Shown here one piece after another: positions 1 to 64,000 of a DNA stretch of 64,000 nt. The stretch's first letter is position 1; every line of letters starts with the position of its first letter. Origin of the DNA: Klebsiella phage 05F01. The notes beneath the pieces are model-generated. The model was not told where the DNA came from. It saw nothing but the letters and a program-made list of their open reading frames with translations, and ran no database searches. The translations under genes were made by a program, and so were the position numbers. The stretch lies in the sequence record LC483177.1. The stretch is one strand, 5' to 3'.

Positions 1-459
1 GGTGATATTACTAAGCTTGGTAGTTTCTCTGAGGCAGACCCACTTGAGTTTGATATGGAAGGTCCTGTTGTATTTAACTTATATACTCAGTATGGTTATT
101 GGGGACGTAATCAAGGTAAGCGTGACCTTAACTATGATGCTATCTATAATGCACTTTCAGCAATGGCAGAACGTATGCATGATTTTGACAAAGGAGACCA
201 AGAACGCCATGTAGTAGGACTACCAAAAATTGGTGCTGGGTACGCGGGTGGAGATTGGGATATCATTGAACTGATTATTAAGAAAACTCTATGTGCGCAA
301 GGTATCGATGTTATTATCTATGTCCTTACAGAAGAAGAGATTCCAAGTAACATGCAGAAATTAATTACCTGTATGCAAGAAACTCTTGGTTGCTCGCGTC
401 ATGAGGCAAAGAGCCTTATCTATCGTCAAGTTTATAGTATGGATGGTGGTAATGTATAA
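1..459 (+). CDS. Macro-domain protein (C-terminal part; gene begins upstream of the window), possibly a PARG/DUF2263-like ADP-ribose hydrolase
   Basis: Frame 1 is open from nt 1. The motif VGLPKIGAGYAGGDWDII resembles the macro-domain glycine-rich loop (GxG[YF]xG) and the bacterial PARG LGAWGCGVFGND segment. The upstream part is consistent with the macro fold. Confidence 0.45.
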   Translation, partial: GDITKLGSFSEADPLEFDMEGPVVFNLYTQYGYWGRNQGKRDLNYDAIYNALSAMAERMHDFDKGDQERHVVGLPKIGAGYAGGDWDIIELIIKKTLCAQGIDVIIYVLTEEEIPSNMQKLITCMQETLGCSRHEAKSLIYRQVYSMDGGNV

Positions 460-484
460 ATTCCCTGCTTCTGTTATCAAGAAT

Positions 485-1261
485 ATGAAGGACAAGTATC
501 CTCTTCATGCCGAAGCTACTATTGAGGTTGCCCTACGGGGCTTCCTTGAGTATATAGAATTAGTGAAATTGTATGGTGAAGTGCCTATGTTCTCTAAATC
601 GGTAGATGATGTTTGGCATTTTATGATCCTTGATACAAAGGAGTATCAGAAATTTTGTGAAGAACGTTTAGGATATTTCTTGCATCATGTTCCTACAGGA
701 GAAGGGGACAAGACCCAGGAAGAAGAAAATAAAGCACTTCGTCTTTTATGGATGAGAGCCTGTAAACTTAGAGGATTTAACCCTTTTTCATATAGTCCTT
801 ATGAGTGCCCTGACTTATTTTATGCAGACAAAGTACTACATTCTACTTCTATTTCAACAATCAACTTGGTTGGGGAAGTGACATATGCTAAAGCATCAGT
901 AGAAAATAGAGAAAAAGGTTTGTTTTCAGTTTTTCGTAAAAAAGATACATCTGATTATACTAAGGCGTTAAAAGATAAGTATGACTCATATGGTAAGGAA
1001 GTGTATGACCCCAATACTGATCTTATGCTGCAAACACTAGTTGTGTCTAGTATTTTTGATAGTTCTGGTAACGTAAAGGAAGATGTAAAGAAAGAAACTA
1101 TAATTTCATCTGATCCTCTTGACATCTATTCCAGTTCATATTACGATACACCTACATCGAACAACCACCACACGCATAGTTGTAGTAGTTGTTCAACTAG
1201 TTCATGTTCAAGTAGCAGTTGCTCTTCAAGTAGTTGTTCGAGTAGTAGTTGCTCTAGTTAA
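485..1261 (+). CDS. Hypothetical protein with a C-terminal tandem (S-S-S-S-C)n Ser/Cys tail
   Basis: ORF in the 386..1261 frame, with the start moved to ATG 485 to avoid overlapping the upstream gene. The C-terminus HHTHSCSSCSTSSCSSSSCSSSSCSSSSCSS is encoded by AGT/AGC-TGT/TGC repeats. Confidence 0.5.
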   Translation: MKDKYPLHAEATIEVALRGFLEYIELVKLYGEVPMFSKSVDDVWHFMILDTKEYQKFCEERLGYFLHHVPTGEGDKTQEEENKALRLLWMRACKLRGFNPFSYSPYECPDLFYADKVLHSTSISTINLVGEVTYAKASVENREKGLFSVFRKKDTSDYTKALKDKYDSYGKEVYDPNTDLMLQTLVVSSIFDSSGNVKEDVKKETIISSDPLDIYSSSYYDTPTSNNHHTHSCSSCSTSSCSSSSCSSSSCSSSSCSS

Positions 1262-1271
1262 GGGAGATATT

Positions 1272-1709
1272 ATGAGTATTGTTACACAAATGAAAGCTGA
1301 TCGCATTGTGGCACGAGTTTCTGATAAAGGTACTTTTGCACTTCTTACTAATATTATTGGTGAGTATGACCTTGCTCGCACTCAAAAAGCTAATTTGAGT
1401 AAGTCAGAAGACGATGTTATGACTAAAGTTGTTAAGGTAGGTATTTCACATGCCAAGGAACAGCTATCTTCATTACAAAAAGTAGGTGCACCACAATCAC
1501 AGATTGAACGTGCCATGCGAGATATTGTAGTTCTTGAAAATTACCTCCCAGAAATGTTAAGTGAAGAGGACTTACGTGATATTGCAGAGAACTCTAAACT
1601 TTTGGGATGGAAAATGCCAGATATGATGAGACATCTTCGAGAGGGGTTTCCTAATTGTTATGATGGTGATCTTGCTGTAAAAATCGCAAAAGAGGTGTTA
1701 GATAAATGA
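1272..1709 (+). CDS. GatB/YqeY domain protein
   Basis: RBS GGGAGA precedes ATG 1272. Motifs LENYLPEMLSEEDLRDI and MPDMMRHLREGFPNCYDGDLAVKIAKEVL match the YqeY/GatB C-terminal domain signature (EYLP..LSEEEL..; GKVMG-like tail). Confidence 0.6.
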   Translation: MSIVTQMKADRIVARVSDKGTFALLTNIIGEYDLARTQKANLSKSEDDVMTKVVKVGISHAKEQLSSLQKVGAPQSQIERAMRDIVVLENYLPEMLSEEDLRDIAENSKLLGWKMPDMMRHLREGFPNCYDGDLAVKIAKEVLDK

Positions 1710-2608
1710 AACTTAAAGACTTACTTGTAAAGTATTCTGATGACGTTGACCATCTACTTGACAAGATTAAAAATATCTGGGATAGTGACGTAGAATTCAT
1801 AACTCAAGACAATAGTGGTGAAGTTTGTTTTTGGAGGAATGTTAATTTATATCATGAATCTAAAGATAAAGGCTGGTTTAGTGAGGAAGGTGATTCTCTG
1901 GTTATATATGAATTCCTCTTTAACGGTGAGGTTGCAGATGATTATGAGACAGCAGTAATTAAAAAAGAGGATTATTTAAACATGGTAAATAAAAAAGATA
2001 TTTATAAACTTGCATTCTATACTAATACAATTACAAAGGATCAGCTGCAAAAACTTTATGATATTTTACATGACAATGGTGTAGATACCTACTTTGAATC
2101 AGCAGAAGCACATGCATCAAGTAGTAATATCTTTAGTAAAGACGATCATACTATTTTTCTATGTGGTGATGTTGGTATTGAAGGGGGTAGACACAATGCT
2201 AATCTGCGAGAGATTGTCTCTTATGAGGAATTTTATTCTTTACTAAAAGAGAAACACCCGTTGGTAAAAGAAAAATCACCATCTCCACGTTTCCATAAGA
2301 AGCGAATCCCTGTTCCTGTTCGCAAGAAGGTGGATGTTGTTGTAAAATATAAAGATGGGTCTAGATATTGCTTTAAAGATGTAGTATACTGGAATGCTAC
2401 CGAAAACTCCTTCTATGTTAAAGAACGTAAAGTGGTTTCAGAAGGCATTGAGTCATCTATTGGTACATACATTGATAAAAAATATATCCAATCAGTTAAT
2501 ATCAAAGAGATTGGTGGATCTGTGAACATTGTCAGTGTAACGGATTTCTGGTATTACGGAGACTCAAGTAAGTTTTTCGGTGAAGGACTCTTCTCAAAAT
2601 CTTACTAA
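1706..2608 (+). CDS. Hypothetical protein
   Basis: 300-aa ORF with an ATGA overlap onto the upstream gene. A terminator follows it. Confidence 0.5.
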   Translation: MKLKDLLVKYSDDVDHLLDKIKNIWDSDVEFITQDNSGEVCFWRNVNLYHESKDKGWFSEEGDSLVIYEFLFNGEVADDYETAVIKKEDYLNMVNKKDIYKLAFYTNTITKDQLQKLYDILHDNGVDTYFESAEAHASSSNIFSKDDHTIFLCGDVGIEGGRHNANLREIVSYEEFYSLLKEKHPLVKEKSPSPRFHKKRIPVPVRKKVDVVVKYKDGSRYCFKDVVYWNATENSFYVKERKVVSEGIESSIGTYIDKKYIQSVNIKEIGGSVNIVSVTDFWYYGDSSKFFGEGLFSKSY

Positions 2609-2611
2609 TAT

Positions 2612-2637
2612 AAGCCCCTTTTGGGGCTTTATTTTTA
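2612..2637 (+). terminator. Rho-independent terminator (AAGCCCCTT-TTGGGGCTT hairpin plus T-run)
   Basis: Perfect GC-rich inverted repeat followed by TTTATTTTTAT. Confidence 0.7.
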
Positions 2638-2647
2638 TCTAAAGTAG

Positions 2648-2677
2648 TTGACATAGTATGTAGGGTAAGATAAAGTG
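2648..2677 (+). promoter_or_regulatory. Sigma70-like early promoter (TTGACA -35, TAAAGT/TAAGAT-like -10)
   Basis: A consensus TTGACA sits immediately downstream of the terminator. An A/T-rich -10 is about 17 bp downstream. The same architecture recurs at 13606 and 27187. Confidence 0.5.
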
Positions 2678-2702
2678 TATTCATGAAAACAAATGAGGAA
2701 AC

Positions 2703-3365
2703 ATGATGACTATCAAACATATCTCTTTCGATGTATGGAATACCTTAATCACTGCCAATAAGGGGTATGCTTTAGAGCGTTCTCAGGTGATATCTTACTT
2801 TGCAGGTATTTCCACTAAAGAAGCAGCAGAAGCTTATGCACTTGTTAAAATGTCACTTGATATGGACGCTTCTCTTGGTATCTGTAATGGTGTAAGTCAT
2901 GCATGGTATGAACTAGGTAAGTTTTTGGGAGTAGATAGGTCAACAGCAGATAAAATCAGAACGCACTGTGAGAAAGCTTTTATTGCAAACCCACCTCACC
3001 TTGATAAATCTCTGGTTGACGAGTTATCTGCTCTTAGTAATAAACATGAGTTGAGTATTAAAAGTAATACCAACTTTATTTCAGGAGAGGTATTATCTGA
3101 GACTTTGGGTTTTTATGAGATGCCGTGGTGGAGCTTCACCCACTTCTCGGATGATTATGGTTGGTGCAAACCAGATCCACTATTCTTCCAATGGACACAG
3201 GTTTGTAGTGATATTCAAGGTATTCGTGCAGAAGAAATTTTACATGTAGGTGATAGTGAAATTTTTGATGGCAAATGTGTTGACATTGGATTTAACTTCT
3301 GTAAAATTGATAACCCTGAACACTTACTGAATAAACTTAAAAATGGAGAACTCATTAATGCGTAA
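2703..3365 (+). CDS. HAD-superfamily phosphatase/hydrolase-like protein
   Basis: RBS GAGGAAA. N-terminal ISFDVWNTLI resembles HAD motif I (DxDxT variant). C-terminal HVGDSEIFDGK resembles HAD motif IV (GDxxxD). Confidence 0.5.
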   Translation: MMTIKHISFDVWNTLITANKGYALERSQVISYFAGISTKEAAEAYALVKMSLDMDASLGICNGVSHAWYELGKFLGVDRSTADKIRTHCEKAFIANPPHLDKSLVDELSALSNKHELSIKSNTNFISGEVLSETLGFYEMPWWSFTHFSDDYGWCKPDPLFFQWTQVCSDIQGIRAEEILHVGDSEIFDGKCVDIGFNFCKIDNPEHLLNKLKNGELINA

Positions 3366-4185
3366 AACAACTCAATTCTTTGCACACAATTTTTCATCTC
3401 TGGCTGATGCAGGTTTTTCTACAGATGACTACTCCAAACTTAAATTTGGTAGTAATCAGTCAGCAAAGCGTTTGGGTTATGAATTAGCAGATAGGTTCTT
3501 TATTACTAAATGTGCTGATAAGTTTAATGAGCGATTCGTGGTAATTCCTTCACCATACAATCATGTTCACAATGCAGCAACAGAAATGTCTAATCATTTT
3601 GTAAACCGATTGAATTATCTATTCTCATGCAATAAGTATAAGAATAGTGTGGAGTGGGATATTATTCACCGTAAAGTCAGTTATATCAATGATTATGGTT
3701 TCTTGAGCAAAGAGGATCGTAAATCACTTATTGATGGGGATAGCTTCTACCTCAATAAAGAATTCTGGAGTGGAAAGACACTTATTTTTATTGATGATGT
3801 CAACATTACTGGTACCCATGAAGATAAGCTAGTAGACATTCTTAACGAAAATGAAGTAGAAAATGACACTTATTTTCTTTACTTTGCAAAATACACAGGG
3901 ACCGAGGCTAATACCGAAGCTGCATTAAACTTCAGCTATATCCATAGTGTAGAGAAGTTTATTGAGATGATTAAGGAAGAACATGATGCTAAATGTCTGG
4001 TTCGACCAATTAAGTATTTGATGTCTCAACCTGAGATAACATTTAAAGTGGCGATTTCACAATTACCAACCAACTATGTTGAACACTTGTTTTTCGGTTG
4101 CTTGGCAGAAGGCTATGACAAGATTGAAAAATACAATGAGAACTTTGAGTTCTTGAAACATTTCTATGAAAGTAATATCATGTAA
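3358..4185 (+). CDS. Type I phosphoribosyltransferase (PRTase) domain protein
   Basis: TLIFIDDVNITGTHEDK matches the PRPP-binding motif of type I PRTases (hydrophobic-DD-x-x-TG-T). The start was moved to ATG 3358, which is preceded by GGAGA. Confidence 0.55.
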   Translation: MRKTTQFFAHNFSSLADAGFSTDDYSKLKFGSNQSAKRLGYELADRFFITKCADKFNERFVVIPSPYNHVHNAATEMSNHFVNRLNYLFSCNKYKNSVEWDIIHRKVSYINDYGFLSKEDRKSLIDGDSFYLNKEFWSGKTLIFIDDVNITGTHEDKLVDILNENEVENDTYFLYFAKYTGTEANTEAALNFSYIHSVEKFIEMIKEEHDAKCLVRPIKYLMSQPEITFKVAISQLPTNYVEHLFFGCLAEGYDKIEKYNENFEFLKHFYESNIM

Positions 4186-4196
4186 GGAGAGATAAA

Positions 4197-4823
4197 ATGA
4201 GTAAATTTAAAGCAGGTGATGTAGTGGTTCGTATCAATTCCACTCTAGGCGAGTCTAATTACAGCTTAGAAGAAGTGCCTATTGGATATGTGGGTGTTGT
4301 TTATGAAGGGTTCACTGATGATGATTATTTTGATTTTGGTGACAAATTCAAATACACGTATGACGATGAGGATTTTGTGTTAGCAATTTCATCTTCACCA
4401 TTATTGAGTAAGTCAGCTTATGGTGAATTCCTTGAATCAGCACAGGCGATTGCTAAAGTGCAAGGGAAAGCTTGTATTGATGAAATTACAGCTACTATTA
4501 GTAAACTTACTGCTATCCACACATATGTTGACGATGTAATTGCTGAGTTGGAAAAAATTAAAGATGAAGTATCTAAGGTTGAAAAATTCACATCAGAGCA
4601 ACTTGAAATTCTTTCAGCTTCTGTAAAAATCACCAAGTTAGTGGGTGAATACTATCGTGATGGTAAAAGTGAACCTCTGTTCTTGAATGGTAGTGGTAAG
4701 ATTCGTCCTCCTATGAACACTCAACTGCCAACAGATACATTTAGTATTGATGAAGTAGAAGGGACATTGGCTGGTATTTCTTTAGATAAAGAAGCTATCC
4801 TCACTTTGCTGCGTAGTTTTTAA
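4197..4823 (+). CDS. Hypothetical protein
   Basis: 208-aa ORF with RBS AAGGAGAG. A terminator follows it. Confidence 0.5.
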   Translation: MSKFKAGDVVVRINSTLGESNYSLEEVPIGYVGVVYEGFTDDDYFDFGDKFKYTYDDEDFVLAISSSPLLSKSAYGEFLESAQAIAKVQGKACIDEITATISKLTAIHTYVDDVIAELEKIKDEVSKVEKFTSEQLEILSASVKITKLVGEYYRDGKSEPLFLNGSGKIRPPMNTQLPTDTFSIDEVEGTLAGISLDKEAILTLLRSF

Positions 4824-4826
4824 ATA

Positions 4827-4851
4827 AAGGGGCGCAAGCCCCTTATTTTTA
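4827..4851 (+). terminator. Rho-independent terminator (AAGGGGCGCAAGCCCCTT plus T-run)
   Basis: GC-rich stem with a GCAA loop and TATTTTT. Confidence 0.7.
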
Positions 4852-4860
4852 GGGTACAAT

Positions 4861-5202
4861 ATGTCAGACTTCAGTTATGTAAAGATGGTTAAAGCAAATA
4901 AAGTCCATAGATGTTGTGAATGTAGGGGTAAAATACATAAATCAGATAAGTATGAAAAATCTTTTATTGTTCAGGATGGTGATGTAAGTGAATATAAAGT
5001 ATGTAAACACTGCTGTGAGTCTCGTGATTGGTTATTAGACCATACAGACTGGAACCATGATATTGATGGAGAAGGGCATTCTTTTTATTACACAATGCTA
5101 CGAGAACATCTGAAGGAGCAAGCCACATATGGTAATAAAGATCTATCTTTTGCTTGCTATAGACATATCGTGAGAATGGACCAAAGGAGAAAAAATGAAT
5201 AA
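4861..5202 (+). CDS. Small Cys-rich zinc-ribbon protein
   Basis: Four CxxC-like pairs (CCECRG, CKHCCE). Confidence 0.45.
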   Translation: MSDFSYVKMVKANKVHRCCECRGKIHKSDKYEKSFIVQDGDVSEYKVCKHCCESRDWLLDHTDWNHDIDGEGHSFYYTMLREHLKEQATYGNKDLSFACYRHIVRMDQRRKNE

Positions 5203-5333
5203 ACTATATTGGATACTCCTTATTTTGTCATACATCATGTTGAGTTATAATACAATTGAGTCATCTATATTTGGTTCAATGATTCTTATATCTGCAAATA
5301 CAATAGTATTTTATGATTGCAAAAGGAGGGAAA

Positions 5334-6614
5334 ATGTCAGAAAGTAAAATGTTGATTATGTTCGATTCTAAGAATAACAACAATAAATATTATGAAGCTA
5401 CATTAGATGATGCAGGAAATATCTCTGTTCGTTATGGGCGTGTTGGTGGTGGTGCTCAAACCACATCATATTCTGGTGGTAAACGTAAATTTGATAGCCT
5501 CATCTCCTCTAAAATTAAGAAAGGGTATAAAGAGGCACAACTTGAAGTGGTGAGCAGTGATACCGGATTAGTTAAACGTGGTAACGTTGTTGATGTTGCA
5601 CTGAAGCAGATTGATACTCAAGATGATATGAGTCGTGCTTTAATTCAGACCATCGCTAAAGCAAATATTCATAACATCACAAGCAGCACTAACATTAAAT
5701 ATGATGAAAAAGATGGCTTGTTTAAGACTCCTCTTGGAGTAGTTAAGAAGGAGGCTGTAGAAGAAGCAACTGCTTTACTGAGTAAGATCGAAGTTCATTT
5801 ACCTGCTTACTTAAATGATGGGAGTATGGAAGCAGAAATCTCTTCCCTAAATGACTCTTATTTTGTGCTTATTCCAAATAAGGTAAATACTACACGAGAT
5901 AAACGTTTTCTTCTCTTTAGTCAGAAAAATATTGATGTTCAAAAATCTGTATGTAAGGCACTATTGGAGACACTAGACCTTATTGAAGATCTTAAAAACA
6001 ATACAAATGAAGAAGAAAAAGTTGAAGTAGAGAAGATCTTTAACTTAGAAATCTCTCATGTAGAAGATGCCCAAACTATTGACCGTATTGTAAAATACTA
6101 CAATGAGAGTAAAAACTCCGATCATGGTGGTAGAATTATGGGGAGTCGTGTTAAAAACATTTACAAGATTAATCTGGGTAATCAGCAACAGCCTTTTGAG
6201 GAAGCTAAAGAGAAGTATGGGAACGTCCATGAGTTCTGGCATGGCACACGTGTAGCTAACCTCCTCTCTATCTTCTGTAAAGGACTTATGATGCCTAAAG
6301 AGAGTCCTGGAGCTAAGGCTGGTGCAATGTTTGGTTATGGAATTTACTTTGCTAACCAAAGTTCAAAAAGTATTAACTATTGTGACGGAATGTACTGGAC
6401 AGGTGGAAGTAACAGTGGTAAAGTTTACATGTTCCTTGCTTCTGTGGCTGTAGGTAAAGCGTATACGCCACCTCATTCTACACAAAGTAATCCACCAAAA
6501 GGTTATGATAGCTATTGGGCTAAAGCAGGTAAGTCTGGTGTTAGAAACGATGAGATCATTGTCTTTGACTTGAGTCAAGTTAGACTTGATTATTTACTCG
6601 AAATTGAAATCTAA
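5334..6614 (+). CDS. PARP-like ADP-ribosyltransferase with an N-terminal WGR domain
   Basis: RBS AGGAGGG precedes ATG 5334. WGR-like KYYEATLDDAGNISVRYGRVGGGAQTTSYSGGKRKF..KKGY. Catalytic-domain motifs are present: FWHGTR (H-G-S/T), GYGIYFANQSSKSINYC (Y-F-A...SKS) and NDEIIVFDLSQVRLDYLLEIEI (catalytic Glu). These correspond to the PARP1 H-Y-E signature. Confidence 0.75.
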   Translation: MSESKMLIMFDSKNNNNKYYEATLDDAGNISVRYGRVGGGAQTTSYSGGKRKFDSLISSKIKKGYKEAQLEVVSSDTGLVKRGNVVDVALKQIDTQDDMSRALIQTIAKANIHNITSSTNIKYDEKDGLFKTPLGVVKKEAVEEATALLSKIEVHLPAYLNDGSMEAEISSLNDSYFVLIPNKVNTTRDKRFLLFSQKNIDVQKSVCKALLETLDLIEDLKNNTNEEEKVEVEKIFNLEISHVEDAQTIDRIVKYYNESKNSDHGGRIMGSRVKNIYKINLGNQQQPFEEAKEKYGNVHEFWHGTRVANLLSIFCKGLMMPKESPGAKAGAMFGYGIYFANQSSKSINYCDGMYWTGGSNSGKVYMFLASVAVGKAYTPPHSTQSNPPKGYDSYWAKAGKSGVRNDEIIVFDLSQVRLDYLLEIEI

Positions 6615-6630
6615 TTAAGGGGAAGGTTTT

Positions 6631-7560
6631 ATGAAGAAGATAGTCTCTGAGAATGGTATGGTGACAAAATACCTCCATAATAATGGAACAGAAACATCCT
6701 TTAAGAAACAGTTATCAGGTAGCTACGTAGATTCACTAGTTAAGCCTGATTTTAAAGATAAGAAAAAGTATAGCTTAGTTTTGTCATGTTCTCATGGATG
6801 TCAGTTATCTTGTTCATTTTGCCACTTAACTCAAAATGGTAAACCTTTCAATAAGATCAACACTGAAGATGTTATTGAAAATATTAAAGAGGTCATTACT
6901 GATCAAATTAATGAAGATCCTTCACTGAAAAGTAAGTATATAAAATTTTGCTGGCTGGGGGAAGGTGAACCATTACTTAATTATGAGATGATTAAGCGTG
7001 CTACTATTGAAGTGCTATTTTGGGTATTAGAAAACAAATATGCTCTTGGTTTGGATGGAGTTGACATTTCAACTTCAATGCCAAGGGTCAAGAAAGAAAC
7101 AATAAAGGATCTTAAATGGTTCAATAAATATCTTTCTGTATTCAATAAAAACCCAAACAACAAAGATAAAACAGCACTAAGATTATTTTATTCTTTACAT
7201 GCAGTAGATAATGACATTAGGTCTAAAATGATGCCAAAAACCATTCATATTAATGATGCTGTGAAATGCATGAAGGAAGTTGGTGATGAATTTGGAATTG
7301 ACACAATTTTCCATTATACATGGATAGAAGGTAAGAATGATTCAGATGATGATGTAGATAATCTTATTAAGTTTTGGAATGAGAACTCTCTACAGAAAAG
7401 TCAACTTCGTGTCTTAAGGTACAATAGTGGGACTAATCTAGATGAAGAAAGTGAAAATCTTGGTAAGATAATTTCAAAATTAAAGAAATTCATTCCAAAT
7501 CTGAAAGTTCAACATTCAGCAGGAAAAGAGGTCCAATCTTCTTGTGGTATGTTCAACTAA
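6631..7560 (+). CDS. Radical SAM enzyme, RlmN/Cfr-like
   Basis: SCSHGCQLSCSFCHLTQNG contains the CxxxCxxC radical-SAM cluster in an RlmN/Cfr-type context (GCxLxCxFCxTxQxG). WLGEGEPLLNYEM matches the RlmN GMGEPLLN motif. Confidence 0.55.
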   Translation: MKKIVSENGMVTKYLHNNGTETSFKKQLSGSYVDSLVKPDFKDKKKYSLVLSCSHGCQLSCSFCHLTQNGKPFNKINTEDVIENIKEVITDQINEDPSLKSKYIKFCWLGEGEPLLNYEMIKRATIEVLFWVLENKYALGLDGVDISTSMPRVKKETIKDLKWFNKYLSVFNKNPNNKDKTALRLFYSLHAVDNDIRSKMMPKTIHINDAVKCMKEVGDEFGIDTIFHYTWIEGKNDSDDDVDNLIKFWNENSLQKSQLRVLRYNSGTNLDEESENLGKIISKLKKFIPNLKVQHSAGKEVQSSCGMFN

Positions 7561-7613
7561 TCTTGATTAAGATCATTATAAAAAGTGATGGAATACGTTA
7601 AAATAATAAGACA

Positions 7614-7640
7614 CAAGCCGGAATTTTCCGGCTTTATTTC
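7614..7640 (+). terminator. Rho-independent terminator (AAGCCGGAATTTTCCGGCTT plus T-run)
   Basis: Perfect inverted repeat followed by TATTTC. Confidence 0.65.
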
Positions 7641-7654
7641 ATTATGGAGGATAA

Positions 7655-9769
7655 GTGAAAAAAGTTATTAAGCGTGATGGCAGAAAAGAAAATTATGATG
7701 AAGGCAAGATTTATCAGGCAGTGTATCAGGCTGCAAATAGTATCAACCTACTATCATTAACTTGTGAAGAAATTGCTAATGATGTTGCAGAGCACATTTC
7801 AAATAAAGTAAAGAATAGAGATGAATTAAAAATAAAAGATATTGAGTCTCTGGTAGAAAATTATCTTATGTCAAAGAATAAGACCAGAGATGTGGCAAGA
7901 AAGTATATTGAATATCGTCATGATAGAGATAGTGCAAGAGAATCTGGCGGAAAACTCTATAATGATTTGTTAGGTTTTCTTGACCAAAGCAATGAAGAGT
8001 TCACGAGAGAGAATGCCAATAAACCAAGTACCCTCGTAAACACCCACAGAGACCTCTTAGCGGGTATTTTAAGTAAACACATAGCAACCACACAGATTCT
8101 CCCTAAAAACCTCTCAGAATGGCATAGAGAAGGTTGGGGACACATTCATGACTTAGATTATTTAGTTAGTCCTCTCACGAATTGTTGTTTGGTTAACTAT
8201 CGTGATATGTTAGAGAATGGATTTAAGATTGGTAATGCTCAAATTGAAAAACCCAAGTCAATTGGTGTAGCTACTACAGTGCTTACTCAAATCATTCAAG
8301 CTGTAGCATCTAGTCAATATGGTGGACAAACTTGTGCTCATATTGATTCAGGATTGAAACAGTATGTAGAACTCTCTTTCAATAAGAATGTAAAACTTAT
8401 TAGGAACTTGTTTGGTGCTGAAATAAAAACAAACGCTATGCAACTCACCGAACAAGATGTATATGATGCAATGCAGACGCTTATCTATCAAGTCAATACC
8501 TTAATGAGTGTAAATGGTCAATCTCCTTTTATTACTATCAGTCTGGGACTAGATACCTCAGAATTTGGTAGAATGATCACCAGGAATTATTTACAGATCC
8601 ATAAAGAAGGGTTAGGGGTTGATAAAGTCACTCCCGTATTCCCTAAAGTTATCTTCTTCCTTGAAGAAGGTGTTAATATGAATCCAGGTGACCCTAATTA
8701 TGATTTAAAACAATTGGCACTGGAGTGTTGTTCTGAACGTATTTATCCAGATTTTATTTCAGTTCCTCGTAATAAGATGGTAACTAATTCTTCTGATGGA
8801 CATGTAACCAGCATGGGATGCAGGTCGTTCCTTTCTTACTATGCTACTGAGCAAGGTGAGAAATATGATGGGAGATTTAATCTTGGTGTTGTCTCTGTCA
8901 ATCTTCCTATGATTGCCAAAGATTGTGTAGTAAATGGGAAGCTCTTCATTGAAGAACTCTATAAGCACATGAGGAACGCCTTTGATGCCCATATGGTGAG
9001 GATTAATCGGTTAAAAGGAACAAAAGCAAAACAAAATCCTGTCTTGTTCATGGAAGGTGCATTATCACGTCTGGATGCAGAAGATACTATTGACAAACTT
9101 TTCTATAAAGGATATGCTTCAGCTAGCTTTGGCTATGTTGGGTTATATGAAGCTGTTCAGATTTTGTATCCTAATACATCTCTAGAAGAGTATCGAGAAA
9201 AAGGATCTTTTATTCTTGATCGAATGCAGAGTATGTCAGATGAATATAAAAATAAGACTAATATTAGCTTCAGTCTTTATGGTACCCCTGCTGAAAGCTT
9301 GTGTTACAAATTTGCATCTCAACTTAATGATAAGTTCCCTGGAACATTAGAAAAAGATTATTTAACAAACTCTTTTCATGTCCCTGTTGATGTAGCTGTT
9401 AACCCATTCACTAAATGGGAAATTGAATCTGGATTTGACATTTTAAGTAGTGGTGGGAATATCGGGTATGTTGAGACACCTAATCTAAAAGGGAATATGA
9501 AAGCACTAGAGACGCTTGTTGACTTTGGTTATAGTAATATACATTACTTTGGTATCAATCAGCCAATTGATAAGTGCTTTAAATGTGGGTTCAGTGGTGA
9601 GTTTAAAGCCACACAAGATGGATTTAGTTGTCCTGAATGTGGTAACTCAGATGAAGAAACTATCAGTGTGATTCGTCGTGTTAGTGGATACTTATCTAGT
9701 CCTAATAGTAGACCTTTTAACAAAGGGAAGATGCAAGAAGTTGTCCAACGTGTGAAACACACTAGTTGA
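7655..9769 (+). CDS. nrdD: Anaerobic ribonucleoside-triphosphate reductase (class III RNR)
   Basis: GTG start after GGAGGA. N-terminal ATP-cone KRDGRKENYDEGKI. Extensive colinear similarity to E. coli NrdD (GNAQIEKPKS, DPNYDLKQLALEC, TSMGCRSF, the C-terminal Zn ribbon CFKCGF..CPECGN and the glycyl-radical motif RRVSGYL). Confidence 0.95.
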   Translation: MKKVIKRDGRKENYDEGKIYQAVYQAANSINLLSLTCEEIANDVAEHISNKVKNRDELKIKDIESLVENYLMSKNKTRDVARKYIEYRHDRDSARESGGKLYNDLLGFLDQSNEEFTRENANKPSTLVNTHRDLLAGILSKHIATTQILPKNLSEWHREGWGHIHDLDYLVSPLTNCCLVNYRDMLENGFKIGNAQIEKPKSIGVATTVLTQIIQAVASSQYGGQTCAHIDSGLKQYVELSFNKNVKLIRNLFGAEIKTNAMQLTEQDVYDAMQTLIYQVNTLMSVNGQSPFITISLGLDTSEFGRMITRNYLQIHKEGLGVDKVTPVFPKVIFFLEEGVNMNPGDPNYDLKQLALECCSERIYPDFISVPRNKMVTNSSDGHVTSMGCRSFLSYYATEQGEKYDGRFNLGVVSVNLPMIAKDCVVNGKLFIEELYKHMRNAFDAHMVRINRLKGTKAKQNPVLFMEGALSRLDAEDTIDKLFYKGYASASFGYVGLYEAVQILYPNTSLEEYREKGSFILDRMQSMSDEYKNKTNISFSLYGTPAESLCYKFASQLNDKFPGTLEKDYLTNSFHVPVDVAVNPFTKWEIESGFDILSSGGNIGYVETPNLKGNMKALETLVDFGYSNIHYFGINQPIDKCFKCGFSGEFKATQDGFSCPECGNSDEETISVIRRVSGYLSSPNSRPFNKGKMQEVVQRVKHTS

Positions 9770-9779
9770 GGATATAACA

Positions 9780-9998
9780 ATGAATGATAGATATGAAGTT
9801 AAACAAGTAGATTGTGATGATACAAGTTTAGTTCTTGATAATATAAATGGAAAATACATAGGAATTTATATCAGAGAGTCTGGAATAGGGTACACTAGAA
9901 AGATCATAACTTATGAAGAAGCCCTAAGATTAAATGAATGGTTAAGTTTTCAATTGAAAGGTACTTCATTAGGAGGTAAGAATGGGAGAACGAGTTAA
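9780..9998 (+). CDS. Hypothetical small protein
   Basis: 72-aa ORF immediately after nrdD. Confidence 0.4.
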   Translation: MNDRYEVKQVDCDDTSLVLDNINGKYIGIYIRESGIGYTRKIITYEEALRLNEWLSFQLKGTSLGGKNGRTS

Positions 9999-10116
9999 GG
10001 TAGTGATAGAAAGACGTGGGGACAAATGGTATTCTCTTGGTAAATACTTTAAGCGCTTTGGTCAGTGTAAGAAATATGTCTGGTCAAAGGGATTTAATGG
10101 CGTTAGATTAGATTAA
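9982..10116 (+). CDS. Hypothetical small protein (44 aa), not in the ORF track
   Basis: ATG preceded by a strong RBS AGGAGGTAAGA. Basic peptide MGERVKVVIERRGDKWYSLGKYFKRFGQCKKYVWSKGFNGVRLD. Confidence 0.3.
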   Translation: MGERVKVVIERRGDKWYSLGKYFKRFGQCKKYVWSKGFNGVRLD

Positions 10117-10126
10117 GGAGAGAATA

Positions 10127-10672
10127 ATGAATTATAACTTTAAAGGTAGTCCAGGTAATTGGTTTTATGGGGAGTATGGTGGTGTTGACGGACAGGGCTT
10201 CTTTGTTGGCTCTAATCAGTATTACGACGGCTGCAATTATGTTGCTCGTATAAATGGAACAACAGAAAAACATAAAGCTGATGCAAAACTCATTTCTAAA
10301 TGTCCAGAATTACTTAAAACAATCATTGGAGATAATCACACTCTTCCAGAATTACTAGATTGGGTTGCTGACAGGTTGGTATATGTCTATCATGAGCACC
10401 ATAATGTAGATTTTGTTCAGGAGTTACGGAATAGATCGAAGAAACTTCAAAGTATTCTTGATGAAGTTGTTCATGAAGAGTTGCCAAAGATACTTTCAAG
10501 AGATGAAAAGATAGAGTTCATTAAAATTAGGTACCTCAATAACGAGAATGGTGTTTATTTTTGTAATCAAGATGGTGTCGCTACATATTTTTCACATATG
10601 CATAATATTGTTTTCTCAAGAAAAGAGTGGGAAGATGAAATTTGGCCTAAGTTGCAGCAGGAGGTAAAATGA
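10127..10672 (+). CDS. Hypothetical protein
   Basis: 181-aa ORF with RBS AGGAGAG. Confidence 0.5.
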   Translation: MNYNFKGSPGNWFYGEYGGVDGQGFFVGSNQYYDGCNYVARINGTTEKHKADAKLISKCPELLKTIIGDNHTLPELLDWVADRLVYVYHEHHNVDFVQELRNRSKKLQSILDEVVHEELPKILSRDEKIEFIKIRYLNNENGVYFCNQDGVATYFSHMHNIVFSRKEWEDEIWPKLQQEVK

Positions 10673-10827
10673 ATGCATACAAAGAGATCATTGAGGCATT
10701 AGAGTGGTATTTAGGCGATGGCGTAAACCCACTGAGTTCAGACTGTATATATGAAATTATTAATCAAGAGCACGACCCTATTGAAACAATAGCAAAAGCT
10801 CTGGATTATTATAGGGAAAATAAATGA
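10669..10827 (+). CDS. Hypothetical small protein (52 aa), not in the ORF track
   Basis: It is translationally coupled by ATGA overlaps at both ends, with the upstream ORF and with nrdG. It fills an otherwise non-coding 150-nt gap. Confidence 0.35.
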   Translation: MNAYKEIIEALEWYLGDGVNPLSSDCIYEIINQEHDPIETIAKALDYYRENK

Positions 10828-11312
10828 ACTACGCAGGGTACATTTTTGGTGACCTTGTGAATGGAGAGGGAGCTAGATGTTCCCTTTTTGTTTCTGGTTG
10901 CTCAAGAGGTTGTGAAGGGTGCTTTAACAAAGAGACTTGGGATTATTCCTATGGTTCTGTGTATACAAAAGAAACACAAGAAATGATTCTAAGAGATTTA
11001 TCAAAAGGTTACATCTCAGGACTGAGTATCTTAGGAGGTAATCCTTTAGAGAGAAAGAATTTTGATGTAGTGTACAACTTATGTGAAGAAGTTAAAAACA
11101 CATTTACAAACAAAGACATATGGATTTGGTGTGGTCAAACTTTTGAAGAAATCTCAAATGATAGTAAATTTAGTAAGATATTGCCCTTGACAGATGTTTT
11201 GGTGGATGGTAAATTTATCCCATCGAAAGCGAATCCTTCCTTGAAGTGGAGAGGTTCAAGTAATCAGAACATTTGGGTTAAGAGGGATGAAGAGTGGATT
11301 ATTCAACATTAA
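10824..11312 (+). CDS. nrdG: Anaerobic ribonucleotide reductase activating protein (radical SAM)
   Basis: Near-colinear with E. coli NrdG: DIVNGEGARCSLFVSGCSRGCEGCFNK, DIWIWCGQTFEE, VLVDGKFIPSKANPSLKWRGSSNQ. Confidence 0.95.
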   Translation: MNYAGYIFGDLVNGEGARCSLFVSGCSRGCEGCFNKETWDYSYGSVYTKETQEMILRDLSKGYISGLSILGGNPLERKNFDVVYNLCEEVKNTFTNKDIWIWCGQTFEEISNDSKFSKILPLTDVLVDGKFIPSKANPSLKWRGSSNQNIWVKRDEEWIIQH

Positions 11313-11695
11313 GTGACCTTGAGATTGCTATCTTAGTAGGGAAACACTTTCCAGATGAGGTTATTGTTTCAGAAGATTATGCATACAAGTTAATTCCTTG
11401 TGCGGCATCTGCATATACAGGTATTGACTATGAAGAGGTTGATTTTGACCCTTGCAATAATGTTTATGATGCATGGAAGGTCATTGTTGAGAACCGGATT
11501 TTTATTGGCCCTATTTTTGTTAGTGATTGGTGTGCAACATCTGAATGTGATAGCTATCGTAGTATTAATAAAAACCCACTCAGGGCTGCTATGATTGTGT
11601 TCATTATGATGAAGGAAAGTGAGACAATTTCTAAATGTATGTTAGATAATCTCAAAAACACAGCTAAACATGAGGATTTCAATACTTATGAATAG
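11294..11695 (+). CDS. Hypothetical protein
   Basis: 133-aa ORF with an apparent GTG start overlapping the nrdG 3' end. The start is uncertain. Confidence 0.4.
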   Translation: MDYSTLSDLEIAILVGKHFPDEVIVSEDYAYKLIPCAASAYTGIDYEEVDFDPCNNVYDAWKVIVENRIFIGPIFVSDWCATSECDSYRSINKNPLRAAMIVFIMMKESETISKCMLDNLKNTAKHEDFNTYE

Positions 11696-12050
11696 CTCTT
11701 ACGACCTCATGGTAGATATTGATGGTAAGTTTTATGAATTTGATTTCGTAGAACAATTTATTCCTTATGGAAATAAAAGGTATCTGCACATTCCTTCACA
11801 TGGATACTTTGAATTAAAAAAGATGAAGAATCCACCTGCAAGTGAATGGTTGAAAATAATGAATAAAATAATTGAGTCAGGTATTCCTTGTGCTGTATGT
11901 GATTGTATTGCATACACTAAAGAATATATTGACTTCTTTGTAGCGCATACTGAAAAATTTATCCGTATGTTTTACACTGAAGAAGCGGGTAAGGTTAATT
12001 TTACTAATGTCGTCTTTATTGATGGACCAACTGAGTGGGGTAAAAGTTAA
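11670..12050 (+). CDS. Hypothetical protein
   Basis: 126-aa ORF. Confidence 0.45.
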   Translation: MRISILMNSSYDLMVDIDGKFYEFDFVEQFIPYGNKRYLHIPSHGYFELKKMKNPPASEWLKIMNKIIESGIPCAVCDCIAYTKEYIDFFVAHTEKFIRMFYTEEAGKVNFTNVVFIDGPTEWGKS

Positions 12051-12377
12051 ATGAAAGTAATTGTTAAAGAGTACATAGTAAAACCTGGTGACACTTTGTC
12101 AGGTATTGCTAAAGAACTGTATGGAGACTCGTCTACTTATCTCGATATAGCTGAGGTGAATAAAATTGAGAATACAAATCTTATTTTCCCTGGACAAGTG
12201 CTTAAACTACCTTATCCGGCAACAGATAAAAACTTTACCTTAGTTACAATTAAGCCTACAAGAGAGGCATTGGACAGAATCTCTAGTCTATTTTCACCAG
12301 GTTTCTGTGATGGAAGAATGGAGTATGCAATTTATGCAGCAGCTCTGGGAGTAGAAGAGCAATCTTACAATACATAA
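12051..12377 (+). CDS. LysM domain protein
   Basis: VKPGDTLSGIAKELYGD...IAEVNKIENTNLIFPGQVLKLP is a canonical LysM peptidoglycan-binding motif. Confidence 0.75.
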   Translation: MKVIVKEYIVKPGDTLSGIAKELYGDSSTYLDIAEVNKIENTNLIFPGQVLKLPYPATDKNFTLVTIKPTREALDRISSLFSPGFCDGRMEYAIYAAALGVEEQSYNT

Positions 12378-12434
12378 GAACTGAAGAATAGCCTGCTGTG
12401 GGATCGGGAGTCTTTTACTGGCAGTAAAAATACG

Positions 12435-12462
12435 TTGACATCATAGAAATTGTATGTAGAAT
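12435..12462 (+). promoter_or_regulatory. Sigma70-like promoter (TTGACA-16-TAGAAT)
   Basis: Consensus -35 and a near-consensus -10, upstream of the TerC-like gene. Confidence 0.55.
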
Positions 12463-12470
12463 ATTTATCA

Positions 12471-12492
12471 AGAAGGGGGATGTCCCTCCTTC
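12471..12492 (+). promoter_or_regulatory. 5'-leader hairpin (AGAAGGGGGA / TCCCTCCTTC) between the promoter and RBS of the TerC-like gene
   Basis: Imperfect inverted repeat in which a SD-like arm pairs with an anti-SD-like arm. A possible mRNA stability or attenuation element. Confidence 0.3.
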
Positions 12493-12510
12493 ATAAACAG
12501 AGGAAAATAA

Positions 12511-13575
12511 ATGAACACTTTTATGAAATTTTACAAATGGCCCACATTCTTCTTTGTGTTGGCACTTTTAGCAGGGGCATGGATTGGCTTCGTTGAGGCT
12601 GGTGTAAGTGGAATGTTAAGTAGTGTATTGGCTGTTGGTATTCTGTGTATTCTTGAAATCTCACTGTCATTTGACAATGCGGTATTGAATGCTAAAAAAC
12701 TTCAAGATATGGAACAAAAATGGCGTGATTGGTTTATTAAGTGGGGGATGCTGATCGCCGTTTTCGGAATGCGCTTGGTTCTTCCTATCCTTATCGTATC
12801 TGTCTTAGGTGGAATGGCTCCGTGGACTGCTGTAAGCTTAGGTCTACATGACCCAGCTAAGTATGCAGAGGTGTTGCAAAGTAGCCACCATATTGTAGCT
12901 AGCTTTGGTGGTGCGTTCCTGATGATGGTTGCTCTTGAGTTCTTCCTTGATCATGAAAAAGATGTTCACTGGATGAAATGGATTGAATATCCTGTTAGTC
13001 ATATTGGTAAAGTGGGTATTGTTGCAGAAGCTTTCATTACACTTCTTATGATTATTGGAGCAAGTTTTGGTGCTCATGGAGATGATCAAGTGATGTTTAT
13101 TATCTCAGGTGTATGTGGTATCCTGCTCTTTGTGGGTATTCATTTCCTGAAAGAGTATCTTGAATCGAAGGATGAAGAGAAAGCAGCGGCATCTGTTGGT
13201 GCAGTAGTTAAATCAGGATTGGCTGGTGTTCTCTACCTAGAAGTTCTGGATGCATCTATGTCTTTTGATGGCCTGATTGCTGCATTTGCGATTACACAAT
13301 ATTTTCTTGTGATTATGTTAGGTTTGGGTGTTGGTGCCTTCTTTGTCCGAGAAATGACACTGCATGTTCTTGATAGTGGACATCTTGCTGAATTCCGTTA
13401 CCTTGAACATGGTGCTTTCTATGCTATCTTTTCTCTGGCTAGCATCATGCTCCTAAACTTCTTCTTTGAAGTCCCAGAAGTTGTCACCGGATTGATTGGT
13501 GTAGCATTCCTTACAGCAGCAGTGTGGCATAGTCATATCCTTAATAAACGTGAAGAGTCTCTTGTTACAAGTTGA
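12511..13575 (+). CDS. TerC-family (DUF475-like) integral membrane protein
   Basis: Multiple TM helices. LEISLSFDNAVLNA matches the TerC-family E-x-SLS-x-DN hallmark. A second DASMSFDG repeat shows the internal duplication typical of TerC. Confidence 0.6.
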   Translation: MNTFMKFYKWPTFFFVLALLAGAWIGFVEAGVSGMLSSVLAVGILCILEISLSFDNAVLNAKKLQDMEQKWRDWFIKWGMLIAVFGMRLVLPILIVSVLGGMAPWTAVSLGLHDPAKYAEVLQSSHHIVASFGGAFLMMVALEFFLDHEKDVHWMKWIEYPVSHIGKVGIVAEAFITLLMIIGASFGAHGDDQVMFIISGVCGILLFVGIHFLKEYLESKDEEKAAASVGAVVKSGLAGVLYLEVLDASMSFDGLIAAFAITQYFLVIMLGLGVGAFFVREMTLHVLDSGHLAEFRYLEHGAFYAIFSLASIMLLNFFFEVPEVVTGLIGVAFLTAAVWHSHILNKREESLVTS

Positions 13576-13576
13576 T

Positions 13577-13606
13577 AAAAAGCCCCGAAAGGGGCTTTAT
13601 TTTTAT
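13577..13606 (+). terminator. Rho-independent terminator (AAAAGCCCCGAAAGGGGCTTT plus T-run)
   Basis: GC-rich hairpin with a GAAA loop followed by ATTTTTATT. Confidence 0.75.
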
Positions 13607-13634
13607 TGACAGAATATCACTGGTAAGATAAGAT
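13606..13634 (+). promoter_or_regulatory. Sigma70-like promoter (TTGACA-17-TAAGAT)
   Basis: Exact TTGACA and a 17-bp spacer. The same -10 TAAGAT occurs at 27210. Confidence 0.6.
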
Positions 13635-13659
13635 GTATCTATCAAATGAAGAGGAGAAA

Positions 13660-14220
13660 ATGATGAACGTAACTAAAGATATGATTGATGCTTGGGTTAA
13701 GGATGCACCTGAATGGGCGGTAGGGATTGTTAAACGTGAAAGTAAACACGAACATAACAACTGTGCTTATGCATATGTAGGTGAAAAATTTGGGTATCAA
13801 TATATACTTTTTTCAAATGACGTATATCTTGACTATGTAGGTAAAAAATTTGCTTTTCAGGAATTTCAAACAGATGGTGATTCCTTCAAATATGAAGTGC
13901 TAGCGAAAACACATCAAGAACCTGTTGTTGGTGAAGATGTATTGGTCCACTTTGATGGAGATAATTCTAGTGTTTGGACGAAGTTTAAATTAGAATACCA
14001 GAAAGGTGACGTTGTTGTTCTATATGACTATCGTATTGAAGATGTAGAGACTTACAGATTTTCTCGTATCACAATGAAGAAATATGTTAAAACTGTAAGA
14101 GAAAATGCTATTGACCAGATTGCAAGTTTAATTGGTCGTGGGACTTTTGCAGAAGATGCTGAAGCAATCTATGATGCAATCAAGAGTAATGAGATCTCAA
14201 TTTTTACAGAGGAGAAATAA
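13660..14220 (+). CDS. Hypothetical protein
   Basis: The start was moved to ATG 13660, which is preceded by GAGGAGAAA. Confidence 0.45.
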   Translation: MMNVTKDMIDAWVKDAPEWAVGIVKRESKHEHNNCAYAYVGEKFGYQYILFSNDVYLDYVGKKFAFQEFQTDGDSFKYEVLAKTHQEPVVGEDVLVHFDGDNSSVWTKFKLEYQKGDVVVLYDYRIEDVETYRFSRITMKKYVKTVRENAIDQIASLIGRGTFAEDAEAIYDAIKSNEISIFTEEK

Positions 14221-14221
14221 A

Positions 14222-14656
14222 ATGAAAAATAAATTTATGGTGGCGGTTGTTCTGTCTTGTGCATTTCTTTTTGGTTGTGATGAAGATGTGCAACAGACTG
14301 CTGTTCCGGTATATCAGCAAGAACCTAACCCGGCTCCTGTGGTTGTAAATAATCCCGCACCTGTTGTAGTTCAAAATCATGATAGTGGTATGGGAAGCTT
14401 TATTGCAGGTGCCTTAGTTGGACATGCACTTAGTGGTGGTAGTAACACACGGGAACGTGTTGTTGAGCACCATTATTATGACAATCGTCCTGCCTCTACA
14501 AGCAATTACCGTAGTAATGGAAGTAGTAGCTCTCAAACAAAATACTCTGCTCCTAGTAGTCGTATCCAGACAATGAAGACACAACCTACTAAACGTAGCA
14601 CTTATACACCATTTAGCCGTTCTAGTAGCTCTAAATATTCTTCACGTAAACGTTAA
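14222..14656 (+). CDS. Lipoprotein with a glycine-zipper motif
   Basis: Signal peptide plus lipobox MKNKFMVAVVLSCAFLFGC. GMGSFIAGALVGHALSGG is a glycine zipper. The C-terminus is Ser/Thr/Arg-rich and low-complexity. Confidence 0.6.
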   Translation: MKNKFMVAVVLSCAFLFGCDEDVQQTAVPVYQQEPNPAPVVVNNPAPVVVQNHDSGMGSFIAGALVGHALSGGSNTRERVVEHHYYDNRPASTSNYRSNGSSSSQTKYSAPSSRIQTMKTQPTKRSTYTPFSRSSSSKYSSRKR

Positions 14657-14657
14657 T

Positions 14658-15236
14658 ATGCAAACTGAAGAATCTATTAAAGTCTTGTGGCGTAAGGTGA
14701 TGACTGAACTAAAGGAACATCACCCTACCTACTATAAACTACTTCTTGACAACGGGTACCGTGTAGGAGTAAGATTTAAGCATAATAATTCTTTTGGGTG
14801 GGCAAATGGAGTGGAGAAACTTGCTATTATTAATTTGTTTCTACATAGGAATAGTAATGATAGTATGGTGGTAGATACAATGTGGCATGAGTTGGCCCAT
14901 TGCATTGATTACTGTAAAAGAGGGTATTCAGATCATGGACCTAAATGGAAAGCTATAGCATCTGAAATAGGTGCAACACCAGAACGTGTTTCAAAAAGAG
15001 CAGTAAAAGTTGATTATAAATATGTTTGTGTGTACAGAAAGAGTAGTGTAGAATACATAGTATTGAAAGGGTATCACAGGAAACCTCCAGGATATAAAGC
15101 TAATAGCTTAATGTCAGATACATTCCAACGTGGCAACAAAGAAGGTAGCTACGGAAAAGTTTGGCTATATACTTGGGATAAATGGAAAGATATCTGTGAA
15201 CAACTAGGCAAATCTCCATATAAAGAGGAAAATTAA
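14658..15236 (+). CDS. SprT-like zinc metalloprotease domain protein
   Basis: The HExxH motif lies in WHELAHCIDYC with a downstream Cys/His, as in SprT/Spartan-like domains. Confidence 0.55.
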   Translation: MQTEESIKVLWRKVMTELKEHHPTYYKLLLDNGYRVGVRFKHNNSFGWANGVEKLAIINLFLHRNSNDSMVVDTMWHELAHCIDYCKRGYSDHGPKWKAIASEIGATPERVSKRAVKVDYKYVCVYRKSSVEYIVLKGYHRKPPGYKANSLMSDTFQRGNKEGSYGKVWLYTWDKWKDICEQLGKSPYKEEN

Positions 15237-15818
15237 ATGAAAAAGTGGAAAGTGGTTAAAGGTGATGGTAATCTTTTTAAAAATGCACCCAAATGGTGTA
15301 CTCAAATTTCTTCCGATGAAGATGGAACTCGCCGTTATTATGAGGAAGCTTTTGGTGTTAATGGGGCAAAATTTCAGAACATTCGTGAAGGTGCTGTTTG
15401 GTGTTTGAACAATAAAGACACCTTTAATGATGGCCTTGTAGTTATCGCTGAACGCGAATTAATTGAAGAAAAAGAAACTTCACCTAAACGAGTTAAAGGT
15501 CCTAAGCAACCTAAGAAAACATCCAATAAAGTTGTTGTAAACTATAATACAGGAGAAACCTACACAATTAAAGGTGTTGCTAGTGTGTCCCTGGAAGATA
15601 ACTCTTTCCAAGTATTCAAAGAATACAAACACGTAAATGAAATATTTAAATTTAATGGGTGTGAATTCCCATCTAAAGATGTTGCAAGTATTGAAATTCA
15701 TGGGGTTAATAAGACATATATTATTCACAAAAGTGAGGATTTTACAAACAACTTTGCATTTGTAACACAAAGCGGGGATTTTATTCTTAGTAATAGTTTT
15801 TCCTTAGTTGATTTTTGA
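15237..15818 (+). CDS. Hypothetical protein
   Basis: 193-aa ORF. Confidence 0.45.
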   Translation: MKKWKVVKGDGNLFKNAPKWCTQISSDEDGTRRYYEEAFGVNGAKFQNIREGAVWCLNNKDTFNDGLVVIAERELIEEKETSPKRVKGPKQPKKTSNKVVVNYNTGETYTIKGVASVSLEDNSFQVFKEYKHVNEIFKFNGCEFPSKDVASIEIHGVNKTYIIHKSEDFTNNFAFVTQSGDFILSNSFSLVDF

Positions 15819-15825
15819 GGTGACA

Positions 15826-16974
15826 ATGAAAAAAGTAAAACTAAGTATTGTTGAAGATTACGTAAGTCACTGGTCTTGGTGGGAAGGTGTCCGAGAACTT
15901 TTACAGAACGCCATCGATACAAAAGAATATGAAGTTGATTTTCTTTCCAATGCGATTAAGATCTCATCTCATGGAGGTAAAATACCTACACAAGCACTTC
16001 TGATGGGGCGCTCATCTAAGCAAGATGATGAAAGCACTATTGGTAAGTTTGGTGAAGGTATGAAACTTGGTTTTCTTGTCCTTATTCGTGAAGGTGCAAA
16101 AGTTCATGTTAATAACTTCTCAGATGTTTGGGAACCTGCTATGGAAATGGATGACACATTCGATCAGGAGATTCTGTGTGTGAATATTCATGAGAATATT
16201 TTACCAATGAATCAGAAAGTCGAAGTGGTGATTAATAATATCCCTAACCATGCTATGGCAGAGATTAAAGAGAAATTTGCACCACAAAAAGATTTAAAAG
16301 TGGCAATATCCAATGATAAGGGAACTGCTTACTTTAAAGATCGTGAAGGAAGTGATTGTAATTTATATGTTAGTGGGCTATTTGTATGCTCTGTTCAGGG
16401 TAAATACAAATTTGACTATGATTTCAAACCGGATGTGTTTGAACTCGATCGTGATAGGGATTCTGTTAGTGAGTTTAATGTTCAGTATTATGCATCACAA
16501 CTCATCTCTGAAAGTGACGATATCGAACTGTTGGTTGAACTTGCAATGGAAGAGTTTGACGATTTGAAATACTTTGAGGGTCGTAGAAAGAAAAACTCTG
16601 TAGGTAAATATTGGGGATGTTCATTAGATGAAAGTGAAGAAGATATTCTCACTGACCATGCTGTTGAACTTTTTGAAGAGAAGTATGGATATGATGCTGT
16701 CCCTATCAACGATTCCTGGAGTCAAGAGAAGAAATCCACTATCACAAAAGTGGCTATCTCTAAGGGATTTACTCCTATTGCAGTTAAAAAATCCCTTTAC
16801 AGTATGATTCAAGGTAGATACAATATTGAAGGTGAAGTTAACGAAATCTTGAAATTTGATGCTCTGGATTTCTTGGAGAATTTCCTTAAAAAATATGAGC
16901 GTAAGTTGTATAATAAGCCACGAAAAGAAATTGAGAATGTTATCTTCAAACTTAAACTTGCAAAAGAAAAGTGA
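15826..16974 (+). CDS. GHKL-type (Hsp90/MORC/MutL-like) ATPase domain protein
   Basis: N-box RELLQNAIDT (ExxxNAxD). A G2-box-like IGKFGEGMKLGFLV resembles Hsp90 IGQFGVGFYSAF. The start was moved to ATG 15826 after GAGGTGACA. Confidence 0.5.
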   Translation: MKKVKLSIVEDYVSHWSWWEGVRELLQNAIDTKEYEVDFLSNAIKISSHGGKIPTQALLMGRSSKQDDESTIGKFGEGMKLGFLVLIREGAKVHVNNFSDVWEPAMEMDDTFDQEILCVNIHENILPMNQKVEVVINNIPNHAMAEIKEKFAPQKDLKVAISNDKGTAYFKDREGSDCNLYVSGLFVCSVQGKYKFDYDFKPDVFELDRDRDSVSEFNVQYYASQLISESDDIELLVELAMEEFDDLKYFEGRRKKNSVGKYWGCSLDESEEDILTDHAVELFEEKYGYDAVPINDSWSQEKKSTITKVAISKGFTPIAVKKSLYSMIQGRYNIEGEVNEILKFDALDFLENFLKKYERKLYNKPRKEIENVIFKLKLAKEK

Positions 16975-16980
16975 GGTAGT

Positions 16981-18036
16981 ATGACAAGCCCTTTTAAACA
17001 ACAAACAGCTACAAAAGCTAAGTCACCGTTTGGTAACGTAGAGATTAAGAATAGTCCTATCAAGGCCCCAACTATTTCTAAAATTCCTAAAACACCTGTT
17101 ATCCGTTTGACTGAAGAAGAGATTGAATCCCTTGGAAGTGCTACTGGCACTTCTTTGAGGGCAGTATCTGGACAAATGCTGGCATTTCAACAGAACAATT
17201 CTAATGATGAAATGACCAGTCGTCTCAACACTATGATGCTGGAAGCTAAAAAACTTGATCCAGATTCTATCAAGCAAGCTAAAGGTATTTCTAAATTCAT
17301 TAAAAAGATTATGGGTGTAAAAGAAAACCTCTTTGCTGAATTTAAGACAATTGAGGCTCGCATTAATGAACTGTCAGAAGAAATTATGAAGGATATCCGA
17401 AAGCAAAATGATAGCTTGGTGTTCCTTGATAATTTAAAACGATCTGTAGGTGAGTTTCTACTTTCTATGGAACGTGACCTACAAATTCTGCAAGCAGAGT
17501 ATGAGAAGACTGAAGAAGACTTTAATATTGCTGATCCAGAAGACAAAAATGAACTACAGGCACGTCTTGACCTTATTTTAACTCGTGTTGCAGATATTAA
17601 AGGATTCAGAATCCTTTGTGTTCAGATGGGGCAGCGCATTGACAATATGAAGAAAACCAGTAAGATGCTTACTGTAGGTGCTAAGAACTTGCTAGAAAAA
17701 GCTGTTCCGGCTTATGCAGCATCTTTCTCCATTTACATTACAGCGAAAGAACAAGTTGAGGCTGCTAAAACTCAGAATAATATTATTGATGGATTTAATG
17801 ATGTTATTCAGAAAGGTAATGAAATGGCTAATGTTGCTCAAATTGAAGCAACTAAACTGTCAAATAAACAGACTGTTTCTCTTGAAACACTAAACCATGC
17901 TAAAGAGTCAATGTTCACTCTATTTGATGAAGTTGACCGCCTTAATAAAGAGGCTCGTGCAAACACACTTGAGTATATCAAAGCAGCAGATGTCCTTGAG
18001 TCCGATATTGCTAAACGTATTAGGGATGCCCGATAA
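16981..18036 (+). CDS. TelA-like (toxic anion resistance/KlaB family) coiled-coil protein, tentative
   Basis: 351 aa with a Lys/Pro-rich disordered N-terminus followed by a long all-helical body. It lies two genes upstream of the vWA-TerD pair. The assignment rests on composition and context only. Confidence 0.3.
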   Translation: MTSPFKQQTATKAKSPFGNVEIKNSPIKAPTISKIPKTPVIRLTEEEIESLGSATGTSLRAVSGQMLAFQQNNSNDEMTSRLNTMMLEAKKLDPDSIKQAKGISKFIKKIMGVKENLFAEFKTIEARINELSEEIMKDIRKQNDSLVFLDNLKRSVGEFLLSMERDLQILQAEYEKTEEDFNIADPEDKNELQARLDLILTRVADIKGFRILCVQMGQRIDNMKKTSKMLTVGAKNLLEKAVPAYAASFSIYITAKEQVEAAKTQNNIIDGFNDVIQKGNEMANVAQIEATKLSNKQTVSLETLNHAKESMFTLFDEVDRLNKEARANTLEYIKAADVLESDIAKRIRDAR

Positions 18037-18230
18037 TGAAAACTATTACATTGACACCACTAGAACTCATTACTATCATGGAAGATGCTTTTATTGATGG
18101 GTGGAATAAAGCAGAACAAAATGAATGGTGGGACCCAAAATTGTTCTTAGAACTTTATAAAGAGGAAGGTGATTCATCAGAAACCACAACTGCAATAGAA
18201 GATATTAAGGAGGAATACAATGTCTCGTAA
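18036..18230 (+). CDS. Hypothetical small acidic protein
   Basis: 64-aa ORF with an ATGA overlap. Confidence 0.35.
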   Translation: MKTITLTPLELITIMEDAFIDGWNKAEQNEWWDPKLFLELYKEEGDSSETTTAIEDIKEEYNVS

Positions 18231-18939
18231 TGTGGAAGATCCAAAAGAGGAAGTATGTAAAGAGGGGAGTTTACATGACTACTCTATCACACACCCAGCA
18301 TATGGTATTGTTACGGTTACTCACCCAACAGGTGGTGAAATGAAATTGTTTGGTAGTGACATGAAGCATAATAACCGTGTGTGCCTAACTTTCTACAAGG
18401 CAGTGGAAGACCGTTCACTAAGTAACTCTTGGATACACGGGAAAGAGATTCTTATGGAAGTCGAACTATCTGAAACTCAGTGGGCTAGTTTAGTTAGCAG
18501 TAATATGGGAAGCCCTACACCGATCACTTATCGTCACTATCGTGATGGAAACTTGGTAAATGTCCCTCTTATTGGTCAACAGAAGACAGAAAGAGAGAAG
18601 TTTAGTAAGGAATACCAGGATACTATCAGAACCCACATGGAGCGTGGTCAAGCTGCTTTAGCTAAACTTATGGAGCTTAAAGAAAAAGGTAAAGCTGGTA
18701 AAAAAGATATTGACGACCTTATCAGTATTATGCAACAATCATTAGGTAGATTCGCGGCAGATACAGTTTTCTCTGCTAAATGCTTTGAAGAAGTTATGGA
18801 GAAAACTGTTACACATGCTCAAGTTGAGATTGAGAATTCAATCAGCAACCTGGCAAAACGAATTGGCGCGGAACATTTAGGTATTAGCTTAGATAAAAAT
18901 TTATTAAGCAACATTAAAGAGGAAGACAATGACAATTAA
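18220..18939 (+). CDS. Hypothetical protein
   Basis: 239-aa ORF between the TelA-like and vWA genes. Confidence 0.45.
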   Translation: MSRNVEDPKEEVCKEGSLHDYSITHPAYGIVTVTHPTGGEMKLFGSDMKHNNRVCLTFYKAVEDRSLSNSWIHGKEILMEVELSETQWASLVSSNMGSPTPITYRHYRDGNLVNVPLIGQQKTEREKFSKEYQDTIRTHMERGQAALAKLMELKEKGKAGKKDIDDLISIMQQSLGRFAADTVFSAKCFEEVMEKTVTHAQVEIENSISNLAKRIGAEHLGISLDKNLLSNIKEEDNDN

Positions 18940-19201
18940 GTTTGATAAAGTTAAGAAAGAAAATCAAAGTGATGTAGTGACTAAGTTTAGATATCTTGGT
19001 TTAGGTGAAACTTTTATGTATGAGGCTGCATACCGTTCTGATGGCCTAGATTTGGAGACTAATGTCTTATTTATTAAAACTGACCATAATACTGCGTTAG
19101 AACTTAACTATACAGGCAATAACTGTACTTGTGATGATGATTTAGGAGTTGTTGCTGTAGATTTAGAAGTTAGTTCTGTAAAACTGAAAGGAGAAAAATA
19201 A
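18929..19201 (+). CDS. Hypothetical protein
   Basis: 90-aa ORF. Confidence 0.4.
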   Translation: MTIKFDKVKKENQSDVVTKFRYLGLGETFMYEAAYRSDGLDLETNVLFIKTDHNTALELNYTGNNCTCDDDLGVVAVDLEVSSVKLKGEK

Positions 19202-20010
19202 TGAGTAAAATTTCACTACAAAAACGTCAAGAGGTTCTTAAAATTAGCCTTAAAAAGGCTAATGTATCCGACAAGCTTACACTACGTGTTGCTTGCGCAT
19301 TAGATATTTCAAGTAGTATGCAAAATCTCTATCGTAATGGTAGTGTTAGTGAGTTGGTTGGAAAGCTACTTCCTTTTGGTATGATGTTTGATGATAATGC
19401 ACAGATTGATATGTGGGCTTTTAATCATGGGAGCAGTGAACTTCCTCCTGCTACAGAATCTGTTTACGATGATTATGTAAATAATTGCATGAAAAATATT
19501 TCTATTAGTGGTGGAACTAATTATGCACCTGTTATGGCAGATATCTATAACGAATACTTTGGTGGTGGAATTGTTACCAAGACCGTGTATAAAGAAGTAG
19601 AAGTCGATGAATATGTTCCAGCTAAGGGTTTTATGGCTAAATTAACAGGTAAAAAAGAACTTGTTAAAGTCAAAAAACAGGTATCTGAGCAAGTTGTCGA
19701 TCATGAAGCAATGGCTAATGTTGATACTACTCCTGCTATGGTTTTCTTCCAGACTGATGGCTCCAATTCAGATGAAAGTGCTGTAATTAGTTTGTTAAAT
19801 CGAAACAAAGATAAACCTATCTATTGGTTTATGGTTGGTGTAGGTGACCCACGTTACTTTGGATTCATCAAACGTATCTCTGACGAATTTGATAACGTTG
19901 ATTTTATTTCTGTAAAAGACCTTGACTTGTCAGATGAAGAACTTTACAATAAACTTCTATCTGGCGAATTTGGTCAGTGGATTAAAACTGTTGGTGTTAA
20001 AGGCGCTTAA
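19201..20010 (+). CDS. vWA-domain protein (TerY/TerF-like) with a TerD-like N-terminal leader
   Basis: N-terminal KISLQK..KISLKK repeat, like TerD. MIDAS motif DISSSM (DxSxS). Downstream GGTNYAPVM matches vWA MIDAS Thr/Asp positions. Confidence 0.6.
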   Translation: MSKISLQKRQEVLKISLKKANVSDKLTLRVACALDISSSMQNLYRNGSVSELVGKLLPFGMMFDDNAQIDMWAFNHGSSELPPATESVYDDYVNNCMKNISISGGTNYAPVMADIYNEYFGGGIVTKTVYKEVEVDEYVPAKGFMAKLTGKKELVKVKKQVSEQVVDHEAMANVDTTPAMVFFQTDGSNSDESAVISLLNRNKDKPIYWFMVGVGDPRYFGFIKRISDEFDNVDFISVKDLDLSDEELYNKLLSGEFGQWIKTVGVKGA

Positions 20011-20038
20011 TAATTTAAATAAATAAGGAGATATAAAC

Positions 20039-20638
20039 ATGGCTAAGATTTCACTGAAAAAAGGTTCCACTAATAAGATTTCTCTTAAAAAATCTGCACC
20101 ACTTCTTCGTAAGATTCGTGTAGAATTTTCTTGGACCTCTAATAGTAAACTGGACCTTGATGCAAGTGCATTGCTGTGTCGTAAAGACTCAAATGGTGCT
20201 GCACAAATTATTAGTGAAAAGCATATGGTTTTTTATGCACAAGGCTGTCAATTTGACCAATCTAAATCAGTGTTCTACGGTGGTGATGTTCGAGATGGTA
20301 GTGGTGATAAAGAAACAATTGAGATCAATCTTGAAACTCTCCCATCAGATATTGAAATTATTCCTCTGATCCTGACTATTGATGACCCACGTGATCAAGG
20401 ACTTACTTTTGGTAATGCAACTGGCGGTTTGCTTAAAATTATTAACGCAGAAACTGATGAAGAGATCCTTGACTTTGATTTCCTGGCTGACGATCTTAAA
20501 AACCTCAGCATTATTCATGTTGCAAATATTGAAGTAAATGGTGCTGATTGGAATGTTGAAGGTGTTGGAGTTGGTGGTGTAGGTGGTATTCTTGATGCAT
20601 TCCTCATGTTCGGTGCTTCTGCTGACTGGTTTGAATAA
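20039..20638 (+). CDS. TerD-family stress protein
   Basis: MAKISLKKGSTNKISLKK..IRVEFSWTS...LDLDASALL...YGGDVRDGSGDKETIEINL...IIPLILTID matches the TerD domain consensus (kISLsKg, DlDasall, GDnrtGegdgddE, vdL.kvp, ivfvvsi). Confidence 0.8.
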   Translation: MAKISLKKGSTNKISLKKSAPLLRKIRVEFSWTSNSKLDLDASALLCRKDSNGAAQIISEKHMVFYAQGCQFDQSKSVFYGGDVRDGSGDKETIEINLETLPSDIEIIPLILTIDDPRDQGLTFGNATGGLLKIINAETDEEILDFDFLADDLKNLSIIHVANIEVNGADWNVEGVGVGGVGGILDAFLMFGASADWFE

Positions 20639-20646
20639 GTAGGTAG

Positions 20647-20672
20647 AGAAGGAGGGTAATTCCCCTCCTTTT
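20647..20672 (+). terminator. Rho-independent terminator (GAAGGAGGGTAATTCCCCTCCTT plus TTTTG)
   Basis: GC-rich hairpin with a T-run. Confidence 0.6.
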
Positions 20673-20698
20673 GCATAATCCCTCTAAATGTGCTATAA
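20670..20698 (+). promoter_or_regulatory. Sigma70 promoter with an extended -10 (TTGCAT-17-TGcTATAAT)
   Basis: Perfect TATAAT with an upstream TG and a 17-bp spacer to TTGCAT. Confidence 0.6.
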
Positions 20699-20718
20699 TA
20701 GATAGACATAAACACAAA

Positions 20719-21255
20719 ATGGAGGTAGTATTGCATAATAAAATTAAGAAATCCTTATTAGGTGGATTGTTGGTAACAGCTTTTACCTTTTCTCCTATTA
20801 ATGCAGAAGCAAAAGTAAAGGCAGTTAATAATCAAGTAGTACATATCTGTAATAAGAAAGATACGCCTGTTAACTTACTTGCTTGTGCCATGTATGCTGA
20901 AGGACGTGGAGAAGGTGAGAAGGGTATGTTTGCTATAGGGAATGTCATACTAAATAGAGATTCATCAGAAGATTTTCCCGATGGAATACACTCTGTTGTC
21001 TACCAAAAAGGGCAGTTTACATACCTAAAAAGATTTTCTATTAGAATAAAAGATAAAGACTCTTGGGAAAAAGCACTGAAAGTTAGTAGAAAACTAATTT
21101 ATCTAAATGACAATTTTCCTGAGTTACGTGTAGCTAATGATATAACACGTGGTGCCACCTATTACAAAAGGTGGGATGTCCATCCTAAGTGGTCTAAGAA
21201 AATGAAAGTTGTCTATAGATATAAAGGTCATGTTTTTTATAAGGAGAGGAAATGA
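20719..21255 (+). CDS. SleB/CwlJ-like cell-wall hydrolase with a signal peptide (candidate endolysin)
   Basis: The start was moved to ATG 20719 after GGAGG. Signal peptide LLGGLLVTAFTFSPINAEA. CAMYAEGRGEGEKGMFAIGNVILNR..FPDGIHSVVYQKGQF matches the Hydrolase_2 (SleB) core. Confidence 0.65.
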   Translation: MEVVLHNKIKKSLLGGLLVTAFTFSPINAEAKVKAVNNQVVHICNKKDTPVNLLACAMYAEGRGEGEKGMFAIGNVILNRDSSEDFPDGIHSVVYQKGQFTYLKRFSIRIKDKDSWEKALKVSRKLIYLNDNFPELRVANDITRGATYYKRWDVHPKWSKKMKVVYRYKGHVFYKERK

Positions 21256-21542
21256 ACAATCTTTTTGATACAGGGCAATATGTAGCATCCTTTGCGGTTA
21301 AAGGTATGAGTGAAGAACAACTACTCTTTGCACGTAAACTGCTGCAAGGTGTTGCTGCAATTTATTTTCCGCAAGGTGCTGATGATACAATGTGGTGTAT
21401 CTCTTTTATAGTTGTAAGTGGTGAGACTCAACTTGTTCTTATCATTGATAAAGATTACTACGATGATTTTGTTGACAACAACCAGAATTTGGAGTACTCT
21501 TTATTTGAAGCGCAACCAGCAATCATTGAGGAGACACATTAA
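21252..21542 (+). CDS. Hypothetical protein
   Basis: 96-aa ORF with an ATGA overlap. Confidence 0.4.
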   Translation: MNNLFDTGQYVASFAVKGMSEEQLLFARKLLQGVAAIYFPQGADDTMWCISFIVVSGETQLVLIIDKDYYDDFVDNNQNLEYSLFEAQPAIIEETH

Positions 21543-21778
21543 TGGGCGAAGTTATTGAAGTTAACTTTAAAGAAAAGAAAAAGATCCAGAAGTATGTGAT
21601 CAAGAATTATATTTGTCTTGTTTGTAATCAGAAGTTTGTAAATGATAGCCGTTTAACTGAAGAAGAAAACCCTAGTCTCATCTCTGTAGGTGTCCGTGGG
21701 TATTGTGTCTGTAAGGATTGTGCTGTAGATGTAGCAAATGTTGTTAAAGAAGAGAAATGGGAGAGCAGCCATGACTAA
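21542..21778 (+). CDS. Small zinc-finger protein
   Basis: CLVCNQ...CVCKDC gives two CxxC pairs. Confidence 0.4.
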   Translation: MGEVIEVNFKEKKKIQKYVIKNYICLVCNQKFVNDSRLTEEENPSLISVGVRGYCVCKDCAVDVANVVKEEKWESSHD

Positions 21779-22235
21779 TATCATAGAACTGGCGCGGAGC
21801 ATGAAAGTAGCGTCAGAGAAAGCCAAACATGCAGGGGAGTCTCCTATAATGCCGTTTGATAATCGGATCTCTGCACTGAATGAATACCAGATTACGGTAT
21901 GCCCAGATAATGTTCTCGCTTTGGTAGAGGCGCTGGAGAAGGCTCATACAAAAGCAGATGTATACGACATGCTTCGTGATGACTACGGTTTGCGCAAAAA
22001 AGGTGTTGGGCTTGCAGATTTCGTTGACTGGCAGGCTAATCGTATCGCAGAGCTAGAGTCCCGCACCGTCAACATCAAATTTGCGCCAATTCAGGTAGAG
22101 GAATTGGGCAATGTTCGTGATGGGAAAAAGCATCCCTATATGTTCGGAGCTGGCTATAACAGCGCAGTTATTCACTGTGAGAGCGTTATTCAGCAGGAGT
22201 TAGACGCTAAAGGCATCAAGTGGGAGGCTGAGTGA
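21771..22235 (+). CDS. Ead/Ea22-like protein (lambdoid prophage-type), GC-rich
   Basis: The motif DNVLALVEALEKAH is typical of the Ead/Ea22-like family. Local GC is about 45-50% against about 35% around it. The start was moved to ATG 21771 (ATGA overlap). Confidence 0.5.
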   Translation: MTNIIELARSMKVASEKAKHAGESPIMPFDNRISALNEYQITVCPDNVLALVEALEKAHTKADVYDMLRDDYGLRKKGVGLADFVDWQANRIAELESRTVNIKFAPIQVEELGNVRDGKKHPYMFGAGYNSAVIHCESVIQQELDAKGIKWEAE

Positions 22236-22465
22236 TGTCAAATGCAAAACTAATTTCTGTTGCACCACAAATGCTAGATTCTTTGGTTTGGTCATTACAA
22301 CTTGCAGAAGTTGCTTTAGAAGATTGCAGAATAAACCGTATTAGATGCGGTCACTTAGATATCGTTAGTAAATACAAAGATGGTCGTGTATGTATTGGCC
22401 TGTGGCAAGATGAAGTAGATAAACTAGAGTCAGCTAGGGAAGTTTTACGAAAGGTTTTAGAATGA
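22232..22465 (+). CDS. Hypothetical protein
   Basis: 77-aa ORF, translationally coupled. Confidence 0.4.
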   Translation: MMSNAKLISVAPQMLDSLVWSLQLAEVALEDCRINRIRCGHLDIVSKYKDGRVCIGLWQDEVDKLESAREVLRKVLE

Positions 22466-22659
22466 TGAATAAAAAATCCATATTTATTAGGGTTATATTG
22501 TTCCCTGTCTATCTTATTTTATGGACATTAGGTCTTTTAGCTATTATAGGTAGCTTTATTTTCAATGAATTCTATGACAAAATGGATTATATACGAGACT
22601 TATTTCAAATGTGGGTTGATAAAATTGCCCCTTTAGACAACAAAAAAGGAGAAAAATAA
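22462..22659 (+). CDS. Small membrane protein
   Basis: 65 aa with a single hydrophobic helix IFIRVILFPVYLILWTLGLLAIIGSFIF. Confidence 0.4.
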   Translation: MMNKKSIFIRVILFPVYLILWTLGLLAIIGSFIFNEFYDKMDYIRDLFQMWVDKIAPLDNKKGEK

Positions 22660-22841
22660 TGGATCATGAAATCCGTCACTATGATTTAAATAAAATTGAG
22701 AGCATTCCTACTGATAAATTGATTAAGATCCGAGATGTTCAGAAGGCATATGCTGCCCAATGTTATCAAGAGTTTAGTGAAGCACGTAGCACAGAGACTC
22801 TGATTAAGATGGAATTGGAGCGTCGTTTCACTAAAAATTGA
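22659..22841 (+). CDS. Hypothetical small protein
   Basis: 60-aa ORF. Confidence 0.35.
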   Translation: MDHEIRHYDLNKIESIPTDKLIKIRDVQKAYAAQCYQEFSEARSTETLIKMELERRFTKN

Positions 22842-22844
22842 TAG

Positions 22845-22872
22845 GAAAAACCTCCTGGACTTACGGGAGGTA
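22845..22872 (+). terminator. Hairpin ACCTCC-N10-GGAGGT (putative terminator/processing site)
   Basis: 6-bp GC-rich stem followed by ATTATGTT. Confidence 0.3.
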
Positions 22873-22890
22873 TTATGTTAAGGTGGTTAT

Positions 22891-23496
22891 ATGAATCCAA
22901 TATATGTCCACCACATTACACCATTCCTGGATGGTGATATTGTTGGTGGTATCAACAAAGCAATTGAAAACCTTCCTGATGATGCTATCATCTGTCTACG
23001 AGATGCAGATACTCTCTTTCTCTTACCAAATCAACAAGAACAAGTTGATCATTTGGCAAGAGTTTATATACAATCCGGTGAATACGATGTAATCTCATGC
23101 ATGACAAATAGACTTGGTAGAAAACAATCTCATCAACTCTATCTAGGAGAAAGAAGCGATAACACAGACATCATAGAACATATGTGTATTGCAGCAGACC
23201 TACAATCAATGAAATACTTGAATGTAAAACCTGTCCCTGAAGGTAAGATAGTTGCAGGTGTTATGTTAATGTTTAAGAAATCTCTCATAAAAGAAGTACC
23301 TATGCTCCAACGTTCTGTCCAATTCGATATTATATGGAGTAGAGAGTTACATAATAAAAATAAAAAGATTGGTATCGCAGAAGGACTATATCTATGGCAT
23401 ACGTATCGTCTAGGTTCTGATGATCCAGAACGTGCTCTAGGTCACTTAATAAAAGCACAAGACTTTGATCTTGTTATCTCTTTGGAGGAAAATTGA
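22891..23496 (+). CDS. Glycosyltransferase-like protein (DxD)
   Basis: ICLRDADTLF DxD motif near the N-terminus. Confidence 0.4.
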   Translation: MNPIYVHHITPFLDGDIVGGINKAIENLPDDAIICLRDADTLFLLPNQQEQVDHLARVYIQSGEYDVISCMTNRLGRKQSHQLYLGERSDNTDIIEHMCIAADLQSMKYLNVKPVPEGKIVAGVMLMFKKSLIKEVPMLQRSVQFDIIWSRELHNKNKKIGIAEGLYLWHTYRLGSDDPERALGHLIKAQDFDLVISLEEN

Positions 23497-24215
23497 TTAC
23501 AATTGATGATAAAGACTTTAAAGTGGGTGTAGGTGTAATTACTATAGGAAAAAGGAAATTACCTGACTATAAAACAGAAAAATCTGGTGCTGACTTTAAG
23601 GTCTTTATAGATAAAGATAGGAAAGGGGTGGCATACGCAAGGAATATGTTAATAAAACAGTTTTATGATTCAGGTTATGATTACTGGTTTATTTTTGATG
23701 ATGATGTATATCCAAATGAGCCAGATCATGTAAGCTATATTAAATATTTTACTGAAACAGCATACAAATTCAACTATGACTGTTTTCTAAGTCCTGAGTA
23801 TTTTAGAGACAGTATATGCGGTTCTACTGATAATGGTGAGGTAATTCTATTTAGTGATGCGATGAGCCAATTCATGTTTTGCAGTAGAAAAATGGTAGAA
23901 GTTATTGGCTATATACCTACTCTCCCTAATAATTATGGGTATGAGGATGCGCTATTTTTGGATATGTTAAAACTTGCCCAAAGAAAGGGATTAATTAATA
24001 ATGGTGTAAATGGAATACCTTGTCCAACTAAAGCTTTGTGCTTTATACATCCAACTGATATGTACTCGGATAATATAGAGTCATTTACAAATATGACTTA
24101 TGAAGAGAAACAAAGCGCAATTTCAGCTAATGCCCCTTATTTTGAAAAAATCAAAAATAAAATATCTGAAGGTAAATACTTTTTCTCTTTTGATGAGGTA
24201 ATGGATGGAAAATAA
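23493..24215 (+). CDS. Glycosyltransferase-like protein (GT-A-like, DxD)
   Basis: YWFIFDDDVYP DxD motif. Confidence 0.4.
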   Translation: MITIDDKDFKVGVGVITIGKRKLPDYKTEKSGADFKVFIDKDRKGVAYARNMLIKQFYDSGYDYWFIFDDDVYPNEPDHVSYIKYFTETAYKFNYDCFLSPEYFRDSICGSTDNGEVILFSDAMSQFMFCSRKMVEVIGYIPTLPNNYGYEDALFLDMLKLAQRKGLINNGVNGIPCPTKALCFIHPTDMYSDNIESFTNMTYEEKQSAISANAPYFEKIKNKISEGKYFFSFDEVMDGK

Positions 24216-25128
24216 ACTTGCTTTAGATGTTAAGTATGGAACATCATGTGATTTCCATAGAATAATTTTACCATATTCATGTTCAAATATTACTTCTAAA
24301 GTTGATACTATCGTATTGAATAGGACACTGACTCAAGGAACACCACATTTGAAACGTATGAAGCGTGATGGGTGGAAAGTTGTTCTTGACTTAGACGATT
24401 ATTGGATGTTAAATAAAGAACATTACCTATACAATCATTATAAAAGCTTAGTTACTGATGTTATCATTGAGAATATAAAACTTGCAGATATTGTAACTGT
24501 AACAAATGTAGAGCTTGCAGAGAAAGTTACTCCGATAAACCCTAATGTGGTAATCGTGCCTAATGCACTACCTTTTGATGAATATCAGTTTACTAAGTCA
24601 CAAGATATTACGTCTAAATCTCCTTTAGTTTATGTAGCAGGTGCATCCCATTATCAAGATAGCTTAATGATGCGTGGAGGAATCAATCCTGCTGAATTGA
24701 CTTTGGCTGGTTATGAAGAAAATCATCCAGAGTGGATTAAAATGAAGGATGCATATCGCAACGCAAGACTAGATTCCCCTTTACCTGTTCATAACTATAT
24801 GAAACTTTATGATGGACATAAGATTGCACTAGCTCCTTTGATTAATAACGAGTTTAACCGTTGCAAGAGTAATCTTAAAGTATTGGAAGCAGGTGCAAAA
24901 GGTATTCCTATTGTATGTTCAAAAGTTTATCCATATTATAATGAAGTTGATAAAGATATTGTATTATATGCGGATTCCAAACCTGATTGGTATTATTTAA
25001 CTAATCGACTCAAAAAAGATAAGTCTTTTTATGAAGATAAAGCTAACTCTTTGATGGAGTTTGTGAGGGAAAAATATAATATGGAAAGTGCAAATAAAAT
25101 TAGACAGCAGGTGATGGATTCTTTATGA
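24205..25128 (+). CDS. Glycosyltransferase-like protein (GT-B/GT4-like)
   Basis: C-terminal LEAGAKGIPIVCS resembles the GT4 E-x7-E region. Confidence 0.35.
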   Translation: MENKLALDVKYGTSCDFHRIILPYSCSNITSKVDTIVLNRTLTQGTPHLKRMKRDGWKVVLDLDDYWMLNKEHYLYNHYKSLVTDVIIENIKLADIVTVTNVELAEKVTPINPNVVIVPNALPFDEYQFTKSQDITSKSPLVYVAGASHYQDSLMMRGGINPAELTLAGYEENHPEWIKMKDAYRNARLDSPLPVHNYMKLYDGHKIALAPLINNEFNRCKSNLKVLEAGAKGIPIVCSKVYPYYNEVDKDIVLYADSKPDWYYLTNRLKKDKSFYEDKANSLMEFVREKYNMESANKIRQQVMDSL

Positions 25129-25385
25129 TTAATAATATTATTACAGTAGATGTGGAAGTAAATGATGAAAGTTATGGTGATATTGTTTTAGAGATATCTT
25201 TTATATTTAATCCGGCAGACCCACTAGATTTTAGTTCTGATTGGAATTATGAAGGAAATATTGATATAACTTCAGTAAAAGCTTATGATGGAAAGCGTGA
25301 GTTAAATAATTATAAACTATCGGATCATGAAGCCTTGAATTTTGTTAAAGCAGCAATTAGAGAGGCAGAATTATCTAAAATGTAG
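25125..25385 (+). CDS. Hypothetical protein
   Basis: 86-aa ORF. Confidence 0.4.
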   Translation: MINNIITVDVEVNDESYGDIVLEISFIFNPADPLDFSSDWNYEGNIDITSVKAYDGKRELNNYKLSDHEALNFVKAAIREAELSKM

Positions 25386-25392
25386 AGGAAAT

Positions 25393-27183
25393 ATGTCTAA
25401 TACTATTACACGGTTTGGAGAGGTAATTGATTTAAGCATCGAGGGTCATACTGGATGCCCTCGTTGTCACTCTAAAGGGAAAGATAATAACAATAACAAT
25501 TTAATGGTTTACGGTTTAAATTTGAAAGGTGAACATCAAGGTGGTTATTGTTTTTCTTGTGAATACACAATCCCTAGTGAAGAGTGGTTGCGTGAACATG
25601 GTGAAGAATTAGAAGAGGAAGAGGAGGAATTAGTGGGAAGTGAGTTTAATCCAGAAATTCATAAGAAGTTAAAAGAACAGACAGGAACAAATCCAAAAGA
25701 GTATCGTGGTATTCGTGAAGATATTTCTAAACCCCTTGGTGTTAGACATTCATATGATTTGGAGAGTGGACTAGTGAATGAAACATTTTACCCCATCACC
25801 AAGAATTATGAGATTTCTGGTTATAAACGCCGAGTTCATCCAAAAGAATTTGCTTCACCTGGTCCAATTGGTGAAACAGGGAAAGATTGTGACCTGTTCT
25901 GTCAGTTTAAATACCGAAATCACAATGGAACATTACTTATTGTAGGTGGTGAACATGACTGTTTAGCTGCAACTCAAATGATTGCAGACAACAATAAGAA
26001 CTCTAAATATCAACTCCCAGCGATTGTATCAGGGACATGTGGCGAAGGTAGTTTGTATAAACAGCTTCAGAACCAATATAAATTCCTAAATCAATTCAAA
26101 AAGATTATTCTTTGCATGGATAATGATGATGCTGGTCGTAAGGCTGTAGAAAAATGTGTTAAAGTCTTGCCACGGAATAAAGTTTATATCATGGATCTGA
26201 CAGAAGTTAAAGACCCTAATGAGGCACTTCAGTTAGGTAAACAAGACCACTTTATCTCTCAGTATATTAAATCTCAAACTAAGCTGTATACTCCTGCTGG
26301 TGTATATGCATCTAATATGTTGTATGAAGCTGCACTTGAATGTCTTGAAGCAAAAGTAATTACTCTTCCAGCTTTCATGCGAGTAGCTGCAAATATGCTA
26401 GGTGGAGGTCTGGTAGAAGAAGAGATTACAGTTATTCTTGCTAAGACAAGTATTGGTAAGACGTTATTGGTCAATGAGATTACAAAGCATATTATCATAA
26501 ATCACCCAGAAAAAACTCTAGGTGTGCTCTCTCTAGAAGCAACTTATAAGAAATACTCACGTAACCTTTTGTCATCTTTCTTGCATATCCCTCTTCATCG
26601 TAAGACTGTTGAAGAGAAAAAGCTTATTCTTGAAGATAATAAAGATAAAATTGAACGCTTCTATACTCATGAAGATGGTCGTCCTAAATTCTTCGTGTGT
26701 GATGACCGTGGGGCTAATGTAGAGGATATCAAAGAGAAAGTGCTAGAAATGATCCAAAGCTATGGTGTAGATATTCTTGTCATAGACCCATATTCTGACT
26801 TACTTTCTGGTATGGATGTTTCTGCTCAAGAAGAGCTAGCCACCTGGTTGAAGCGTATTATGAAGGAATTTGGGATTACTATCATTGTAATTTCTCATGT
26901 GAAGAAATCTGCTAACAACACAGCGGAACACATCACTGAGGACGATGCAATGGGCAGTAGCTTCCTTGCTAAAGGTGCAGGTATCACTATTGCACTTGAA
27001 CGAGATAAGCAAGCAGAGAGCGTTATAGAACGAAATAGGACCTATTGTTATATTCTCAAGAACCGTGAATTCTCTGAGACTGGACCTGCTGGTAGCTTTT
27101 ACTATGACATCCCTACAGCAGCACTGCATGACTATGACACATACTTTGAAGGTGCAGACCCTCAACAAAAAGATGCAGCATAG
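25393..27183 (+). CDS. DNA primase/helicase (T7 gp4-like bifunctional)
   Basis: Zn-binding CPRCHS...CFSCEY. TOPRIM LCMDNDDAGRKA. Helicase Walker A LAKTSIGKTLL and Walker B VLVIDPYSDL. The start was moved to ATG 25393 after GAGGAAAT. Confidence 0.8.
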   Translation: MSNTITRFGEVIDLSIEGHTGCPRCHSKGKDNNNNNLMVYGLNLKGEHQGGYCFSCEYTIPSEEWLREHGEELEEEEEELVGSEFNPEIHKKLKEQTGTNPKEYRGIREDISKPLGVRHSYDLESGLVNETFYPITKNYEISGYKRRVHPKEFASPGPIGETGKDCDLFCQFKYRNHNGTLLIVGGEHDCLAATQMIADNNKNSKYQLPAIVSGTCGEGSLYKQLQNQYKFLNQFKKIILCMDNDDAGRKAVEKCVKVLPRNKVYIMDLTEVKDPNEALQLGKQDHFISQYIKSQTKLYTPAGVYASNMLYEAALECLEAKVITLPAFMRVAANMLGGGLVEEEITVILAKTSIGKTLLVNEITKHIIINHPEKTLGVLSLEATYKKYSRNLLSSFLHIPLHRKTVEEKKLILEDNKDKIERFYTHEDGRPKFFVCDDRGANVEDIKEKVLEMIQSYGVDILVIDPYSDLLSGMDVSAQEELATWLKRIMKEFGITIIVISHVKKSANNTAEHITEDDAMGSSFLAKGAGITIALERDKQAESVIERNRTYCYILKNREFSETGPAGSFYYDIPTAALHDYDTYFEGADPQQKDAA

Positions 27184-27186
27184 TGC

Positions 27187-27215
27187 TTGACATACCTAAC
27201 CTCCTCTTGTAAGAT
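27187..27215 (+). promoter_or_regulatory. Sigma70-like promoter (TTGACA-17-TAAGAT)
   Basis: Identical hexamers and spacing to the promoter at 13606. Confidence 0.55.
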
Positions 27216-27247
27216 TAGTCACATCAAACACAAGAGGAGAAACAAAA

Positions 27248-27673
27248 ATGCGTATGACTTTAAACCTGAAAGCAAAAATCGAAAAAGCTGGTGCACTTGG
27301 TAAAGGTGTTGCTAAAAACGGACAAGCAATTGCTTTTGCTATGCCACATATGATTTGTGAAGACAATCAAGATTTTGAGATTGTCCATCTAGATAACATT
27401 ACTGTGATTCGTCATAAACTCACTGGAAAGAGCTACAAAGTTTGTTGTTCTAAATCATACCGCTTTGACATCAGCCCTTCCTTTACTAAAGGTGTTGGAC
27501 GTAGTAAAGATAAGATTTACTCTTATAAATACTACATTAATAAAGTTGCTGATGGTATTGCTTTCTGTCATGTTGCAAATAAAGAGTCTGTAGAAATTAT
27601 TTTCAAAGACACCAAGAATATTGTTCATAACGAGGATGGTATTGTTCACCTAATGGGAGATTATATTGAGTAA
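27248..27673 (+). CDS. Hypothetical protein
   Basis: 141-aa ORF with RBS AAGAGGAGA. Confidence 0.5.
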   Translation: MRMTLNLKAKIEKAGALGKGVAKNGQAIAFAMPHMICEDNQDFEIVHLDNITVIRHKLTGKSYKVCCSKSYRFDISPSFTKGVGRSKDKIYSYKYYINKVADGIAFCHVANKESVEIIFKDTKNIVHNEDGIVHLMGDYIE

Positions 27674-28439
27674 ACGTAATACTTTAGACCAGTATTACAC
27701 TAACCCAGAATATGCCGCATATCTTTGCGGCATTATTCATTCTAAGTGTAAGACTAAAAATTTTATTGAACCTTCAGCAGGATCTGGGGCATTTTCCAAA
27801 AACTTTGAATCAATAACATCATATGATATACATCCAATGTTTGATGGTTGTATCGAAAAAGACTTCTTGTCTATAAACCCAGATTCATTTCCAGATTCTT
27901 TAACATTTGTTGGAAATCCCCCATTTGGTAAAAATTCAAGTCTTGCTGTAAAATTCTTCAATCACTGTGCTATTAAATGTGATTATATCTGCTTTATATT
28001 ACCTAAAACATTCAAAAAGATATTTTTCAAAGATAAATTGAATAGTTCTATGCACTTAGTATTCGAAGTTGATTGTCCAGATAATGCATTTATTCTTAAT
28101 GGACAAACTTGGGATGTCCCTTGTGTATTCCAAATATGGGAGAAGAGTTCTTTTCGAAGAGAAAAAACTTATTTAGGACCTAATAAATGGTTTATTCAGT
28201 CAAATGAAAAGGATTACGATATCGCTGTTCGTAGGGCTGGAGGTAATGCAGGTAAAGTTTTAACAGATGGGGATTCACTTACACCAAGTTCAACATACTT
28301 CCTTAAGTCTAAAGTAGATAATCTTGATATTTATATTAGGAATATATACTCAGAATTGAGAGAGGAAGCCAGTAAAACTGCCGGAGTAAGGAGTTTAAGT
28401 TTAAGGGAATTGCAGTATATACTTGACATGAATTACTAA
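27666..28439 (+). CDS. N6-adenine DNA methyltransferase (gamma-class)
   Basis: Motif I EPSAGSGAF and motif IV VGNPPFG (NPPF), in the order typical of gamma-class amino-methyltransferases. A TTG start is likely. Confidence 0.7.
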   Translation: MSKRNTLDQYYTNPEYAAYLCGIIHSKCKTKNFIEPSAGSGAFSKNFESITSYDIHPMFDGCIEKDFLSINPDSFPDSLTFVGNPPFGKNSSLAVKFFNHCAIKCDYICFILPKTFKKIFFKDKLNSSMHLVFEVDCPDNAFILNGQTWDVPCVFQIWEKSSFRREKTYLGPNKWFIQSNEKDYDIAVRRAGGNAGKVLTDGDSLTPSSTYFLKSKVDNLDIYIRNIYSELREEASKTAGVRSLSLRELQYILDMNY

Positions 28440-28474
28440 TTAATGTAGAGTATTGCCCTTTATTAGGAGGATAG

Positions 28475-30649
28475 ATGAAGCAAATAACAAACTGGAGTCA
28501 AGCAACAGTATTCGACTGTGAAACTAATGGCCTCCTTAAAGAGGCAGTCCTTTACCATGTATTAAGCTTCCAAATGAAAGGTAAAGAAAATCCCTCTAGT
28601 ATCCCTGGAGAAGTGAAAGATCGATTAATAAACTTCTTCAAGTGGCACCTAGATAACAAAGTCCCTGTAGTAGCTCACAATGCTATTCTTTATGATATCC
28701 CGGTTGCGGAAAAACTATTAGGACTAGACCTCTCTGAGTTAATGGTAATTGATACATTGCCCCTTAGCTGGTACCTCAATGTTAATCGGAAGCAACACGG
28801 TTTAGATAGTTTCCACGCGGATTATGGTATTGAAAAACCAAAAATTGAGGATTGGAGTAATCTTTCTTACGAAGAATATAAGCATCGTTGTCAAGAAGAC
28901 GTTAAAATTAACGTGGCACTCTGGGAAGATTTTAAAGAGCGTTTAGTTGATATGTATACTAAAGCTAAAGATGCAATAGATGCAGGTTTAGTTGGTGGTA
29001 AACGTATTAGTGATGATGAAGTTATTTATATAGACAGATTGAAAGGTATTCCTGTTGAACAGCATATTGACCGAATATTGACATTCTTGATGGGTAAGAT
29101 GGATACATACCGTTTACAGGAAAAGCGTGGATTTCTAATGGATGTAGAACACTTAGTCATGAAAGATAAAGAATTCGATGAAAAGATTAATAGTGTTAAA
29201 ACAGAGTTAGAGTCTGTCATGCCGATGGTACCTGAGTATACTAAGAGGAAAAAACCTAAAGAGTTATTTAAAAAGAATGGAGATTACTCTGTATCTGGTG
29301 CTAAGTGGATTGAACTCGTAAGAAAATATAAAGAGAAAGAACTTGATGAGCACGGTAATCAAATAGTCATAATTAGTGATAATGAGATTAAAGATTCTGA
29401 GGGAAGAGTTAGATCTGCTGATTTTATTGAAGAGTTTAAAGAGATTACTAAATACAAACCAGCAAATGCAAACTCAGTTGACCAGATCAAATCCTTGCTT
29501 TATTCTCATGGTTGGGTTCCAGAGTCCTTTAATGAGGTAGATGATGAACCTGCAATTGAGAAATGGATTGCTAATGGAAAACGATGGAAAGATAAGCCAC
29601 CAAAACGAAAAGTCCCTCAAGTAACTATTAAAGGTGAGGATGGGAAAGAACTATGTCCTTCTGTAGAACGTTTAGCAGAAGATGTACCTCAAATCAAACT
29701 GTATTCAAACTACAACTTAGTTAAACATCGGTCTGGTGTTATTAAGGGATTCCTTAAGAATATGGACCCGGATACTCACCACATTGAAGCATCTATCGGA
29801 GGACTTACAAATACATTACGTGTATGTCATCGTAACGTTGTAAACTTAGTGGGGGTAGATAAACCCTATGGTGAAGATATCCGTGGAGCATTCATTGCAG
29901 GTGAAGGTAATATTGCATTAGGTAGTGACCTCTCTTCATTGGAAGATAGGGTTAAACACCACTTCATGATCCCCCATGATCCTGAGTATGTAAAAACCAT
30001 GATGGCACCTGATTTTGATCCTCACATTCTTATGGCTTTAGTGGCTAAATTTATTACACAAGAAGAATTTGATAATTTTAAGAAAGATAAAGACCATGCA
30101 CCTAAGCATGTTAAATCTGCAAGGAAATCAGGAAAATCAACAAACTATGCCAGCCAATATAATGCAGGTGGACCAACAATTGCTAAGACTGCTGGAGTAA
30201 GTGAAGCTGAAGGTTATATACTTCATGAAGCTTATTGGGACCTTAACTGGAGTATTAAAAAGATTGCTGAGGAACAAGTTGTTATTGAGACTTGTCGGAA
30301 TATTAGAGACCCTTTAAAATGGCTCATTAACCCAATTAACGGTATGTTATATAATATCCGCAAAGAAGGGGACATATTCTCTACTTTGTGTCAAGGGACT
30401 GGTAGCTTTTTCTTTGATATGTGGATTGACAATGTTCTTAATGCAATGTATGATGCATTTAAAATGAAAACTATTTCTCTTCAAATGCATGATGAGGGTG
30501 TTTGGGTATTTAAGGACACTGAGAAATTTAGAAAAATGTTCTATGGTTTTGTTGACAATGCAATCAAAAAGGTTAATGTTGATTACCTGCTACGCCGGGA
30601 GTTGGCATGTGATATTCAATTCGGACACCGTTACAGTGAAATTCACTAA
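28475..30649 (+). CDS. DNA polymerase, family A, with a 3'-5' exonuclease domain
   Basis: Exo I VFDCETNGL. Motif A GSDLSSLEDR. Motif B RKSGKSTNYASQYNAGG. Motif C QMHDEG. Confidence 0.85.
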   Translation: MKQITNWSQATVFDCETNGLLKEAVLYHVLSFQMKGKENPSSIPGEVKDRLINFFKWHLDNKVPVVAHNAILYDIPVAEKLLGLDLSELMVIDTLPLSWYLNVNRKQHGLDSFHADYGIEKPKIEDWSNLSYEEYKHRCQEDVKINVALWEDFKERLVDMYTKAKDAIDAGLVGGKRISDDEVIYIDRLKGIPVEQHIDRILTFLMGKMDTYRLQEKRGFLMDVEHLVMKDKEFDEKINSVKTELESVMPMVPEYTKRKKPKELFKKNGDYSVSGAKWIELVRKYKEKELDEHGNQIVIISDNEIKDSEGRVRSADFIEEFKEITKYKPANANSVDQIKSLLYSHGWVPESFNEVDDEPAIEKWIANGKRWKDKPPKRKVPQVTIKGEDGKELCPSVERLAEDVPQIKLYSNYNLVKHRSGVIKGFLKNMDPDTHHIEASIGGLTNTLRVCHRNVVNLVGVDKPYGEDIRGAFIAGEGNIALGSDLSSLEDRVKHHFMIPHDPEYVKTMMAPDFDPHILMALVAKFITQEEFDNFKKDKDHAPKHVKSARKSGKSTNYASQYNAGGPTIAKTAGVSEAEGYILHEAYWDLNWSIKKIAEEQVVIETCRNIRDPLKWLINPINGMLYNIRKEGDIFSTLCQGTGSFFFDMWIDNVLNAMYDAFKMKTISLQMHDEGVWVFKDTEKFRKMFYGFVDNAIKKVNVDYLLRRELACDIQFGHRYSEIH

Positions 30650-30658
30650 GGAGAAATT

Positions 30659-31246
30659 ATGAATTATAATTTTGTAACTGCACAGTATCAAAGATCTGTT
30701 GCTAAAGACCTTCTTTCTCAAATCTCTATTGTAGATCCTTCAGCTATCTTGGCTGGAGGTGCTGTAAGAGATTGGTATCTAGGTGCACCTGCTAAAGATT
30801 TAGACATCTATGTTAGATGCCCTAATCACCAGACATACGATGATAAAGTGGATATGCTTACTAAAGTTGGTTTAGAAAATATTAAACCGTTATCCAAAAA
30901 TGGCGCAGCAAACTATGCTTCTTTACCAGGGCTATTGTCTGTATTTGAGGGAGATTATTGTGGAATGAGAGTTAATATTATGTTTATGAACACTTATTCA
31001 TATGGTGAAAATATTATCAAAGAATTTGACTGTAGTATTTGTGAGTGTTTTATGAACAAAGATGGTGAGTATTTTTACAGTAATAACTTCCTCAAAACAA
31101 TCGAATCTAAAGTTATTTTTGTGAATGAACGTTATACAGGTAATGAGCAGCATGTTATTAAGATGGCTGAACGTTTTCCAGAGTATATTTTAGCTAAAAT
31201 AATTAAGAAGTCTAAAAAAGAACTTGACTCATTTGAGAAATTTTGA
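30659..31246 (+). CDS. Minimal Pol-beta-superfamily nucleotidyltransferase (CCA-adding enzyme head-domain-like)
   Basis: LAGGAVRDWYLGAPAKDLDIYV matches the CCA-enzyme/poly(A) polymerase head motif (GGaVRDxxLGxxxKDxDi). Confidence 0.5.
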   Translation: MNYNFVTAQYQRSVAKDLLSQISIVDPSAILAGGAVRDWYLGAPAKDLDIYVRCPNHQTYDDKVDMLTKVGLENIKPLSKNGAANYASLPGLLSVFEGDYCGMRVNIMFMNTYSYGENIIKEFDCSICECFMNKDGEYFYSNNFLKTIESKVIFVNERYTGNEQHVIKMAERFPEYILAKIIKKSKKELDSFEKF

Positions 31247-31250
31247 TAAT

Positions 31251-31664
31251 ATGACGATATCAAATCAAAACAAAGTTAAAGTCTTGGATGTGGAACTTGA
31301 GTATGTCCCAAACAAACCTACATCAAGACTTTCTTTATCTTACTTCAATCCTGATGTAGATTATGGATTTTTTATTCAATTCATCTCCTTTCAATTAGGG
31401 GAGTTCATACTCCAGACAAGGGTAGATGATAGTGAATACATATCTATTTCTATAAAGAAAAAAGAATTTATGCTTATTCAAGATTCTTTCTGTCACATTA
31501 TTGATAATGAAGATACTATGGCGGAACTTAAACTTGGAGAGCATAATATACAGATAGTGAATATAAAAAACACTATCGGTATGCAGGTAGGTAAAATGCG
31601 ATACAGGATTCCAAAAGAATCTGTAATTAAATTAAGAAAATTCTCGGTAGAGATCTTTGACTGA
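31251..31664 (+). CDS. Hypothetical protein
   Basis: The ORF frame is 31224..31664. The first ATG is at 31251. Confidence 0.4.
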   Translation: MTISNQNKVKVLDVELEYVPNKPTSRLSLSYFNPDVDYGFFIQFISFQLGEFILQTRVDDSEYISISIKKKEFMLIQDSFCHIIDNEDTMAELKLGEHNIQIVNIKNTIGMQVGKMRYRIPKESVIKLRKFSVEIFD

Positions 31665-31689
31665 AAAACTAGTGAATAAAGGAGAGTAA

Positions 31690-32547
31690 ATGTCTGTAAT
31701 TAAAACTGAAACTGATCGTAAAGGTAAAACTGTAACTTACGCAACAGGTATTATTGATTTTGTTAAGCTGGATAAGTTTGCAGAACCAAAAACATTCCAT
31801 TGGGATGGTAAAGCGATTGTTTCTACCCACCGAGCATCTATTGCCATTAAAGAGAAAGGTGCAAAGCCAGAAGACAAAGGTATTTGGATCGGACTTGGTG
31901 ATATTGAACTTAAAGAAGGTTATGAAAATCTTCAGGTTAAGGTTGATGATAAATATGTCACCTTAGTGAAAGGTGTCGAGGTTAGCATTGACATTGATAA
32001 AGTGGATAAAAAAGGTGATAAAGTTTACTATAACACCAAAAAATCTCGTATCTCTGTCATCTCAACTGAAGGGGCTATTCAACCTCCTCAGAAAGGAACT
32101 AAAAACGATTCTAAGCCTACTTCTCAGAAACCACGCGATAACACTGGACAGTTGGTAGGACATGCTGTAGGTGGCGCTGCTACTCTTCGTGAGCGTGGTA
32201 ATGAAGTAGACCTGATTGACTTAGCTAAGTTGTTCCATGAAGCTACTTCAGAAGCAAAAGATATCATTGCTAAAGAAAGTTCACTCAATGAGTATGAACT
32301 TGGTGCAGGTGTAGGTAACGCTATTAACAGTGCTGCTAAAATTGTTGATATTAACTCAGAAGACCTTAAAGGTGAACTCGTTAATGTAGCAATTGATATC
32401 TATCGTAATGTAAGTGTGCCTATGCATGATTTTATTAAATCAGGAACAAAAACCACTGAACTTCCTAAAGTAGAAAAGAAAAAGGAAACTAAACCAGTAA
32501 AATCTGAAGAACCTCCAATGGACTTCGATGATGATATTCCGTTTTAA
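31690..32547 (+). CDS. ssb: Single-stranded DNA-binding protein
   Basis: The C-terminus PPMDFDDDIPF is identical to the conserved acidic tip of bacterial SSB. A Gly/Gln-rich linker precedes it. Confidence 0.7.
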   Translation: MSVIKTETDRKGKTVTYATGIIDFVKLDKFAEPKTFHWDGKAIVSTHRASIAIKEKGAKPEDKGIWIGLGDIELKEGYENLQVKVDDKYVTLVKGVEVSIDIDKVDKKGDKVYYNTKKSRISVISTEGAIQPPQKGTKNDSKPTSQKPRDNTGQLVGHAVGGAATLRERGNEVDLIDLAKLFHEATSEAKDIIAKESSLNEYELGAGVGNAINSAAKIVDINSEDLKGELVNVAIDIYRNVSVPMHDFIKSGTKTTELPKVEKKKETKPVKSEEPPMDFDDDIPF

Positions 32548-32551
32548 TATA

Positions 32552-32582
32552 AATAAAGGGAGCCTAATGGCTCCCTTTTCTT
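32552..32582. terminator. Bidirectional rho-independent terminator between convergent modules (AAGGGAGCC-TAAT-GGCTCCCTT)
   Basis: Perfect 9-bp GC stem flanked by an A-run on the 5' side and a T-run on the 3' side. Plus-strand early genes and minus-strand late genes converge here. Confidence 0.7.
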
Positions 32583-32882
32583 TTATACTAACTTAGCTCC
32601 AGAAAAACTATCAAGAGATAGTAGATAGCTATCAACCTGGCTAAAGATATCTCCGCTATCTGAATTATAATTAAAACTATATGTCTGTAAAAGAGGTGCC
32701 TCTATGTTATTTAAAACAGTAGAAACTTGAGCAGTGACAATATTGTCAGCTATTGTCACACTTTTTACAGTGAAAACTGCACTTACTTCAAGGGTCTCTG
32801 TCCCTAGCTGGATTCCAAACTCCGGGACTACCTTTAAAACTGAAACTTCTTTATTTAGTGATATTGCCATTACTGTTCCCAT
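32583..32882 (-). CDS. Hypothetical protein (last gene of the late operon)
   Basis: 99-aa ORF. Confidence 0.4.
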   Translation of the reverse strand: MGTVMAISLNKEVSVLKVVPEFGIQLGTETLEVSAVFTVKSVTIADNIVTAQVSTVLNNIEAPLLQTYSFNYNSDSGDIFSQVDSYLLSLDSFSGAKLV

Positions 32883-34549
32883 CCAATATTATTACCAGAA
32901 TTTCCTGAAATATCTTTATTACTATTTACTGTCCCTGCGCCTATTGCAGGGGAATTAAAACTTAAAGAGATAATTTTAATTGCTTCTTTAAGACCTGCGG
33001 GAGGTACTTTAGGAGGCATAAAATTAAATTCAGGGTCTGTGAAGTAATTAGATTCGGTCGTTACTCCAGGTAAGCTTGGAGTGCTAGACCCCCATTTTTC
33101 AGAATAAAAGATATTATTTGAAAATTTAAACTTAGTCATTAATGCACCAAAAGAGTCCACATCCTTCTGGCTTATTAAACTTGTAGCATTCCTATTTTTC
33201 CAATAGAAAATACAACTATCTACTAACATAGAATTTGCTGTGGTATTATCATCAGTCTGCGGGTTACACGCTAAGATATAATCATTCTCTGTTGAAACAG
33301 TGTCAATAAAAACAATGTTTCTTGCAGTATTATTATAACAATACCTATAGGCCGCTGCTTTTCTCCAGTAGATATCTTCAGACCTTTTTGTTCTTCCTAT
33401 TCCATCGTTATATGATAAAATGTATTCATATACATTATCATAGCAGCCAGCACCATATGTGTAATACAGCGTATATGGGTCTGTACTTAGAGGTGTATAC
33501 CCATGCCCAGAATACCAACTATTTGAGAATGGCCCTTGAATAAACATAAAAGATTTAGCATTGTTGGTTGTATATCCCCAACGCATGACACAATTATTAC
33601 AATGCCAATCAAAATCTAAGGCATACCTGTCCGGCTTACCGGGACCAGATCCATGTACCTCAAAATTTTGTCCTGTAACATAAGAGCACATAGTCATCCA
33701 TAGAGGCACACCATATCTTGCTGTAGTATATCCATAAGGGTCTGTATTAGGGTTATAAACATTAGTTTTATAAGAAGAGTAATATATTCCATCAAAGCCC
33801 GATTCCATATCATCCGTTCTTACGTTTCTATTTTTATTTTTACTAGCACACCCTGCTAATAAAACCCCATAATTTATAATATTAGTAAAAGATACATCTA
33901 TAACTCTAACACCATAACTTTTCTTTTGATCTCCCCTGTATGTCGTAGTATCTGATAAGTGGGGATTACCTCTGACAAATATTCCACAATTAACATGGTC
34001 AGCATATATATCATGTATATATATTTTATGTGCAATATTATTGGCTCCACCATTATCTACAAGTAATAAGATCATAGATATTTCTTTACTTCCTACAGAC
34101 CCACCTATAGACTCAGGTGTACCGATAAAATCTAAATTATAGAATTCTAAATTACATAGATTACTATTTGCAGTATTTCCGTAAGGAACACCATATAAAT
34201 AACCACCGGTAAATTCACCACCGCTAGGTGGTGAGATCTGTAAGTCATGAAAAGCAACATTCATTAAACTAGAATATAAATGTCTTTTATCTAGTCCCAT
34301 AGAAAACCATATTGGTTTTTTCCCTTCCCCATAGGATGTAATATGACTTTGTGTTGTTGATGTGTTATAAAATATTGAGTTTGTTGTCAAATCTTGGTAA
34401 GACCAACTAAATGTTGTTCCTCTTTTTATATAAATAGTATAGGGGAAAGAAACGCCTGATGAAACTAAAGCATCCATACTATTAAATGGGGATTCTTTTG
34501 ATCCATTACCATTGATATTTTGAGATGGATCTACATAATAATAATTCAT
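32870..34549 (-). CDS. Tailspike/depolymerase-like protein (right-handed beta-helix, pectate-lyase-like)
   Basis: N-terminal NGNGSKESPFNSMDALV resembles the pectate-lyase-type tailspike signature. The start was moved to ATG 34549 after AGAGGAAAA. Confidence 0.5.
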   Translation of the reverse strand: MNYYYVDPSQNINGNGSKESPFNSMDALVSSGVSFPYTIYIKRGTTFSWSYQDLTTNSIFYNTSTTQSHITSYGEGKKPIWFSMGLDKRHLYSSLMNVAFHDLQISPPSGGEFTGGYLYGVPYGNTANSNLCNLEFYNLDFIGTPESIGGSVGSKEISMILLLVDNGGANNIAHKIYIHDIYADHVNCGIFVRGNPHLSDTTTYRGDQKKSYGVRVIDVSFTNIINYGVLLAGCASKNKNRNVRTDDMESGFDGIYYSSYKTNVYNPNTDPYGYTTARYGVPLWMTMCSYVTGQNFEVHGSGPGKPDRYALDFDWHCNNCVMRWGYTTNNAKSFMFIQGPFSNSWYSGHGYTPLSTDPYTLYYTYGAGCYDNVYEYILSYNDGIGRTKRSEDIYWRKAAAYRYCYNNTARNIVFIDTVSTENDYILACNPQTDDNTTANSMLVDSCIFYWKNRNATSLISQKDVDSFGALMTKFKFSNNIFYSEKWGSSTPSLPGVTTESNYFTDPEFNFMPPKVPPAGLKEAIKIISLSFNSPAIGAGTVNSNKDISGNSGNNIGWEQ

Positions 34550-34557
34550 TTTTCCTC

Positions 34558-36282
34558 TTAAATTAATGTTGTGTGAACATCTAACCAACTATTCACTGGT
34601 ATATCAACTAAGTTACCTAGGGCTGGAGTAGCTACAGAGCCACTAACTGTATATGTTATAGCTCTAACTTCTATTGTTATAGTTGACCCGGTGTCACTTA
34701 CAATAGTTGCAACTAGTCCCTGTATTCCACCATTAGTAGTCTGAAGTGGAGATTTTATTTTCCATAGGTTACTTGCAGTACCTGTAGTTGCACCAGTTAT
34801 TGTATATGTTCCTTTGGCAGTCTTATTTACTGTAACTAACCCCAAACCAGCATAACCTCTGTTTATCGCAGAATATGTATCATTTTGTAAAAATGAATCT
34901 CTAACAGGACTTTTTGTTGAAGAAGAAATACCGTTTGTAATTCTGACAACAGCTCCTGTTGTTTTAACTATCTCTCCAGTATTAACTGGAACATATGTAT
35001 TAGATGTTAAAGATTTGGCAATATCAATATAAACTATACCACTAGGTTCTGTAGTTAAATAGCTATCCCCTACTTGATTAACAATAACTTTATTACTTCC
35101 GTCTGATGATTTTTTAGCAATTCTTATAGGTATTAATGTAGCACCTTCATTTCTTGTTGCCAACTTGGAATAAACTTTTAGTGTACCATTTGCTGCATCG
35201 TACACATATCCAAAAGAAACTAAATTAGATGTTGTAAATCTATAATCTGAATCATCTCTAAGATTCGTCACCCTCAACACATGTTTTGCTGTATAAGTGT
35301 TTAAAGTAGATACAAAAACATCATTACACTCTATCAAATAGGTATAAATAGATTCAGATAGAGAGCCACCTACTGTATATAACCCTGTAAAGTTTGGCCC
35401 AGAATTAGTTATACCTACCTTAACAGTAAATAACTCTGTCCAGATAACTGAAGAATTTTGAGAAATTGGATTTATGGTGCCTAATAATAGTGGGTCTACA
35501 ATATCTTTTGTAGTGACTACTCTTGGAGAGACTATTTTAGAGTCTTCATAAGGGGGTGCAAAATTAGTATATTGACCTGGCCCAGCAATATACATATCTG
35601 AAGACCCATCGTCTTTAGGGATAAATATTAAACTAGAGTGTAAAGAATCATCTTCTGCCCCTGCAAAAGGAATTCTTAAGATATTCCCATTTAATCCATC
35701 AGTTCCTTGTCCATATAATTCACTAAAAGGTATTGCAACTCTGGATGCAGTAATAATACCATCTTTAACTGAGTAAGTTTGTAGTCTTCCGCGTTCATCA
35801 ATTAGGAGAGAACCTTTATTATTCTCTCCCCCAAAAGTTATCCCTGCGATACCTTTAGGATCTGATGCCCCTTGAATAACTTCGTATTGACCTCTTTGTT
35901 TAATCCTATCAAAAATAGAATTAAAATCACTTCCTACAAGAGACTCCCCTTCAGCAGTAAAGAAATTACCAACATATTGATATCCAATACTACTCCCTAA
36001 TTCTTGATCAGATAAAATTATAGCTTTTTTTAGACTATAAGTTCCTTCATCTGTATTAACTAGGAGTACATCATCAGAGATAGTCCAAGAAGTTGGTGTC
36101 CCTATAGCTTGATCACGATACCAGCAAGTTTGTGTATCTTTATCATATAAAATTGTATATGAATCTACTGCGGTTGAAGTAGATAAATACCCAACTTGTC
36201 TCTTTTTAAGCCCGTATACACGGGCTATTGCTTCTTTATTAGTCTCTTTAGAGACCATTCCTTTTGGTTGTGTTAATTGCAT
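34558..36282 (-). CDS. Tail fiber protein
   Basis: 574 aa, Ser/Thr/Gly-rich, with no catalytic motifs, in the fiber cluster. Confidence 0.5.
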   Translation of the reverse strand: MQLTQPKGMVSKETNKEAIARVYGLKKRQVGYLSTSTAVDSYTILYDKDTQTCWYRDQAIGTPTSWTISDDVLLVNTDEGTYSLKKAIILSDQELGSSIGYQYVGNFFTAEGESLVGSDFNSIFDRIKQRGQYEVIQGASDPKGIAGITFGGENNKGSLLIDERGRLQTYSVKDGIITASRVAIPFSELYGQGTDGLNGNILRIPFAGAEDDSLHSSLIFIPKDDGSSDMYIAGPGQYTNFAPPYEDSKIVSPRVVTTKDIVDPLLLGTINPISQNSSVIWTELFTVKVGITNSGPNFTGLYTVGGSLSESIYTYLIECNDVFVSTLNTYTAKHVLRVTNLRDDSDYRFTTSNLVSFGYVYDAANGTLKVYSKLATRNEGATLIPIRIAKKSSDGSNKVIVNQVGDSYLTTEPSGIVYIDIAKSLTSNTYVPVNTGEIVKTTGAVVRITNGISSSTKSPVRDSFLQNDTYSAINRGYAGLGLVTVNKTAKGTYTITGATTGTASNLWKIKSPLQTTNGGIQGLVATIVSDTGSTITIEVRAITYTVSGSVATPALGNLVDIPVNSWLDVHTTLI

Positions 36283-36469
36283 TAGTCTTTTTCCTTCAAC
36301 TTAAAATCTATTGCTTGAGAAATTGAACACCCTGTAGAAAATAGGTCGATCCAATCTCCTTTATAACTAGTGTCAATGTCCAAAGATTTTGATTTTGCTT
36401 CTGTAACTAGGTCATCAAACCAAGACTCAAAAGCCGGATTTTGTAACTCTTCCATTATTTCTCCTATAA

Positions 36470-38707
36470 TTATGGGTATAAAGTAATCCTACTTTTTCTC
36501 TCTATCCCATCAACATTAGTTAGTGTCACAGTTAAAAGTGTACCATCTGAACTTAGGCTCCAGTTCACTATTACTCCAGTTGCAGCACTATCCGTCCCAA
36601 TTCTAGTAGTAGTAGCTACAGTCTTCCCTACCCACTGAGATACAGATCTACCTGCTTCATATCTAAAAATTAGAGGCATATCTAAGATATCATAAGAGCC
36701 TGTACTTAACCGACATTCCACTTTTAGCAATCTTTCAAGTATGGCACCATATTGTACTGGGCCAGAGAAATCATCTACAGGTATTGACAAACTAAAAGAT
36801 GCCTTAGCACCTACAGTAGGTGCTAAGGTACTCTGTTTCATATCAATACAACTTCGTAAAAATTGAACCTGAGAGTTTCCTGTTGTAATACGGTCGTTAA
36901 TTCCTCTATTACCCCTGATAACCGCAGATGGAGTCAATTTTACATTTTCTACTTGTGTAACAAAACCAGACATATCTGAACCAGCAATAGTAACCTTAGG
37001 AGTACCAGAACCGGAGTAGGTAAGGCTAAACGACGGGGAGATAGTACCAGTACCATCATCGTTAGCACCAGAACCTGTTTTTACACCATTAATAATGATC
37101 TCACCATTATCGATTAGGTGAACATGCGAAGAATAGTTATCCCCTAGAGTAACAGAAGCACCACTACGACGGAGAACAAGATCGCTTAAGATAAGAGAAC
37201 CTGTACCTGAAACGACTACTCCTGCACTCCCTGCTCTATCTATCAGATCTCCAGATACTATGTTCTGAATAGCATTATAGACGTAAATATTATATGTTGT
37301 ATTCCATTCGATACGGTTATCTGCAAAGTTATTGTTATTAGCTCCAGTTAAAAGAGCAATACCCCTATTATTTGCATTCATTACACAACCAATTACACTA
37401 GAGTCTATAAGATTTTTTACTGCATCCCCGCAAGCAGAAACAGAACATCTAAGGGCAAATAGTGTACCTGTGTAGTTATTCCATCCTAAGCCAACAGCAA
37501 ACCTATATATTCCACATTCTTCAAATCTTGTTCCATTAAATTGAGTGCTGGAAGATGTAGAATAAAGTAATTGTGTGGTTTTATCCCTACCATCAAAATT
37601 TATCCCCCTAAAAATGTGCCTTCCAGTCGAAATAAACGGGGCTGGAGCGCCTGTAGCTGTTCTCCATGTTATTCCTGTCCCTGTGAACGAAGAGTCTGAA
37701 GAGATAGTGTAAGGTCTTCTAGAAGAATTTCCCCATAAAACAAAACCAAGAGGGAGTGTTGCAAGGTTTGATCCTGATGTATAAATCCCTACTGCCCAAG
37801 GTATACGTAAAGACATCTCCCCAGCGCTTATTGCAGACGCTAATGCATAGTCAACATTAACTTCTGCACCACTAGATGTGGTTATTGTTTGGATATCCTG
37901 CGCAGTCATATAATCAAAAATGGTTCTCTCTAAAACTTGCTTCAACTTAGCGGAACCAGATGAAATATTCACAGTAGATAATGTCTCAAAATTATTATCT
38001 AAACTTTGTAATCTATCCTCGACTGAAGACCCATCAGAGGTTCCTATAATATCTGCCGCTGTAGATGTAGCTAAACTATTATACGTTACATAGTTAGTTT
38101 CAGGGTCACCTTCTTCAACTTTACCTAAATAACAGAAGAGGATATCTGGATATTCTGCATCAGGCTCTATTTCCAATGGAGAGGTAAAATGTATTACACT
38201 ATCAGTAATAGTATAATCTTTTGTGGCGGTTAAAACAACGCCATTATACACAACTATAGCAGTGTCAAATGTGTATGGAGGACTAACAGAGGTCTGCTGT
38301 TGGCTGATCTCAACATACCAAGGATAGACTTCTGCTGGTGTAGAGCGAGAAACTGGAGTATATAAAACCCAATTATCATCACCTACTGGAGTACTTCCTA
38401 AAGAAACAGGGTTTTCTGTCGTGGCACTTGGTGCATAATACCAACCATTAACTACTTCATCATCATAAAAATAGTAAAGTTGATTAAATACTGTAGATGT
38501 CCCTCCGCTAACCCACCTAATCGGTGTTTTGAAGAAAAAATTATCTACTAGTGCTTTTCTAACAGAAGGGATATCACCATTTTCTGTTTCAATAGTAGTA
38601 GTTGCATCACCATTAATTACATTATGTAGTTGGTTAGATGCAAAGATAGAAAGTTCCACTGCCTGTTCAAAGGTAGTAGCAGGATATGTTGGAAATGTAG
38701 TCGCCAT
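36470..38707 (-). CDS. Tailspike protein with a beta-helix (second depolymerase-like receptor-binding protein)
   Basis: 745 aa. Repetitive NNNNFADNRIEWNTTYNIYVYN and GS-rich beta-helix-like repeats. Confidence 0.5.
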   Translation of the reverse strand: MATTFPTYPATTFEQAVELSIFASNQLHNVINGDATTTIETENGDIPSVRKALVDNFFFKTPIRWVSGGTSTVFNQLYYFYDDEVVNGWYYAPSATTENPVSLGSTPVGDDNWVLYTPVSRSTPAEVYPWYVEISQQQTSVSPPYTFDTAIVVYNGVVLTATKDYTITDSVIHFTSPLEIEPDAEYPDILFCYLGKVEEGDPETNYVTYNSLATSTAADIIGTSDGSSVEDRLQSLDNNFETLSTVNISSGSAKLKQVLERTIFDYMTAQDIQTITTSSGAEVNVDYALASAISAGEMSLRIPWAVGIYTSGSNLATLPLGFVLWGNSSRRPYTISSDSSFTGTGITWRTATGAPAPFISTGRHIFRGINFDGRDKTTQLLYSTSSSTQFNGTRFEECGIYRFAVGLGWNNYTGTLFALRCSVSACGDAVKNLIDSSVIGCVMNANNRGIALLTGANNNNFADNRIEWNTTYNIYVYNAIQNIVSGDLIDRAGSAGVVVSGTGSLILSDLVLRRSGASVTLGDNYSSHVHLIDNGEIIINGVKTGSGANDDGTGTISPSFSLTYSGSGTPKVTIAGSDMSGFVTQVENVKLTPSAVIRGNRGINDRITTGNSQVQFLRSCIDMKQSTLAPTVGAKASFSLSIPVDDFSGPVQYGAILERLLKVECRLSTGSYDILDMPLIFRYEAGRSVSQWVGKTVATTTRIGTDSAATGVIVNWSLSSDGTLLTVTLTNVDGIERKSRITLYP

Positions 38708-38710
38708 TTA

Positions 38711-39076
38711 TTATCCCTTTTTTATAGATTTAGAAACATCTTCTAACATGACTCTGATTGTTTCATTTTTAAGATCGATTATTCTCTCTATCTTGTTTTC
38801 TAGAGAGACATTATTCTGTGCTAACGTTGCATTAATTTGATTTAGTAATTGTGCCAACTCAGCTTTAGTGGCGTATGTGGCTTCTACATGAGAGAGTTTT
38901 TTATCTAATTGTCTGGTTATTTCTTCTAGTTCCTCTGAAGAATCTTCCAAACTTTTAATTTTCTCATTAAAAAAGTACCATATCAATCCCATTAGGGGTA
39001 ATATAACTTCTTTGGCTATTGACCATATGTCTTCTAAGTTCATTGACACGTTACCTCCATTGGGTATATGGGCCAC
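38711..39076 (-). CDS. Membrane-anchored coiled-coil protein (holin-T-like or fiber-associated)
   Basis: N-terminal TM IWSIAKEVILPLMGLIWYFF followed by a heptad-rich helix. Confidence 0.3.
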   Translation of the reverse strand: MAHIPNGGNVSMNLEDIWSIAKEVILPLMGLIWYFFNEKIKSLEDSSEELEEITRQLDKKLSHVEATYATKAELAQLLNQINATLAQNNVSLENKIERIIDLKNETIRVMLEDVSKSIKKG

Positions 39077-39549
39077 TTAATGTTCAGTGGGTAATTTTTA
39101 GAATCTTTTGCTTTTCTTAATTCTACAAGATATTCTTTTATCTTTCTTATATCTTCCATGTCACTTTCAGTATTAAAACCTAAAGTATCCATAGCTTTTA
39201 TCTCGGTTATGTGGTCTATTGCTCTTCTTTTTAAACGTAAGTATTTTTTATCACAAATATCTTTATGTTTCTCTAAGTCCTTTATCAATATACTGGAGTA
39301 TTTGTCAACAAAATAAGAACTTTCTGTTTCTACAGTAAAAATATTATCTATACAAAGGATGGATACAACCTGACCATAGCTTAAAGATAGATCTTCACCT
39401 GAATTTTTAACCTCAAGGATTGTTCCATCTTCGGTTGAGTAGAGGACTTTATTTTCATATCTAAGGAGGCTTCTCACCTCCTTTGTATAGGAGATATCTA
39501 CATAATTTATGTTATGTTGTCTCATAATAAGGAACTTCCCCTGAACCAT
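39040..39549 (-). CDS. Hypothetical protein (fiber-cluster small protein)
   Basis: 169-aa ORF. Confidence 0.4.
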   Translation of the reverse strand: MVQGKFLIMRQHNINYVDISYTKEVRSLLRYENKVLYSTEDGTILEVKNSGEDLSLSYGQVVSILCIDNIFTVETESSYFVDKYSSILIKDLEKHKDICDKKYLRLKRRAIDHITEIKAMDTLGFNTESDMEDIRKIKEYLVELRKAKDSKNYPLNIKWPIYPMEVTCQ

Positions 39550-40006
39550 CTGTATTGATATAGGCCCTTAAAGCTATTCTATAAGATGTAAGTTGTGATT
39601 TAATATCTAATAACTTATCCTCTGAATAGTCTGAATAGTCTTTATCTTCTATCATGTAGCCATATTCAGTTAATTCATTTGTAGTTGTATAATAAAGAGA
39701 TTTCGCTTTTTCAAGTCTACTTTTTTTATCTAGAACAACTTGTTCAGCTTTTTGTTCTTCTGATTGTATCCAAGTCTTTGTATCTGTATCAAAGGAATAT
39801 AGAATTGATGGTCTAGCATCATCAGATACAGTTAGTGTGTCTTCTGATAGATAGACAAAATACCCCTCATTTATCTTTGATAAGTAGTCAATCCAAGACT
39901 TTTCATCTATTGTAACTAAGTCAGAGGGAAGCGTTGAGTACTCAAGTTCCTCACTGTAAAATGCTTGATTTTTTGGACTAAATAACATATTATCTCCCGA
40001 TTGCAA
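39512..40006 (-). CDS. Hypothetical protein (possible tail fiber assembly/chaperone)
   Basis: 164 aa and acidic, between fiber genes. Confidence 0.35.
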   Translation of the reverse strand: MQSGDNMLFSPKNQAFYSEELEYSTLPSDLVTIDEKSWIDYLSKINEGYFVYLSEDTLTVSDDARPSILYSFDTDTKTWIQSEEQKAEQVVLDKKSRLEKAKSLYYTTTNELTEYGYMIEDKDYSDYSEDKLLDIKSQLTSYRIALRAYINTDGSGEVPYYETT

Positions 40007-41018
40007 TCCAGTAACATGGTTGTGCTACACCAAAGTCTTGCCCTGAGTTGCTATCACCCCATAGATTAAAACCTGTAGTAGTGCCATTCACACAAGCTAA
40101 AACTGTAATATTACCAGTAGATAAGTTCATTTGATTCAACTTAGGATTAGCACTAATAGAGTATACAGTATTAGGGAAAGTTATAGGAAATGTAACAGAT
40201 GCCGATGTTTGAGCAACACGAGATGTTGTTGGAAGTGTTACGGAACCCCACTGAATGATAGTTCCGGTATTTACATCTTTCCAATAACCATTAGCTGCAA
40301 ATGACGCAGTACTTTTAGAATCAATATATGATCTTAGTGTGCTATCTAATGTACTAATGTTACTGCTGATTTTGTTATCTACATAATCCTTTCGTGTAAG
40401 ATCTGCACTATCTGTCCCCTGTGTGCTTCTTGAACGTGGTGAAGTTAGTTCTACTCTTCCGTTGTATAAAACTATTTCAGCGGTTTTTGCAGTTGGAGTT
40501 CCTTTATAGATAGTAATAACATCGCCTGAACGACCCCAGGCGAAAGAACCTTTTTGCACATTACTATTTGCTTGGTCATATATTCGATAATCAAAATTCT
40601 GACCTGCTGGTGCATATCCGTACATATTCTGTAAAGCCCCAAATCCACCTCCGCTATCCCTTTTAACTAAAGTATTCACTATAGGATTAGATGTTGCAGC
40701 ATTTAGAGTTGCTGATGATAACTCAACTGATGTTGCACTATCACCATTCCATGTAGCAGTTCCAGTAATATCTCCTGTGAAAGATAGGGATGTACCATTT
40801 ATTGGTAAATATGTAGGTAAAGCCTCTTCATTTAAGTAATAAATCCACTGGTACATGTTATTAAACAGCCAGTTGAATTCTTCTGCACTTGGTATTTGAC
40901 CTTTATCCCAGCCGATTTCTCTTAGCGTAGTTTTAGGTCTTATTTTATTTGTTTGATCTGTGTTAGGAAGTGTGGTATCTTCCGTTGCCCATAGAGGGTA
41001 ATATGTAGGTTGTGCCAT
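39990..41018 (-). CDS. Tail fiber / baseplate-attached fiber protein
   Basis: 342 aa. Its position after the gpI-like gene follows the Mu/P2 order. Confidence 0.45.
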   Translation of the reverse strand: MAQPTYYPLWATEDTTLPNTDQTNKIRPKTTLREIGWDKGQIPSAEEFNWLFNNMYQWIYYLNEEALPTYLPINGTSLSFTGDITGTATWNGDSATSVELSSATLNAATSNPIVNTLVKRDSGGGFGALQNMYGYAPAGQNFDYRIYDQANSNVQKGSFAWGRSGDVITIYKGTPTAKTAEIVLYNGRVELTSPRSRSTQGTDSADLTRKDYVDNKISSNISTLDSTLRSYIDSKSTASFAANGYWKDVNTGTIIQWGSVTLPTTSRVAQTSASVTFPITFPNTVYSISANPKLNQMNLSTGNITVLACVNGTTTGFNLWGDSNSGQDFGVAQPCYWIAIGR

Positions 41019-41027
41019 CTCATTTCC

Positions 41028-41663
41028 TTAACTCGTTGCATATAGAAGGGATGCTAATCTACCACCTTCAGTAGGTTCACCTGAGTCTGTATCAAAGTAA
41101 GAACCTAATCCTGTTAAAAAATCTGTATCATTATCATCATAATAAGATCCAAACATCAAAGGTGTGCCACCTTTTGATAGTAATCTGTAAGATGATACTA
41201 CGGGGAAAACTTTGATAAGTTCGTCTACAGAATTTGCACCATTTAAACACATAGTGTAAAATGCAATATCAAATGACTTATTTCTTCCAACATATGTGTC
41301 AACATCTGTTGTTTCTGTTCCAGTAAATCGACTAAACAAATCTATTATGTCTGGTCTAGTGCCATTTGTAGTTACTCTGTATGCCCTTATTTGAAGAAGT
41401 GCTCTATACTCTTCATCTGTAGAATCTTCCCTATCAACACCAAGCTCTTGTCCTATGACATCTAAATAAGCACCAGTAGCGGTGCTTATAAGTCTATATT
41501 TAGCCATGTAGATCATTGCTTGGTCAATTATCTGTTTTTGAGAAGACATAATATATGTAACTTTAACTATATTTTCAGAGGACTTAAAGTCCTCTATAAG
41601 TAAGTTTTTTACATCAGAGTTAATGTTTTCCCAAACTGTTACGTGGTCTACACTATTAGCCAT
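41028..41663 (-). CDS. Baseplate protein (P2 gpI / Mu gp48-like)
   Basis: Its size and its position after the J-like gene. Confidence 0.35.
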   Translation of the reverse strand: MANSVDHVTVWENINSDVKNLLIEDFKSSENIVKVTYIMSSQKQIIDQAMIYMAKYRLISTATGAYLDVIGQELGVDREDSTDEEYRALLQIRAYRVTTNGTRPDIIDLFSRFTGTETTDVDTYVGRNKSFDIAFYTMCLNGANSVDELIKVFPVVSSYRLLSKGGTPLMFGSYYDDNDTDFLTGLGSYFDTDSGEPTEGGRLASLLYATS

Positions 41664-43150
41664 TATACCGCCCCGTAAGAGTATGAAATGTTATCTAAAT
41701 CGAGGCTTGGTATCTCATAATAAGCTGGAGATATATCATCTGTTGAATAAGATGAATCTTCCTCATTACTTAGTTTAACATAAACAGTAAGTGAAGTCAA
41801 GCGACCAAAAGATAAAGCACCATAAACAACCCCTTTTATTTGATCAAGATAAATCCCACTACCTATCTCAAAGTTAGCTTCTAGTGTAGTTAATGCAGAA
41901 ACAATGGCAGCTTTCTCAGTTGTCGTTAAAGATTTCTCATTAGACGTTGTATACTGGAGTTTGATATCATAATCAGCTTCAGATGCAGGTGTATATTTTA
42001 TAGTTTCAGTTCCACCATCTTCTGTAGATATTATTGTAGAGACAGACCCATAGGTTTTAGTGTTAATAGGTTTAGTTTCATATAGAGTCTGAGCTATATC
42101 TGCCTGATTTCCACCTGATACTATGGTATTGAATGTAAAAGCTTCTGCTTCAGTTGAATCGATATTGGTTGGGTTATCATAGATTCTAACTTTAGTGACA
42201 CCATCTAGATCTAGAATTGCTCTGATAATTGCAGGTCTTGTTGATGCCTGTGCTTCATCTTGCTCATCATTAAACCTTGCTCTAAATTCAGCATCAGTTT
42301 CTACATCAGTTCCAGAGGAGAATTCAGTAAAATTCCCTGTTGCAGAATATCCAGTGAATGTTGAAGAGATACCACTAATACCACCCTTACCTAATGCATA
42401 ATAACCTTTTGTAGAAGCTGTAACAGGAATTAAACTCCATTTTGTGCCTAAAGAATAGTTAGCATACAATGAAACTGAATTTGTTAATCCCACTGGATTA
42501 GTTAAGTCACTTGAATCAAATCCTACATATAATGTATTAGATGAAACAAATACATTAGACGTATCTGAATCAGAAACATTATCCTGAATAAAGGTAGCTA
42601 GATTAGAGAGAAAATTAACATCTGTTGTGGTTAATGTTGTAGAACTAAGTGCACCTGTTGAGTAGTTTGAACAATAAAAAGTAACACTGGTGGCTGTAGA
42701 TGTAGCTGAAGATCTTGTTAATGTGTATGCGGATACCTTAGATTTTAGGTCAGTATCAGAAGAAACATAATATAAAATATCATTAGTTCCTGTAAAATAA
42801 GTATCTGTAGTTATTTCATAAGACCAATCTGCACTTGCAGTTGTTTTGACAAAAGCGTAGCCTGCCCCTGCTGATGCTGATTTTCTATAAAGGCCCCTTT
42901 TAGAGAATAGATCATCTAGATAAACACCCTCTGCACCATTTAATGTCTGTGTATTATAGACACCCTGAAGTCCTTCCCATAAAGTATAATCAGTATATGC
43001 AAGGATCCTAAAGAACTGTCCAAAGACAGTATCTTCTCCTGTTGCTACATCGGTACCAAATGTATCAGATAGTGCATTTAAATAATTATCCAAAACTTGA
43101 TCATAAGTTGGCATTATAAAGCCGTTATCTGTTAAACCATAGCTTGCCAT
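41663..43150 (-). CDS. Baseplate wedge protein (gpJ-like)
   Basis: 495 aa, in the conserved position of the baseplate order. Confidence 0.4.
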   Translation of the reverse strand: MASYGLTDNGFIMPTYDQVLDNYLNALSDTFGTDVATGEDTVFGQFFRILAYTDYTLWEGLQGVYNTQTLNGAEGVYLDDLFSKRGLYRKSASAGAGYAFVKTTASADWSYEITTDTYFTGTNDILYYVSSDTDLKSKVSAYTLTRSSATSTATSVTFYCSNYSTGALSSTTLTTTDVNFLSNLATFIQDNVSDSDTSNVFVSSNTLYVGFDSSDLTNPVGLTNSVSLYANYSLGTKWSLIPVTASTKGYYALGKGGISGISSTFTGYSATGNFTEFSSGTDVETDAEFRARFNDEQDEAQASTRPAIIRAILDLDGVTKVRIYDNPTNIDSTEAEAFTFNTIVSGGNQADIAQTLYETKPINTKTYGSVSTIISTEDGGTETIKYTPASEADYDIKLQYTTSNEKSLTTTEKAAIVSALTTLEANFEIGSGIYLDQIKGVVYGALSFGRLTSLTVYVKLSNEEDSSYSTDDISPAYYEIPSLDLDNISYSYGAV

Positions 43151-43168
43151 TAATTCCCCTCTTTTATC

Positions 43169-43402
43169 TTATCTATCGCCAGGGCCTCTGCCCCAGCGTA
43201 AATCAACAAGGTTTTTCATTAACCTTGAAGGTGTTATCATAAATGCATAAATCCACCCCAACCATTCAGGGATCTCTTTATAAATACCTAAATATATAAA
43301 CATACCAGTTATTGTTATTATCCCTACCCCGTTCCAAAATTTAGTGGAACTAGCACGATCCGTGTGATAATTTCCAAATATACCTTTTAAAAAGTCTTTC
43401 AT
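43169..43402 (-). CDS. Small two-TM membrane protein embedded in the baseplate module
   Basis: Two hydrophobic helices GVGIITITGMFIYLGIY and LGWIYAFMI. Confidence 0.4.
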   Translation of the reverse strand: MKDFLKGIFGNYHTDRASSTKFWNGVGIITITGMFIYLGIYKEIPEWLGWIYAFMITPSRLMKNLVDLRWGRGPGDR

Positions 43403-43411
43403 TTATTAACC

Positions 43412-43951
43412 TTATGTCGTTATAGTTGCCCACATGTTCCACCACGTAGCAAATGTGTCTACAGGAAGTCCTTCATAGTTTTCAAAGTAATAAAGTTCAT
43501 CTGCATATTCTCTGAAATTAACAAGGCTACATGATACAACTGGCCCACCTTCGGTCGGAGTTGGATAAAAATACTCTTCAGAGGGTCTCGTGCTAAATGA
43601 TGTTGAAACTGTTTCACCTGCAACGATTACAGTTACAGTCATTGTGTAATATCTTTCATCTCTGTCATATGTAGAGCTATAAGACTTTATGCTATCAACA
43701 TATTCATTTGCAGCTATTTGGCTAAGAAATACTTTATCAACTACTTCTTTTTTACGTGCTACACCAATTATTTGTTGTAAATATGGAACACCAAATGTTG
43801 TGTCTAAGAACCATTCACCACGCCAAGTTTTGAGAGTAATCCCTAATGTTTGAACACACATTTCGGTATTAGTTGTTGTAAGTGTTAAATCTCCTGATGT
43901 TAACAGGAGATCATTATTTTTATCTAATTTTAAATCAAATGCAACTGCCAT
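43412..43951 (-). CDS. Baseplate protein (gpW/gp25-like position)
   Basis: 179 aa, immediately downstream of the spike gene. Confidence 0.3.
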   Translation of the reverse strand: MAVAFDLKLDKNNDLLLTSGDLTLTTTNTEMCVQTLGITLKTWRGEWFLDTTFGVPYLQQIIGVARKKEVVDKVFLSQIAANEYVDSIKSYSSTYDRDERYYTMTVTVIVAGETVSTSFSTRPSEEYFYPTPTEGGPVVSCSLVNFREYADELYYFENYEGLPVDTFATWWNMWATITT

Positions 43952-43952
43952 A

Positions 43953-44687
43953 TTATTCTCCTACAGGAATATCAGATTCTACTGTAGAACTACCAGACTC
44001 AACACCAGAAACTCTATGTGTATGTGTATGGAATGCGACACCGTTACTATCAGTAATTAGACCATTCTCATCTATAATAAGCCCATTTATATTAAATGTT
44101 CCACCATTAAAGGTTAAATTTCCACCTGTTAAAGAGAGTGTACCTGAACCATCTGTCAATGAGATTCCTGTTGTTGTTAAATCAACCTTCATTCCTTGAC
44201 TATTATAAATAGAGATGTTACCATCAGGATCAAATGAGCTATATGTATTTTTATTATTTGAAATAACAATACTATTTTCATCAACAGACTCTGTAGAATC
44301 TGTTCCAGTTGCTATTTTAGGTATAAAACAAACAGGGTACATGCCGCATGGTTGAATTATACTTGCACTAGAGGCTTCCTCACCAGAAGTTTGCATAGCA
44401 TTTGATATATCTCTTTCAGCAAATATAACTGTACCAATGTCACCTGATTTTATGGGAAAGGATATTCTAGCATTTCCACCACCATTAATCATAAAAGGCA
44501 CATCATACATTGTTGGGTAGCTTATCTCATCATCACTACCCCTTTTATTCTTTACTATTGACTCTAGATGAACTGTTTTTGCACCATAATCAACAGATGT
44601 CACTCTTGCTGGCAGCGAAGTATGTATCTCAGAAATATGGTCCATAATTAGTTGTCTAAAGGATGTTACAATATTAAGTGCATCCAT
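43953..44687 (-). CDS. Baseplate central spike (gpV/gp5-like) with a C-terminal beta-helix and an HxH metal-binding tip
   Basis: C-terminal repeats GGNLTFNGGTFNINGLII and the HTHTH motif, as in P2 gpV and phi92 gp138 apex iron sites. Confidence 0.55.
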   Translation of the reverse strand: MDALNIVTSFRQLIMDHISEIHTSLPARVTSVDYGAKTVHLESIVKNKRGSDDEISYPTMYDVPFMINGGGNARISFPIKSGDIGTVIFAERDISNAMQTSGEEASSASIIQPCGMYPVCFIPKIATGTDSTESVDENSIVISNNKNTYSSFDPDGNISIYNSQGMKVDLTTTGISLTDGSGTLSLTGGNLTFNGGTFNINGLIIDENGLITDSNGVAFHTHTHRVSGVESGSSTVESDIPVGE

Positions 44688-44694
44688 TTTAACC

Positions 44695-45702
44695 TCAGTT
44701 TTTTATTACTCCTGATACAGAAACAGCCTCTACATCAGATGTCCAATCCCTTCCTTCATAATCACCAGAATGTGTTACGCTTACTACTTTAAATGCCCCA
44801 TCATAATCATGACTCTTCAACCAAACAGTTTTTTCTGGTAATATGCTTCCATTAACTTGACAACGAAATTTTACACCGTCTGTTGGCTTCTTAGCTTTAT
44901 TGCTGGATTTTGTAGTTTTCTTAGCTGGCTTAATATCATTGTGGAAAGGTTGAGGGCTACCAATTAAACCAGTTTCAGGGCTGATATAAGCAGACCGATT
45001 GCTGGACCTTTTTGATCTAGGTGTGATATAAACAGAACCATCCTGTATTGAAACATTATGGTCTATGCTTTTACAGTAGGACTCAAGATTTGCAGAAGTA
45101 TTTCCGCAAATGTGTGCAGGGGATGATATTGCAGCATCACTGTCGATATTAACTGTTCCTCTAGTCGTTCCCATATCAGTAACTAAGTCATTTACAATAG
45201 TTTTAACTTTAGTTCCTTTCTGGTAACTTCTACTAGTTCTGGCTTCTTGTATGTTAATACCGCCATCAACACAATTTAGTTCAGTTTTTCTATCAGTACC
45301 TGAAAATGTATCACTCACCCACTGGACAGTTCCTTTAAATATCATTATAAGGTCTTGGCCTTGATAACCTACAGAAAGCGCCACTGCTAGGTTGTTTCTT
45401 ATATTTTTGTTTATGTAGTTAACTGTATCATCAGTTAAGTTATAAATTGTTATAGTTGCTTTATTAGGGTCTTTATTGTTATCTTTTCTTACATTAAAAG
45501 TTATTTGATGTTCAGTCATTAGTATCAAATTACCAGTAGAACGTGTAGTGCTTTCTAATTTATTATCCAGGTCTACTGTAGACTTAAATGAAGAGTTACT
45601 GTTTTTTATTGATTTAGTATTGGTAGCAGCTCCTATTAAAAGTTTATATGCATGGTTTAGGTTAGGATCTGCTGCTCTACTAACTTTTTGTGTATCTGCC
45701 AT
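44695..45702 (-). CDS. Baseplate hub / tail protein
   Basis: 335 aa, in the conserved position. Confidence 0.35.
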   Translation of the reverse strand: MADTQKVSRAADPNLNHAYKLLIGAATNTKSIKNSNSSFKSTVDLDNKLESTTRSTGNLILMTEHQITFNVRKDNNKDPNKATITIYNLTDDTVNYINKNIRNNLAVALSVGYQGQDLIMIFKGTVQWVSDTFSGTDRKTELNCVDGGINIQEARTSRSYQKGTKVKTIVNDLVTDMGTTRGTVNIDSDAAISSPAHICGNTSANLESYCKSIDHNVSIQDGSVYITPRSKRSSNRSAYISPETGLIGSPQPFHNDIKPAKKTTKSSNKAKKPTDGVKFRCQVNGSILPEKTVWLKSHDYDGAFKVVSVTHSGDYEGRDWTSDVEAVSVSGVIKN

Positions 45703-46130
45703 TAATCTTGGTCCTCCAATGCATCTATATATACGAGAACAAACCGCTTTTCTACCCCCGTATCATCATAACCTGGTCTACCATTAATTTTTACAGTATC
45801 TATAAGATAAAGTTGCCCATCAGGAACTGAGTCAAGATACTTATATGGGGTTAATAGGTCCAAGCCATTTGTGACTTTAAATGTGACGGATGGGTCATCT
45901 CCAGAAAGCCCTAATAGCATCTGCCAAGACTCATCTCGTGTATTCCATCTTAACCTAATATCGTAGTCTACACTATCTAATGTCACGGTATATATTTGGT
46001 CAGTATCTTCTTCTGTTTTTAAATACCACACACCATAACTAGGGTTATTATTCATGAAAACTGCTAAATAACCTTTGTTGGTTGTATCTTCTCTTAAAAC
46101 AGAAGCAAAAGTTAAGTATGCATTTGCCAT
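45702..46130 (-). CDS. Tail/baseplate assembly protein, hypothetical
   Basis: 142-aa ORF. Confidence 0.35.
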   Translation of the reverse strand: MANAYLTFASVLREDTTNKGYLAVFMNNNPSYGVWYLKTEEDTDQIYTVTLDSVDYDIRLRWNTRDESWQMLLGLSGDDPSVTFKVTNGLDLLTPYKYLDSVPDGQLYLIDTVKINGRPGYDDTGVEKRFVLVYIDALEDQD

Positions 46131-46795
46131 TATTGTGATGTCCCTGAATTAGTAGATGTACCACTTACTGTAGCTGCTTGCTGAGTAAGATTTGATTTAG
46201 GGGCCGCTGTTTTTACAGTCTTACCTTTACTAGATGTGCTCTTTGTCTTTGTAGCTATACCTGCAACAGTAGCACTATTGACCAGTCTAATTCTTTCAAA
46301 AGTCATTTCAAATTGTGCAGCATATTCAGGAGAAGATGAATAACTGTACCCTGTGAAGACAATATCTTCATACGCCCTATATTCTGTTACTAGAACAATT
46401 GTTTGTCTTGCTTCAAGTATTTGGTCTAAATATTCAATTGCCTGACTAACCCTAGTACCATTTAATCCTGATGCATAAAGTAAGTCATTTTTTAATCTAA
46501 TTGGAGTCTCTGTAATTACGCCAGTTAAAGTGAATTTATCATTTTTTATCTGGACATGGTCAGAAACATCTGTTATTGTTGTTCCCTTGGTTGCTTCAAC
46601 TGCATATGAAGTAACTTCAGCAGACCTCTCAATCTCTTGTGAAGGGATACTGTCAAAAACTATTGCTTGATAATTATTTATATAACTATCACTTGAATTA
46701 TTATAAAGGCTTGCTATTATAGCAAACCCATTTTCAGATTTAACTGTAGAACTGCTAGAGTTAGCGTTCATAGTCGAGTTTACACTAGTTGCCAT
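46130..46795 (-). CDS. Tail protein, hypothetical
   Basis: The start was moved to the second ATG (46795), which is preceded by AGAGG. Confidence 0.35.
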   Translation of the reverse strand: MATSVNSTMNANSSSSTVKSENGFAIIASLYNNSSDSYINNYQAIVFDSIPSQEIERSAEVTSYAVEATKGTTITDVSDHVQIKNDKFTLTGVITETPIRLKNDLLYASGLNGTRVSQAIEYLDQILEARQTIVLVTEYRAYEDIVFTGYSYSSSPEYAAQFEMTFERIRLVNSATVAGIATKTKSTSSKGKTVKTAAPKSNLTQQAATVSGTSTNSGTSQ

Positions 46796-46843
46796 AAAAC
46801 CTCTATTAATTTTAAGAAATAAATAAAGTCCTCCTATCATATT

Positions 46844-46872
46844 ATTGTATCATGATTTAATCTATTTGGCAA
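46844..46872 (-). promoter_or_regulatory. Sigma70-like promoter on the minus strand (TTGCCA-17-TACAAT) driving the baseplate operon
   Basis: Good hexamers and 17-bp spacing, located right after the tape-measure gene terminator. Confidence 0.5.
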
Positions 46873-46887
46873 ACTTTATCACTACAT

Positions 46888-46919
46888 ACATAAAAATAAA
46901 GCCCCAAAAAGGGGCTTTT
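46888..46919 (-). terminator. Rho-independent terminator after the tape measure gene (AAAGCCCCTTTTTGGGGCTTT plus T-run on the minus strand)
   Basis: Perfect hairpin followed by ATTTTTAT in the minus orientation. Confidence 0.65.
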
Positions 46920-46920
46920 A

Positions 46921-48828
46921 TTAATTACTACCAGATGCTGATGTGGCTGAATTTACTCCTAATGTTAATTGATTCATAAAACTCTCGCTAGTGGCTTTAG
47001 CTGTATAATCAATATACTGACCTAACTGACTACCATCAGGAAGAACATTCACATTAATAGTTGGTTCAGGAAGAGTAATATTCACTCCACCATTATTAAG
47101 AGTTCCATAACCATAGAAAGAGTTTGTCCCTTTAAGATTTTCTAATGAAGGCATACGAGTGGTTCCATCACCAAATCCAAGAAGGTCTTTAAAATGTGAA
47201 ACTAGACTGTTATTAGCGGTATCACTCAAAGCTACAACATTAGGATCTGTATGATCCCAAGGGGCAGAAGTATTCTGATAAACACCAGTAGTATATCCGC
47301 TTGTAGCTTGTGCAACAGCAGCCTTACCTTCTGGAGTATCCCCTGCAAATGGACCACTAGTTAACTTGTCATACCAACCTTTGATAGTTGATACGGTGTC
47401 TTTGATGCTTGTAACTAATTCACCAAAGTGTTTAACTAGTTCACCAATCTGCTGACCTAACCATTTTGCACTCTCATCCAATATCTGTGCATTCTTATAG
47501 AGGTCATCTCCTTTGAAGTTCTCCATAAACCCTGTTAAGAAGTTATTTTGCATTCCTTGTGAAACTAAATTGAGTTGATTAGCTAGTCTAGAATACTCTT
47601 GTGATGCATCTATTTGCTCTTGAGAAAGTAAAGCACCTGATCGGTTAACTTCATTAAGCATTTTAATAAACTCTTCACCATTTTTAGAGAACATTCTCTG
47701 ATAGTGCATTAAGTCATCGCCTAAGTTTTCCATTAATCTACCGATCTGAGCAGAGTTCATCCCCCTTCTCTGTCCTTCATTAACTACTGCACCAATAAAG
47801 TCAAATGGATTATTTTGATATTGTTTAATTTGATCAACATTCCAACCAAACTGATTCATGATATCATTAATACCACTATCACCACCTTTCCATTTTCCTG
47901 TTTTTTGGTCAAACGTAGAATTCATTGCGGAGTTACCTAGTCTTTCCCTAACATCCTTAATGTTATCTATAGATTTTATGATATTAGCAGAGTCAACACC
48001 ATTTCTCTGTCCCCAAGCTGTCATAGCTTGAATTACTGCTGGAGATGTTTGAACGTTCTCTGCACCCCTTGAAATAAGGTTATTACGTTCTGCTGTTGAA
48101 TTTAATGTCTCAATAGTCCTGCTACCAACTTCATAAGCTGCTGCCACTCCAAGACCGCCAGCAACCATCCCTGGGTTAAGTGATAAACCACCTTCACGGA
48201 TTTTATCAAATCTACGACGACGACGGTTACTCTCAACTTCTGCGGCCCTTTCAGCACGTCTCTGTAATCTCATCTCTTCCTGTAGATCAGCCATTTTTTG
48301 ACGGTGAATTCTTCTTAGTGTATCTAATTGCTGTGCTAGTGTTTGGTTCATAGACATCGCAGTTATTTCACCTTTACGATAAAGATCTAATGTAGCTGCA
48401 ACTTCTCTCTGAATACTTTTTTGTGTATTTTTATCTACCCCTGTAAAACCCTGAGCACGATAATCAAAATTTCTTTGTCTAACCTCAGCAGTATCTAATC
48501 TACGTTGTCTTTGTCTCTCTTCTGCTGAAGGTCTATTTGTATTAGTAGGTCTTGGGGTATTACTCGATGTAGGTTTATTTGTTCTAGGTGGTACAGGTGT
48601 ATTACCAGGCACACCGCCTGGTATATTTACCATTTGTCTTTGGATAGCTTTAGCGTATCTTTCAGCTTCCCTCATTTGTCTTTTAAATTTATTAAGATTC
48701 ATTTGTGGCTGTAAGCCTTCAATAAAATCTTTGATGCCTTTAATAGATTCCTTAGCTTCTCTTAAACTGTTTTTATCTACAGTAAAGTCAACTACGTTTC
48801 TAATTCGGCTAACTTTAATATCTAACAT
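46921..48828 (-). CDS. Tail tape measure protein
   Basis: 635 aa, helical and Arg/Gln-rich. It is immediately downstream of the chaperone/frameshift genes. Confidence 0.65.
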   Translation of the reverse strand: MLDIKVSRIRNVVDFTVDKNSLREAKESIKGIKDFIEGLQPQMNLNKFKRQMREAERYAKAIQRQMVNIPGGVPGNTPVPPRTNKPTSSNTPRPTNTNRPSAEERQRQRRLDTAEVRQRNFDYRAQGFTGVDKNTQKSIQREVAATLDLYRKGEITAMSMNQTLAQQLDTLRRIHRQKMADLQEEMRLQRRAERAAEVESNRRRRRFDKIREGGLSLNPGMVAGGLGVAAAYEVGSRTIETLNSTAERNNLISRGAENVQTSPAVIQAMTAWGQRNGVDSANIIKSIDNIKDVRERLGNSAMNSTFDQKTGKWKGGDSGINDIMNQFGWNVDQIKQYQNNPFDFIGAVVNEGQRRGMNSAQIGRLMENLGDDLMHYQRMFSKNGEEFIKMLNEVNRSGALLSQEQIDASQEYSRLANQLNLVSQGMQNNFLTGFMENFKGDDLYKNAQILDESAKWLGQQIGELVKHFGELVTSIKDTVSTIKGWYDKLTSGPFAGDTPEGKAAVAQATSGYTTGVYQNTSAPWDHTDPNVVALSDTANNSLVSHFKDLLGFGDGTTRMPSLENLKGTNSFYGYGTLNNGGVNITLPEPTINVNVLPDGSQLGQYIDYTAKATSESFMNQLTLGVNSATSASGSN

Positions 48829-48836
48829 AAGCCCTC

Positions 48837-49609
48837 TTAATTAGGTAATGATTGGAACAATTTACCAATCCTATTCCTTTGTGATGCAATGTCTACACTA
48901 GATTTTTGCTGAAGTGCATTCATATACTCATCGAAAGATATGTATTCAAATACATCCATTAAATAATCAACACCATATCTATCTAGACTTTCCATAGTTT
49001 CAGATGTATTCTTAATAACTTTAAAGATAATTACTTTCCACCAGGTTAAAGACAAGGTTTCAGAGGCGATATCCATCGCCTTTTTTACAGAAGGAGTTAG
49101 ATGCGATTCAGTTCCGCTACCTTCCGCAGTGGGTTTAATAGATTTTTGAAACCTCGTTTGAAAAAAGGGCCATAGTTTGCCTCCAGTGTTGCAGCTAAGA
49201 GGTCAATAACTAATTCAGGGTGTTCTTTAAATATCTCATCAAAGTTATCTTTCACTGAATACCCAGACTCAGTATAGACATCATCTAAAATCTTTTTAAT
49301 AAACTCAGAAAGGTTTTTCTCATCTAAACCATTAAATAGTTGCATCAATGCCATAGCGATACCTTCTTCATAAGAACGTTCACCATCTAATGCACCTAAA
49401 CCAGCATTCTCTTCTGCTGCTGAATACATAACTGCTGGAATTGCTAATACACTACCTAGTTCAGGAAGACGTTCAAATACTTTTGTAGGAGACCAACGAA
49501 CAATACGGAAAGTTACCTTACGTTCCTCATCAATATTAATATCAACTTTAACTTCAGGTCGTGCTAATTGTTGAAATACACTTTTTTCTTCATTTTTATT
49601 ATCTTTCAT
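48837..49609 (-). CDS. Tail assembly chaperone pair (G/GT-like) with a putative -1 programmed frameshift
   Basis: The 170-aa ORF 49097..49609 and the 79-aa ORF 48837..49076 lie in the -1 frame. The downstream frame is open across the last ~35 codons of the upstream ORF. The slippery heptamer T_TTT_TTC is at about 49160-49169 (minus strand). Confidence 0.55.
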
Positions 49610-49619
49610 TTTCTCTCCA

Positions 49620-49648
49620 TAAAAAATAAGGCGGCATAAGCCGCCTCT
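49620..49648 (-). terminator. Rho-independent terminator after the tail tube gene (GAGGCGGC-TTAT-GCCGCCTT plus T-run on the minus strand)
   Basis: GC-rich stem. ATTTTTTAT follows on the minus strand. Confidence 0.6.
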
Positions 49649-49649
49649 A

Positions 49650-50120
49650 TTACTGAATTGTCAGCGCACTGATTGCATTAAGAGCAAGGTCAGATGCTGT
49701 TCTCAGAAGCGATGCATCTTTCAGTCCGATAACCCATTGGTTTTCACCAATAGTTTCACCAATTGTATCTTCTGGTTGACTTTGAATCCAACCGATAGTA
49801 CTAATGTAATATCCCATAGGATCTTCCAGATACACTGTGAATGCTACTTCACGAGTAGTATATCCTTGCTGAACGAATGCAGTGAGGATTTCATTAGCAT
49901 CGGAGGTTCTTTGGAGAGATAATGTCATAGTCCCAAGTCTGTTACGAGATTGAGCTAATGAAACATCTCCATCGGTACCTGCATATGGGTTTATAATGTC
50001 ATTAGTTTTAGATACAACAATCTTAGTGTCTGCTGCCCATCCATAAGGAGACCAACCACCAAGAGTGAGGGTTACGTTAGAAGGATCATAGGCTGATGTG
50101 CCAGTTAACATCTTATCCAT
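49650..50120 (-). CDS. Tail tube protein
   Basis: 156 aa, immediately downstream of the sheath gene. Confidence 0.55.
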   Translation of the reverse strand: MDKMLTGTSAYDPSNVTLTLGGWSPYGWAADTKIVVSKTNDIINPYAGTDGDVSLAQSRNRLGTMTLSLQRTSDANEILTAFVQQGYTTREVAFTVYLEDPMGYYISTIGWIQSQPEDTIGETIGENQWVIGLKDASLLRTASDLALNAISALTIQ

Positions 50121-50170
50121 TTTTATTCCTCAAGTCAAGTATTATTTAGGGGATTTCTCCCCTATTTATA

Positions 50171-51586
50171 TTAAGCAGATACTGTGGTAGTATTGCTGTT
50201 GGTCGAAGTGGTAGTTGCAGTTCTGTTTGTAAGAACATTAACCTGAACTTTAACGTAGTGAAGGAATCCAGCGTATACGTATTCAATTTTCATACCTTCA
50301 ACAATACGAGAGTTGATCTGCGTATTAGTCATATCAGCACGAGAAGGAATATACACTGTAGGTTTCAAGTTCACGTACATACCTGTATCTTCTGAAGTCA
50401 CTACTTCATTTGCAATACTTCCATTCAGGATACCAACGTTAATTGGATTCTCAAGGACAGCTTGGCGAATAAGAGCAAGACCAGAAGTAGTAGCCCTTAC
50501 ACCTGAACCCAGCATAGACTGCTGTTTGAATAAGCTGAAAAGAGACTCTTCTACACGTGCTTTAAACCAGAGAGCATGGCACACATAATCAAAGAAATAA
50601 CCGTTAACCATAAAGCCATCACGGTAAAAAAGTAAACCATGTTCTTTACGGTAGATATTACCGTTATTTGAGACGATGTTCGTTTCTTGCGTCGTGGTAA
50701 GTTGCTCAAGAGTAACTCCAACTAAAGTTTTACCATGAAGAGTAGTTGTTCCCGGTTGTGCTGAACAGATACTACCAACTACGGCAGCTTCTGGGTAAAC
50801 AACATCTGCATCAGACATCCATAATGCAAAACAAGTGTTGACATATCCTGTATTAACCAGAGTAATAAGTAAATTATTATCTGCATTATCACGAATATCT
50901 TCATCTTGACTACTAAAGAAATAAACTTTATCGTGTTCTTCTACATATGCAGCACAAGCTTCTACATCAGCAGCTTCATGGCTGTCAGACAGCAGGAAGA
51001 ACCAAGTATTATCTTTTTCTGCAATAGCAGCAATATCTTCAGTGATATTTGATGCGAAAGTTTTTGTAGCAACAAAGTTATCACTATACGCAAAGTCAGC
51101 AACAACACCAGATACAGGAGTAAGGGTAATTGCAGTAGAAGAACTTGCTACAGTAAAGTATGTGCTATAAGTTGTATCTGCATTAATTAGTGCAGCTAAC
51201 CCAGCAGTAATCTCTGCTACAGTGGCATCAGTATCTGATGTGAAACTAAAAGTCTTAGACGCTGTTCCATGTTTAATTGAAATTGTATATGCTGTAGAAT
51301 CTTCTGCTTCAGGGGTCAATGTGAAAGATGATACTTCACGCTTACCAATAATAACTTCATCTGGAGAGAAGAGACCATTAAAAAGTAACTCGGACATCAC
51401 ATAAGCAGGGCTGTTAACAGTAAAACCTGCTGCTAAAACTGCATCAGTGGATGTGAATACATCAACTAAATTGCCAGTAGCATTATGACCAGTTAGAATT
51501 AATGGGATATCAAATTGTGTTTCAGAAATAGTTGTAGCACCATAAACTAATGTGACGCTAACAACCTTGTCGCGGAAAGTTGCCAT
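50171..51586 (-). CDS. Tail sheath protein
   Basis: 471 aa, followed by the tube, chaperones and tape measure in the canonical myovirus order. Confidence 0.6.
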   Translation of the reverse strand: MATFRDKVVSVTLVYGATTISETQFDIPLILTGHNATGNLVDVFTSTDAVLAAGFTVNSPAYVMSELLFNGLFSPDEVIIGKREVSSFTLTPEAEDSTAYTISIKHGTASKTFSFTSDTDATVAEITAGLAALINADTTYSTYFTVASSSTAITLTPVSGVVADFAYSDNFVATKTFASNITEDIAAIAEKDNTWFFLLSDSHEAADVEACAAYVEEHDKVYFFSSQDEDIRDNADNNLLITLVNTGYVNTCFALWMSDADVVYPEAAVVGSICSAQPGTTTLHGKTLVGVTLEQLTTTQETNIVSNNGNIYRKEHGLLFYRDGFMVNGYFFDYVCHALWFKARVEESLFSLFKQQSMLGSGVRATTSGLALIRQAVLENPINVGILNGSIANEVVTSEDTGMYVNLKPTVYIPSRADMTNTQINSRIVEGMKIEYVYAGFLHYVKVQVNVLTNRTATTTSTNSNTTTVSA

Positions 51587-51596
51587 TTAAGCTCCT

Positions 51597-52325
51597 TTAA
51601 CTTGTTATCCAGGTATTATACCATGTTGAATATGTTAATTTAGGTAGTCCTTCTAAGTCGATAAATTTATATAAGTCAGAGGAACTTAATATAAATGTTA
51701 GAGAAGGAAATTCTCTTGTGAACTCTAAAGATAATTCGTTTATCCTCCAATAGGTTTCACTAGAGGTTAGTGTTGCATTAACACCAACTATTTCACTTGT
51801 CTCAGTATCTTCAGAGATAAGTCTAGAATTGAACGTAAGAACTAATCTTGCTCTTTGTTCAGTTTTATCTCCATCCAACACAGTATTAGATTGAGAGATA
51901 TTTGAAGCTGATAGGAAGCCTATACCTTTACTTATTAAGTATTGGTATTTTAATTCATCCCAACCTCTAAATGCAGAAAGCAGATATGACAATGCAGTTA
52001 TTGGTCTTCCTCTGTAGGCCATTATTTCTATTGTATAAGTCTGGTCCATAACATAAGTAAAAGCACCAGAGGATGACATAGACTGTTTTTGTCCCCATCC
52101 CCCTGAGTCATTCGATGTAATTATTCGGATGCCTATATAAGGTTTATCAGGACTTATTGAAGGTTTTCCTATAATATAAATAGGGAGTGCATCATCAAAA
52201 ACCTTACTTACAAAAGTAGATATATTTTCAAGTATAGCATCCTCATAAGCGATAATTTGATCAAATATATTAGCCATAGTTTCCACCTTCTCCACTGTAA
52301 TCAAATTCACTATTTTGGCTATCAA
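51597..52325 (-). CDS. Hypothetical virion protein (head-tail joining region)
   Basis: 242-aa ORF. Confidence 0.4.
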   Translation of the reverse strand: MIAKIVNLITVEKVETMANIFDQIIAYEDAILENISTFVSKVFDDALPIYIIGKPSISPDKPYIGIRIITSNDSGGWGQKQSMSSSGAFTYVMDQTYTIEIMAYRGRPITALSYLLSAFRGWDELKYQYLISKGIGFLSASNISQSNTVLDGDKTEQRARLVLTFNSRLISEDTETSEIVGVNATLTSSETYWRINELSLEFTREFPSLTFILSSSDLYKFIDLEGLPKLTYSTWYNTWITS

Positions 52326-52707
52326 GAATAGCTACACATTGATCATGAATAAGGAATGTGGTTCTTGTCCAATCCCGCAGTGAATAAATAGAATACCATT
52401 TACCATCTATTAATATCTGGTCTGATAATTGGTCAGATCCTTCTTCTAGGGACCTAATGTCTGTTTTTGTCCAGAATGTATATTGTGCTTTTGTTCTGTA
52501 TGCTTCAGGGAGGGCCTGTAGTGTTTTCCCACTTATAGGTTGCAAGGAAGAACTTTGGATAGCAAACTCTTCATATGTAATACTATTATTAAGATTCTTA
52601 ATAACACCACTACCTTGAACATAATTTCTATGTCTACCTTGATATTCTGTCAAATCTAATAATTTAAAATCATCTAATAACACTAGGTATCTCCTATTAG
52701 TATACAA
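52270..52707 (-). CDS. Hypothetical virion protein
   Basis: 145-aa ORF. Confidence 0.4.
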   Translation of the reverse strand: MYTNRRYLVLLDDFKLLDLTEYQGRHRNYVQGSGVIKNLNNSITYEEFAIQSSSLQPISGKTLQALPEAYRTKAQYTFWTKTDIRSLEEGSDQLSDQILIDGKWYSIYSLRDWTRTTFLIHDQCVAILDSQNSEFDYSGEGGNYG

Positions 52708-52718
52708 TAAATGTAATA

Positions 52719-53210
52719 TTATTGCAAGTCATTTCTTTTATTAGAGACTTTATCACTCAGGGAGTTTATTAGATATCCTCTATCTATTAATATTGCAGAT
52801 GATCCATTTCCCCTAGCTTGTCTCCAACTTAGTGTTGCAGGAGATAGTGGTGTAAATCTTTGCATAGCTATTGCTTTAGCTATTGCCTCTCTGCTAACCT
52901 TGCCTATCAATTTAAAAGCAGCTAATCCTTTATTATGAAGAAAGTAGTCTCTAAAAACTTCGCCCCATAAATGTGAAATATCTTCTGATGCTATAACTGC
53001 ACCATCTGTCATAAATGGCCTTTCTGGTATATTGTTTCTGATACTACCAAATTGGTTAATATAAGCAATTGCTGGAAGAGGGAAATCAGTTTCAGGGTGT
53101 TTCTTATTTTCAAGTACACCTGCACTTATCTCTATTTTATCTAATCTCTCTATTTTCCTGAAGTAAGATTCGAGGGACATATCATCCCCCTTCATTATTT
53201 TACACTTCAT
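52719..53210 (-). CDS. Virion morphogenesis / tail completion-like protein
   Basis: PLSPATLSWRQARGNGSSAILIDRGYLINSL resembles the phage virion morphogenesis (Mu G / P2 S-like) family. Confidence 0.35.
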   Translation of the reverse strand: MKCKIMKGDDMSLESYFRKIERLDKIEISAGVLENKKHPETDFPLPAIAYINQFGSIRNNIPERPFMTDGAVIASEDISHLWGEVFRDYFLHNKGLAAFKLIGKVSREAIAKAIAMQRFTPLSPATLSWRQARGNGSSAILIDRGYLINSLSDKVSNKRNDLQ

Positions 53211-53755
53211 TATGGTCTACCAAATGGGTAAAAAGGGTTTCTCCTACGGTTCCAGTCTGTATTTTTAGATCTTCTGTCAACACTTGCAACAGAACCAAGT
53301 CCATTTACAGAAACAGGATTAGAGTTAACTCTTTCAATCTCACAGGCATTTACACCACCGACTAAGACTTTATCAGAGGCACCATTAACACCAGAACATC
53401 CCGGTATCTTAAAATCACCATTAAGGTAACTTTTATAAATGTCTTCCCAAGGGGAGGTATAGTATGTATTAGGTGTATATGTTACACTTACTTGAACTTC
53501 ACCTACCTTTTCAGTTCTGCCAGCCATGCTACCAACTTCTGTCCCTTGCTTAATAAGATCGGTATTCCATAGATACTCTAAAACAGATATAAGACTGTTC
53601 CACAAGACTTTACATTTATTTTTATCATCATCCCCAAAAATATCTATCCAACTTTCTATAATCTGTAAGATAGTATCGTCAGAGATCATGTCCTGTGTAG
53701 GATTATATGCCAGTAGTCTTATTCTTGCAACTAATTCAGATGCTACTAATGCCAT
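53210..53755 (-). CDS. Hypothetical head-tail connector protein
   Basis: 181-aa ORF. Confidence 0.4.
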   Translation of the reverse strand: MALVASELVARIRLLAYNPTQDMISDDTILQIIESWIDIFGDDDKNKCKVLWNSLISVLEYLWNTDLIKQGTEVGSMAGRTEKVGEVQVSVTYTPNTYYTSPWEDIYKSYLNGDFKIPGCSGVNGASDKVLVGGVNACEIERVNSNPVSVNGLGSVASVDRRSKNTDWNRRRNPFYPFGRP

Positions 53756-53765
53756 ATTTCACCTC

Positions 53766-54122
53766 TTATTTATTATCTGCCTTTGCACGTCTACGTGCAG
53801 CAGAAGCTTTAGCTGGGGTAACTACTTCAACAGATTCTTCTACAATTTCTGTAGTATTATATACAACAGGTTCATAACTATTGTAGTGGATTAGAAAACC
53901 ATTGGGAATTTCCTTACATACATTAACACTAATATCAATCCCAAGAACATCTCTGATTTTCATCAAGAATACTTGAAAACTGCCAGCCAGAGTAATTAAA
54001 CCGTCTTTAGTATAGAATGAAAGATAAGGCGCTTTAATTAAAGTTTTTTCCACATCAAGAATACTTGAAAGGCTACCAAAATCACTGATAAGTGCGTGAT
54101 AAGAGATATATTCTTTATACAT
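53766..54122 (-). CDS. Hypothetical head completion protein
   Basis: 118-aa ORF with a basic C-terminus. Confidence 0.4.
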   Translation of the reverse strand: MYKEYISYHALISDFGSLSSILDVEKTLIKAPYLSFYTKDGLITLAGSFQVFLMKIRDVLGIDISVNVCKEIPNGFLIHYNSYEPVVYNTTEIVEESVEVVTPAKASAARRRAKADNK

Positions 54123-54138
54123 TATTTTCTCCTCAAAT

Positions 54139-54172
54139 TAAAAAAGCCCACCCACCAGGGCAGGCTTTTATT
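54139..54172 (-). terminator. Terminator-like hairpin after the major capsid gene
   Basis: AAGCCTGCCCTGGTGGGTGGGCTTTTTT on the minus strand. Confidence 0.5.
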
Positions 54173-54184
54173 AGAAACTATCTA

Positions 54185-55216
54185 TTACGGATTAGCGTCA
54201 GACAGTTTAACAACCAGTTCAGGGCGGGTGTTCATACCCAACAGAGAGAACTCAGTTTGCAGACGCAGAACGCGATTTGCTTCGTCCTGAATCAGGAACT
54301 GATAGTAATCCTGACCAATCTGGTTAGCATAAGAGTAATGGTCAGCAGGTGCATAGTGCGCCTGGAACATGTTTGCAACACCACGTGGGAATGCATATGC
54401 TTCAGAGGTTGGGACGTTACCATGAATATCTTCAACGTAAGTTACGTTACGGAATTCAAAGGTACGTGCATTCAGGCTACCGCCAACACGGTCAAACAGC
54501 AGGTTAGGATTACGTCCAGCAGCTACAGCAGAAGCATAAATGGTGCGGATGTATGGGCTTGTAATCAGTTTGGAGAAGAATGAACGTCCACAAACAACAA
54601 CCATATCTGTTACAGAACTACCATCTTTGATGGTATCAATCATGTAAGCACGAACTTGTTCTTCGATTATATCAGTAGGGTCGATAGTAGTAGAGGTAAA
54701 GTCTACAGTAGCGGTTTCCTGAGTAACACCCCAAAGAGTGTAGTAATCGTAATTGAAGTTCTGGTTAGAGAAACCATCACGGTCAACACCAACATACTGA
54801 CGCCCCATCAGAGCATTTGCAAGAATAGCTTCTTTAGTGTAAGCTGCGTTACGCATTGCAGTTGCAACATAACGTGACACTACACTCTGAGTGGCTTCCA
54901 GAACAGTGTCAGTAGTAGACAGGAATGCACGGAAGTCTTGAACATCTTCAGCTTTAATGTTATGGTCAAGTGGGAAGAATGGAATACGAACAGGACGAAC
55001 GTCATAACCAGTCTGAGTCATCCAGTTACGCTCACCACCACGCTCACGCGCTGGGATTAATGCATCACCACTAGTGGTTCTTACAATCTCTTGAAGAGTA
55101 GTTGCGTGACGATAAGTATCGAAAATATTCATGCTCGAAATCAAGGTATTCGGAGTGTCTACCAGTTCGATCATTGGGGTAAAATCAATTACCTTATCAT
55201 TATCAAAAAATGCCAT
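54185..55216 (-). CDS. Major capsid protein (lambda gpE-like family)
   Basis: 343 aa, comparable to the 341-aa lambda E, with a gpD-like decoration gene immediately upstream. GC is elevated as expected for a highly expressed gene. Confidence 0.65.
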   Translation of the reverse strand: MAFFDNDKVIDFTPMIELVDTPNTLISSMNIFDTYRHATTLQEIVRTTSGDALIPARERGGERNWMTQTGYDVRPVRIPFFPLDHNIKAEDVQDFRAFLSTTDTVLEATQSVVSRYVATAMRNAAYTKEAILANALMGRQYVGVDRDGFSNQNFNYDYYTLWGVTQETATVDFTSTTIDPTDIIEEQVRAYMIDTIKDGSSVTDMVVVCGRSFFSKLITSPYIRTIYASAVAAGRNPNLLFDRVGGSLNARTFEFRNVTYVEDIHGNVPTSEAYAFPRGVANMFQAHYAPADHYSYANQIGQDYYQFLIQDEANRVLRLQTEFSLLGMNTRPELVVKLSDANP

Positions 55217-55237
55217 TAAATAGCTCCTTTATAGTTA

Positions 55238-55630
55238 TTAGGAAGTAGCTAGGATTTTAGCTGTCAGTTTCAGTCCACGTTCTTCAAGAGCAAGAACACC
55301 AGCATCGTCTACAGCATCACCTGAGCTATAAACACAAAGATAGCGGTTCAGAGTAACATCACGAACTGCTGCAACAGCAGTAAAGGTGTCGCCTACTGGA
55401 ACGTCATCAATAGAAAACATTGCATTAGTCCAAACCAGAACTTTGTCAGCATCGGCAGAAGATGCAGCTTCTACATTACTTGCGGAAAGAACACTTCCCA
55501 ATTTCATGGTTGCGGTTTTAACCAGATTAACTTCACGGAAGCTATGTCCAAGGTCAGTGCTAATAACACCACCAAGAACTAGATCGCTATAGAACTGGCG
55601 GTTTAATTCTTTAGAAAAATATGTTGCCAT
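55238..55630 (-). CDS. Head decoration protein (lambda gpD-like)
   Basis: 130 aa. DKVLVWTNAMF...DTFTAVAAVRDVTLNRYLCVYSSG parallels lambda D (KLVAWDGTT...STTLTFYKSGTF). Confidence 0.55.
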   Translation of the reverse strand: MATYFSKELNRQFYSDLVLGGVISTDLGHSFREVNLVKTATMKLGSVLSASNVEAASSADADKVLVWTNAMFSIDDVPVGDTFTAVAAVRDVTLNRYLCVYSSGDAVDDAGVLALEERGLKLTAKILATS

Positions 55631-55648
55631 TTATTTACAACTCCTTTA

Positions 55649-56743
55649 TTAGTTTTTACGGGCAGCTTTGATAGCAGCGGCACGTTGAGTTACCAGTTCG
55701 CTAGCACTTTTTGCTACTTCAACACCTGCTGCATCACTACCATGTTCTTTAGTGAATTCATTGCGCAGATCAGTAATAGTTTCGCCAGCTTTTTCAAAAG
55801 TCTTAACAATAAGATCTGCAACTTCTGAATCAGCCATAAGAGCTTTAACAATTTTTTCTACATTTGCTTCTTCAACAAACTCGAAAGATTTAACAACGAT
55901 TGTATAGTCTTCTTCAATACGTTTTTCTTGAGCTTTTTTCAGTTCTTCAAGAGCGTTATTAGCTTTAAGAATTTCTGCATCAGCGGATTCTTTGATTACG
56001 CTAACTTGTTCAGAAACAGCTTTAGTAATAAGAGCCTGAATATCTGCGGATTTAAGCAGTTCTTCTAGATTAATATTTTCCAAAGGTTTTTCTCCTTTAA
56101 TTGTTTCGTTTGTGTTTGCAGGGGCATTTTTTGTCACTGCTAGGGTGTCCTCTGCAATCACAGAGTTTTCTTCTTTATCAACGCCTTTAGCTTTGATTAG
56201 AAATTCTTTAACTGTTTCAGTTTTGAAAGATTTTTGAACCAAACTTTGTAGTGCTTCATCGACTAATTTATCGAAGAAATCTACAGAAACTAGTATCTCA
56301 CCATCAACAACCTGATATTCAGTCACTCTCACAACTGGAGTTGCAGTGTCTGCAATAGTAACTAATAAGTCGTTAATTTCAAATGTAGTTGAATATAGTC
56401 CATCATCAGTTGCGAATATTACGATACTGTTATCGAAGTCAATATCTACTAAATATACCCAATTCCAATCAATACTATATTTTTCATCTAATTTTTCAGA
56501 TACTAGATTAGATATCTGGCTCATATAAGATTTAGTTAGTTGAGTCACATCTTCTCCAAGTTCTGCTAGAGCCTTAATCGCACCCTTAGATGGAGTAGGC
56601 TTTACATTTGCTTTAAAAGCTAAAGCAGTATTATAACCAGAAGCTGCACCACCTTGTTCTTCAAAGGTGTATGCCAAATGTGCTCCCAGAGAGTCTTCTG
56701 TTTCTTCTGAAGAGAAATCAATATCACTTAAATATTTTGCCAC
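55649..56743 (-). CDS. Scaffolding protein
   Basis: 364 aa, acidic, with a coiled-coil C-terminus, between the portal/protease and decoration/capsid genes. Confidence 0.5.
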   Translation of the reverse strand: MAKYLSDIDFSSEETEDSLGAHLAYTFEEQGGAASGYNTALAFKANVKPTPSKGAIKALAELGEDVTQLTKSYMSQISNLVSEKLDEKYSIDWNWVYLVDIDFDNSIVIFATDDGLYSTTFEINDLLVTIADTATPVVRVTEYQVVDGEILVSVDFFDKLVDEALQSLVQKSFKTETVKEFLIKAKGVDKEENSVIAEDTLAVTKNAPANTNETIKGEKPLENINLEELLKSADIQALITKAVSEQVSVIKESADAEILKANNALEELKKAQEKRIEEDYTIVVKSFEFVEEANVEKIVKALMADSEVADLIVKTFEKAGETITDLRNEFTKEHGSDAAGVEVAKSASELVTQRAAAIKAARKN

Positions 56744-56754
56744 AAGTTGCTCCG

Positions 56755-57231
56755 TTATTTTTCTTCAGTTCTTGCCATGCAACCAATGCTCACACCAAGT
56801 AATTTACCTGATTTTCTTGCTTGATATAATTCTGCATCATAAAACTGAACTTTAACTAAAGGTGTTCCTTCTACGACAAATTCTTCACCAATATAACAAT
56901 CTGTTTCATTAACCCAAGCTTTCATAGGTTTGAACTTATCTGTATTTTGGAGATGACCAAGATTGCCTTTGATGTTATTTATATTGTCGTTGAAGTTGTC
57001 TACCATTTTTCTAATTTCGATTTCAGACATACGTTCACCGTGCAAGTCATCCTTTTCTGGAGGACAATATAGCACTTCTATTACTTGCATTTTTTCTTCG
57101 TCGAATTGATTTTTCTTGACAACTTGAGGAGTTGGTGTAGGATCTTCAGAGTGGGGATCTATTTCACTTTTACCTTTGAAAGACGAGAATGTCTTAAAGA
57201 GGTCCCATAAGCTGTCCTTGTTTATTTCCAA
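56755..57231 (-). CDS. Putative prohead protease / head maturation protein
   Basis: 158-aa ORF between the portal and scaffold genes. Assigned by position only. Confidence 0.3.
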   Translation of the reverse strand: MEINKDSLWDLFKTFSSFKGKSEIDPHSEDPTPTPQVVKKNQFDEEKMQVIEVLYCPPEKDDLHGERMSEIEIRKMVDNFNDNINNIKGNLGHLQNTDKFKPMKAWVNETDCYIGEEFVVEGTPLVKVQFYDAELYQARKSGKLLGVSIGCMARTEEK

Positions 57232-57309
57232 GGTTGCCTCCGTTTAAGAGTGAATACCCTATAGATGTTATTCTATAGGATATTTTAGTTTTTGTCAAGT
57301 AATTATTTG

Positions 57310-58887
57310 TTAATTAGCTAAATTTGAAACAGAAGTGTCTGTAGATGACACAGAAGTAGAAGTTCCGTTACCAGAAGTTCCTTGTGCCATTCCGTCACCA
57401 GACCTTGAAGTTGAGTTTGGTAAATAATTATCACAGAACTCTTTAAATTTAACAGGGTCTGAAACTATATCTTCAGGAAGTCTATATTTCATATTTAGCA
57501 TCTCAAAGAACTCATTGAGTATCTCTGGTGTTAGAGGAATTGCACCCGCTGCTACCACACGTTGGATAGCTGATGAGTTTGTATCAACATCAGGGTCACC
57601 AATATCTTGACTAGCAAATTTAGGTATGTCTGCATCATCAAGAGAGAATCCATTAATTCTTAAAAGTTGTGGTATGATTTGAGTATTAATCATCTCAATA
57701 ATAATATTAACATCTCTCTCTATGTAATGAGAAAGTAATGTTTGTTTATTATCTGAAAGTGAGTAACTACCCCCTTCATTACCCATAATAAGAACACCAG
57801 CACCAAATCTATTAAATATATCCAGTTGTCTTTGCTTTATTAGGACATTAGTATCAAACTGCTTACCATTACCTTCAACACCTTGGAATGTCAATTCATA
57901 TTGCTGCATACTCGTATTTTCATACAAGTCAGATGGCATCACCATATATTGCTGTTCACCTGCATGGAGGTTGGCAATATTTTGTTGTAATATTAAAAGA
58001 GATTGTGCTTCTTCTCCACCAGGGTCTAAAGCTGCCCTATTAAGAATAGTTGATGGAACTTTTAATACTGGCATACCACCTAAATCTTTAGAGACACCAA
58101 CAACTTCATATTCCTGAATAAGACTTTTTTCTCTCCAGCTTCTATACACGGCTGCAAGAGGACTTTCACCTAATGGATTTCCTTCTGTAATGTTATTACC
58201 TACCAAGATCATTTTAGACATTGGGATGTTTTTAACACCAGATGATTGTGGTGAGAAAAATCTACTATTTAAAGATTTAACTATATTCTGATTAACAGAT
58301 AATATTTCCCTTCCATCATCAGAAAAGACAAAAGGGTTAGTTATATCAAGTGTATCTTGTGGACGTGCTGCCAGCTTCTGTAATCTGTAGTATCCATAAT
58401 AAGGACTAGATGGATTAGTATCTTGCTGATAAACTTTTTCTGCTAAAGCAAAACCGAATTGCTTATATGAAAGTAGAGACCTGATATACTGTCTCAGTGG
58501 TGCTTCCATATTTCTTAATGTGTAATCTACAAATTTTGCTGCTTTCTTTGATTTTGCAGATTTTGTGTTATAGTTGATTGTGAAATCAAAAAACGCTCTA
58601 TCTACAAACGTGTATGTGGCATCTAATGCTGTTGCTACATCAGGGTCATAACCCATTTCTTTATATGTTCGGATACACTCTGGAAATCTTAGCTCATAAT
58701 TTTGAAGAAAGTTAGTAAATAGCTGTATGGAGTTAAGACCTAATGTGCCTATCTCTTTAGAGATTACTAATCTGGCCTCTTGAGTGTCAACTGGAGCAGC
58801 GGGACTTGCCGCTTTACTAACATTCTTATTCCAGTATTCCGAGCGTTTAGTATACTTTCTTTTCAACGGCTCCTCCAGAATAAACAA
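57310..58887 (-). CDS. Portal protein
   Basis: 525 aa, immediately downstream of the large terminase. Confidence 0.6.
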   Translation of the reverse strand: MFILEEPLKRKYTKRSEYWNKNVSKAASPAAPVDTQEARLVISKEIGTLGLNSIQLFTNFLQNYELRFPECIRTYKEMGYDPDVATALDATYTFVDRAFFDFTINYNTKSAKSKKAAKFVDYTLRNMEAPLRQYIRSLLSYKQFGFALAEKVYQQDTNPSSPYYGYYRLQKLAARPQDTLDITNPFVFSDDGREILSVNQNIVKSLNSRFFSPQSSGVKNIPMSKMILVGNNITEGNPLGESPLAAVYRSWREKSLIQEYEVVGVSKDLGGMPVLKVPSTILNRAALDPGGEEAQSLLILQQNIANLHAGEQQYMVMPSDLYENTSMQQYELTFQGVEGNGKQFDTNVLIKQRQLDIFNRFGAGVLIMGNEGGSYSLSDNKQTLLSHYIERDVNIIIEMINTQIIPQLLRINGFSLDDADIPKFASQDIGDPDVDTNSSAIQRVVAAGAIPLTPEILNEFFEMLNMKYRLPEDIVSDPVKFKEFCDNYLPNSTSRSGDGMAQGTSGNGTSTSVSSTDTSVSNLAN

Positions 58888-58951
58888 AATGGGGGAATGT
58901 TAATCCCCCAATATGATTAATATTAACATGTATATCTTTTTTTGTCAATAC

Positions 58952-61051
58952 CTACCGCTTATTGAACCTTGGGATTTTAGATAATGGCCTCTTATTTGTC
59001 AGTCCATAACTTGATGCCTTAGTTCTACTTGAAATAGCTGATGGTATTGCTACAGCAGTAAATATCTGCTCTTGTTGGATTGTATTAAAAGCAGATGCAC
59101 AAGCATCTGGAATATCATCCTTAACAGTTGCTGTTGATCTCTCACCATTGAATACTTCAAGTTCACGATAGAAATGGTCTAATGTTTCTTGATTAGGGAA
59201 TGAATCCTCTACTATATAAACAAAACCGTTTTGACATGCACTACTAAAAGGGGTGAACTTTTGTAGTTTTTTCTTATTGCCGGGCATTGCATCAGACTTC
59301 ACAGCAAGTCCATTTGAAATAAGTTTTTTAGCAGACTCTTGATACTCTACAGCACCTGCTGCTGATGGATCTTTTGGTAACACTACCGTGATATTAATAT
59401 TATGTTCTTCATTATCGTAAAGAGATTGTTTCAATATCATTGTATCCCTTTCTCCGGGTAGTCTTCTAAATCTTCCATAGATTTTAGACTTCTCATCTAT
59501 AGAATCAAGAATATAGTCACCGAAAATATAGATATTACCATTAGAATCTTTAGCCATTTTAATAGATACTGTATAGTCAGGGTATTTATATTTTTCAGTG
59601 GGGATAGATGCAGCTTTATCCCATGCCCTTACATACTTCATGTTCTTTGGTATTTTATCATATGTGATTTTATTTAGCCATTCTCTTTGAAAATAGCTAG
59701 ATGCTTGTTCACGTGCATACCAACAACCATCCAAAAGTCTTTCTCTGTTAACTTTTGTTTGTGCTTTAAGAGATGCAAGATACCCTGGATTGAGCCTAAT
59801 AAGCGCCGGGTTATCAAATATTGTTCCACCTATAAACATAAACGTCTTAGGTTTAATTTTAACCATCTCATCTGTGTTTGGATTATACTGTTCACAGAGA
59901 TCAGGATATTTTTCTTCCAACTCTTCTGCTGAATCTGAGAAAACAGGTTCATTATTATTAATCAGAAAATATAATTGCTTTCCACACATCTCATCTGTTG
60001 GAAAACCTTTATCATCTAAATAAGGTATTACCCACTGTAAAACCCAGCTATCAGCATCAGGGTTACATGTAGATAGGCAGAAGCTTTCTGTTTCTGATTC
60101 AGAACGTAAACGTCCTATTAGATAGAGAAATTGGGTGATACTGAAATGTGTAAGTTCGTCAAATCCTACCATGGAGTACTGTGTACCTTGGTGGTTTGCC
60201 TCTGCTGTTGATTCAAGCTCAAGATGGTCAAACTTTAATTTTCCACCAGTTGTAGCTTGAAACTCAATTTCCATCACAGTTTCTCTTACAATAGGTCTTA
60301 ATGGAGCATATAATTTCTTGGCTTCTGTAAATAATCCACCTGCACTTCTGTGTGCCTTAGTTGTTCTTCTAAAAAGAACTCCATCAAAAAGGGGGTCTTT
60401 GTGAGCAAATTTTAATGCTTTTAATAACAATAATCTACTTTTACCACTATTACCTGTTACAAAGGTATGCCCACCTCTTCTTAAAATAAGATAAGATGAA
60501 GGAGTTTCAAAGCAATACTTATACCCATCTGTTGGAACTGTCTCAAATATTTTAAGGTATGTATTCTCTTTACCTAAGATATTGAATGGAATTCTCTTAC
60601 CATAGTAAGTTTCTACATATCCTCTTAAAGGGTGTCCTGCCTGTTGAAGAGCGATAAGGTCACCTACAGCTATCTCAAAATGTTTTTTTGATTTTTTCTT
60701 TTTATAAAAGACAAATCTATGCTCCATACTAAGCTCTTGAAATATCCCTGAAGCATTCTCTATGCGATATAGATTATCTTTTGTCTCTATCTCATCAAAG
60801 TAAGGGGTAATCTTTTCTATTTTTTTATTATCTGGATTATACTGATAGATATCCTCACCAGAATAATCTTTAATTTTTCTCCAACCAAATTCAGATAGAT
60901 ATTCAGTTTCAGCACTGACACAACCAGCAGCACCTCCATAAATCATTACATCTGGCATACTATCCATTGCAATAGTTTGTTTTCCTGGCTGTGCTTCTAT
61001 TTTAAATACTGTATTTTTTAAATCATTCTTTGCTTGCTTTCTAGGTGCCAC
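58952..61051 (-). CDS. Terminase large subunit with a mini-intein inserted in the Walker A motif
   Basis: GTG start after AGGAGA. The Walker A is split as IYGGAAG | C...N | SGKSRLLLL. The 158-aa insert starts CVSAETEY, has block B LSMEHRF (TxxH) and ends HTFVTGN before the +1 Ser. Confidence 0.8.
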   Translation of the reverse strand: MAPRKQAKNDLKNTVFKIEAQPGKQTIAMDSMPDVMIYGGAAGCVSAETEYLSEFGWRKIKDYSGEDIYQYNPDNKKIEKITPYFDEIETKDNLYRIENASGIFQELSMEHRFVFYKKKKSKKHFEIAVGDLIALQQAGHPLRGYVETYYGKRIPFNILGKENTYLKIFETVPTDGYKYCFETPSSYLILRRGGHTFVTGNSGKSRLLLLKALKFAHKDPLFDGVLFRRTTKAHRSAGGLFTEAKKLYAPLRPIVRETVMEIEFQATTGGKLKFDHLELESTAEANHQGTQYSMVGFDELTHFSITQFLYLIGRLRSESETESFCLSTCNPDADSWVLQWVIPYLDDKGFPTDEMCGKQLYFLINNNEPVFSDSAEELEEKYPDLCEQYNPNTDEMVKIKPKTFMFIGGTIFDNPALIRLNPGYLASLKAQTKVNRERLLDGCWYAREQASSYFQREWLNKITYDKIPKNMKYVRAWDKAASIPTEKYKYPDYTVSIKMAKDSNGNIYIFGDYILDSIDEKSKIYGRFRRLPGERDTMILKQSLYDNEEHNINITVVLPKDPSAAGAVEYQESAKKLISNGLAVKSDAMPGNKKKLQKFTPFSSACQNGFVYIVEDSFPNQETLDHFYRELEVFNGERSTATVKDDIPDACASAFNTIQQEQIFTAVAIPSAISSRTKASSYGLTNKRPLSKIPRFNKR
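60449..60922 (-). mobile_element. Mini-intein (about 158 aa, no homing endonuclease domain) within the terminase large subunit
   Basis: Its removal regenerates a canonical terminase P-loop GGAAGSGKS. The N-terminal residue is Cys and the C-terminal residues are G-N followed by a Ser nucleophile. Blocks A and B are recognisable. Confidence 0.7.
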
Positions 61052-61059
61052 ATAATCTC

Positions 61060-61392
61060 CTATTTACTTATAATGTTTTTATCTTTTAATAATTTTATGT
61101 AGTCTTGTAATGTTTTTAATCTGTTACGATCATTTTCCCAAAGAGCATTATTCAATGTTTGATTTTTAACTACATCAGAAACACTTACACCATGTCTGAT
61201 TTGTGACTCTGTATATAAAATTGGCGTTGATATTGTATCTAGATCAGACTGATCTGGGGACTTAATATCCTCTGTAGCTACAACTTTACATTGCTCAGTT
61301 ACTATTGGGGAAACTTTCGTTGATGATGCGCAGCCCACTACTGTCAGACTTAAAGCAAGTAGAAATACCTTCAGAACTTTTTTCATAGTCAC
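61060..61392 (-). CDS. Outer-membrane spanin lipoprotein (o-spanin, Rz1-like)
   Basis: Lipobox LTVVGC after a signal peptide. The gene start is embedded in the 3' end of the upstream i-spanin gene in a different frame. Confidence 0.6.
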   Translation of the reverse strand: MTMKKVLKVFLLALSLTVVGCASSTKVSPIVTEQCKVVATEDIKSPDQSDLDTISTPILYTESQIRHGVSVSDVVKNQTLNNALWENDRNRLKTLQDYIKLLKDKNIISK

Positions 61393-61729
61393 TAACCTTT
61401 TTATTGATATTAGTTTGTTTCTTATTTAATTCATTTTGTAATTTTGTGTTTGATTTTTTTAGATCACTTATCTGGGAATTCAATGCTAAACGTTCTGAAT
61501 CTGCCTCTTTCTGTTTCTGATCTAAGTAATCTATAACTTCTTTTTGTTTATTGTTAAATACTTCTGTTTGGTGTACAATACCTGCATCATATCCATTAGC
61601 GTATATTTTATTGTATCCCCAATAACCACCAAATGAAATAGCTGCAATAATGGCTATAACTATTGCCGTTGTCCTAATGGAGCTATTCTCCTTCAGGAGG
61701 TTGTAAACTGACAGTATCATTGTCAACAT
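61295..61729 (-). CDS. Inner-membrane spanin (i-spanin, Rz-like)
   Basis: N-terminal TM TTAIVIAIIAAISFGGYWGY followed by a coiled-coil periplasmic domain. It overlaps the o-spanin gene. Confidence 0.55.
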   Translation of the reverse strand: MLTMILSVYNLLKENSSIRTTAIVIAIIAAISFGGYWGYNKIYANGYDAGIVHQTEVFNNKQKEVIDYLDQKQKEADSERLALNSQISDLKKSNTKLQNELNKKQTNINKKVSDYEKSSEGISTCFKSDSSGLRIINESFPNSN

Positions 61730-61844
61730 CTTCTGTCTCCAAGTTATCTAAGTAATCTTCTTTCCATTGACGAGAATAATCATTTTTCTTGTCACGATGA
61801 ACAGAACTTCTGTTGTAGTCATTCTTTATTACAAAATTTCTCAT
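61683..61844 (-). CDS. Hypothetical small charged protein (53 aa), not in the ORF track
   Basis: Strong RBS GGAGGGTAT before the ATG. It overlaps the i-spanin start. Confidence 0.25.
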   Translation of the reverse strand: MRNFVIKNDYNRSSVHRDKKNDYSRQWKEDYLDNLETEDVDNDTVSLQPPEGE

Positions 61845-61943
61845 ATACCCTCCAAATAAAAATACCCCTCACCAATGACGGATAAGGGGCTAGTAATGAT
61901 ACCAAAAATAAGACAGGACGAACAGTCCAAAGAGGAGAGAAAT

Positions 61944-62237
61944 TTAGATGCGAATTTCTTTTGGTAATGAATCTTCTTCAACTTCCACTTCTGCGGGTTC
62001 AAGTGATTCATAATATTCTTCTAGCCAGTCTTCAACTTGTTCTTTGACAAATTTAGAAGCAGCAAGACGGGTGGTTTGTGATGCAGTCTTATCCGTTACT
62101 AAGTTTGCAATATACTCCATAGCTTTAGGATAAGTATCAGCGAACTTCTCCTTAACACCTGCTAAACTATCTTCCATAGCATAGATATGCTGCATTTCTT
62201 TTGGTGGTCTTCCTCGACCGCGTTTTAATTTCTTCAT
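61944..62237 (-). CDS. AT-hook DNA-binding protein with an acidic C-terminus
   Basis: The N-terminus MKKLKRGRGRPPKE contains the AT-hook core GRP flanked by basic residues. The C-terminus EEYYESLEPAEVEVEEDSLP is acidic. Confidence 0.5.
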   Translation of the reverse strand: MKKLKRGRGRPPKEMQHIYAMEDSLAGVKEKFADTYPKAMEYIANLVTDKTASQTTRLAASKFVKEQVEDWLEEYYESLEPAEVEVEEDSLPKEIRI

Positions 62238-62288
62238 ATTTACCTACCAATAAATATCCATTATCAATGTATAATGTCCCTAATATTT

Positions 62289-62317
62289 ATATTATCATTA
62301 ATTAATAGATAAATCAA
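62289..62317 (-). promoter_or_regulatory. Sigma70-like promoter on the minus strand (TTGATT-17-TAATAT)
   Basis: Located between the terminator hairpin and the AT-hook gene. Confidence 0.4.
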
Positions 62318-62321
62318 GTTA

Positions 62322-62371
62322 AATTTTTTAACATAAAACAAAAAGCCCCTCAAGAATTCTTGAAGGGCTTT
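62322..62371 (-). terminator. Long palindromic hairpin terminator (AAGCCCCTCAAGAATTCTTGAAGGGCTT plus T-run on the minus strand)
   Basis: A 13-bp arm palindrome centred on GAATTC, followed on the minus strand by TTTTGTTTTATGTT. Confidence 0.6.
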
Positions 62372-62453
62372 AAATAAATGCGTTACAGTCGCATCCCTGA
62401 AACTCTTCGAAGGAACTAGGCATGTTTCTTTGAAGATACCGCTGGCGCGGAAT

Positions 62454-63293
62454 TTATGATTCAACTATAGGAGTTCCAGCCTCTAGCCAATATAATTTAA
62501 ATACTACTCTATTCTGATTTCCTGATGTATTTATTAAGTTTATTTGAAAATTTGAATTTTTATTAAATATAGAATAACCTTGAACTCTTGAAGATGTTGA
62601 CGCTGTTCTTTGTGAAGGATTACTACCACTAAGTGGAACATATAGTAATATATCCTCCAAAGTTCCAATCGTTGTTGGCTCTGATGTTAATGAGTTTATG
62701 GTTAAAGAAGAGCTACCATAAAACTTATTCATGGACTTTATAGGATAGGTATTCTGGTTAGTCATACCTGATGAATTAACATAGAGTTTGGATTCAAATC
62801 CTGTTAAGGCAGGTGTTATTTCTAAATTTACTACTGCTATTTCTTTATCAATAGGAGTTAAAAAATTAAACCATTTTGTTTCAGCGGGCGCTAAGTTTAT
62901 ATCTATTAGTGAGTAAAAGACCCTTCCCTCTATTGAAGCTGCTTCAACTTGAGTCAGTGATTGGGATAGAACCCTTGGGTCTGACAATCTATCTATTTTT
63001 CTTAGAGAGACCCTAATATCACTAGCATCTGCTATTCTAATAGATATCTTAGCTAATTGATTACCATCCGATAGTAATCTAACTGAAGTTAAATTCTTCT
63101 GTATAAAGAATTCTTCATTTGGCTGTATAATAGGGCAGAATTTCATTTCTGATAATGACTCATCATTAATAGAAATCCTGACAGGTATCGATGATATATT
63201 TTCTATAACGTAATTGTTTTTTCTATCAACATTCTCTATATCATAAAATGACATCCAGGATGTATTTGGTATATTTCCAGATATAATCTTCAT
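62454..63293 (-). CDS. Hypothetical protein
   Basis: 279-aa ORF upstream of the terminator. Confidence 0.45.
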   Translation of the reverse strand: MKIISGNIPNTSWMSFYDIENVDRKNNYVIENISSIPVRISINDESLSEMKFCPIIQPNEEFFIQKNLTSVRLLSDGNQLAKISIRIADASDIRVSLRKIDRLSDPRVLSQSLTQVEAASIEGRVFYSLIDINLAPAETKWFNFLTPIDKEIAVVNLEITPALTGFESKLYVNSSGMTNQNTYPIKSMNKFYGSSSLTINSLTSEPTTIGTLEDILLYVPLSGSNPSQRTASTSSRVQGYSIFNKNSNFQINLINTSGNQNRVVFKLYWLEAGTPIVES

Positions 63294-63371
63294 AAATTAA
63301 CCTATATATAGTTTCACTATATTAATAGTATCATAAAAAATCTTAATTTAATTTAAGATTAATCTCAATTT

Positions 63372-63560
63372 CTACCCGTAATATACTGAAACTGTTTTAC
63401 CATTCTGATTCATTACATATGCAACTTCATTTTCTTTTAGAAAGATATTACGCTCTAAACCTGACACAGATATGCTTTTTTGTTTTGGATTAAATCCTAC
63501 ACTCGCCCCATCATGTATCTCTTCACCGCCATTTGGTGACATTACTTTAACTGTTAACAT
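63372..63560 (-). CDS. Hypothetical small protein
   Basis: 62-aa ORF. Confidence 0.35.
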   Translation of the reverse strand: MLTVKVMSPNGGEEIHDGASVGFNPKQKSISVSGLERNIFLKENEVAYVMNQNGKTVSVYYG

Positions 63561-63817
63561 TTGCTGCTCCTATATTTTACCATCTCTGGTAATGAAGATT
63601 ACGTCCTATCTTTAATAAAGTCGAGTTCTCAGCAGACGTAGGCACCTAAGACTACATAGGCTCTATTAAAGTGTGCTAGGCTCACCCCACCCACTAAGTG
63701 ATCTTTGGTGGGCTACGCTACATAAATGTTTCATCTCATCTCAGAGAATCATCAGGCGTATTAATTGATCACCCCGGATACCTACTTGCCTAGCATGGTA
63801 TCGTATGCTCTTTAAAA

Positions 63818-63893
63818 TGGTGGGGCCAGATGGATTCGAACCACCGACACCCTGATCTTCAATCAGGTGCTCTACCAACTGAGCTATAACCCC
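63818..63893 (-). tRNA. tRNA-Phe (anticodon GAA), 76 nt with encoded CCA
   Basis: Minus-strand sequence GGGGTTATAGCTCAGTTGGTAGAGCACCTGATTGAAGATCAGGGTGTCGGTGGTTCGAATCCATCTGGCCCCACCA. It has a 7-bp acceptor stem, a D-arm GCTC/GAGC, an anticodon loop TTGAAGA and a T-arm GGTGG-TTCGAAT-CCATC. Confidence 0.85.
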
Positions 63894-64000
63894 TAGATAG
63901 TCAGAAACTTGCGTTACTCCAGGATCGGAATCCACATTAAGTACGCCTACTTAACCCTACTCACATTCAACCAGAGTCTGACTATTTTTATGGTGGGCAA

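Follow-up and report, generated by a model that had tools for sequence, protein, structure and literature searches.

The locus at 6631-7560 of Klebsiella phage 05F01 raises the question of whether its radical SAM gene encodes a methyltransferase of the RlmN/Cfr type and, if so, which nucleic acid is the substrate. An earlier reading of the letters, made without database searches (hereafter the sequence-only reading), had assigned the product to the RlmN/Cfr family by two motifs and had proposed host ribosomes or tRNAs as targets, with possible changes in translation or antibiotic susceptibility. The window referred to below is the whole stretch of 64,000 nt from sequence record LC483177.1, and all the coordinates are those of this window.

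Gene and sequence features

The features of the gene are as follows, with the respective sources given in brackets.

6617-6626, plus strand: Shine-Dalgarno-like AAGGGGAAGG, ending 4 nt before the ATG (direct sequence reading)
6631-7560, plus strand: open reading frame of 309 aa from ATG to stop, RlmN/Cfr-like (class A type) radical SAM protein (ORF call, Pfam, NCBIfam, PHROG 27142, AlphaFold2, Foldseek)
6673-6705, plus strand: conserved N-terminal beta motif L15-K25, 'LHNNGTETSFK' (alignment, model)
6778-6780, plus strand: V50, aligned with the resolving C118 of E. coli RlmN, no Cys (profile alignment and MAFFT alignment)
6787-6789, plus strand: C53, clade-specific Cys at the place of RlmN S121, 4 residues ahead of the cluster motif (alignment)
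6799-6822, plus strand: CX3CX2C (C57, C61, C64), ligands of the radical SAM [4Fe-4S] cluster (alignment)
6949-6981, plus strand: 'CWLGEGEPLLN', C107-N117, counterpart of RlmN 'VMMGMGEPLLN' (alignments)
7543-7545, plus strand: C305 in 'SSCGMF', equivalent of the methyl-carrier C355 of RlmN (alignment with RlmN 'AACGQL')

The open reading frame at 6631-7560 is a real gene. Both motifs quoted in the sequence-only reading are present in the 309-aa protein, at residues 52-70 (SCSHGCQLSCSFCHLTQNG) and 108-117 (WLGEGEPLLN), respectively, and the motif match is not due to chance, because Pfam Radical_SAM (PF04055) is matched above its gathering score (E 2.3e-9, 38.1 bits against a cut-off of 29.5), 109 homologues were found and the AlphaFold2 model has a mean pLDDT of 93.3 (pTM 0.91). 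The upstream gene ends with a stop codon at 6612-6614, 16 nt before the ATG, and therefore no further N-terminal domain is encodable. The protein starts with a beta-rich segment of 45 residues. Its N-terminal motif, for which the family consensus is HxDGSETSIK with H16, T22 and K25 nearly invariant, was modelled as beta strands by AlphaFold2 and was aligned by MAFFT with the 'DGTIKW' segment preceding the radical SAM core of E. coli RlmN. The GC content of the gene is 31.7%, against 35.7% for the window. The isoelectric points (8.5 for the phage protein, 6.7 for the family median and 6.6 for E. coli RlmN) are uninformative as a hint of nucleic-acid binding.

Family assignment

The best NCBIfam match was the RlmN model TIGR00048 (E 2.5e-17, 62.8 bits), in which residues 41-307 of the protein pair with positions 99-341 of the 355 in the profile, and the models next in rank were also of RlmN and Cfr; the HMM search proposed in the sequence-only reading, with PF04055 and TIGR00048, gave a match to both models, above the cut-off for PF04055 and below it for TIGR00048. 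PHROG 27142 was matched at E 3.6e-24. When the family profile was searched against the PDB, exactly five distinct sequences were obtained at E <=0.001, all of them RlmN/Cfr, at about 1e-20. In the single-sequence search, polyubiquitin appeared as the top PDB match (E ~1e-11); it was discarded as an artefact, because weak matches over nine repeats had been summed and each stretch was insignificant by itself (i-Evalue >=7).

For the structural comparison, 31 of the 109 homologues were used as the input of the AlphaFold2 model. By Foldseek against the PDB, the top seven matches were RlmN chains (from 6fz6, 5hr7 and 3rfa; E 2e-15 to 7e-12, TM ~0.6-0.7), so that the fold is closest to RlmN/Cfr among the solved structures; the runners-up were PFL-activase (PFL-AE, 2e-8), then SuiB, Cfr (5.7e-8) and viperin. 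Against the viral models, the best matches were a 'COG0820' (RlmN-type) phage protein and gp434 of phage 201phi2-1. Membership of the radical SAM superfamily follows from the invariant C57, C61 and C64, the score above the PF04055 cut-off and the match of the fold to radical SAM structures. The other subgroups considered, among them QueE and viperin, which the sequence-only reading had named as examples of a different subgroup, were far weaker by both HMM and fold: NrdG, QueE-like proteins, MoaA and the peptide (SPASM) maturases scored orders of magnitude below RlmN.

Judged by sequence profiles and predicted fold, the gene product is nearest to the class A radical SAM methyl synthases RlmN and Cfr. 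It is not an RlmN or Cfr orthologue, because the N-terminal domain is absent and all the curated cut-offs are missed widely (62.8 bits against 290 for TIGR00048; 36.3-39.1 bits against 468-550 for the Cfr models TIGR04432, NF000424 and NF011024). The assignment to the RlmN/Cfr family thus stands at the superfamily level, by the top NCBIfam model, the profile search of the PDB and Foldseek, and falls at the level of orthology. The protein is a phage-specific, minimal RlmN/Cfr relative.

Comparison with known systems

RlmN (TIGR00048; PDB 3RFA, 5HR7, 6FZ6) is a dual-specificity methyl synthase that forms m2A2503 in 23S rRNA and m2A37 in tRNA. At about 18% identity, the phage protein has several features in common with it: the CX3CX2C radical SAM core, preceded in both by a 'DGTxK'-like beta extension, a motif of the 'MGMGEPLLN' type, the motif 'SLH..n...R..(I/V)P' and, at the C-terminus, the 'ACGQ' loop in which the methyl-carrier Cys lies. 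In contrast, the N-terminal helical domain of RlmN (the first ~90 residues) has no counterpart in the phage protein, the resolving Cys118 is replaced by Val (by F, V, I, L or Y in the family), the 'SKRR' segment containing R206 is deleted and the Glu in 'IEYVML' is replaced by His228.

Cfr (PDB 9P0P) is the m8A2503 methyl synthase of 23S rRNA and an antibiotic resistance determinant. The class A architecture and the C-terminal Cys are common to both, and the family profile matched Cfr at E 3e-20, whereas the single protein matched it more weakly than RlmN by profile and by Foldseek. Unlike the phage protein, Cfr keeps its resolving Cys105 (PMC9692996).

The proteins of PHROG 27142 from jumbo phages (201phi2-1 gp434, Phabio, Psa21, CcrColossus and Brevundimonas phages) are labelled 'Fe-S-cluster redox domain-containing' and are uncharacterised, like the present family. 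These short RlmN-like phage proteins, with 22-27% identity to the 05F01 protein, form a sister group of the present family. The N-terminal domain is absent from them as well; they keep the C-terminal Cys, in 'KASCG(T/M)F', and have Tyr at the C118 position. They lack the HxDGSETSIK motif of the present family and are too distant to be placed in the same family. For one member, a gene for a CCA-adding enzyme is located 2 kb away.

Catalytic cysteines

Comparisons to RlmN were done by using the alignment with RlmN of E. coli MG1655 and the HMMER profile alignment. Class A methylases use two conserved cysteines, and the resolving C118 was reported to be indispensable for turnover of RlmN/Cfr (PMC9692996). 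C57, C61 and C64 correspond to RlmN C125, C129 and C132, respectively, and are invariant in the 31-member alignment. C305 is also invariant in this alignment and is kept in all the full-length homologues; it takes the place of the C-terminal methyl carrier of class A enzymes (RlmN C355, Cfr C338) in the flexible 'ACGQ' loop. At the place of the resolving Cys (RlmN C118, Cfr C105), 7 residues before the first cluster Cys, V50 is found. The second Cys pair for methyl transfer, for which the sequence-only reading had recommended a check, is accordingly present by one half, the invariant carrier, and lacks the other.

The replacement is a property of the family: the C118 position is occupied by a residue other than Cys, with F, V, I, L or Y there, in 218 of the 222 relatives. 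The counts were F44, V35, I21, L6 and C1 for the 107 homologues with an intact motif and F81, Y13, V9, I4, M3, C3, L1 and S1 for 115 further cluster representatives. Both cysteines were kept only in four short proteins (P0109, P0194, P0235 and P0236).

C53 and/or C107 are possible substitutes for C118, as candidates taken from the alignment, and neither is universal in the family. The C53 position is Cys in 32 of the 107 homologues and S, A, G or H in most others. C107 corresponds to RlmN V174, which precedes M176 by 2 residues; among the 31 aligned members the position is Cys in 25 and Ser in 6. The family shares H228 and D145 without exception, with H228 at the site of the RlmN Glu in 'IEYVML'.

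In the RlmN complex, R206 contacts G29 of the tRNA (PMC5130265). Since both the N-terminal domain and the R206 segment are missing from the phage protein, RNA recognition, if any, must differ from that of RlmN.

Family size and carriers

A large protein collection yielded the 109 homologues (E down to 1e-197, 30-95% identity, mostly full length). By an exhaustive profile search, 167 representatives of 50% identity clusters were obtained at E <=1e-30 and 3180 representatives at E <=1e-10, a set into which the cellular RlmN/Cfr families, which are much larger, will also fall. The family comes from phages and metagenomes, and its carriers are mainly large phage contigs of 100-540 kb, including T4-like contigs and contigs of 294-540 kb, one of them with TnpB adjoining. 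In one case Wadjet genes lie close by, and this context is possibly of cellular or prophage origin. The members are labelled in the databases as 'Fe-S-cluster redox domain-containing' or, by transfer, as 'RlmN'. Literature searches for phage RlmN-like enzymes returned nothing relevant. The family as such was already on record; no earlier description seems to exist of its architecture, with one cysteine and without the N-terminal domain, or of its location in tRNA islands.

Local genome setting

The features around the gene in the window are as follows.

4827-4844: terminator-like hairpin
4861-5202: small Cys-rich open reading frame
5313-6614, plus strand: gene with WGR, PARP_reg and PARP catalytic domains, 16 nt upstream of the radical SAM start (Pfam)
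7615-7644, plus strand: terminator-like hairpin followed by a T-rich stretch, separating the radical SAM gene from nrdD (sequence; 7615-7634 in the local gene order)
7655-9769, plus strand: nrdD, anaerobic ribonucleotide reductase, downstream, as context only (Pfam)
10824-11312, plus strand: nrdG, dedicated NrdD activase (Fer4_12 E 1.2e-49; annotated as nrdG in relatives)

The radical SAM, PARP-like, NrdD and NrdG genes lie in a plus-strand block, with a minus-strand block further right, and the earlier placement of the gene in an early region is reasonable on this arrangement. The only tRNA gene found in the window, Phe-GAA at 63818-63893, is 56 kb from the radical SAM gene. The PARP-domain gene is context only; relatives keep it whether or not they have the radical SAM gene.

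The window belongs to a large myovirus, for which the nearest isolates are Klebsiella phages vB_KpM_FBKp34 and KP13-16 (Stephanstirmvirinae); about half of a 7-kb query was matched, at ~75% nucleotide identity. Both have the same frame from the PARP-domain gene to nrdD-nrdG, in which a hypothetical gene and a YqeY gene replace the radical SAM gene; in FBKp34 a terminator is annotated at the place equivalent to the 7615 hairpin. No close copy was detected by tblastn in isolated phages, where the only relatives have <30% identity. Metagenomic relatives with a protein 77% identical have the order PARP-YqeY-rSAM-nrdD, and one with 91% identity has the order PARP-61 aa-rSAM-nrdD. Because the closest isolates carry other genes in the slot between PARP and nrdD and the metagenomic relatives are intermediate, the radical SAM gene is accessory cargo in a variable slot and not a core gene. 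The low GC content of the gene fits this cargo status.

Gene neighbourhoods in other phages

Fifty loci were pooled, their open reading frames were called and clustered by all-against-all BLASTP, and the loci were dereplicated at 70% identity of the radical SAM protein to 23 lineages. A tRNA gene or a gene for a tRNA/RNA-repair enzyme was located within 8 kb of the radical SAM gene in 15 of the 23 lineages.

tRNA genes, as detected by ARAGORN, were located within 8 kb in 7/23 lineages; in 5/23 a tRNA gene lay less than 1 kb upstream (15-380 nt), with the radical SAM gene inside a phage tRNA array (L035, Leu-CAA; L052, Gln-UUG; L023, Glu-UUC; L031, Gln-CUG; L034, Ile and Glu-UUC). As the control, phage loci centred on PhoH had a tRNA within 8 kb in 1/79, and in 0/31 on contigs of at least 50 kb. 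The difference in tRNA proximity between radical SAM and PhoH loci gave Fisher p values of 9e-5 (8 kb) and 4e-4 (1 kb), respectively, for this single control family and with its loci taken without dereplication. The tRNA islands also hold many unrelated open reading frames. When the nearest tRNA was compared with the list of E. coli RlmN-substrate tRNAs (PMC5130265), it was of a substrate species in 4/7 lineages against a baseline of 24%, which was not significant (p = 0.06).

Enzymes of RNA repair recurred as well. RlaP, an RNA-ligase-associated nucleotidyltransferase, was encoded within 8 kb in 7/23 lineages, and an AAA_33 polynucleotide-kinase-like protein in five. Another protein encoded within 8 kb in five lineages had no Pfam match at E <=1 and shows metallophosphoesterase-like His/Asp motifs by eye; its homologue in L011 had a weak Metallophos_2 mark. 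YqeY is encoded directly upstream (9 and 34 nt) in two distant clades, of which the radical SAM proteins are ~32% identical, and the YqeY domain resembles the tRNA-binding tail of GatB. In one lineage each, Thg1 was encoded ~20 nt upstream, and T4-type RNA ligase 1 and PNKP ~300 nt downstream. A weak PTH2 match was found among the immediate neighbours, and one context has a queuosine-salvage gene ~5 kb from the radical SAM gene. NrdD was a neighbour in 1/23 lineages.

Proposed function

The explanation that we favour, with moderate confidence, is an accessory phage tRNA C-methylase that acts probably at or near A37, with C305 as the methyl carrier and a non-canonical resolving step. tRNA is taken as the target because of the gene neighbours in other phages, and of the two targets originally proposed it is the one that these neighbourhoods favour. 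Counted against this reading are the absence of C118, of the N-terminal domain and of the R206 segment, as well as the lack of a nearby tRNA gene in the window.

From the comparison with RlmN and from the neighbourhoods we infer methyl transfer, an RNA substrate, the position modified and a biological role as follows. One SAM would methylate C305. At the [4Fe-4S] cluster a second SAM would be split, and the 5'-deoxyadenosyl radical so formed would take a hydrogen from methyl-C305. The resulting methylene radical would add to an sp2 carbon of a purine in the RNA. The substrate may be phage-encoded and/or host tRNA, and A37 next to the anticodon, as in RlmN, would be the most economical guess for the position. 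With C118 missing, the release step must use another group, for which C53, C107, H228 and D145 are the candidates. The role would probably be the tuning or protection of tRNAs during infection.

tRNAs are frequent targets of bacterial immunity. If the favoured reading is true, a phage-borne tRNA C-methylase encoded within tRNA arrays and RNA-repair islands would be one more tool by which phages supply, tune or protect tRNAs. The class A mechanism was defined on the two-cysteine scheme of RlmN/Cfr, and a phage family with the carrier only is a natural experiment on this scheme. The annotation also has to be corrected, in that the name 'RlmN' and the Cfr-like resistance implied by it should not be transferred to these genes, which bears on the safety screening of therapeutic phages.

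Alternative explanations

There is a minor chance that the large viral RlmN-like clade without the resolving Cys has an as yet undescribed resolution mechanism on tRNA or does not consist of methylases at all. If these proteins are not methylases, they might form a stable methylene-bridged adduct with a target RNA or perform another radical transformation, and such an activity could serve as a phage countermeasure in tRNA conflicts, for example against anticodon nucleases. For the 05F01 protein itself, a different chemistry without the resolving Cys, either a stable methylene-bridged protein-RNA cross-link or a non-methylating radical reaction with C305 as a hydrogen-atom donor, is regarded as unlikely. 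The hydrophobic or aromatic residue at the C118 position of 218/222 relatives and of the jumbo-phage sister group is consistent with it, and the C118A variant of RlmN yields a trapped covalent RNA adduct (PMC9692996). However, a suicide enzyme with a single turnover would be expensive for a phage, other residues could serve as the base, and the 'ACGQF' loop, 'MGMGE' and 'SLH...R..(I/V)P' of the methyl synthases are conserved, which suggests the same relay of the methyl group from SAM to Cys.

Methylation of A2503 in 23S rRNA at C2 or C8 in the manner of RlmN/Cfr, by which host ribosomes and possibly antibiotic susceptibility would be altered, is quite unlikely for this protein. It agrees with the action of the closest characterised homologues on A2503 and with the dual rRNA and tRNA specificity of RlmN itself (PMC5130265). 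The scores far below all the RlmN/Cfr cut-offs and the absent N-terminal domain argue against it; besides, the enterobacterial hosts have their own RlmN, which would make C2 methylation redundant, and no ribosome-related gene was noticed nearby, whereas tRNA and tRNA/RNA-repair genes were. The host-ribosome part of the original proposal is hence unsupported, no evidence was found for an effect on antibiotic susceptibility and no link of the phage gene to antibiotic resistance was found.

C-methylation of a phage DNA base as a protection against restriction is very unlikely. Phage DNA is often modified, and radical SAM enzymes are employed in some of the pathways (PMC8989533); the nucleotide-metabolism genes nrdD and nrdG are also neighbours of the gene in the window. 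On the other side, the closest isolated relatives are without the gene, which would be unusual for a genome-wide modification system, and no conserved partner genes were found, the NrdD neighbourhood being confined to a single lineage while tRNA and RNA-repair genes recur instead.

A role of the NrdG type, in which the protein would activate or assist the glycyl-radical enzyme NrdD encoded next to it, is extremely improbable. The position 94 nt upstream of nrdD and PFL-activase as a secondary structural match would point to such a role, which was rejected because a canonical NrdG is encoded at 10824-11312 and NrdD is a neighbour in only that one lineage, and it is further contradicted by the terminator-like hairpin between the two genes, by the weak match to the NrdG model TIGR02495 (E 0.0055, 16 bits against a cut-off of 131) and by relatives in which NrdD and NrdG are encoded and the radical SAM gene is absent.

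Genes preceding the radical SAM gene

The following features were located upstream of the radical SAM gene (6631-7560, +) in the window:
1119-1709, +, YqeY-like gene, a weak match that falls short of the cut-off (E 2.4e-4)
4861-5202, +, small Cys-rich ORF (113 aa) in which CxxC-like pairs occur several times (HRCCECRGK...CKHCC)
5313-6614, +, gene with WGR, PARP regulatory and PARP catalytic domains (PARP E 4e-26)

The PARP-domain gene was separated from the radical SAM gene by 16 nt, and both genes were bracketed by one pair of terminator-like hairpins. The PARP-domain gene was kept in the closest isolated phages, FBKp34 and KP13-16, and in metagenomic relatives. Its product has the architecture of a eukaryote-like poly(ADP-ribose) polymerase, here encoded by a phage. 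The Cys-rich ORF, for which no match was obtained in Pfam, was the first gene past the terminator-like hairpin at 4827-4844.

The weak YqeY-like gene of this phage precedes the radical SAM gene by about 5 kb, whereas an unmistakable YqeY gene directly adjoined the radical SAM gene, or replaced it, in related phages. The coordinates for the YqeY genes are 1119-1709 in the window and 2064-2501 in locus L056.

Length of NrdD

The annotated NrdD of FBKp34 (5290-8307 of L001, the locus of this phage) was 1005 aa long, whereas the lengths were 704 aa in the window (7655-9769) and 706 aa in KP13-16, which suggests that the FBKp34 gene carries an insertion; this could be, for example, an intein, a stretch that derives from an intron, or an additional domain.

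Other features of the window

Three stress genes of the tellurite-resistance type were found dispersed in the window, all on the + strand:
3343-4185, +, ComF-like PRTase_3 (E 4e-44)
12511-13575, +, TerC/DUF475 membrane protein (E 5e-93)
16981-18036, +, TelA (E 8e-27)

At around 32 kb the GC skew, about +0.18 up to that point, turned negative (about -0.1), and this flip coincided with the change from + strand to - strand ORFs. One single tRNA gene was found at the right edge and may be the start of a phage tRNA cluster situated beyond the window:
63818-63893, -, tRNA-Phe(GAA)

tRNA genes and neighbours at loci of radical SAM homologues

A 214-aa protein (12983-13627 of locus L046, and relatives) was encoded near the radical SAM homologue in 3 lineages. 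Its motifs are reminiscent of the class II aminoacyl-tRNA synthetase core, a resemblance supported only by a very weak tRNA-synt_2d match (E 0.17).

In L034, the phage tRNA island in which the radical SAM homologue is located also contained a tmRNA and a CUA-anticodon tRNA (amber suppressor, 'Pyl'), with positions 10534-10929 and 16299-16374. In locus L006, an IS605 OrfB/TnpB (Cas12f-like) gene was located immediately 5' of the radical SAM homologue, and the anticodon of a tRNA-like gene comprised four bases (aggg); the positions given for these features are 800-876 and 6550-7698. L006 was derived from a 294-kb metagenomic contig, and the same protein was present on other contigs of up to 540 kb.

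Follow-up and report, generated by a model that had tools for sequence, protein, structure and literature searches.

The Ter gene set of Klebsiella phage 05F01 and its possible role in guarding the envelope of the infected cell

The window analysed here is a stretch of 64,000 nucleotides of Klebsiella phage 05F01 (LC483177.1). It comes from a myophage, as the initial annotation had stated, with genes for tail sheath, baseplate wedge, tape measure, portal and terminase that are all encoded on the minus strand, the structural genes lying from 32.6 kb onward. The Ter genes are found on the plus strand, in the arm for replication and nucleotide metabolism, where NrdD, NrdG and a radical SAM protein are encoded too. 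The features considered are:

2703..3365, plus strand: HAD-like hydrolase (phrog_14393), of a Ter-associated small-molecule module; its 3' end extends into the PRTase gene
3343..4185, plus strand: PRTase_3 (ComF-like phosphoribosyltransferase, PF15610), of a family defined from Ter-associated biosynthetic operons
12435..12462, plus strand: sigma-70-like promoter in the intergenic gap 5' of the DUF475 gene (TTGACA-16-TAGAAT, 11/12 matches; consensus match only)
12511..13575, plus strand: TerC-clan integral membrane protein DUF475 (PF04332), the sole membrane-spanning component
13579..13598, plus strand: intrinsic-terminator-like hairpin directly 3' of the DUF475 gene (8-bp stem with 5 GC pairs, then a T-run)
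14658..15236, plus strand: SprT-like zincin (PF10263, E 5e-7), a conserved neighbour
15808..16974, plus strand: GHKL/sacsin-like ATPase-domain protein (phrog_6077, E 5e-115), between SprT and TelA
16981..18036, plus strand: TelA, toxic anion resistance family (PF05816), soluble and all-helical with a disordered N-terminus
18036..18230, plus strand: small acidic protein of 64 aa (phrog_14200, E 4e-16) that accompanies the phage cluster
18220..18939, plus strand: 239-aa protein, an inserted passenger (phrog_6452, E 3e-52)
18929..19201, plus strand: 90-aa protein (phrog_11278, E 2e-14), its stop overlapping the vWA start codon
19201..20010, plus strand: standalone TerF-type vWA protein (PF10138), a leader and a vWA domain with intact MIDAS and a hairpin insertion
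20039..20638, plus strand: TerD-domain protein (PF02342) with a short, less acidic Ca2+-binding loop
20671..21255, plus strand: SleB-like cell-wall hydrolase, putative endolysin (PF07486, E 2e-19; phrog_938 endolysin)

The ORF coordinates given in the initial annotation agreed exactly on re-examination. TelA matches PF05816 in Pfam (94.6 bits for a cut-off of 30, E 8e-27, model positions 13-330 of 332) and phrog_5890 'tellurite resistance' (E 1e-62). No transmembrane segment was found in TelA, its model is all-helical at low confidence (pLDDT 52.7), and residues 1-44 are predicted to be disordered and are Lys/Pro-rich. This protein had been described as all-helical, TelA/KlaB-like and with a Lys/Pro-rich tail; the family and, within the confidence of the model, the helical fold are borne out, but the 'tail' is the N-terminus. 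Three ORFs (64, 239 and 90 aa) intervene between TelA and the vWA gene, and not one as had been proposed.

The vWA ORF matches PF10138 (vWA-TerF-like) with 134 bits (Pfam cut-off 29.4, E 1e-38). Foldseek assigned the vWA fold to its AF2 model (pLDDT 89), with matches to ANTXR2, integrin I-domains, the MDN1 MIDAS and the vWA domains of copines; residues 126-166 form a long beta-hairpin insertion. The DxSxS MIDAS predicted earlier is present as D35-I-S37-S-S39, and D35, S37 and S39, together with T106 and D186, are invariant across 21 homologues (alignment A1). Of the earlier name 'TerY/TerF-like', only the TerF half can be kept: PF10138 was the sole family matched, and the comparison with TerY does not hold. 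At the N-terminus lies a conserved leader, 'KISLxKRQExLKISLKK', that had been read as TerD-like and fused to the vWA domain. The leader is real, but in true TerF proteins the KISLKK leader is located between the TerD and vWA domains, and AF2 renders it here as a helix; it therefore belongs to the vWA module of TerF itself and is no remnant of TerD, a detail that is new here.

As first annotated, the ORF at 20039..20638 encodes a TerD-domain protein, matching PF02342 (106.6 bits, cut-off 25.3, E 1e-30) and the solved TerD structures 2kxt and 3ibz (E about 1e-20). The DLD motif is retained, and the Ca2+ loop reads 'GDVRDGSGDK--E' against 'GDNRTGEGDGDDE', with two residues fewer and several acidic ligands missing (alignment A2). 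This shortened, less acidic loop, as it appears in the alignment, is a detail new here, and because the loop is short and ligand-poor a Ca2+-sensing step may not apply to the phage protein.

The Ter system extends beyond these three genes, as DUF475, PRTase_3 and the HAD-like hydrolase belong to it too. The DUF475 protein matches PF04332 (E 5e-93) and TerC PF03741 (E 3e-17), carries the motifs 'SLSFDNA' and 'DASMSFDG', and is, judged from its sequence with about 8-9 hydrophobic segments, a multi-pass membrane protein; it is 83% identical to a membrane protein of Klebsiella phage FKP3 that shares its position in the cluster. PRTase_3 (PF15610, 151 bits, cut-off 28.7, E 4e-44) contains the PRPP-loop motif 'LIFIDDVNITGT', and its versions in the Stephanstirmvirinae are 63-70% identical. 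The HAD-like protein matches phrog_14393 'hydrolase' (E 1e-82) and, weakly, TIGR02252 (HAD family IA, E 9e-9), and its orthologues are found immediately 5' of PRTase_3 in phAPEC8, FKP3, FBKp34 and locus L008. Neither the membrane gene nor the PRTase/HAD pair figured in the initial annotation.

The Ter components are scattered across about 17 kb with unrelated genes interleaved, and DUF475, TelA, vWA and TerD span 8 kb with phage-specific genes in between. SprT-like orthologues abut TelA on its upstream side in phAPEC8, L009 and FKP3. The GHKL-like protein (NF047352, sacsin N-terminal ATP-binding-like domain, E 4e-6) is missing at the equivalent position of phAPEC8 and occurs in many phages, whose Ter status was not screened; it is probably an insertion outside the Ter set. 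Homologues of the 64-aa protein lie between TelA and vWA in phAPEC8, FKP3 and L008, and phAPEC8 has two paralogues of the 90-aa protein, directly 5' of vWA and of TerD respectively. Homologues of the 239-aa protein in FBKp34, phiCbK and Microbacterium phage Cinna have no Ter gene within 5-9 kb. Promoter matches across the scan were no more numerous than in shuffled sequence. TerB, TerA, TerZ and ATP-grasp were not detected among the scanned ORFs, and the PADLOC models gave no match to the core Ter proteins.

The closest clusters are those of the Stephanstirmvirinae, in phAPEC8 (gp047-gp067), FKP3 and Klebsiella phage vB_KpM_FBKp34 (gp124-gp142, described in PMC8386662). They share with the window, in largely matching order, HAD, PRTase_3, a TerC-clan membrane protein, SprT-like, TelA, the small acidic protein, vWA, TerD, the SleB-like hydrolase, glycosyltransferases, primase-helicase and DNA polymerase A, and FBKp34 has in addition the same PARP, NrdD, NrdG and NinX block. 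The membrane gene is DUF475 in the window and FKP3 but TerC proper in phAPEC8 and FBKp34; the window differs also by the inserted GHKL-like and 239-aa genes and by a PARP and NrdDG block that sets PRTase and HAD apart from the rest. Amino-acid identities are low (TelA 41%, with phAPEC8 gp057; TerD 49%; vWA 60-68%; major capsid protein about 50%), which places the phage in a separate lineage of genus rank or higher. The same syntenic set is found in over 100 other Stephanstirmvirinae records, with the cluster order kept in phAPEC8, FKP3, L008 and FBKp34, and the earlier view that such a cluster is unusual for a lytic myophage has to be abandoned. Phage records, spread over unrelated groups, number 192 for vWA, 181 for TelA, 156 for PRTase_3, 147 for TerD and 39 for DUF475. 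Relative to locus L007, a copy with 95-98% nucleotide identity, dN/dS is 0.035 for TelA, 0.077 for vWA and 0.105 for TerD; the Ter genes are thus under purifying selection, which is also new here.

Among cellular systems the nearest is a compact TelA-vWA-DUF475-TerD operon, found on plasmid p2 of Caballeronia grimmiae (L055) and also in a Gallionellaceae MAG (L010); in it DUF475 adjoins vWA and TerD. The four families are the same, the standalone leader-bearing vWA is 36-37% identical and DUF475 matches at E 1e-79 to 1e-89; in L010 a HAD hydrolase lies just 3' of the operon. The bacterial genes are contiguous whereas those of the phage are spread over 8 kb, and the bacterial TerD is canonical (231 bits, against 107 bits and a shortened Ca2+ loop in the phage). 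These compact operons argue that the four proteins work together. The IncHI2 operon terZABCDEF (R478 type; pPK8217-MCR1, L054), which works cited in PMC12054061 and PMC8386662 characterised experimentally for its resistance to tellurite and colicins and its inhibition of phages, shares TerD-family proteins (phmmer E 7e-24 for TerD), a TerC-clan membrane protein, the vWA module of TerF, which has the same 'ISLxK...SLxK' leader, and a nearby PRTase. By contrast, the phage has TelA, which the IncHI2 operon lacks, but neither TerB, the TerZ/TerA/TerE paralogue array nor a detectable ATP-grasp, and its vWA protein (about 26% identity over the vWA) is without the TerD domain that TerF has at its N-terminus. 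The RK2 kilA/tel locus (klaA-telA-telB) has a TelA-family protein in common, but no KlaA or TelB partner was found among the scanned ORFs, TelA being grouped in the phage with vWA, TerD and DUF475. Among jumbo and other phages, Acinetobacter phage ME3, Caulobacter and Rhizobium RHph phages and Pseudomonas phage PhiPsa374 (PMC7824862, PMC9796965) also encode TerD, TerC/DUF475, TerF-vWA and TelA, with PRTase and HAD in the ME3, Rhizobium and Caulobacter phages, but belong to unrelated virion lineages with other genome sizes (identity 23-44%); the role proposed for their Ter systems is superinfection exclusion or stress tolerance.

We propose that these genes are the core of a phage-encoded Ter system, vertically inherited in large myophages related to the Stephanstirmvirinae, that guards the envelope of the infected cell, and we put the chance of this being right at about even. 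Its most likely role would be to guard the envelope or to exclude superinfecting phages, close to the membrane and in dependence on metal. It is made of DUF475 (TerC-clan), TelA, the standalone TerF-type vWA and TerD, with PRTase_3 and the HAD-like hydrolase. During infection, DUF475 would sit in the inner membrane and move or sense divalent cations as TerC-family proteins do; soluble acidic TerD, vWA and TelA would assemble under it, the vWA gripping a partner through its MIDAS metal, and a nucleoside-like ligand may come from PRTase and HAD. A similar proposal, in which phage Ter systems exclude superinfecting phages and TelA and TerF-vWA are sub-membrane components, was made in PMC7824862. 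Deletion of terC in K. pneumoniae led to larger plaques, lower phage resistance and Zn/Mn sensitivity (PMC12054061), and transposon work of 1995, as cited there, tied terC, terD and terZ to phage inhibition and colicin resistance.

TerC-family proteins of Bacillus subtilis act in Mn2+ export and the metalation of secreted enzymes, and the phage genes could likewise serve metal homeostasis, a TerC-clan transporter regulated by TerD, vWA and TelA tuning Mn2+, Zn2+ or Ca2+ inside infected cells or in the periplasm, for the benefit of phage enzymes or for the metalation of exported phage proteins and not to exclude competitors. We find this rather unlikely: the paired TerC-like 'S(F)DN/DG' motifs of DUF475, the metal/radical enzymes NrdD, NrdG and radical SAM protein in the same arm, the exported hydrolase that always comes next after the cluster, and the Zn(II)/Mn(II) resistance given by K. 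pneumoniae TerC and metal induction of its ter operon (PMC12054061) agree with it, but SleB-type hydrolases are not known as metalloenzymes, the Rfam scan found no yybP-ykoY Mn2+ riboswitch upstream of the DUF475 gene, and the PRTase/HAD pair and the need for TelA would be left unexplained.

It is improbable that the phage versions of TerD, vWA and TelA act as dominant-negative decoys poisoning a plasmid- or island-borne host Ter complex that restricts phage. Host ter operons do lower plaque size and phage growth (PMC12054061), the 2546 plasmid records with TerF-type vWA modules (mainly Klebsiella, Escherichia, Salmonella and Enterobacter) concentrate in genera that host related phages, and a degenerate Ca2+ loop would suit a mimic that binds but is inactive. 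However, the phages hold a complete autonomous set with its own membrane component and PRTase/HAD, also where hosts have no known ter operon (Caulobacter, Rhizobium), identity to the IncHI2 TerF and TerD is low, and the invariant MIDAS residues argue for an active protein.

Somewhat less probable still is a guard of lysis timing, whereby the cluster steadies the membrane potential and prevents premature activation of the downstream endolysin, taken to be Sec-exported by its signal-like hydrophobic N-terminal segment 'KKSLLGGLLVTAFTFSPINAEA'. Such a hydrolase lies 3' of the Ter genes in every relative examined (phAPEC8, FKP3, FBKp34, L007, L008 and L009), and cluster and endolysin share a tightly packed gene string (about 13633 to 22841) that no strong terminator interrupts; yet this adjacency may simply be inherited synteny of one phage lineage, and the analysis established no link to a holin or pinholin.

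That the vWA protein, and perhaps its neighbours, are virion or tail components is very improbable: vWA domains are known in some phage tail proteins and the FKP3 orthologue (phmmer E 5e-115) is annotated 'tail protein', but the gene lies in the non-structural replication-side arm away from the virion genes, shares PF10138 with plasmid TerF, sits in bacteria in one operon with TelA, DUF475 and TerD and belongs to PHROG 5359, which has no structural label, and the automated FKP3 names are unreliable since TerD and PRTase_3 are called there 'HNH endonuclease' and 'Zot-like toxin'.

Phage Ter systems were described previously (PMC7824862, section 3.4.10; PMC8386662; PMC9796965), their function during infection being stated as unknown in PMC9796965, and the suggestion of the initial annotation, that they act on metal or membrane stress or protect the infected cell, is the leading hypothesis in this literature. 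As the gene set is conserved and published in phage relatives, the window adds a further case to a puzzle already known and does not represent a system of a new kind. If the Ter set is an envelope guard, the envelope of the infected cell would be conditioned or protected against superinfecting phages, pore-forming colicins and host abortive-infection pores, an outcome that would parallel what plasmid ter operons do in inhibiting phages and conferring resistance to colicins, with tellurite resistance as such probably incidental.

All three ORFs of the initial annotation were recovered exactly, on the plus strand, and their assignment to the TelA, vWA and TerD families was confirmed by HMM searches in which each protein scored far above the Pfam gathering threshold. 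The cluster is larger than had been seen, as a DUF475 protein, a PRTase_3 and an HAD-like hydrolase have to be added to it, and TelA and vWA are separated by three ORFs (64, 239 and 90 aa) and not by one. The window is that of a myophage, with genes for tail sheath, baseplate wedge, tape measure, tail fibres, major head protein, portal and large terminase on the minus strand from about 32.6 kb; the plus-strand arm that carries the Ter cluster also encodes NrdD, NrdG, a primase-helicase and a DNA polymerase A. The features considered are:

2703-3365: HAD-like hydrolase, overlapping the PRTase gene
3343-4185: PRTase_3 (PF15610, E 4e-44), PRPP loop intact
5313-6614, plus strand: eukaryote-like PARP; its Pfam domains are WGR (E 4e-26), PARP regulatory (E 1e-7) and PARP catalytic (E 5e-6)
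6631-7560, plus strand: radical SAM protein
7655-9769, plus strand: NrdD, anaerobic ribonucleotide reductase, with ATP-cone
10824-11312, plus strand: NrdG, the activase
12511-13575: DUF475 protein
14658-15236, plus strand: SprT-like zincin metallopeptidase (PF10263)
15808-16974, plus strand: GHKL/sacsin-like ATP-binding protein, 388 aa (phrog_6077; NF047352 E 4e-6, N-terminal domain)
16981-18036, plus strand: TelA
18929-19201, plus strand: 90-aa protein (phrog_11278), overlapping the vWA start codon
19201-20010, plus strand: vWA protein
20039-20638, plus strand: TerD
20671-21255, plus strand: SleB-like cell-wall hydrolase (PF07486); its N-terminus has a signal-like hydrophobic stretch, KKSLLGGLLVTAFTFSPINAEA
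22891-25128, plus strand: three consecutive glycosyltransferase-like genes, one with a weak TET-associated glycosyltransferase match
63818-63893, minus strand: tRNA-Phe (GAA), at the window end

TerD scores 106.6 bits on PF02342, whose cut-off is 25.3, and covers model positions 3-181 of 187; its residues 4-195 align with two experimental TerD structures, 2kxt (E 4e-20) and 3ibz (E 2e-19). From NMR work on Klebsiella TerD, the Ca2+ motifs are said to be DLD(A/V)S and an acidic loop, GDN(R/L)TG(E/A)GDGDDE. The DLD motif (D39-L40-D41) is invariant in our alignment, and the loop of the window protein, GDVRDGSGDK--E against the canonical GDN(R)TGEGDGDDE, is two residues shorter with fewer acidic side chains, retaining D83, G87, G89 and E92 while several acidic positions are lost. 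With a loop of this kind, Ca2+ binding by the phage TerD is uncertain. The shorter, less acidic state is common to the whole phAPEC8-like clade, with GNL or GSM in the loop. Exact-sequence look-up of TerD gave no match on record, and no relative could be confirmed in IMG/VR when it was scanned with peptide patterns from TerD; a word-indexed protein search returned 5.

The vWA protein matches the vWA-TerF-like family PF10138 with 134 bits (cut-off 29.4), in two stretches split by an insertion (residues 126-166), a long two-stranded beta-arm with a conserved KGFxxKLxGK at its tip. The DxSxS MIDAS previously read from the sequence is complete, D35, S37, S39, T106 and D186 being invariant among 21 homologues, and the AF2 model (mean pLDDT 89.1), which matches ANTXR2, integrin I-domains, the MDN1 MIDAS domain and copine vWA with a Foldseek probability of 1.00, predicts a vWA (Rossmann-like) fold with a full MIDAS. 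TerY-type vWA proteins are reportedly, after Anantharaman et al. in 2012, generic PF00092-type domains linked with a Ser/Thr kinase and a PP2C phosphatase. The window protein has no PF00092 match and no kinase or PP2C family was found among about 50 scanned window ORFs; from the proposed likeness to TerY or TerF, we therefore retain TerF and reject TerY.

The vWA protein starts with MSKISLQKRQEVLKISLKK and TerD with MAKISLKKGSTNKISLKK, and at sequence level the resemblance between the two leaders, which had been noticed before, is real; the implied origin from TerD does not hold. Leader positions L6, K8, R9, L17 and K19 are invariant in 21 phage vWA homologues and residues 6-19 are predicted by AF2 to form a helix. 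Standalone proteins of bacteria have this leader, too, in front of their vWA domain, and in true TerF fusions it follows the TerD domain and a linker: in TerF of the IncHI2 plasmid pPK8217-MCR1 the region reads ...AQPAPQPAKPARISLEKKLETRSPRLVSLAKKASVSLTK..., and a Clostridium homologue has the same succession of TerD domain, leader and vWA. Since the leader both lies between TerD domain and vWA in true TerF and heads standalone vWAs, it is intrinsic to the TerF vWA module and is not a TerD fragment. In the window protein a 25-residue leader is followed directly by the vWA domain with no N-terminal TerD domain, making it a standalone form of the TerF module, as in a Gallionellaceae MAG and on a Caballeronia grimmiae plasmid.

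TelA matches PF05816 with 94.6 bits (cut-off 30; model positions 13-330 of 332) and has no hydrophobic or transmembrane segment. It had been described as all-helical with a Lys/Pro-rich tail: the structure model does contain only long helices, at low confidence (pLDDT 52.7), and the Lys/Pro-rich segment is a disordered N-terminus. This model was built from just 2 sequences, because word-indexed searches gave few relatives (1 for TelA); exhaustive HMMER search gave 259 representatives, the closest outside its own cluster being 37% identical. PDB sequence searches returned nothing meaningful for TelA, vWA, PRTase_3, the GHKL-like protein or the 239-aa protein. The vault-associated PARP4 has a vWA domain, and as a curiosity genes for a PARP, for TelA and for a vWA protein are all found in this arm of the phage. 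The passage of PMC3762200 that cites Suprenant et al. 2007 reports the TelA family as related to the major vault protein.

DUF475 matches PF04332 with 312.6 bits (cut-off 27, E 5e-93) and also TerC (63 bits, E 3e-17), while the NCBIfam PRK14013 models give 258-405 bits, under their equivalog/subfamily cut-offs of 385-657 bits; with about 8-9 hydrophobic segments, it is a TerC-clan multi-pass membrane protein, with a full-length family match. Its gene is flanked by a sigma-70-like promoter (11/12 consensus matches) and a strong terminator, and genes are tightly packed from 13633 to about 22841, the putative endolysin included. As the promoter scan overall is no better than chance (37 found against 33.2 +/- 5.3 expected), we make no claim of early timing. 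Among cellular genomes, searched as one per species plus plasmids, compact TelA-vWA-DUF475-TerD operons occur in the Gallionellaceae MAG, with an HAD hydrolase directly 3' of the operon, and on the conjugative plasmid p2 of C. grimmiae. These operons are direct evidence that the window DUF475, though 3.4 kb upstream, belongs functionally with TelA, vWA and TerD. The classical IncHI2 terZABCDEF operon resembles the window in having TerD proteins, TerC, TerF and a neighbouring PRTase, but it also includes TerB and several TerD paralogues, and it has no TelA.

According to what Anantharaman et al. reportedly described in 2012, Ter-linked PRTase and HAD phosphatase genes are joined in full versions by an ATP-grasp and a C-C lyase. 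The description of this biosynthetic module also rests on the summary in PMC7824862. No ATP-grasp or lyase family was found in the neighbouring ORFs (386-2608 and 4197-5202), so that the window module, with PRTase_3 and HAD, appears partial. PADLOC-DB 2.0 models gave no match for DUF475, TelA, vWA or TerD, the single match being a weak retron-type PRTase for PRTase_3 (E 1e-5).

The 3.7-kb region had no megablast match in 50,697 phage records, and thus no close sequenced relative among them; the cluster does recur, at 95-98% nucleotide identity, on a metagenome contig from Logan (L007). Compared with this contig, dN/dS is 0.035 for TelA, 0.077 for vWA and 0.105 for TerD (68 synonymous and 15 non-synonymous differences in total), and the three genes are, judging by these substitutions, functional rather than decaying cargo. 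Identity of the major capsid protein to its counterparts in Stephanstirmvirinae (phi92, phAPEC8, Justusliebigvirus phages) is only about 50%. Relatives were found by tblastn in 147 phage records for TerD, 181 for TelA, 192 for vWA, 156 for PRTase_3 and 39 for DUF475, the bulk being Escherichia and Klebsiella Stephanstirmvirinae, with others in Caulobacter, Brevundimonas, Rhizobium, Pseudomonas syringae, Acinetobacter and Bacillus phages.

In phAPEC8 the order is HAD, PRTase_3, TerC-like membrane protein, SprT-like, TelA, small acidic protein, 90-aa protein, vWA, 90-aa paralogue, TerD, endolysin and glycosyltransferases, and Klebsiella phage FKP3, whose DUF475 is 83% identical to that of the window, has the same order. 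In both, the PRTase/HAD pair is much closer to the DUF475/TerC-like gene than in the window, where PARP, radical SAM, NrdD, NrdG and NinX-like and LysM genes (11294-12377) intervene. FBKp34 shares the PARP, NrdD, NrdG and NinX block with the window (its gp111 is a clear PARP orthologue, phmmer E 5e-225); next come TerC, vWA, a pair of TerD genes, TelA and a cell-wall hydrolase, with HAD-PRTase_3 after them. The initial annotation called such a cluster unusual in a lytic myophage; this conserved order argues otherwise, and phage ter genes are already covered by Iyer et al., who included PRTase and HAD versions and proposed superinfection exclusion (PMC7824862), by the FBKp34 paper, which names terC, terF-vWA, terD and telA (PMC8386662), and by the PhiPsa374 paper, for which they are widespread in phages with a role unknown (PMC9796965). 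Our literature search found no experimental work on phage-encoded Ter genes. The observation itself is confirmed and its earlier interpretation partly supported; the window is a divergent addition to phage-borne Ter systems already described, and the presence of the cluster is no discovery in itself.

Several neighbours were considered as further members. The SprT-like gene lies directly 5' of TelA in phAPEC8, FKP3 and a further comparator (L009). It may accompany the phage Ter genes as a conserved partner, or its place may just reflect inherited synteny. The 90-aa protein, which has two paralogues in phAPEC8 (8430-8708 and 9730-9999, directly 5' of vWA and of TerD), may be a small phage-specific adaptor. 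The GHKL-like protein, with homologues annotated "histidine kinase-like ATPase", "HATPase" or "RIIA lysis inhibitor" in other phages, was rejected as a core Ter part, as it lies directly 5' of TelA here but is absent from that position in phAPEC8 and FKP3. The 239-aa protein (phrog_6452) was likewise rejected as a new component, lying about 16 kb from the Ter genes in FBKp34; no Ter genes were found within 5-7 kb of its homologues in phiCbK and Microbacterium phage Cinna. The glycosyltransferase-like genes, annotated at the matching position in phAPEC8 and FKP3, may serve DNA or surface glycosylation. Between the DUF475 and SprT genes, 14219-14656 (plus strand) encodes a possible lipoprotein, small and Ser-rich, which has one hydrophobic segment and whose N-terminus resembles a lipobox (LSCAFLFGC).

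The analysis establishes the parts list, folds and motifs, membrane or soluble character, synteny, bacterial operonic linkage and constraint. From work cited in PMC12054061 and PMC8386662, ter operons on plasmids make cells resistant to tellurite and colicins and inhibit phages. In the scheme that we propose, DUF475 would be a membrane anchor handling divalent cations, beneath which TerD, the MIDAS-bearing vWA and the helical TelA would gather; PRTase and HAD may supply a nucleoside-like ligand, and the envelope would resist superinfecting phages, colicins and abortive-infection pores until the phage cycle is done. We give this scheme, taken as a whole, an even chance of being right. Deletion of terC in K. 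pneumoniae gives larger plaques and more sensitivity to Zn and Mn (PMC12054061). No Mn2+ yybP-ykoY riboswitch was found 5' of the window TerC-clan gene, Rfam giving just a tRNA in the whole window. We consider it unlikely that the cluster is an auxiliary function for metal supply. That it acts as a decoy of the host Ter system seems quite improbable. The SleB-like hydrolase, probably an exported or SAR-type endolysin, always adjoins Ter genes in relatives, and a lysis-timing guard tied to this signal-bearing neighbour is a very doubtful reading. A structural role of the vWA protein is scarcely credible: its sole hint is the automated label "tail protein" for the orthologue in FKP3 (PP895363.1, 10684-11478), but the same record names the orthologues of TerD "HNH endonuclease" (11573-12175), of PRTase_3 "Zot-like toxin" (1660-2496) and of the SprT-like protein "DNA helicase" (8239-8817), and phmmer orthology of these four genes to those of the window makes their FKP3 names wrong.

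TerD (MAKISLKKGSTNKISLKK) and the TerF-type vWA module (MSKISLQKRQEVLKISLKK) both start with a ΦSLxK...ΦSLxK peptide, which is kept from phages to IncHI2 TerF. It is conceivable, at a low probability, that this peptide is a common docking signal of TerD and vWA for one membrane partner (DUF475/TerC or TelA); as TerD has lost much of its Ca2+ loop in this phage lineage, such a complex could be a constitutive, calcium-independent guard of the membrane, and it could keep the infected cell energised, block superinfection and prevent early triggering of the signal-bearing endolysin.

Of the bacterial factors for stress and phage resistance that lack a known mechanism, Ter proteins are some of the most widespread. 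Lytic phages retain a reduced version under strong constraint (membrane protein, TelA, vWA, TerD, plus PRTase and HAD), which points to a minimal working Ter core and offers a small genetic system for testing the role of Ter. The value of the window is comparative: its divergent lineage helps to define the conserved core, sharpening which parts are indispensable (MIDAS, DLD motif, leader peptide, beta-hairpin tip) and which are dispensable (extended acidic Ca2+ loop, TerB, TerD-vWA fusion), and draws attention to features that can be tested (leader peptide, hairpin tip, degenerate Ca2+ loop).
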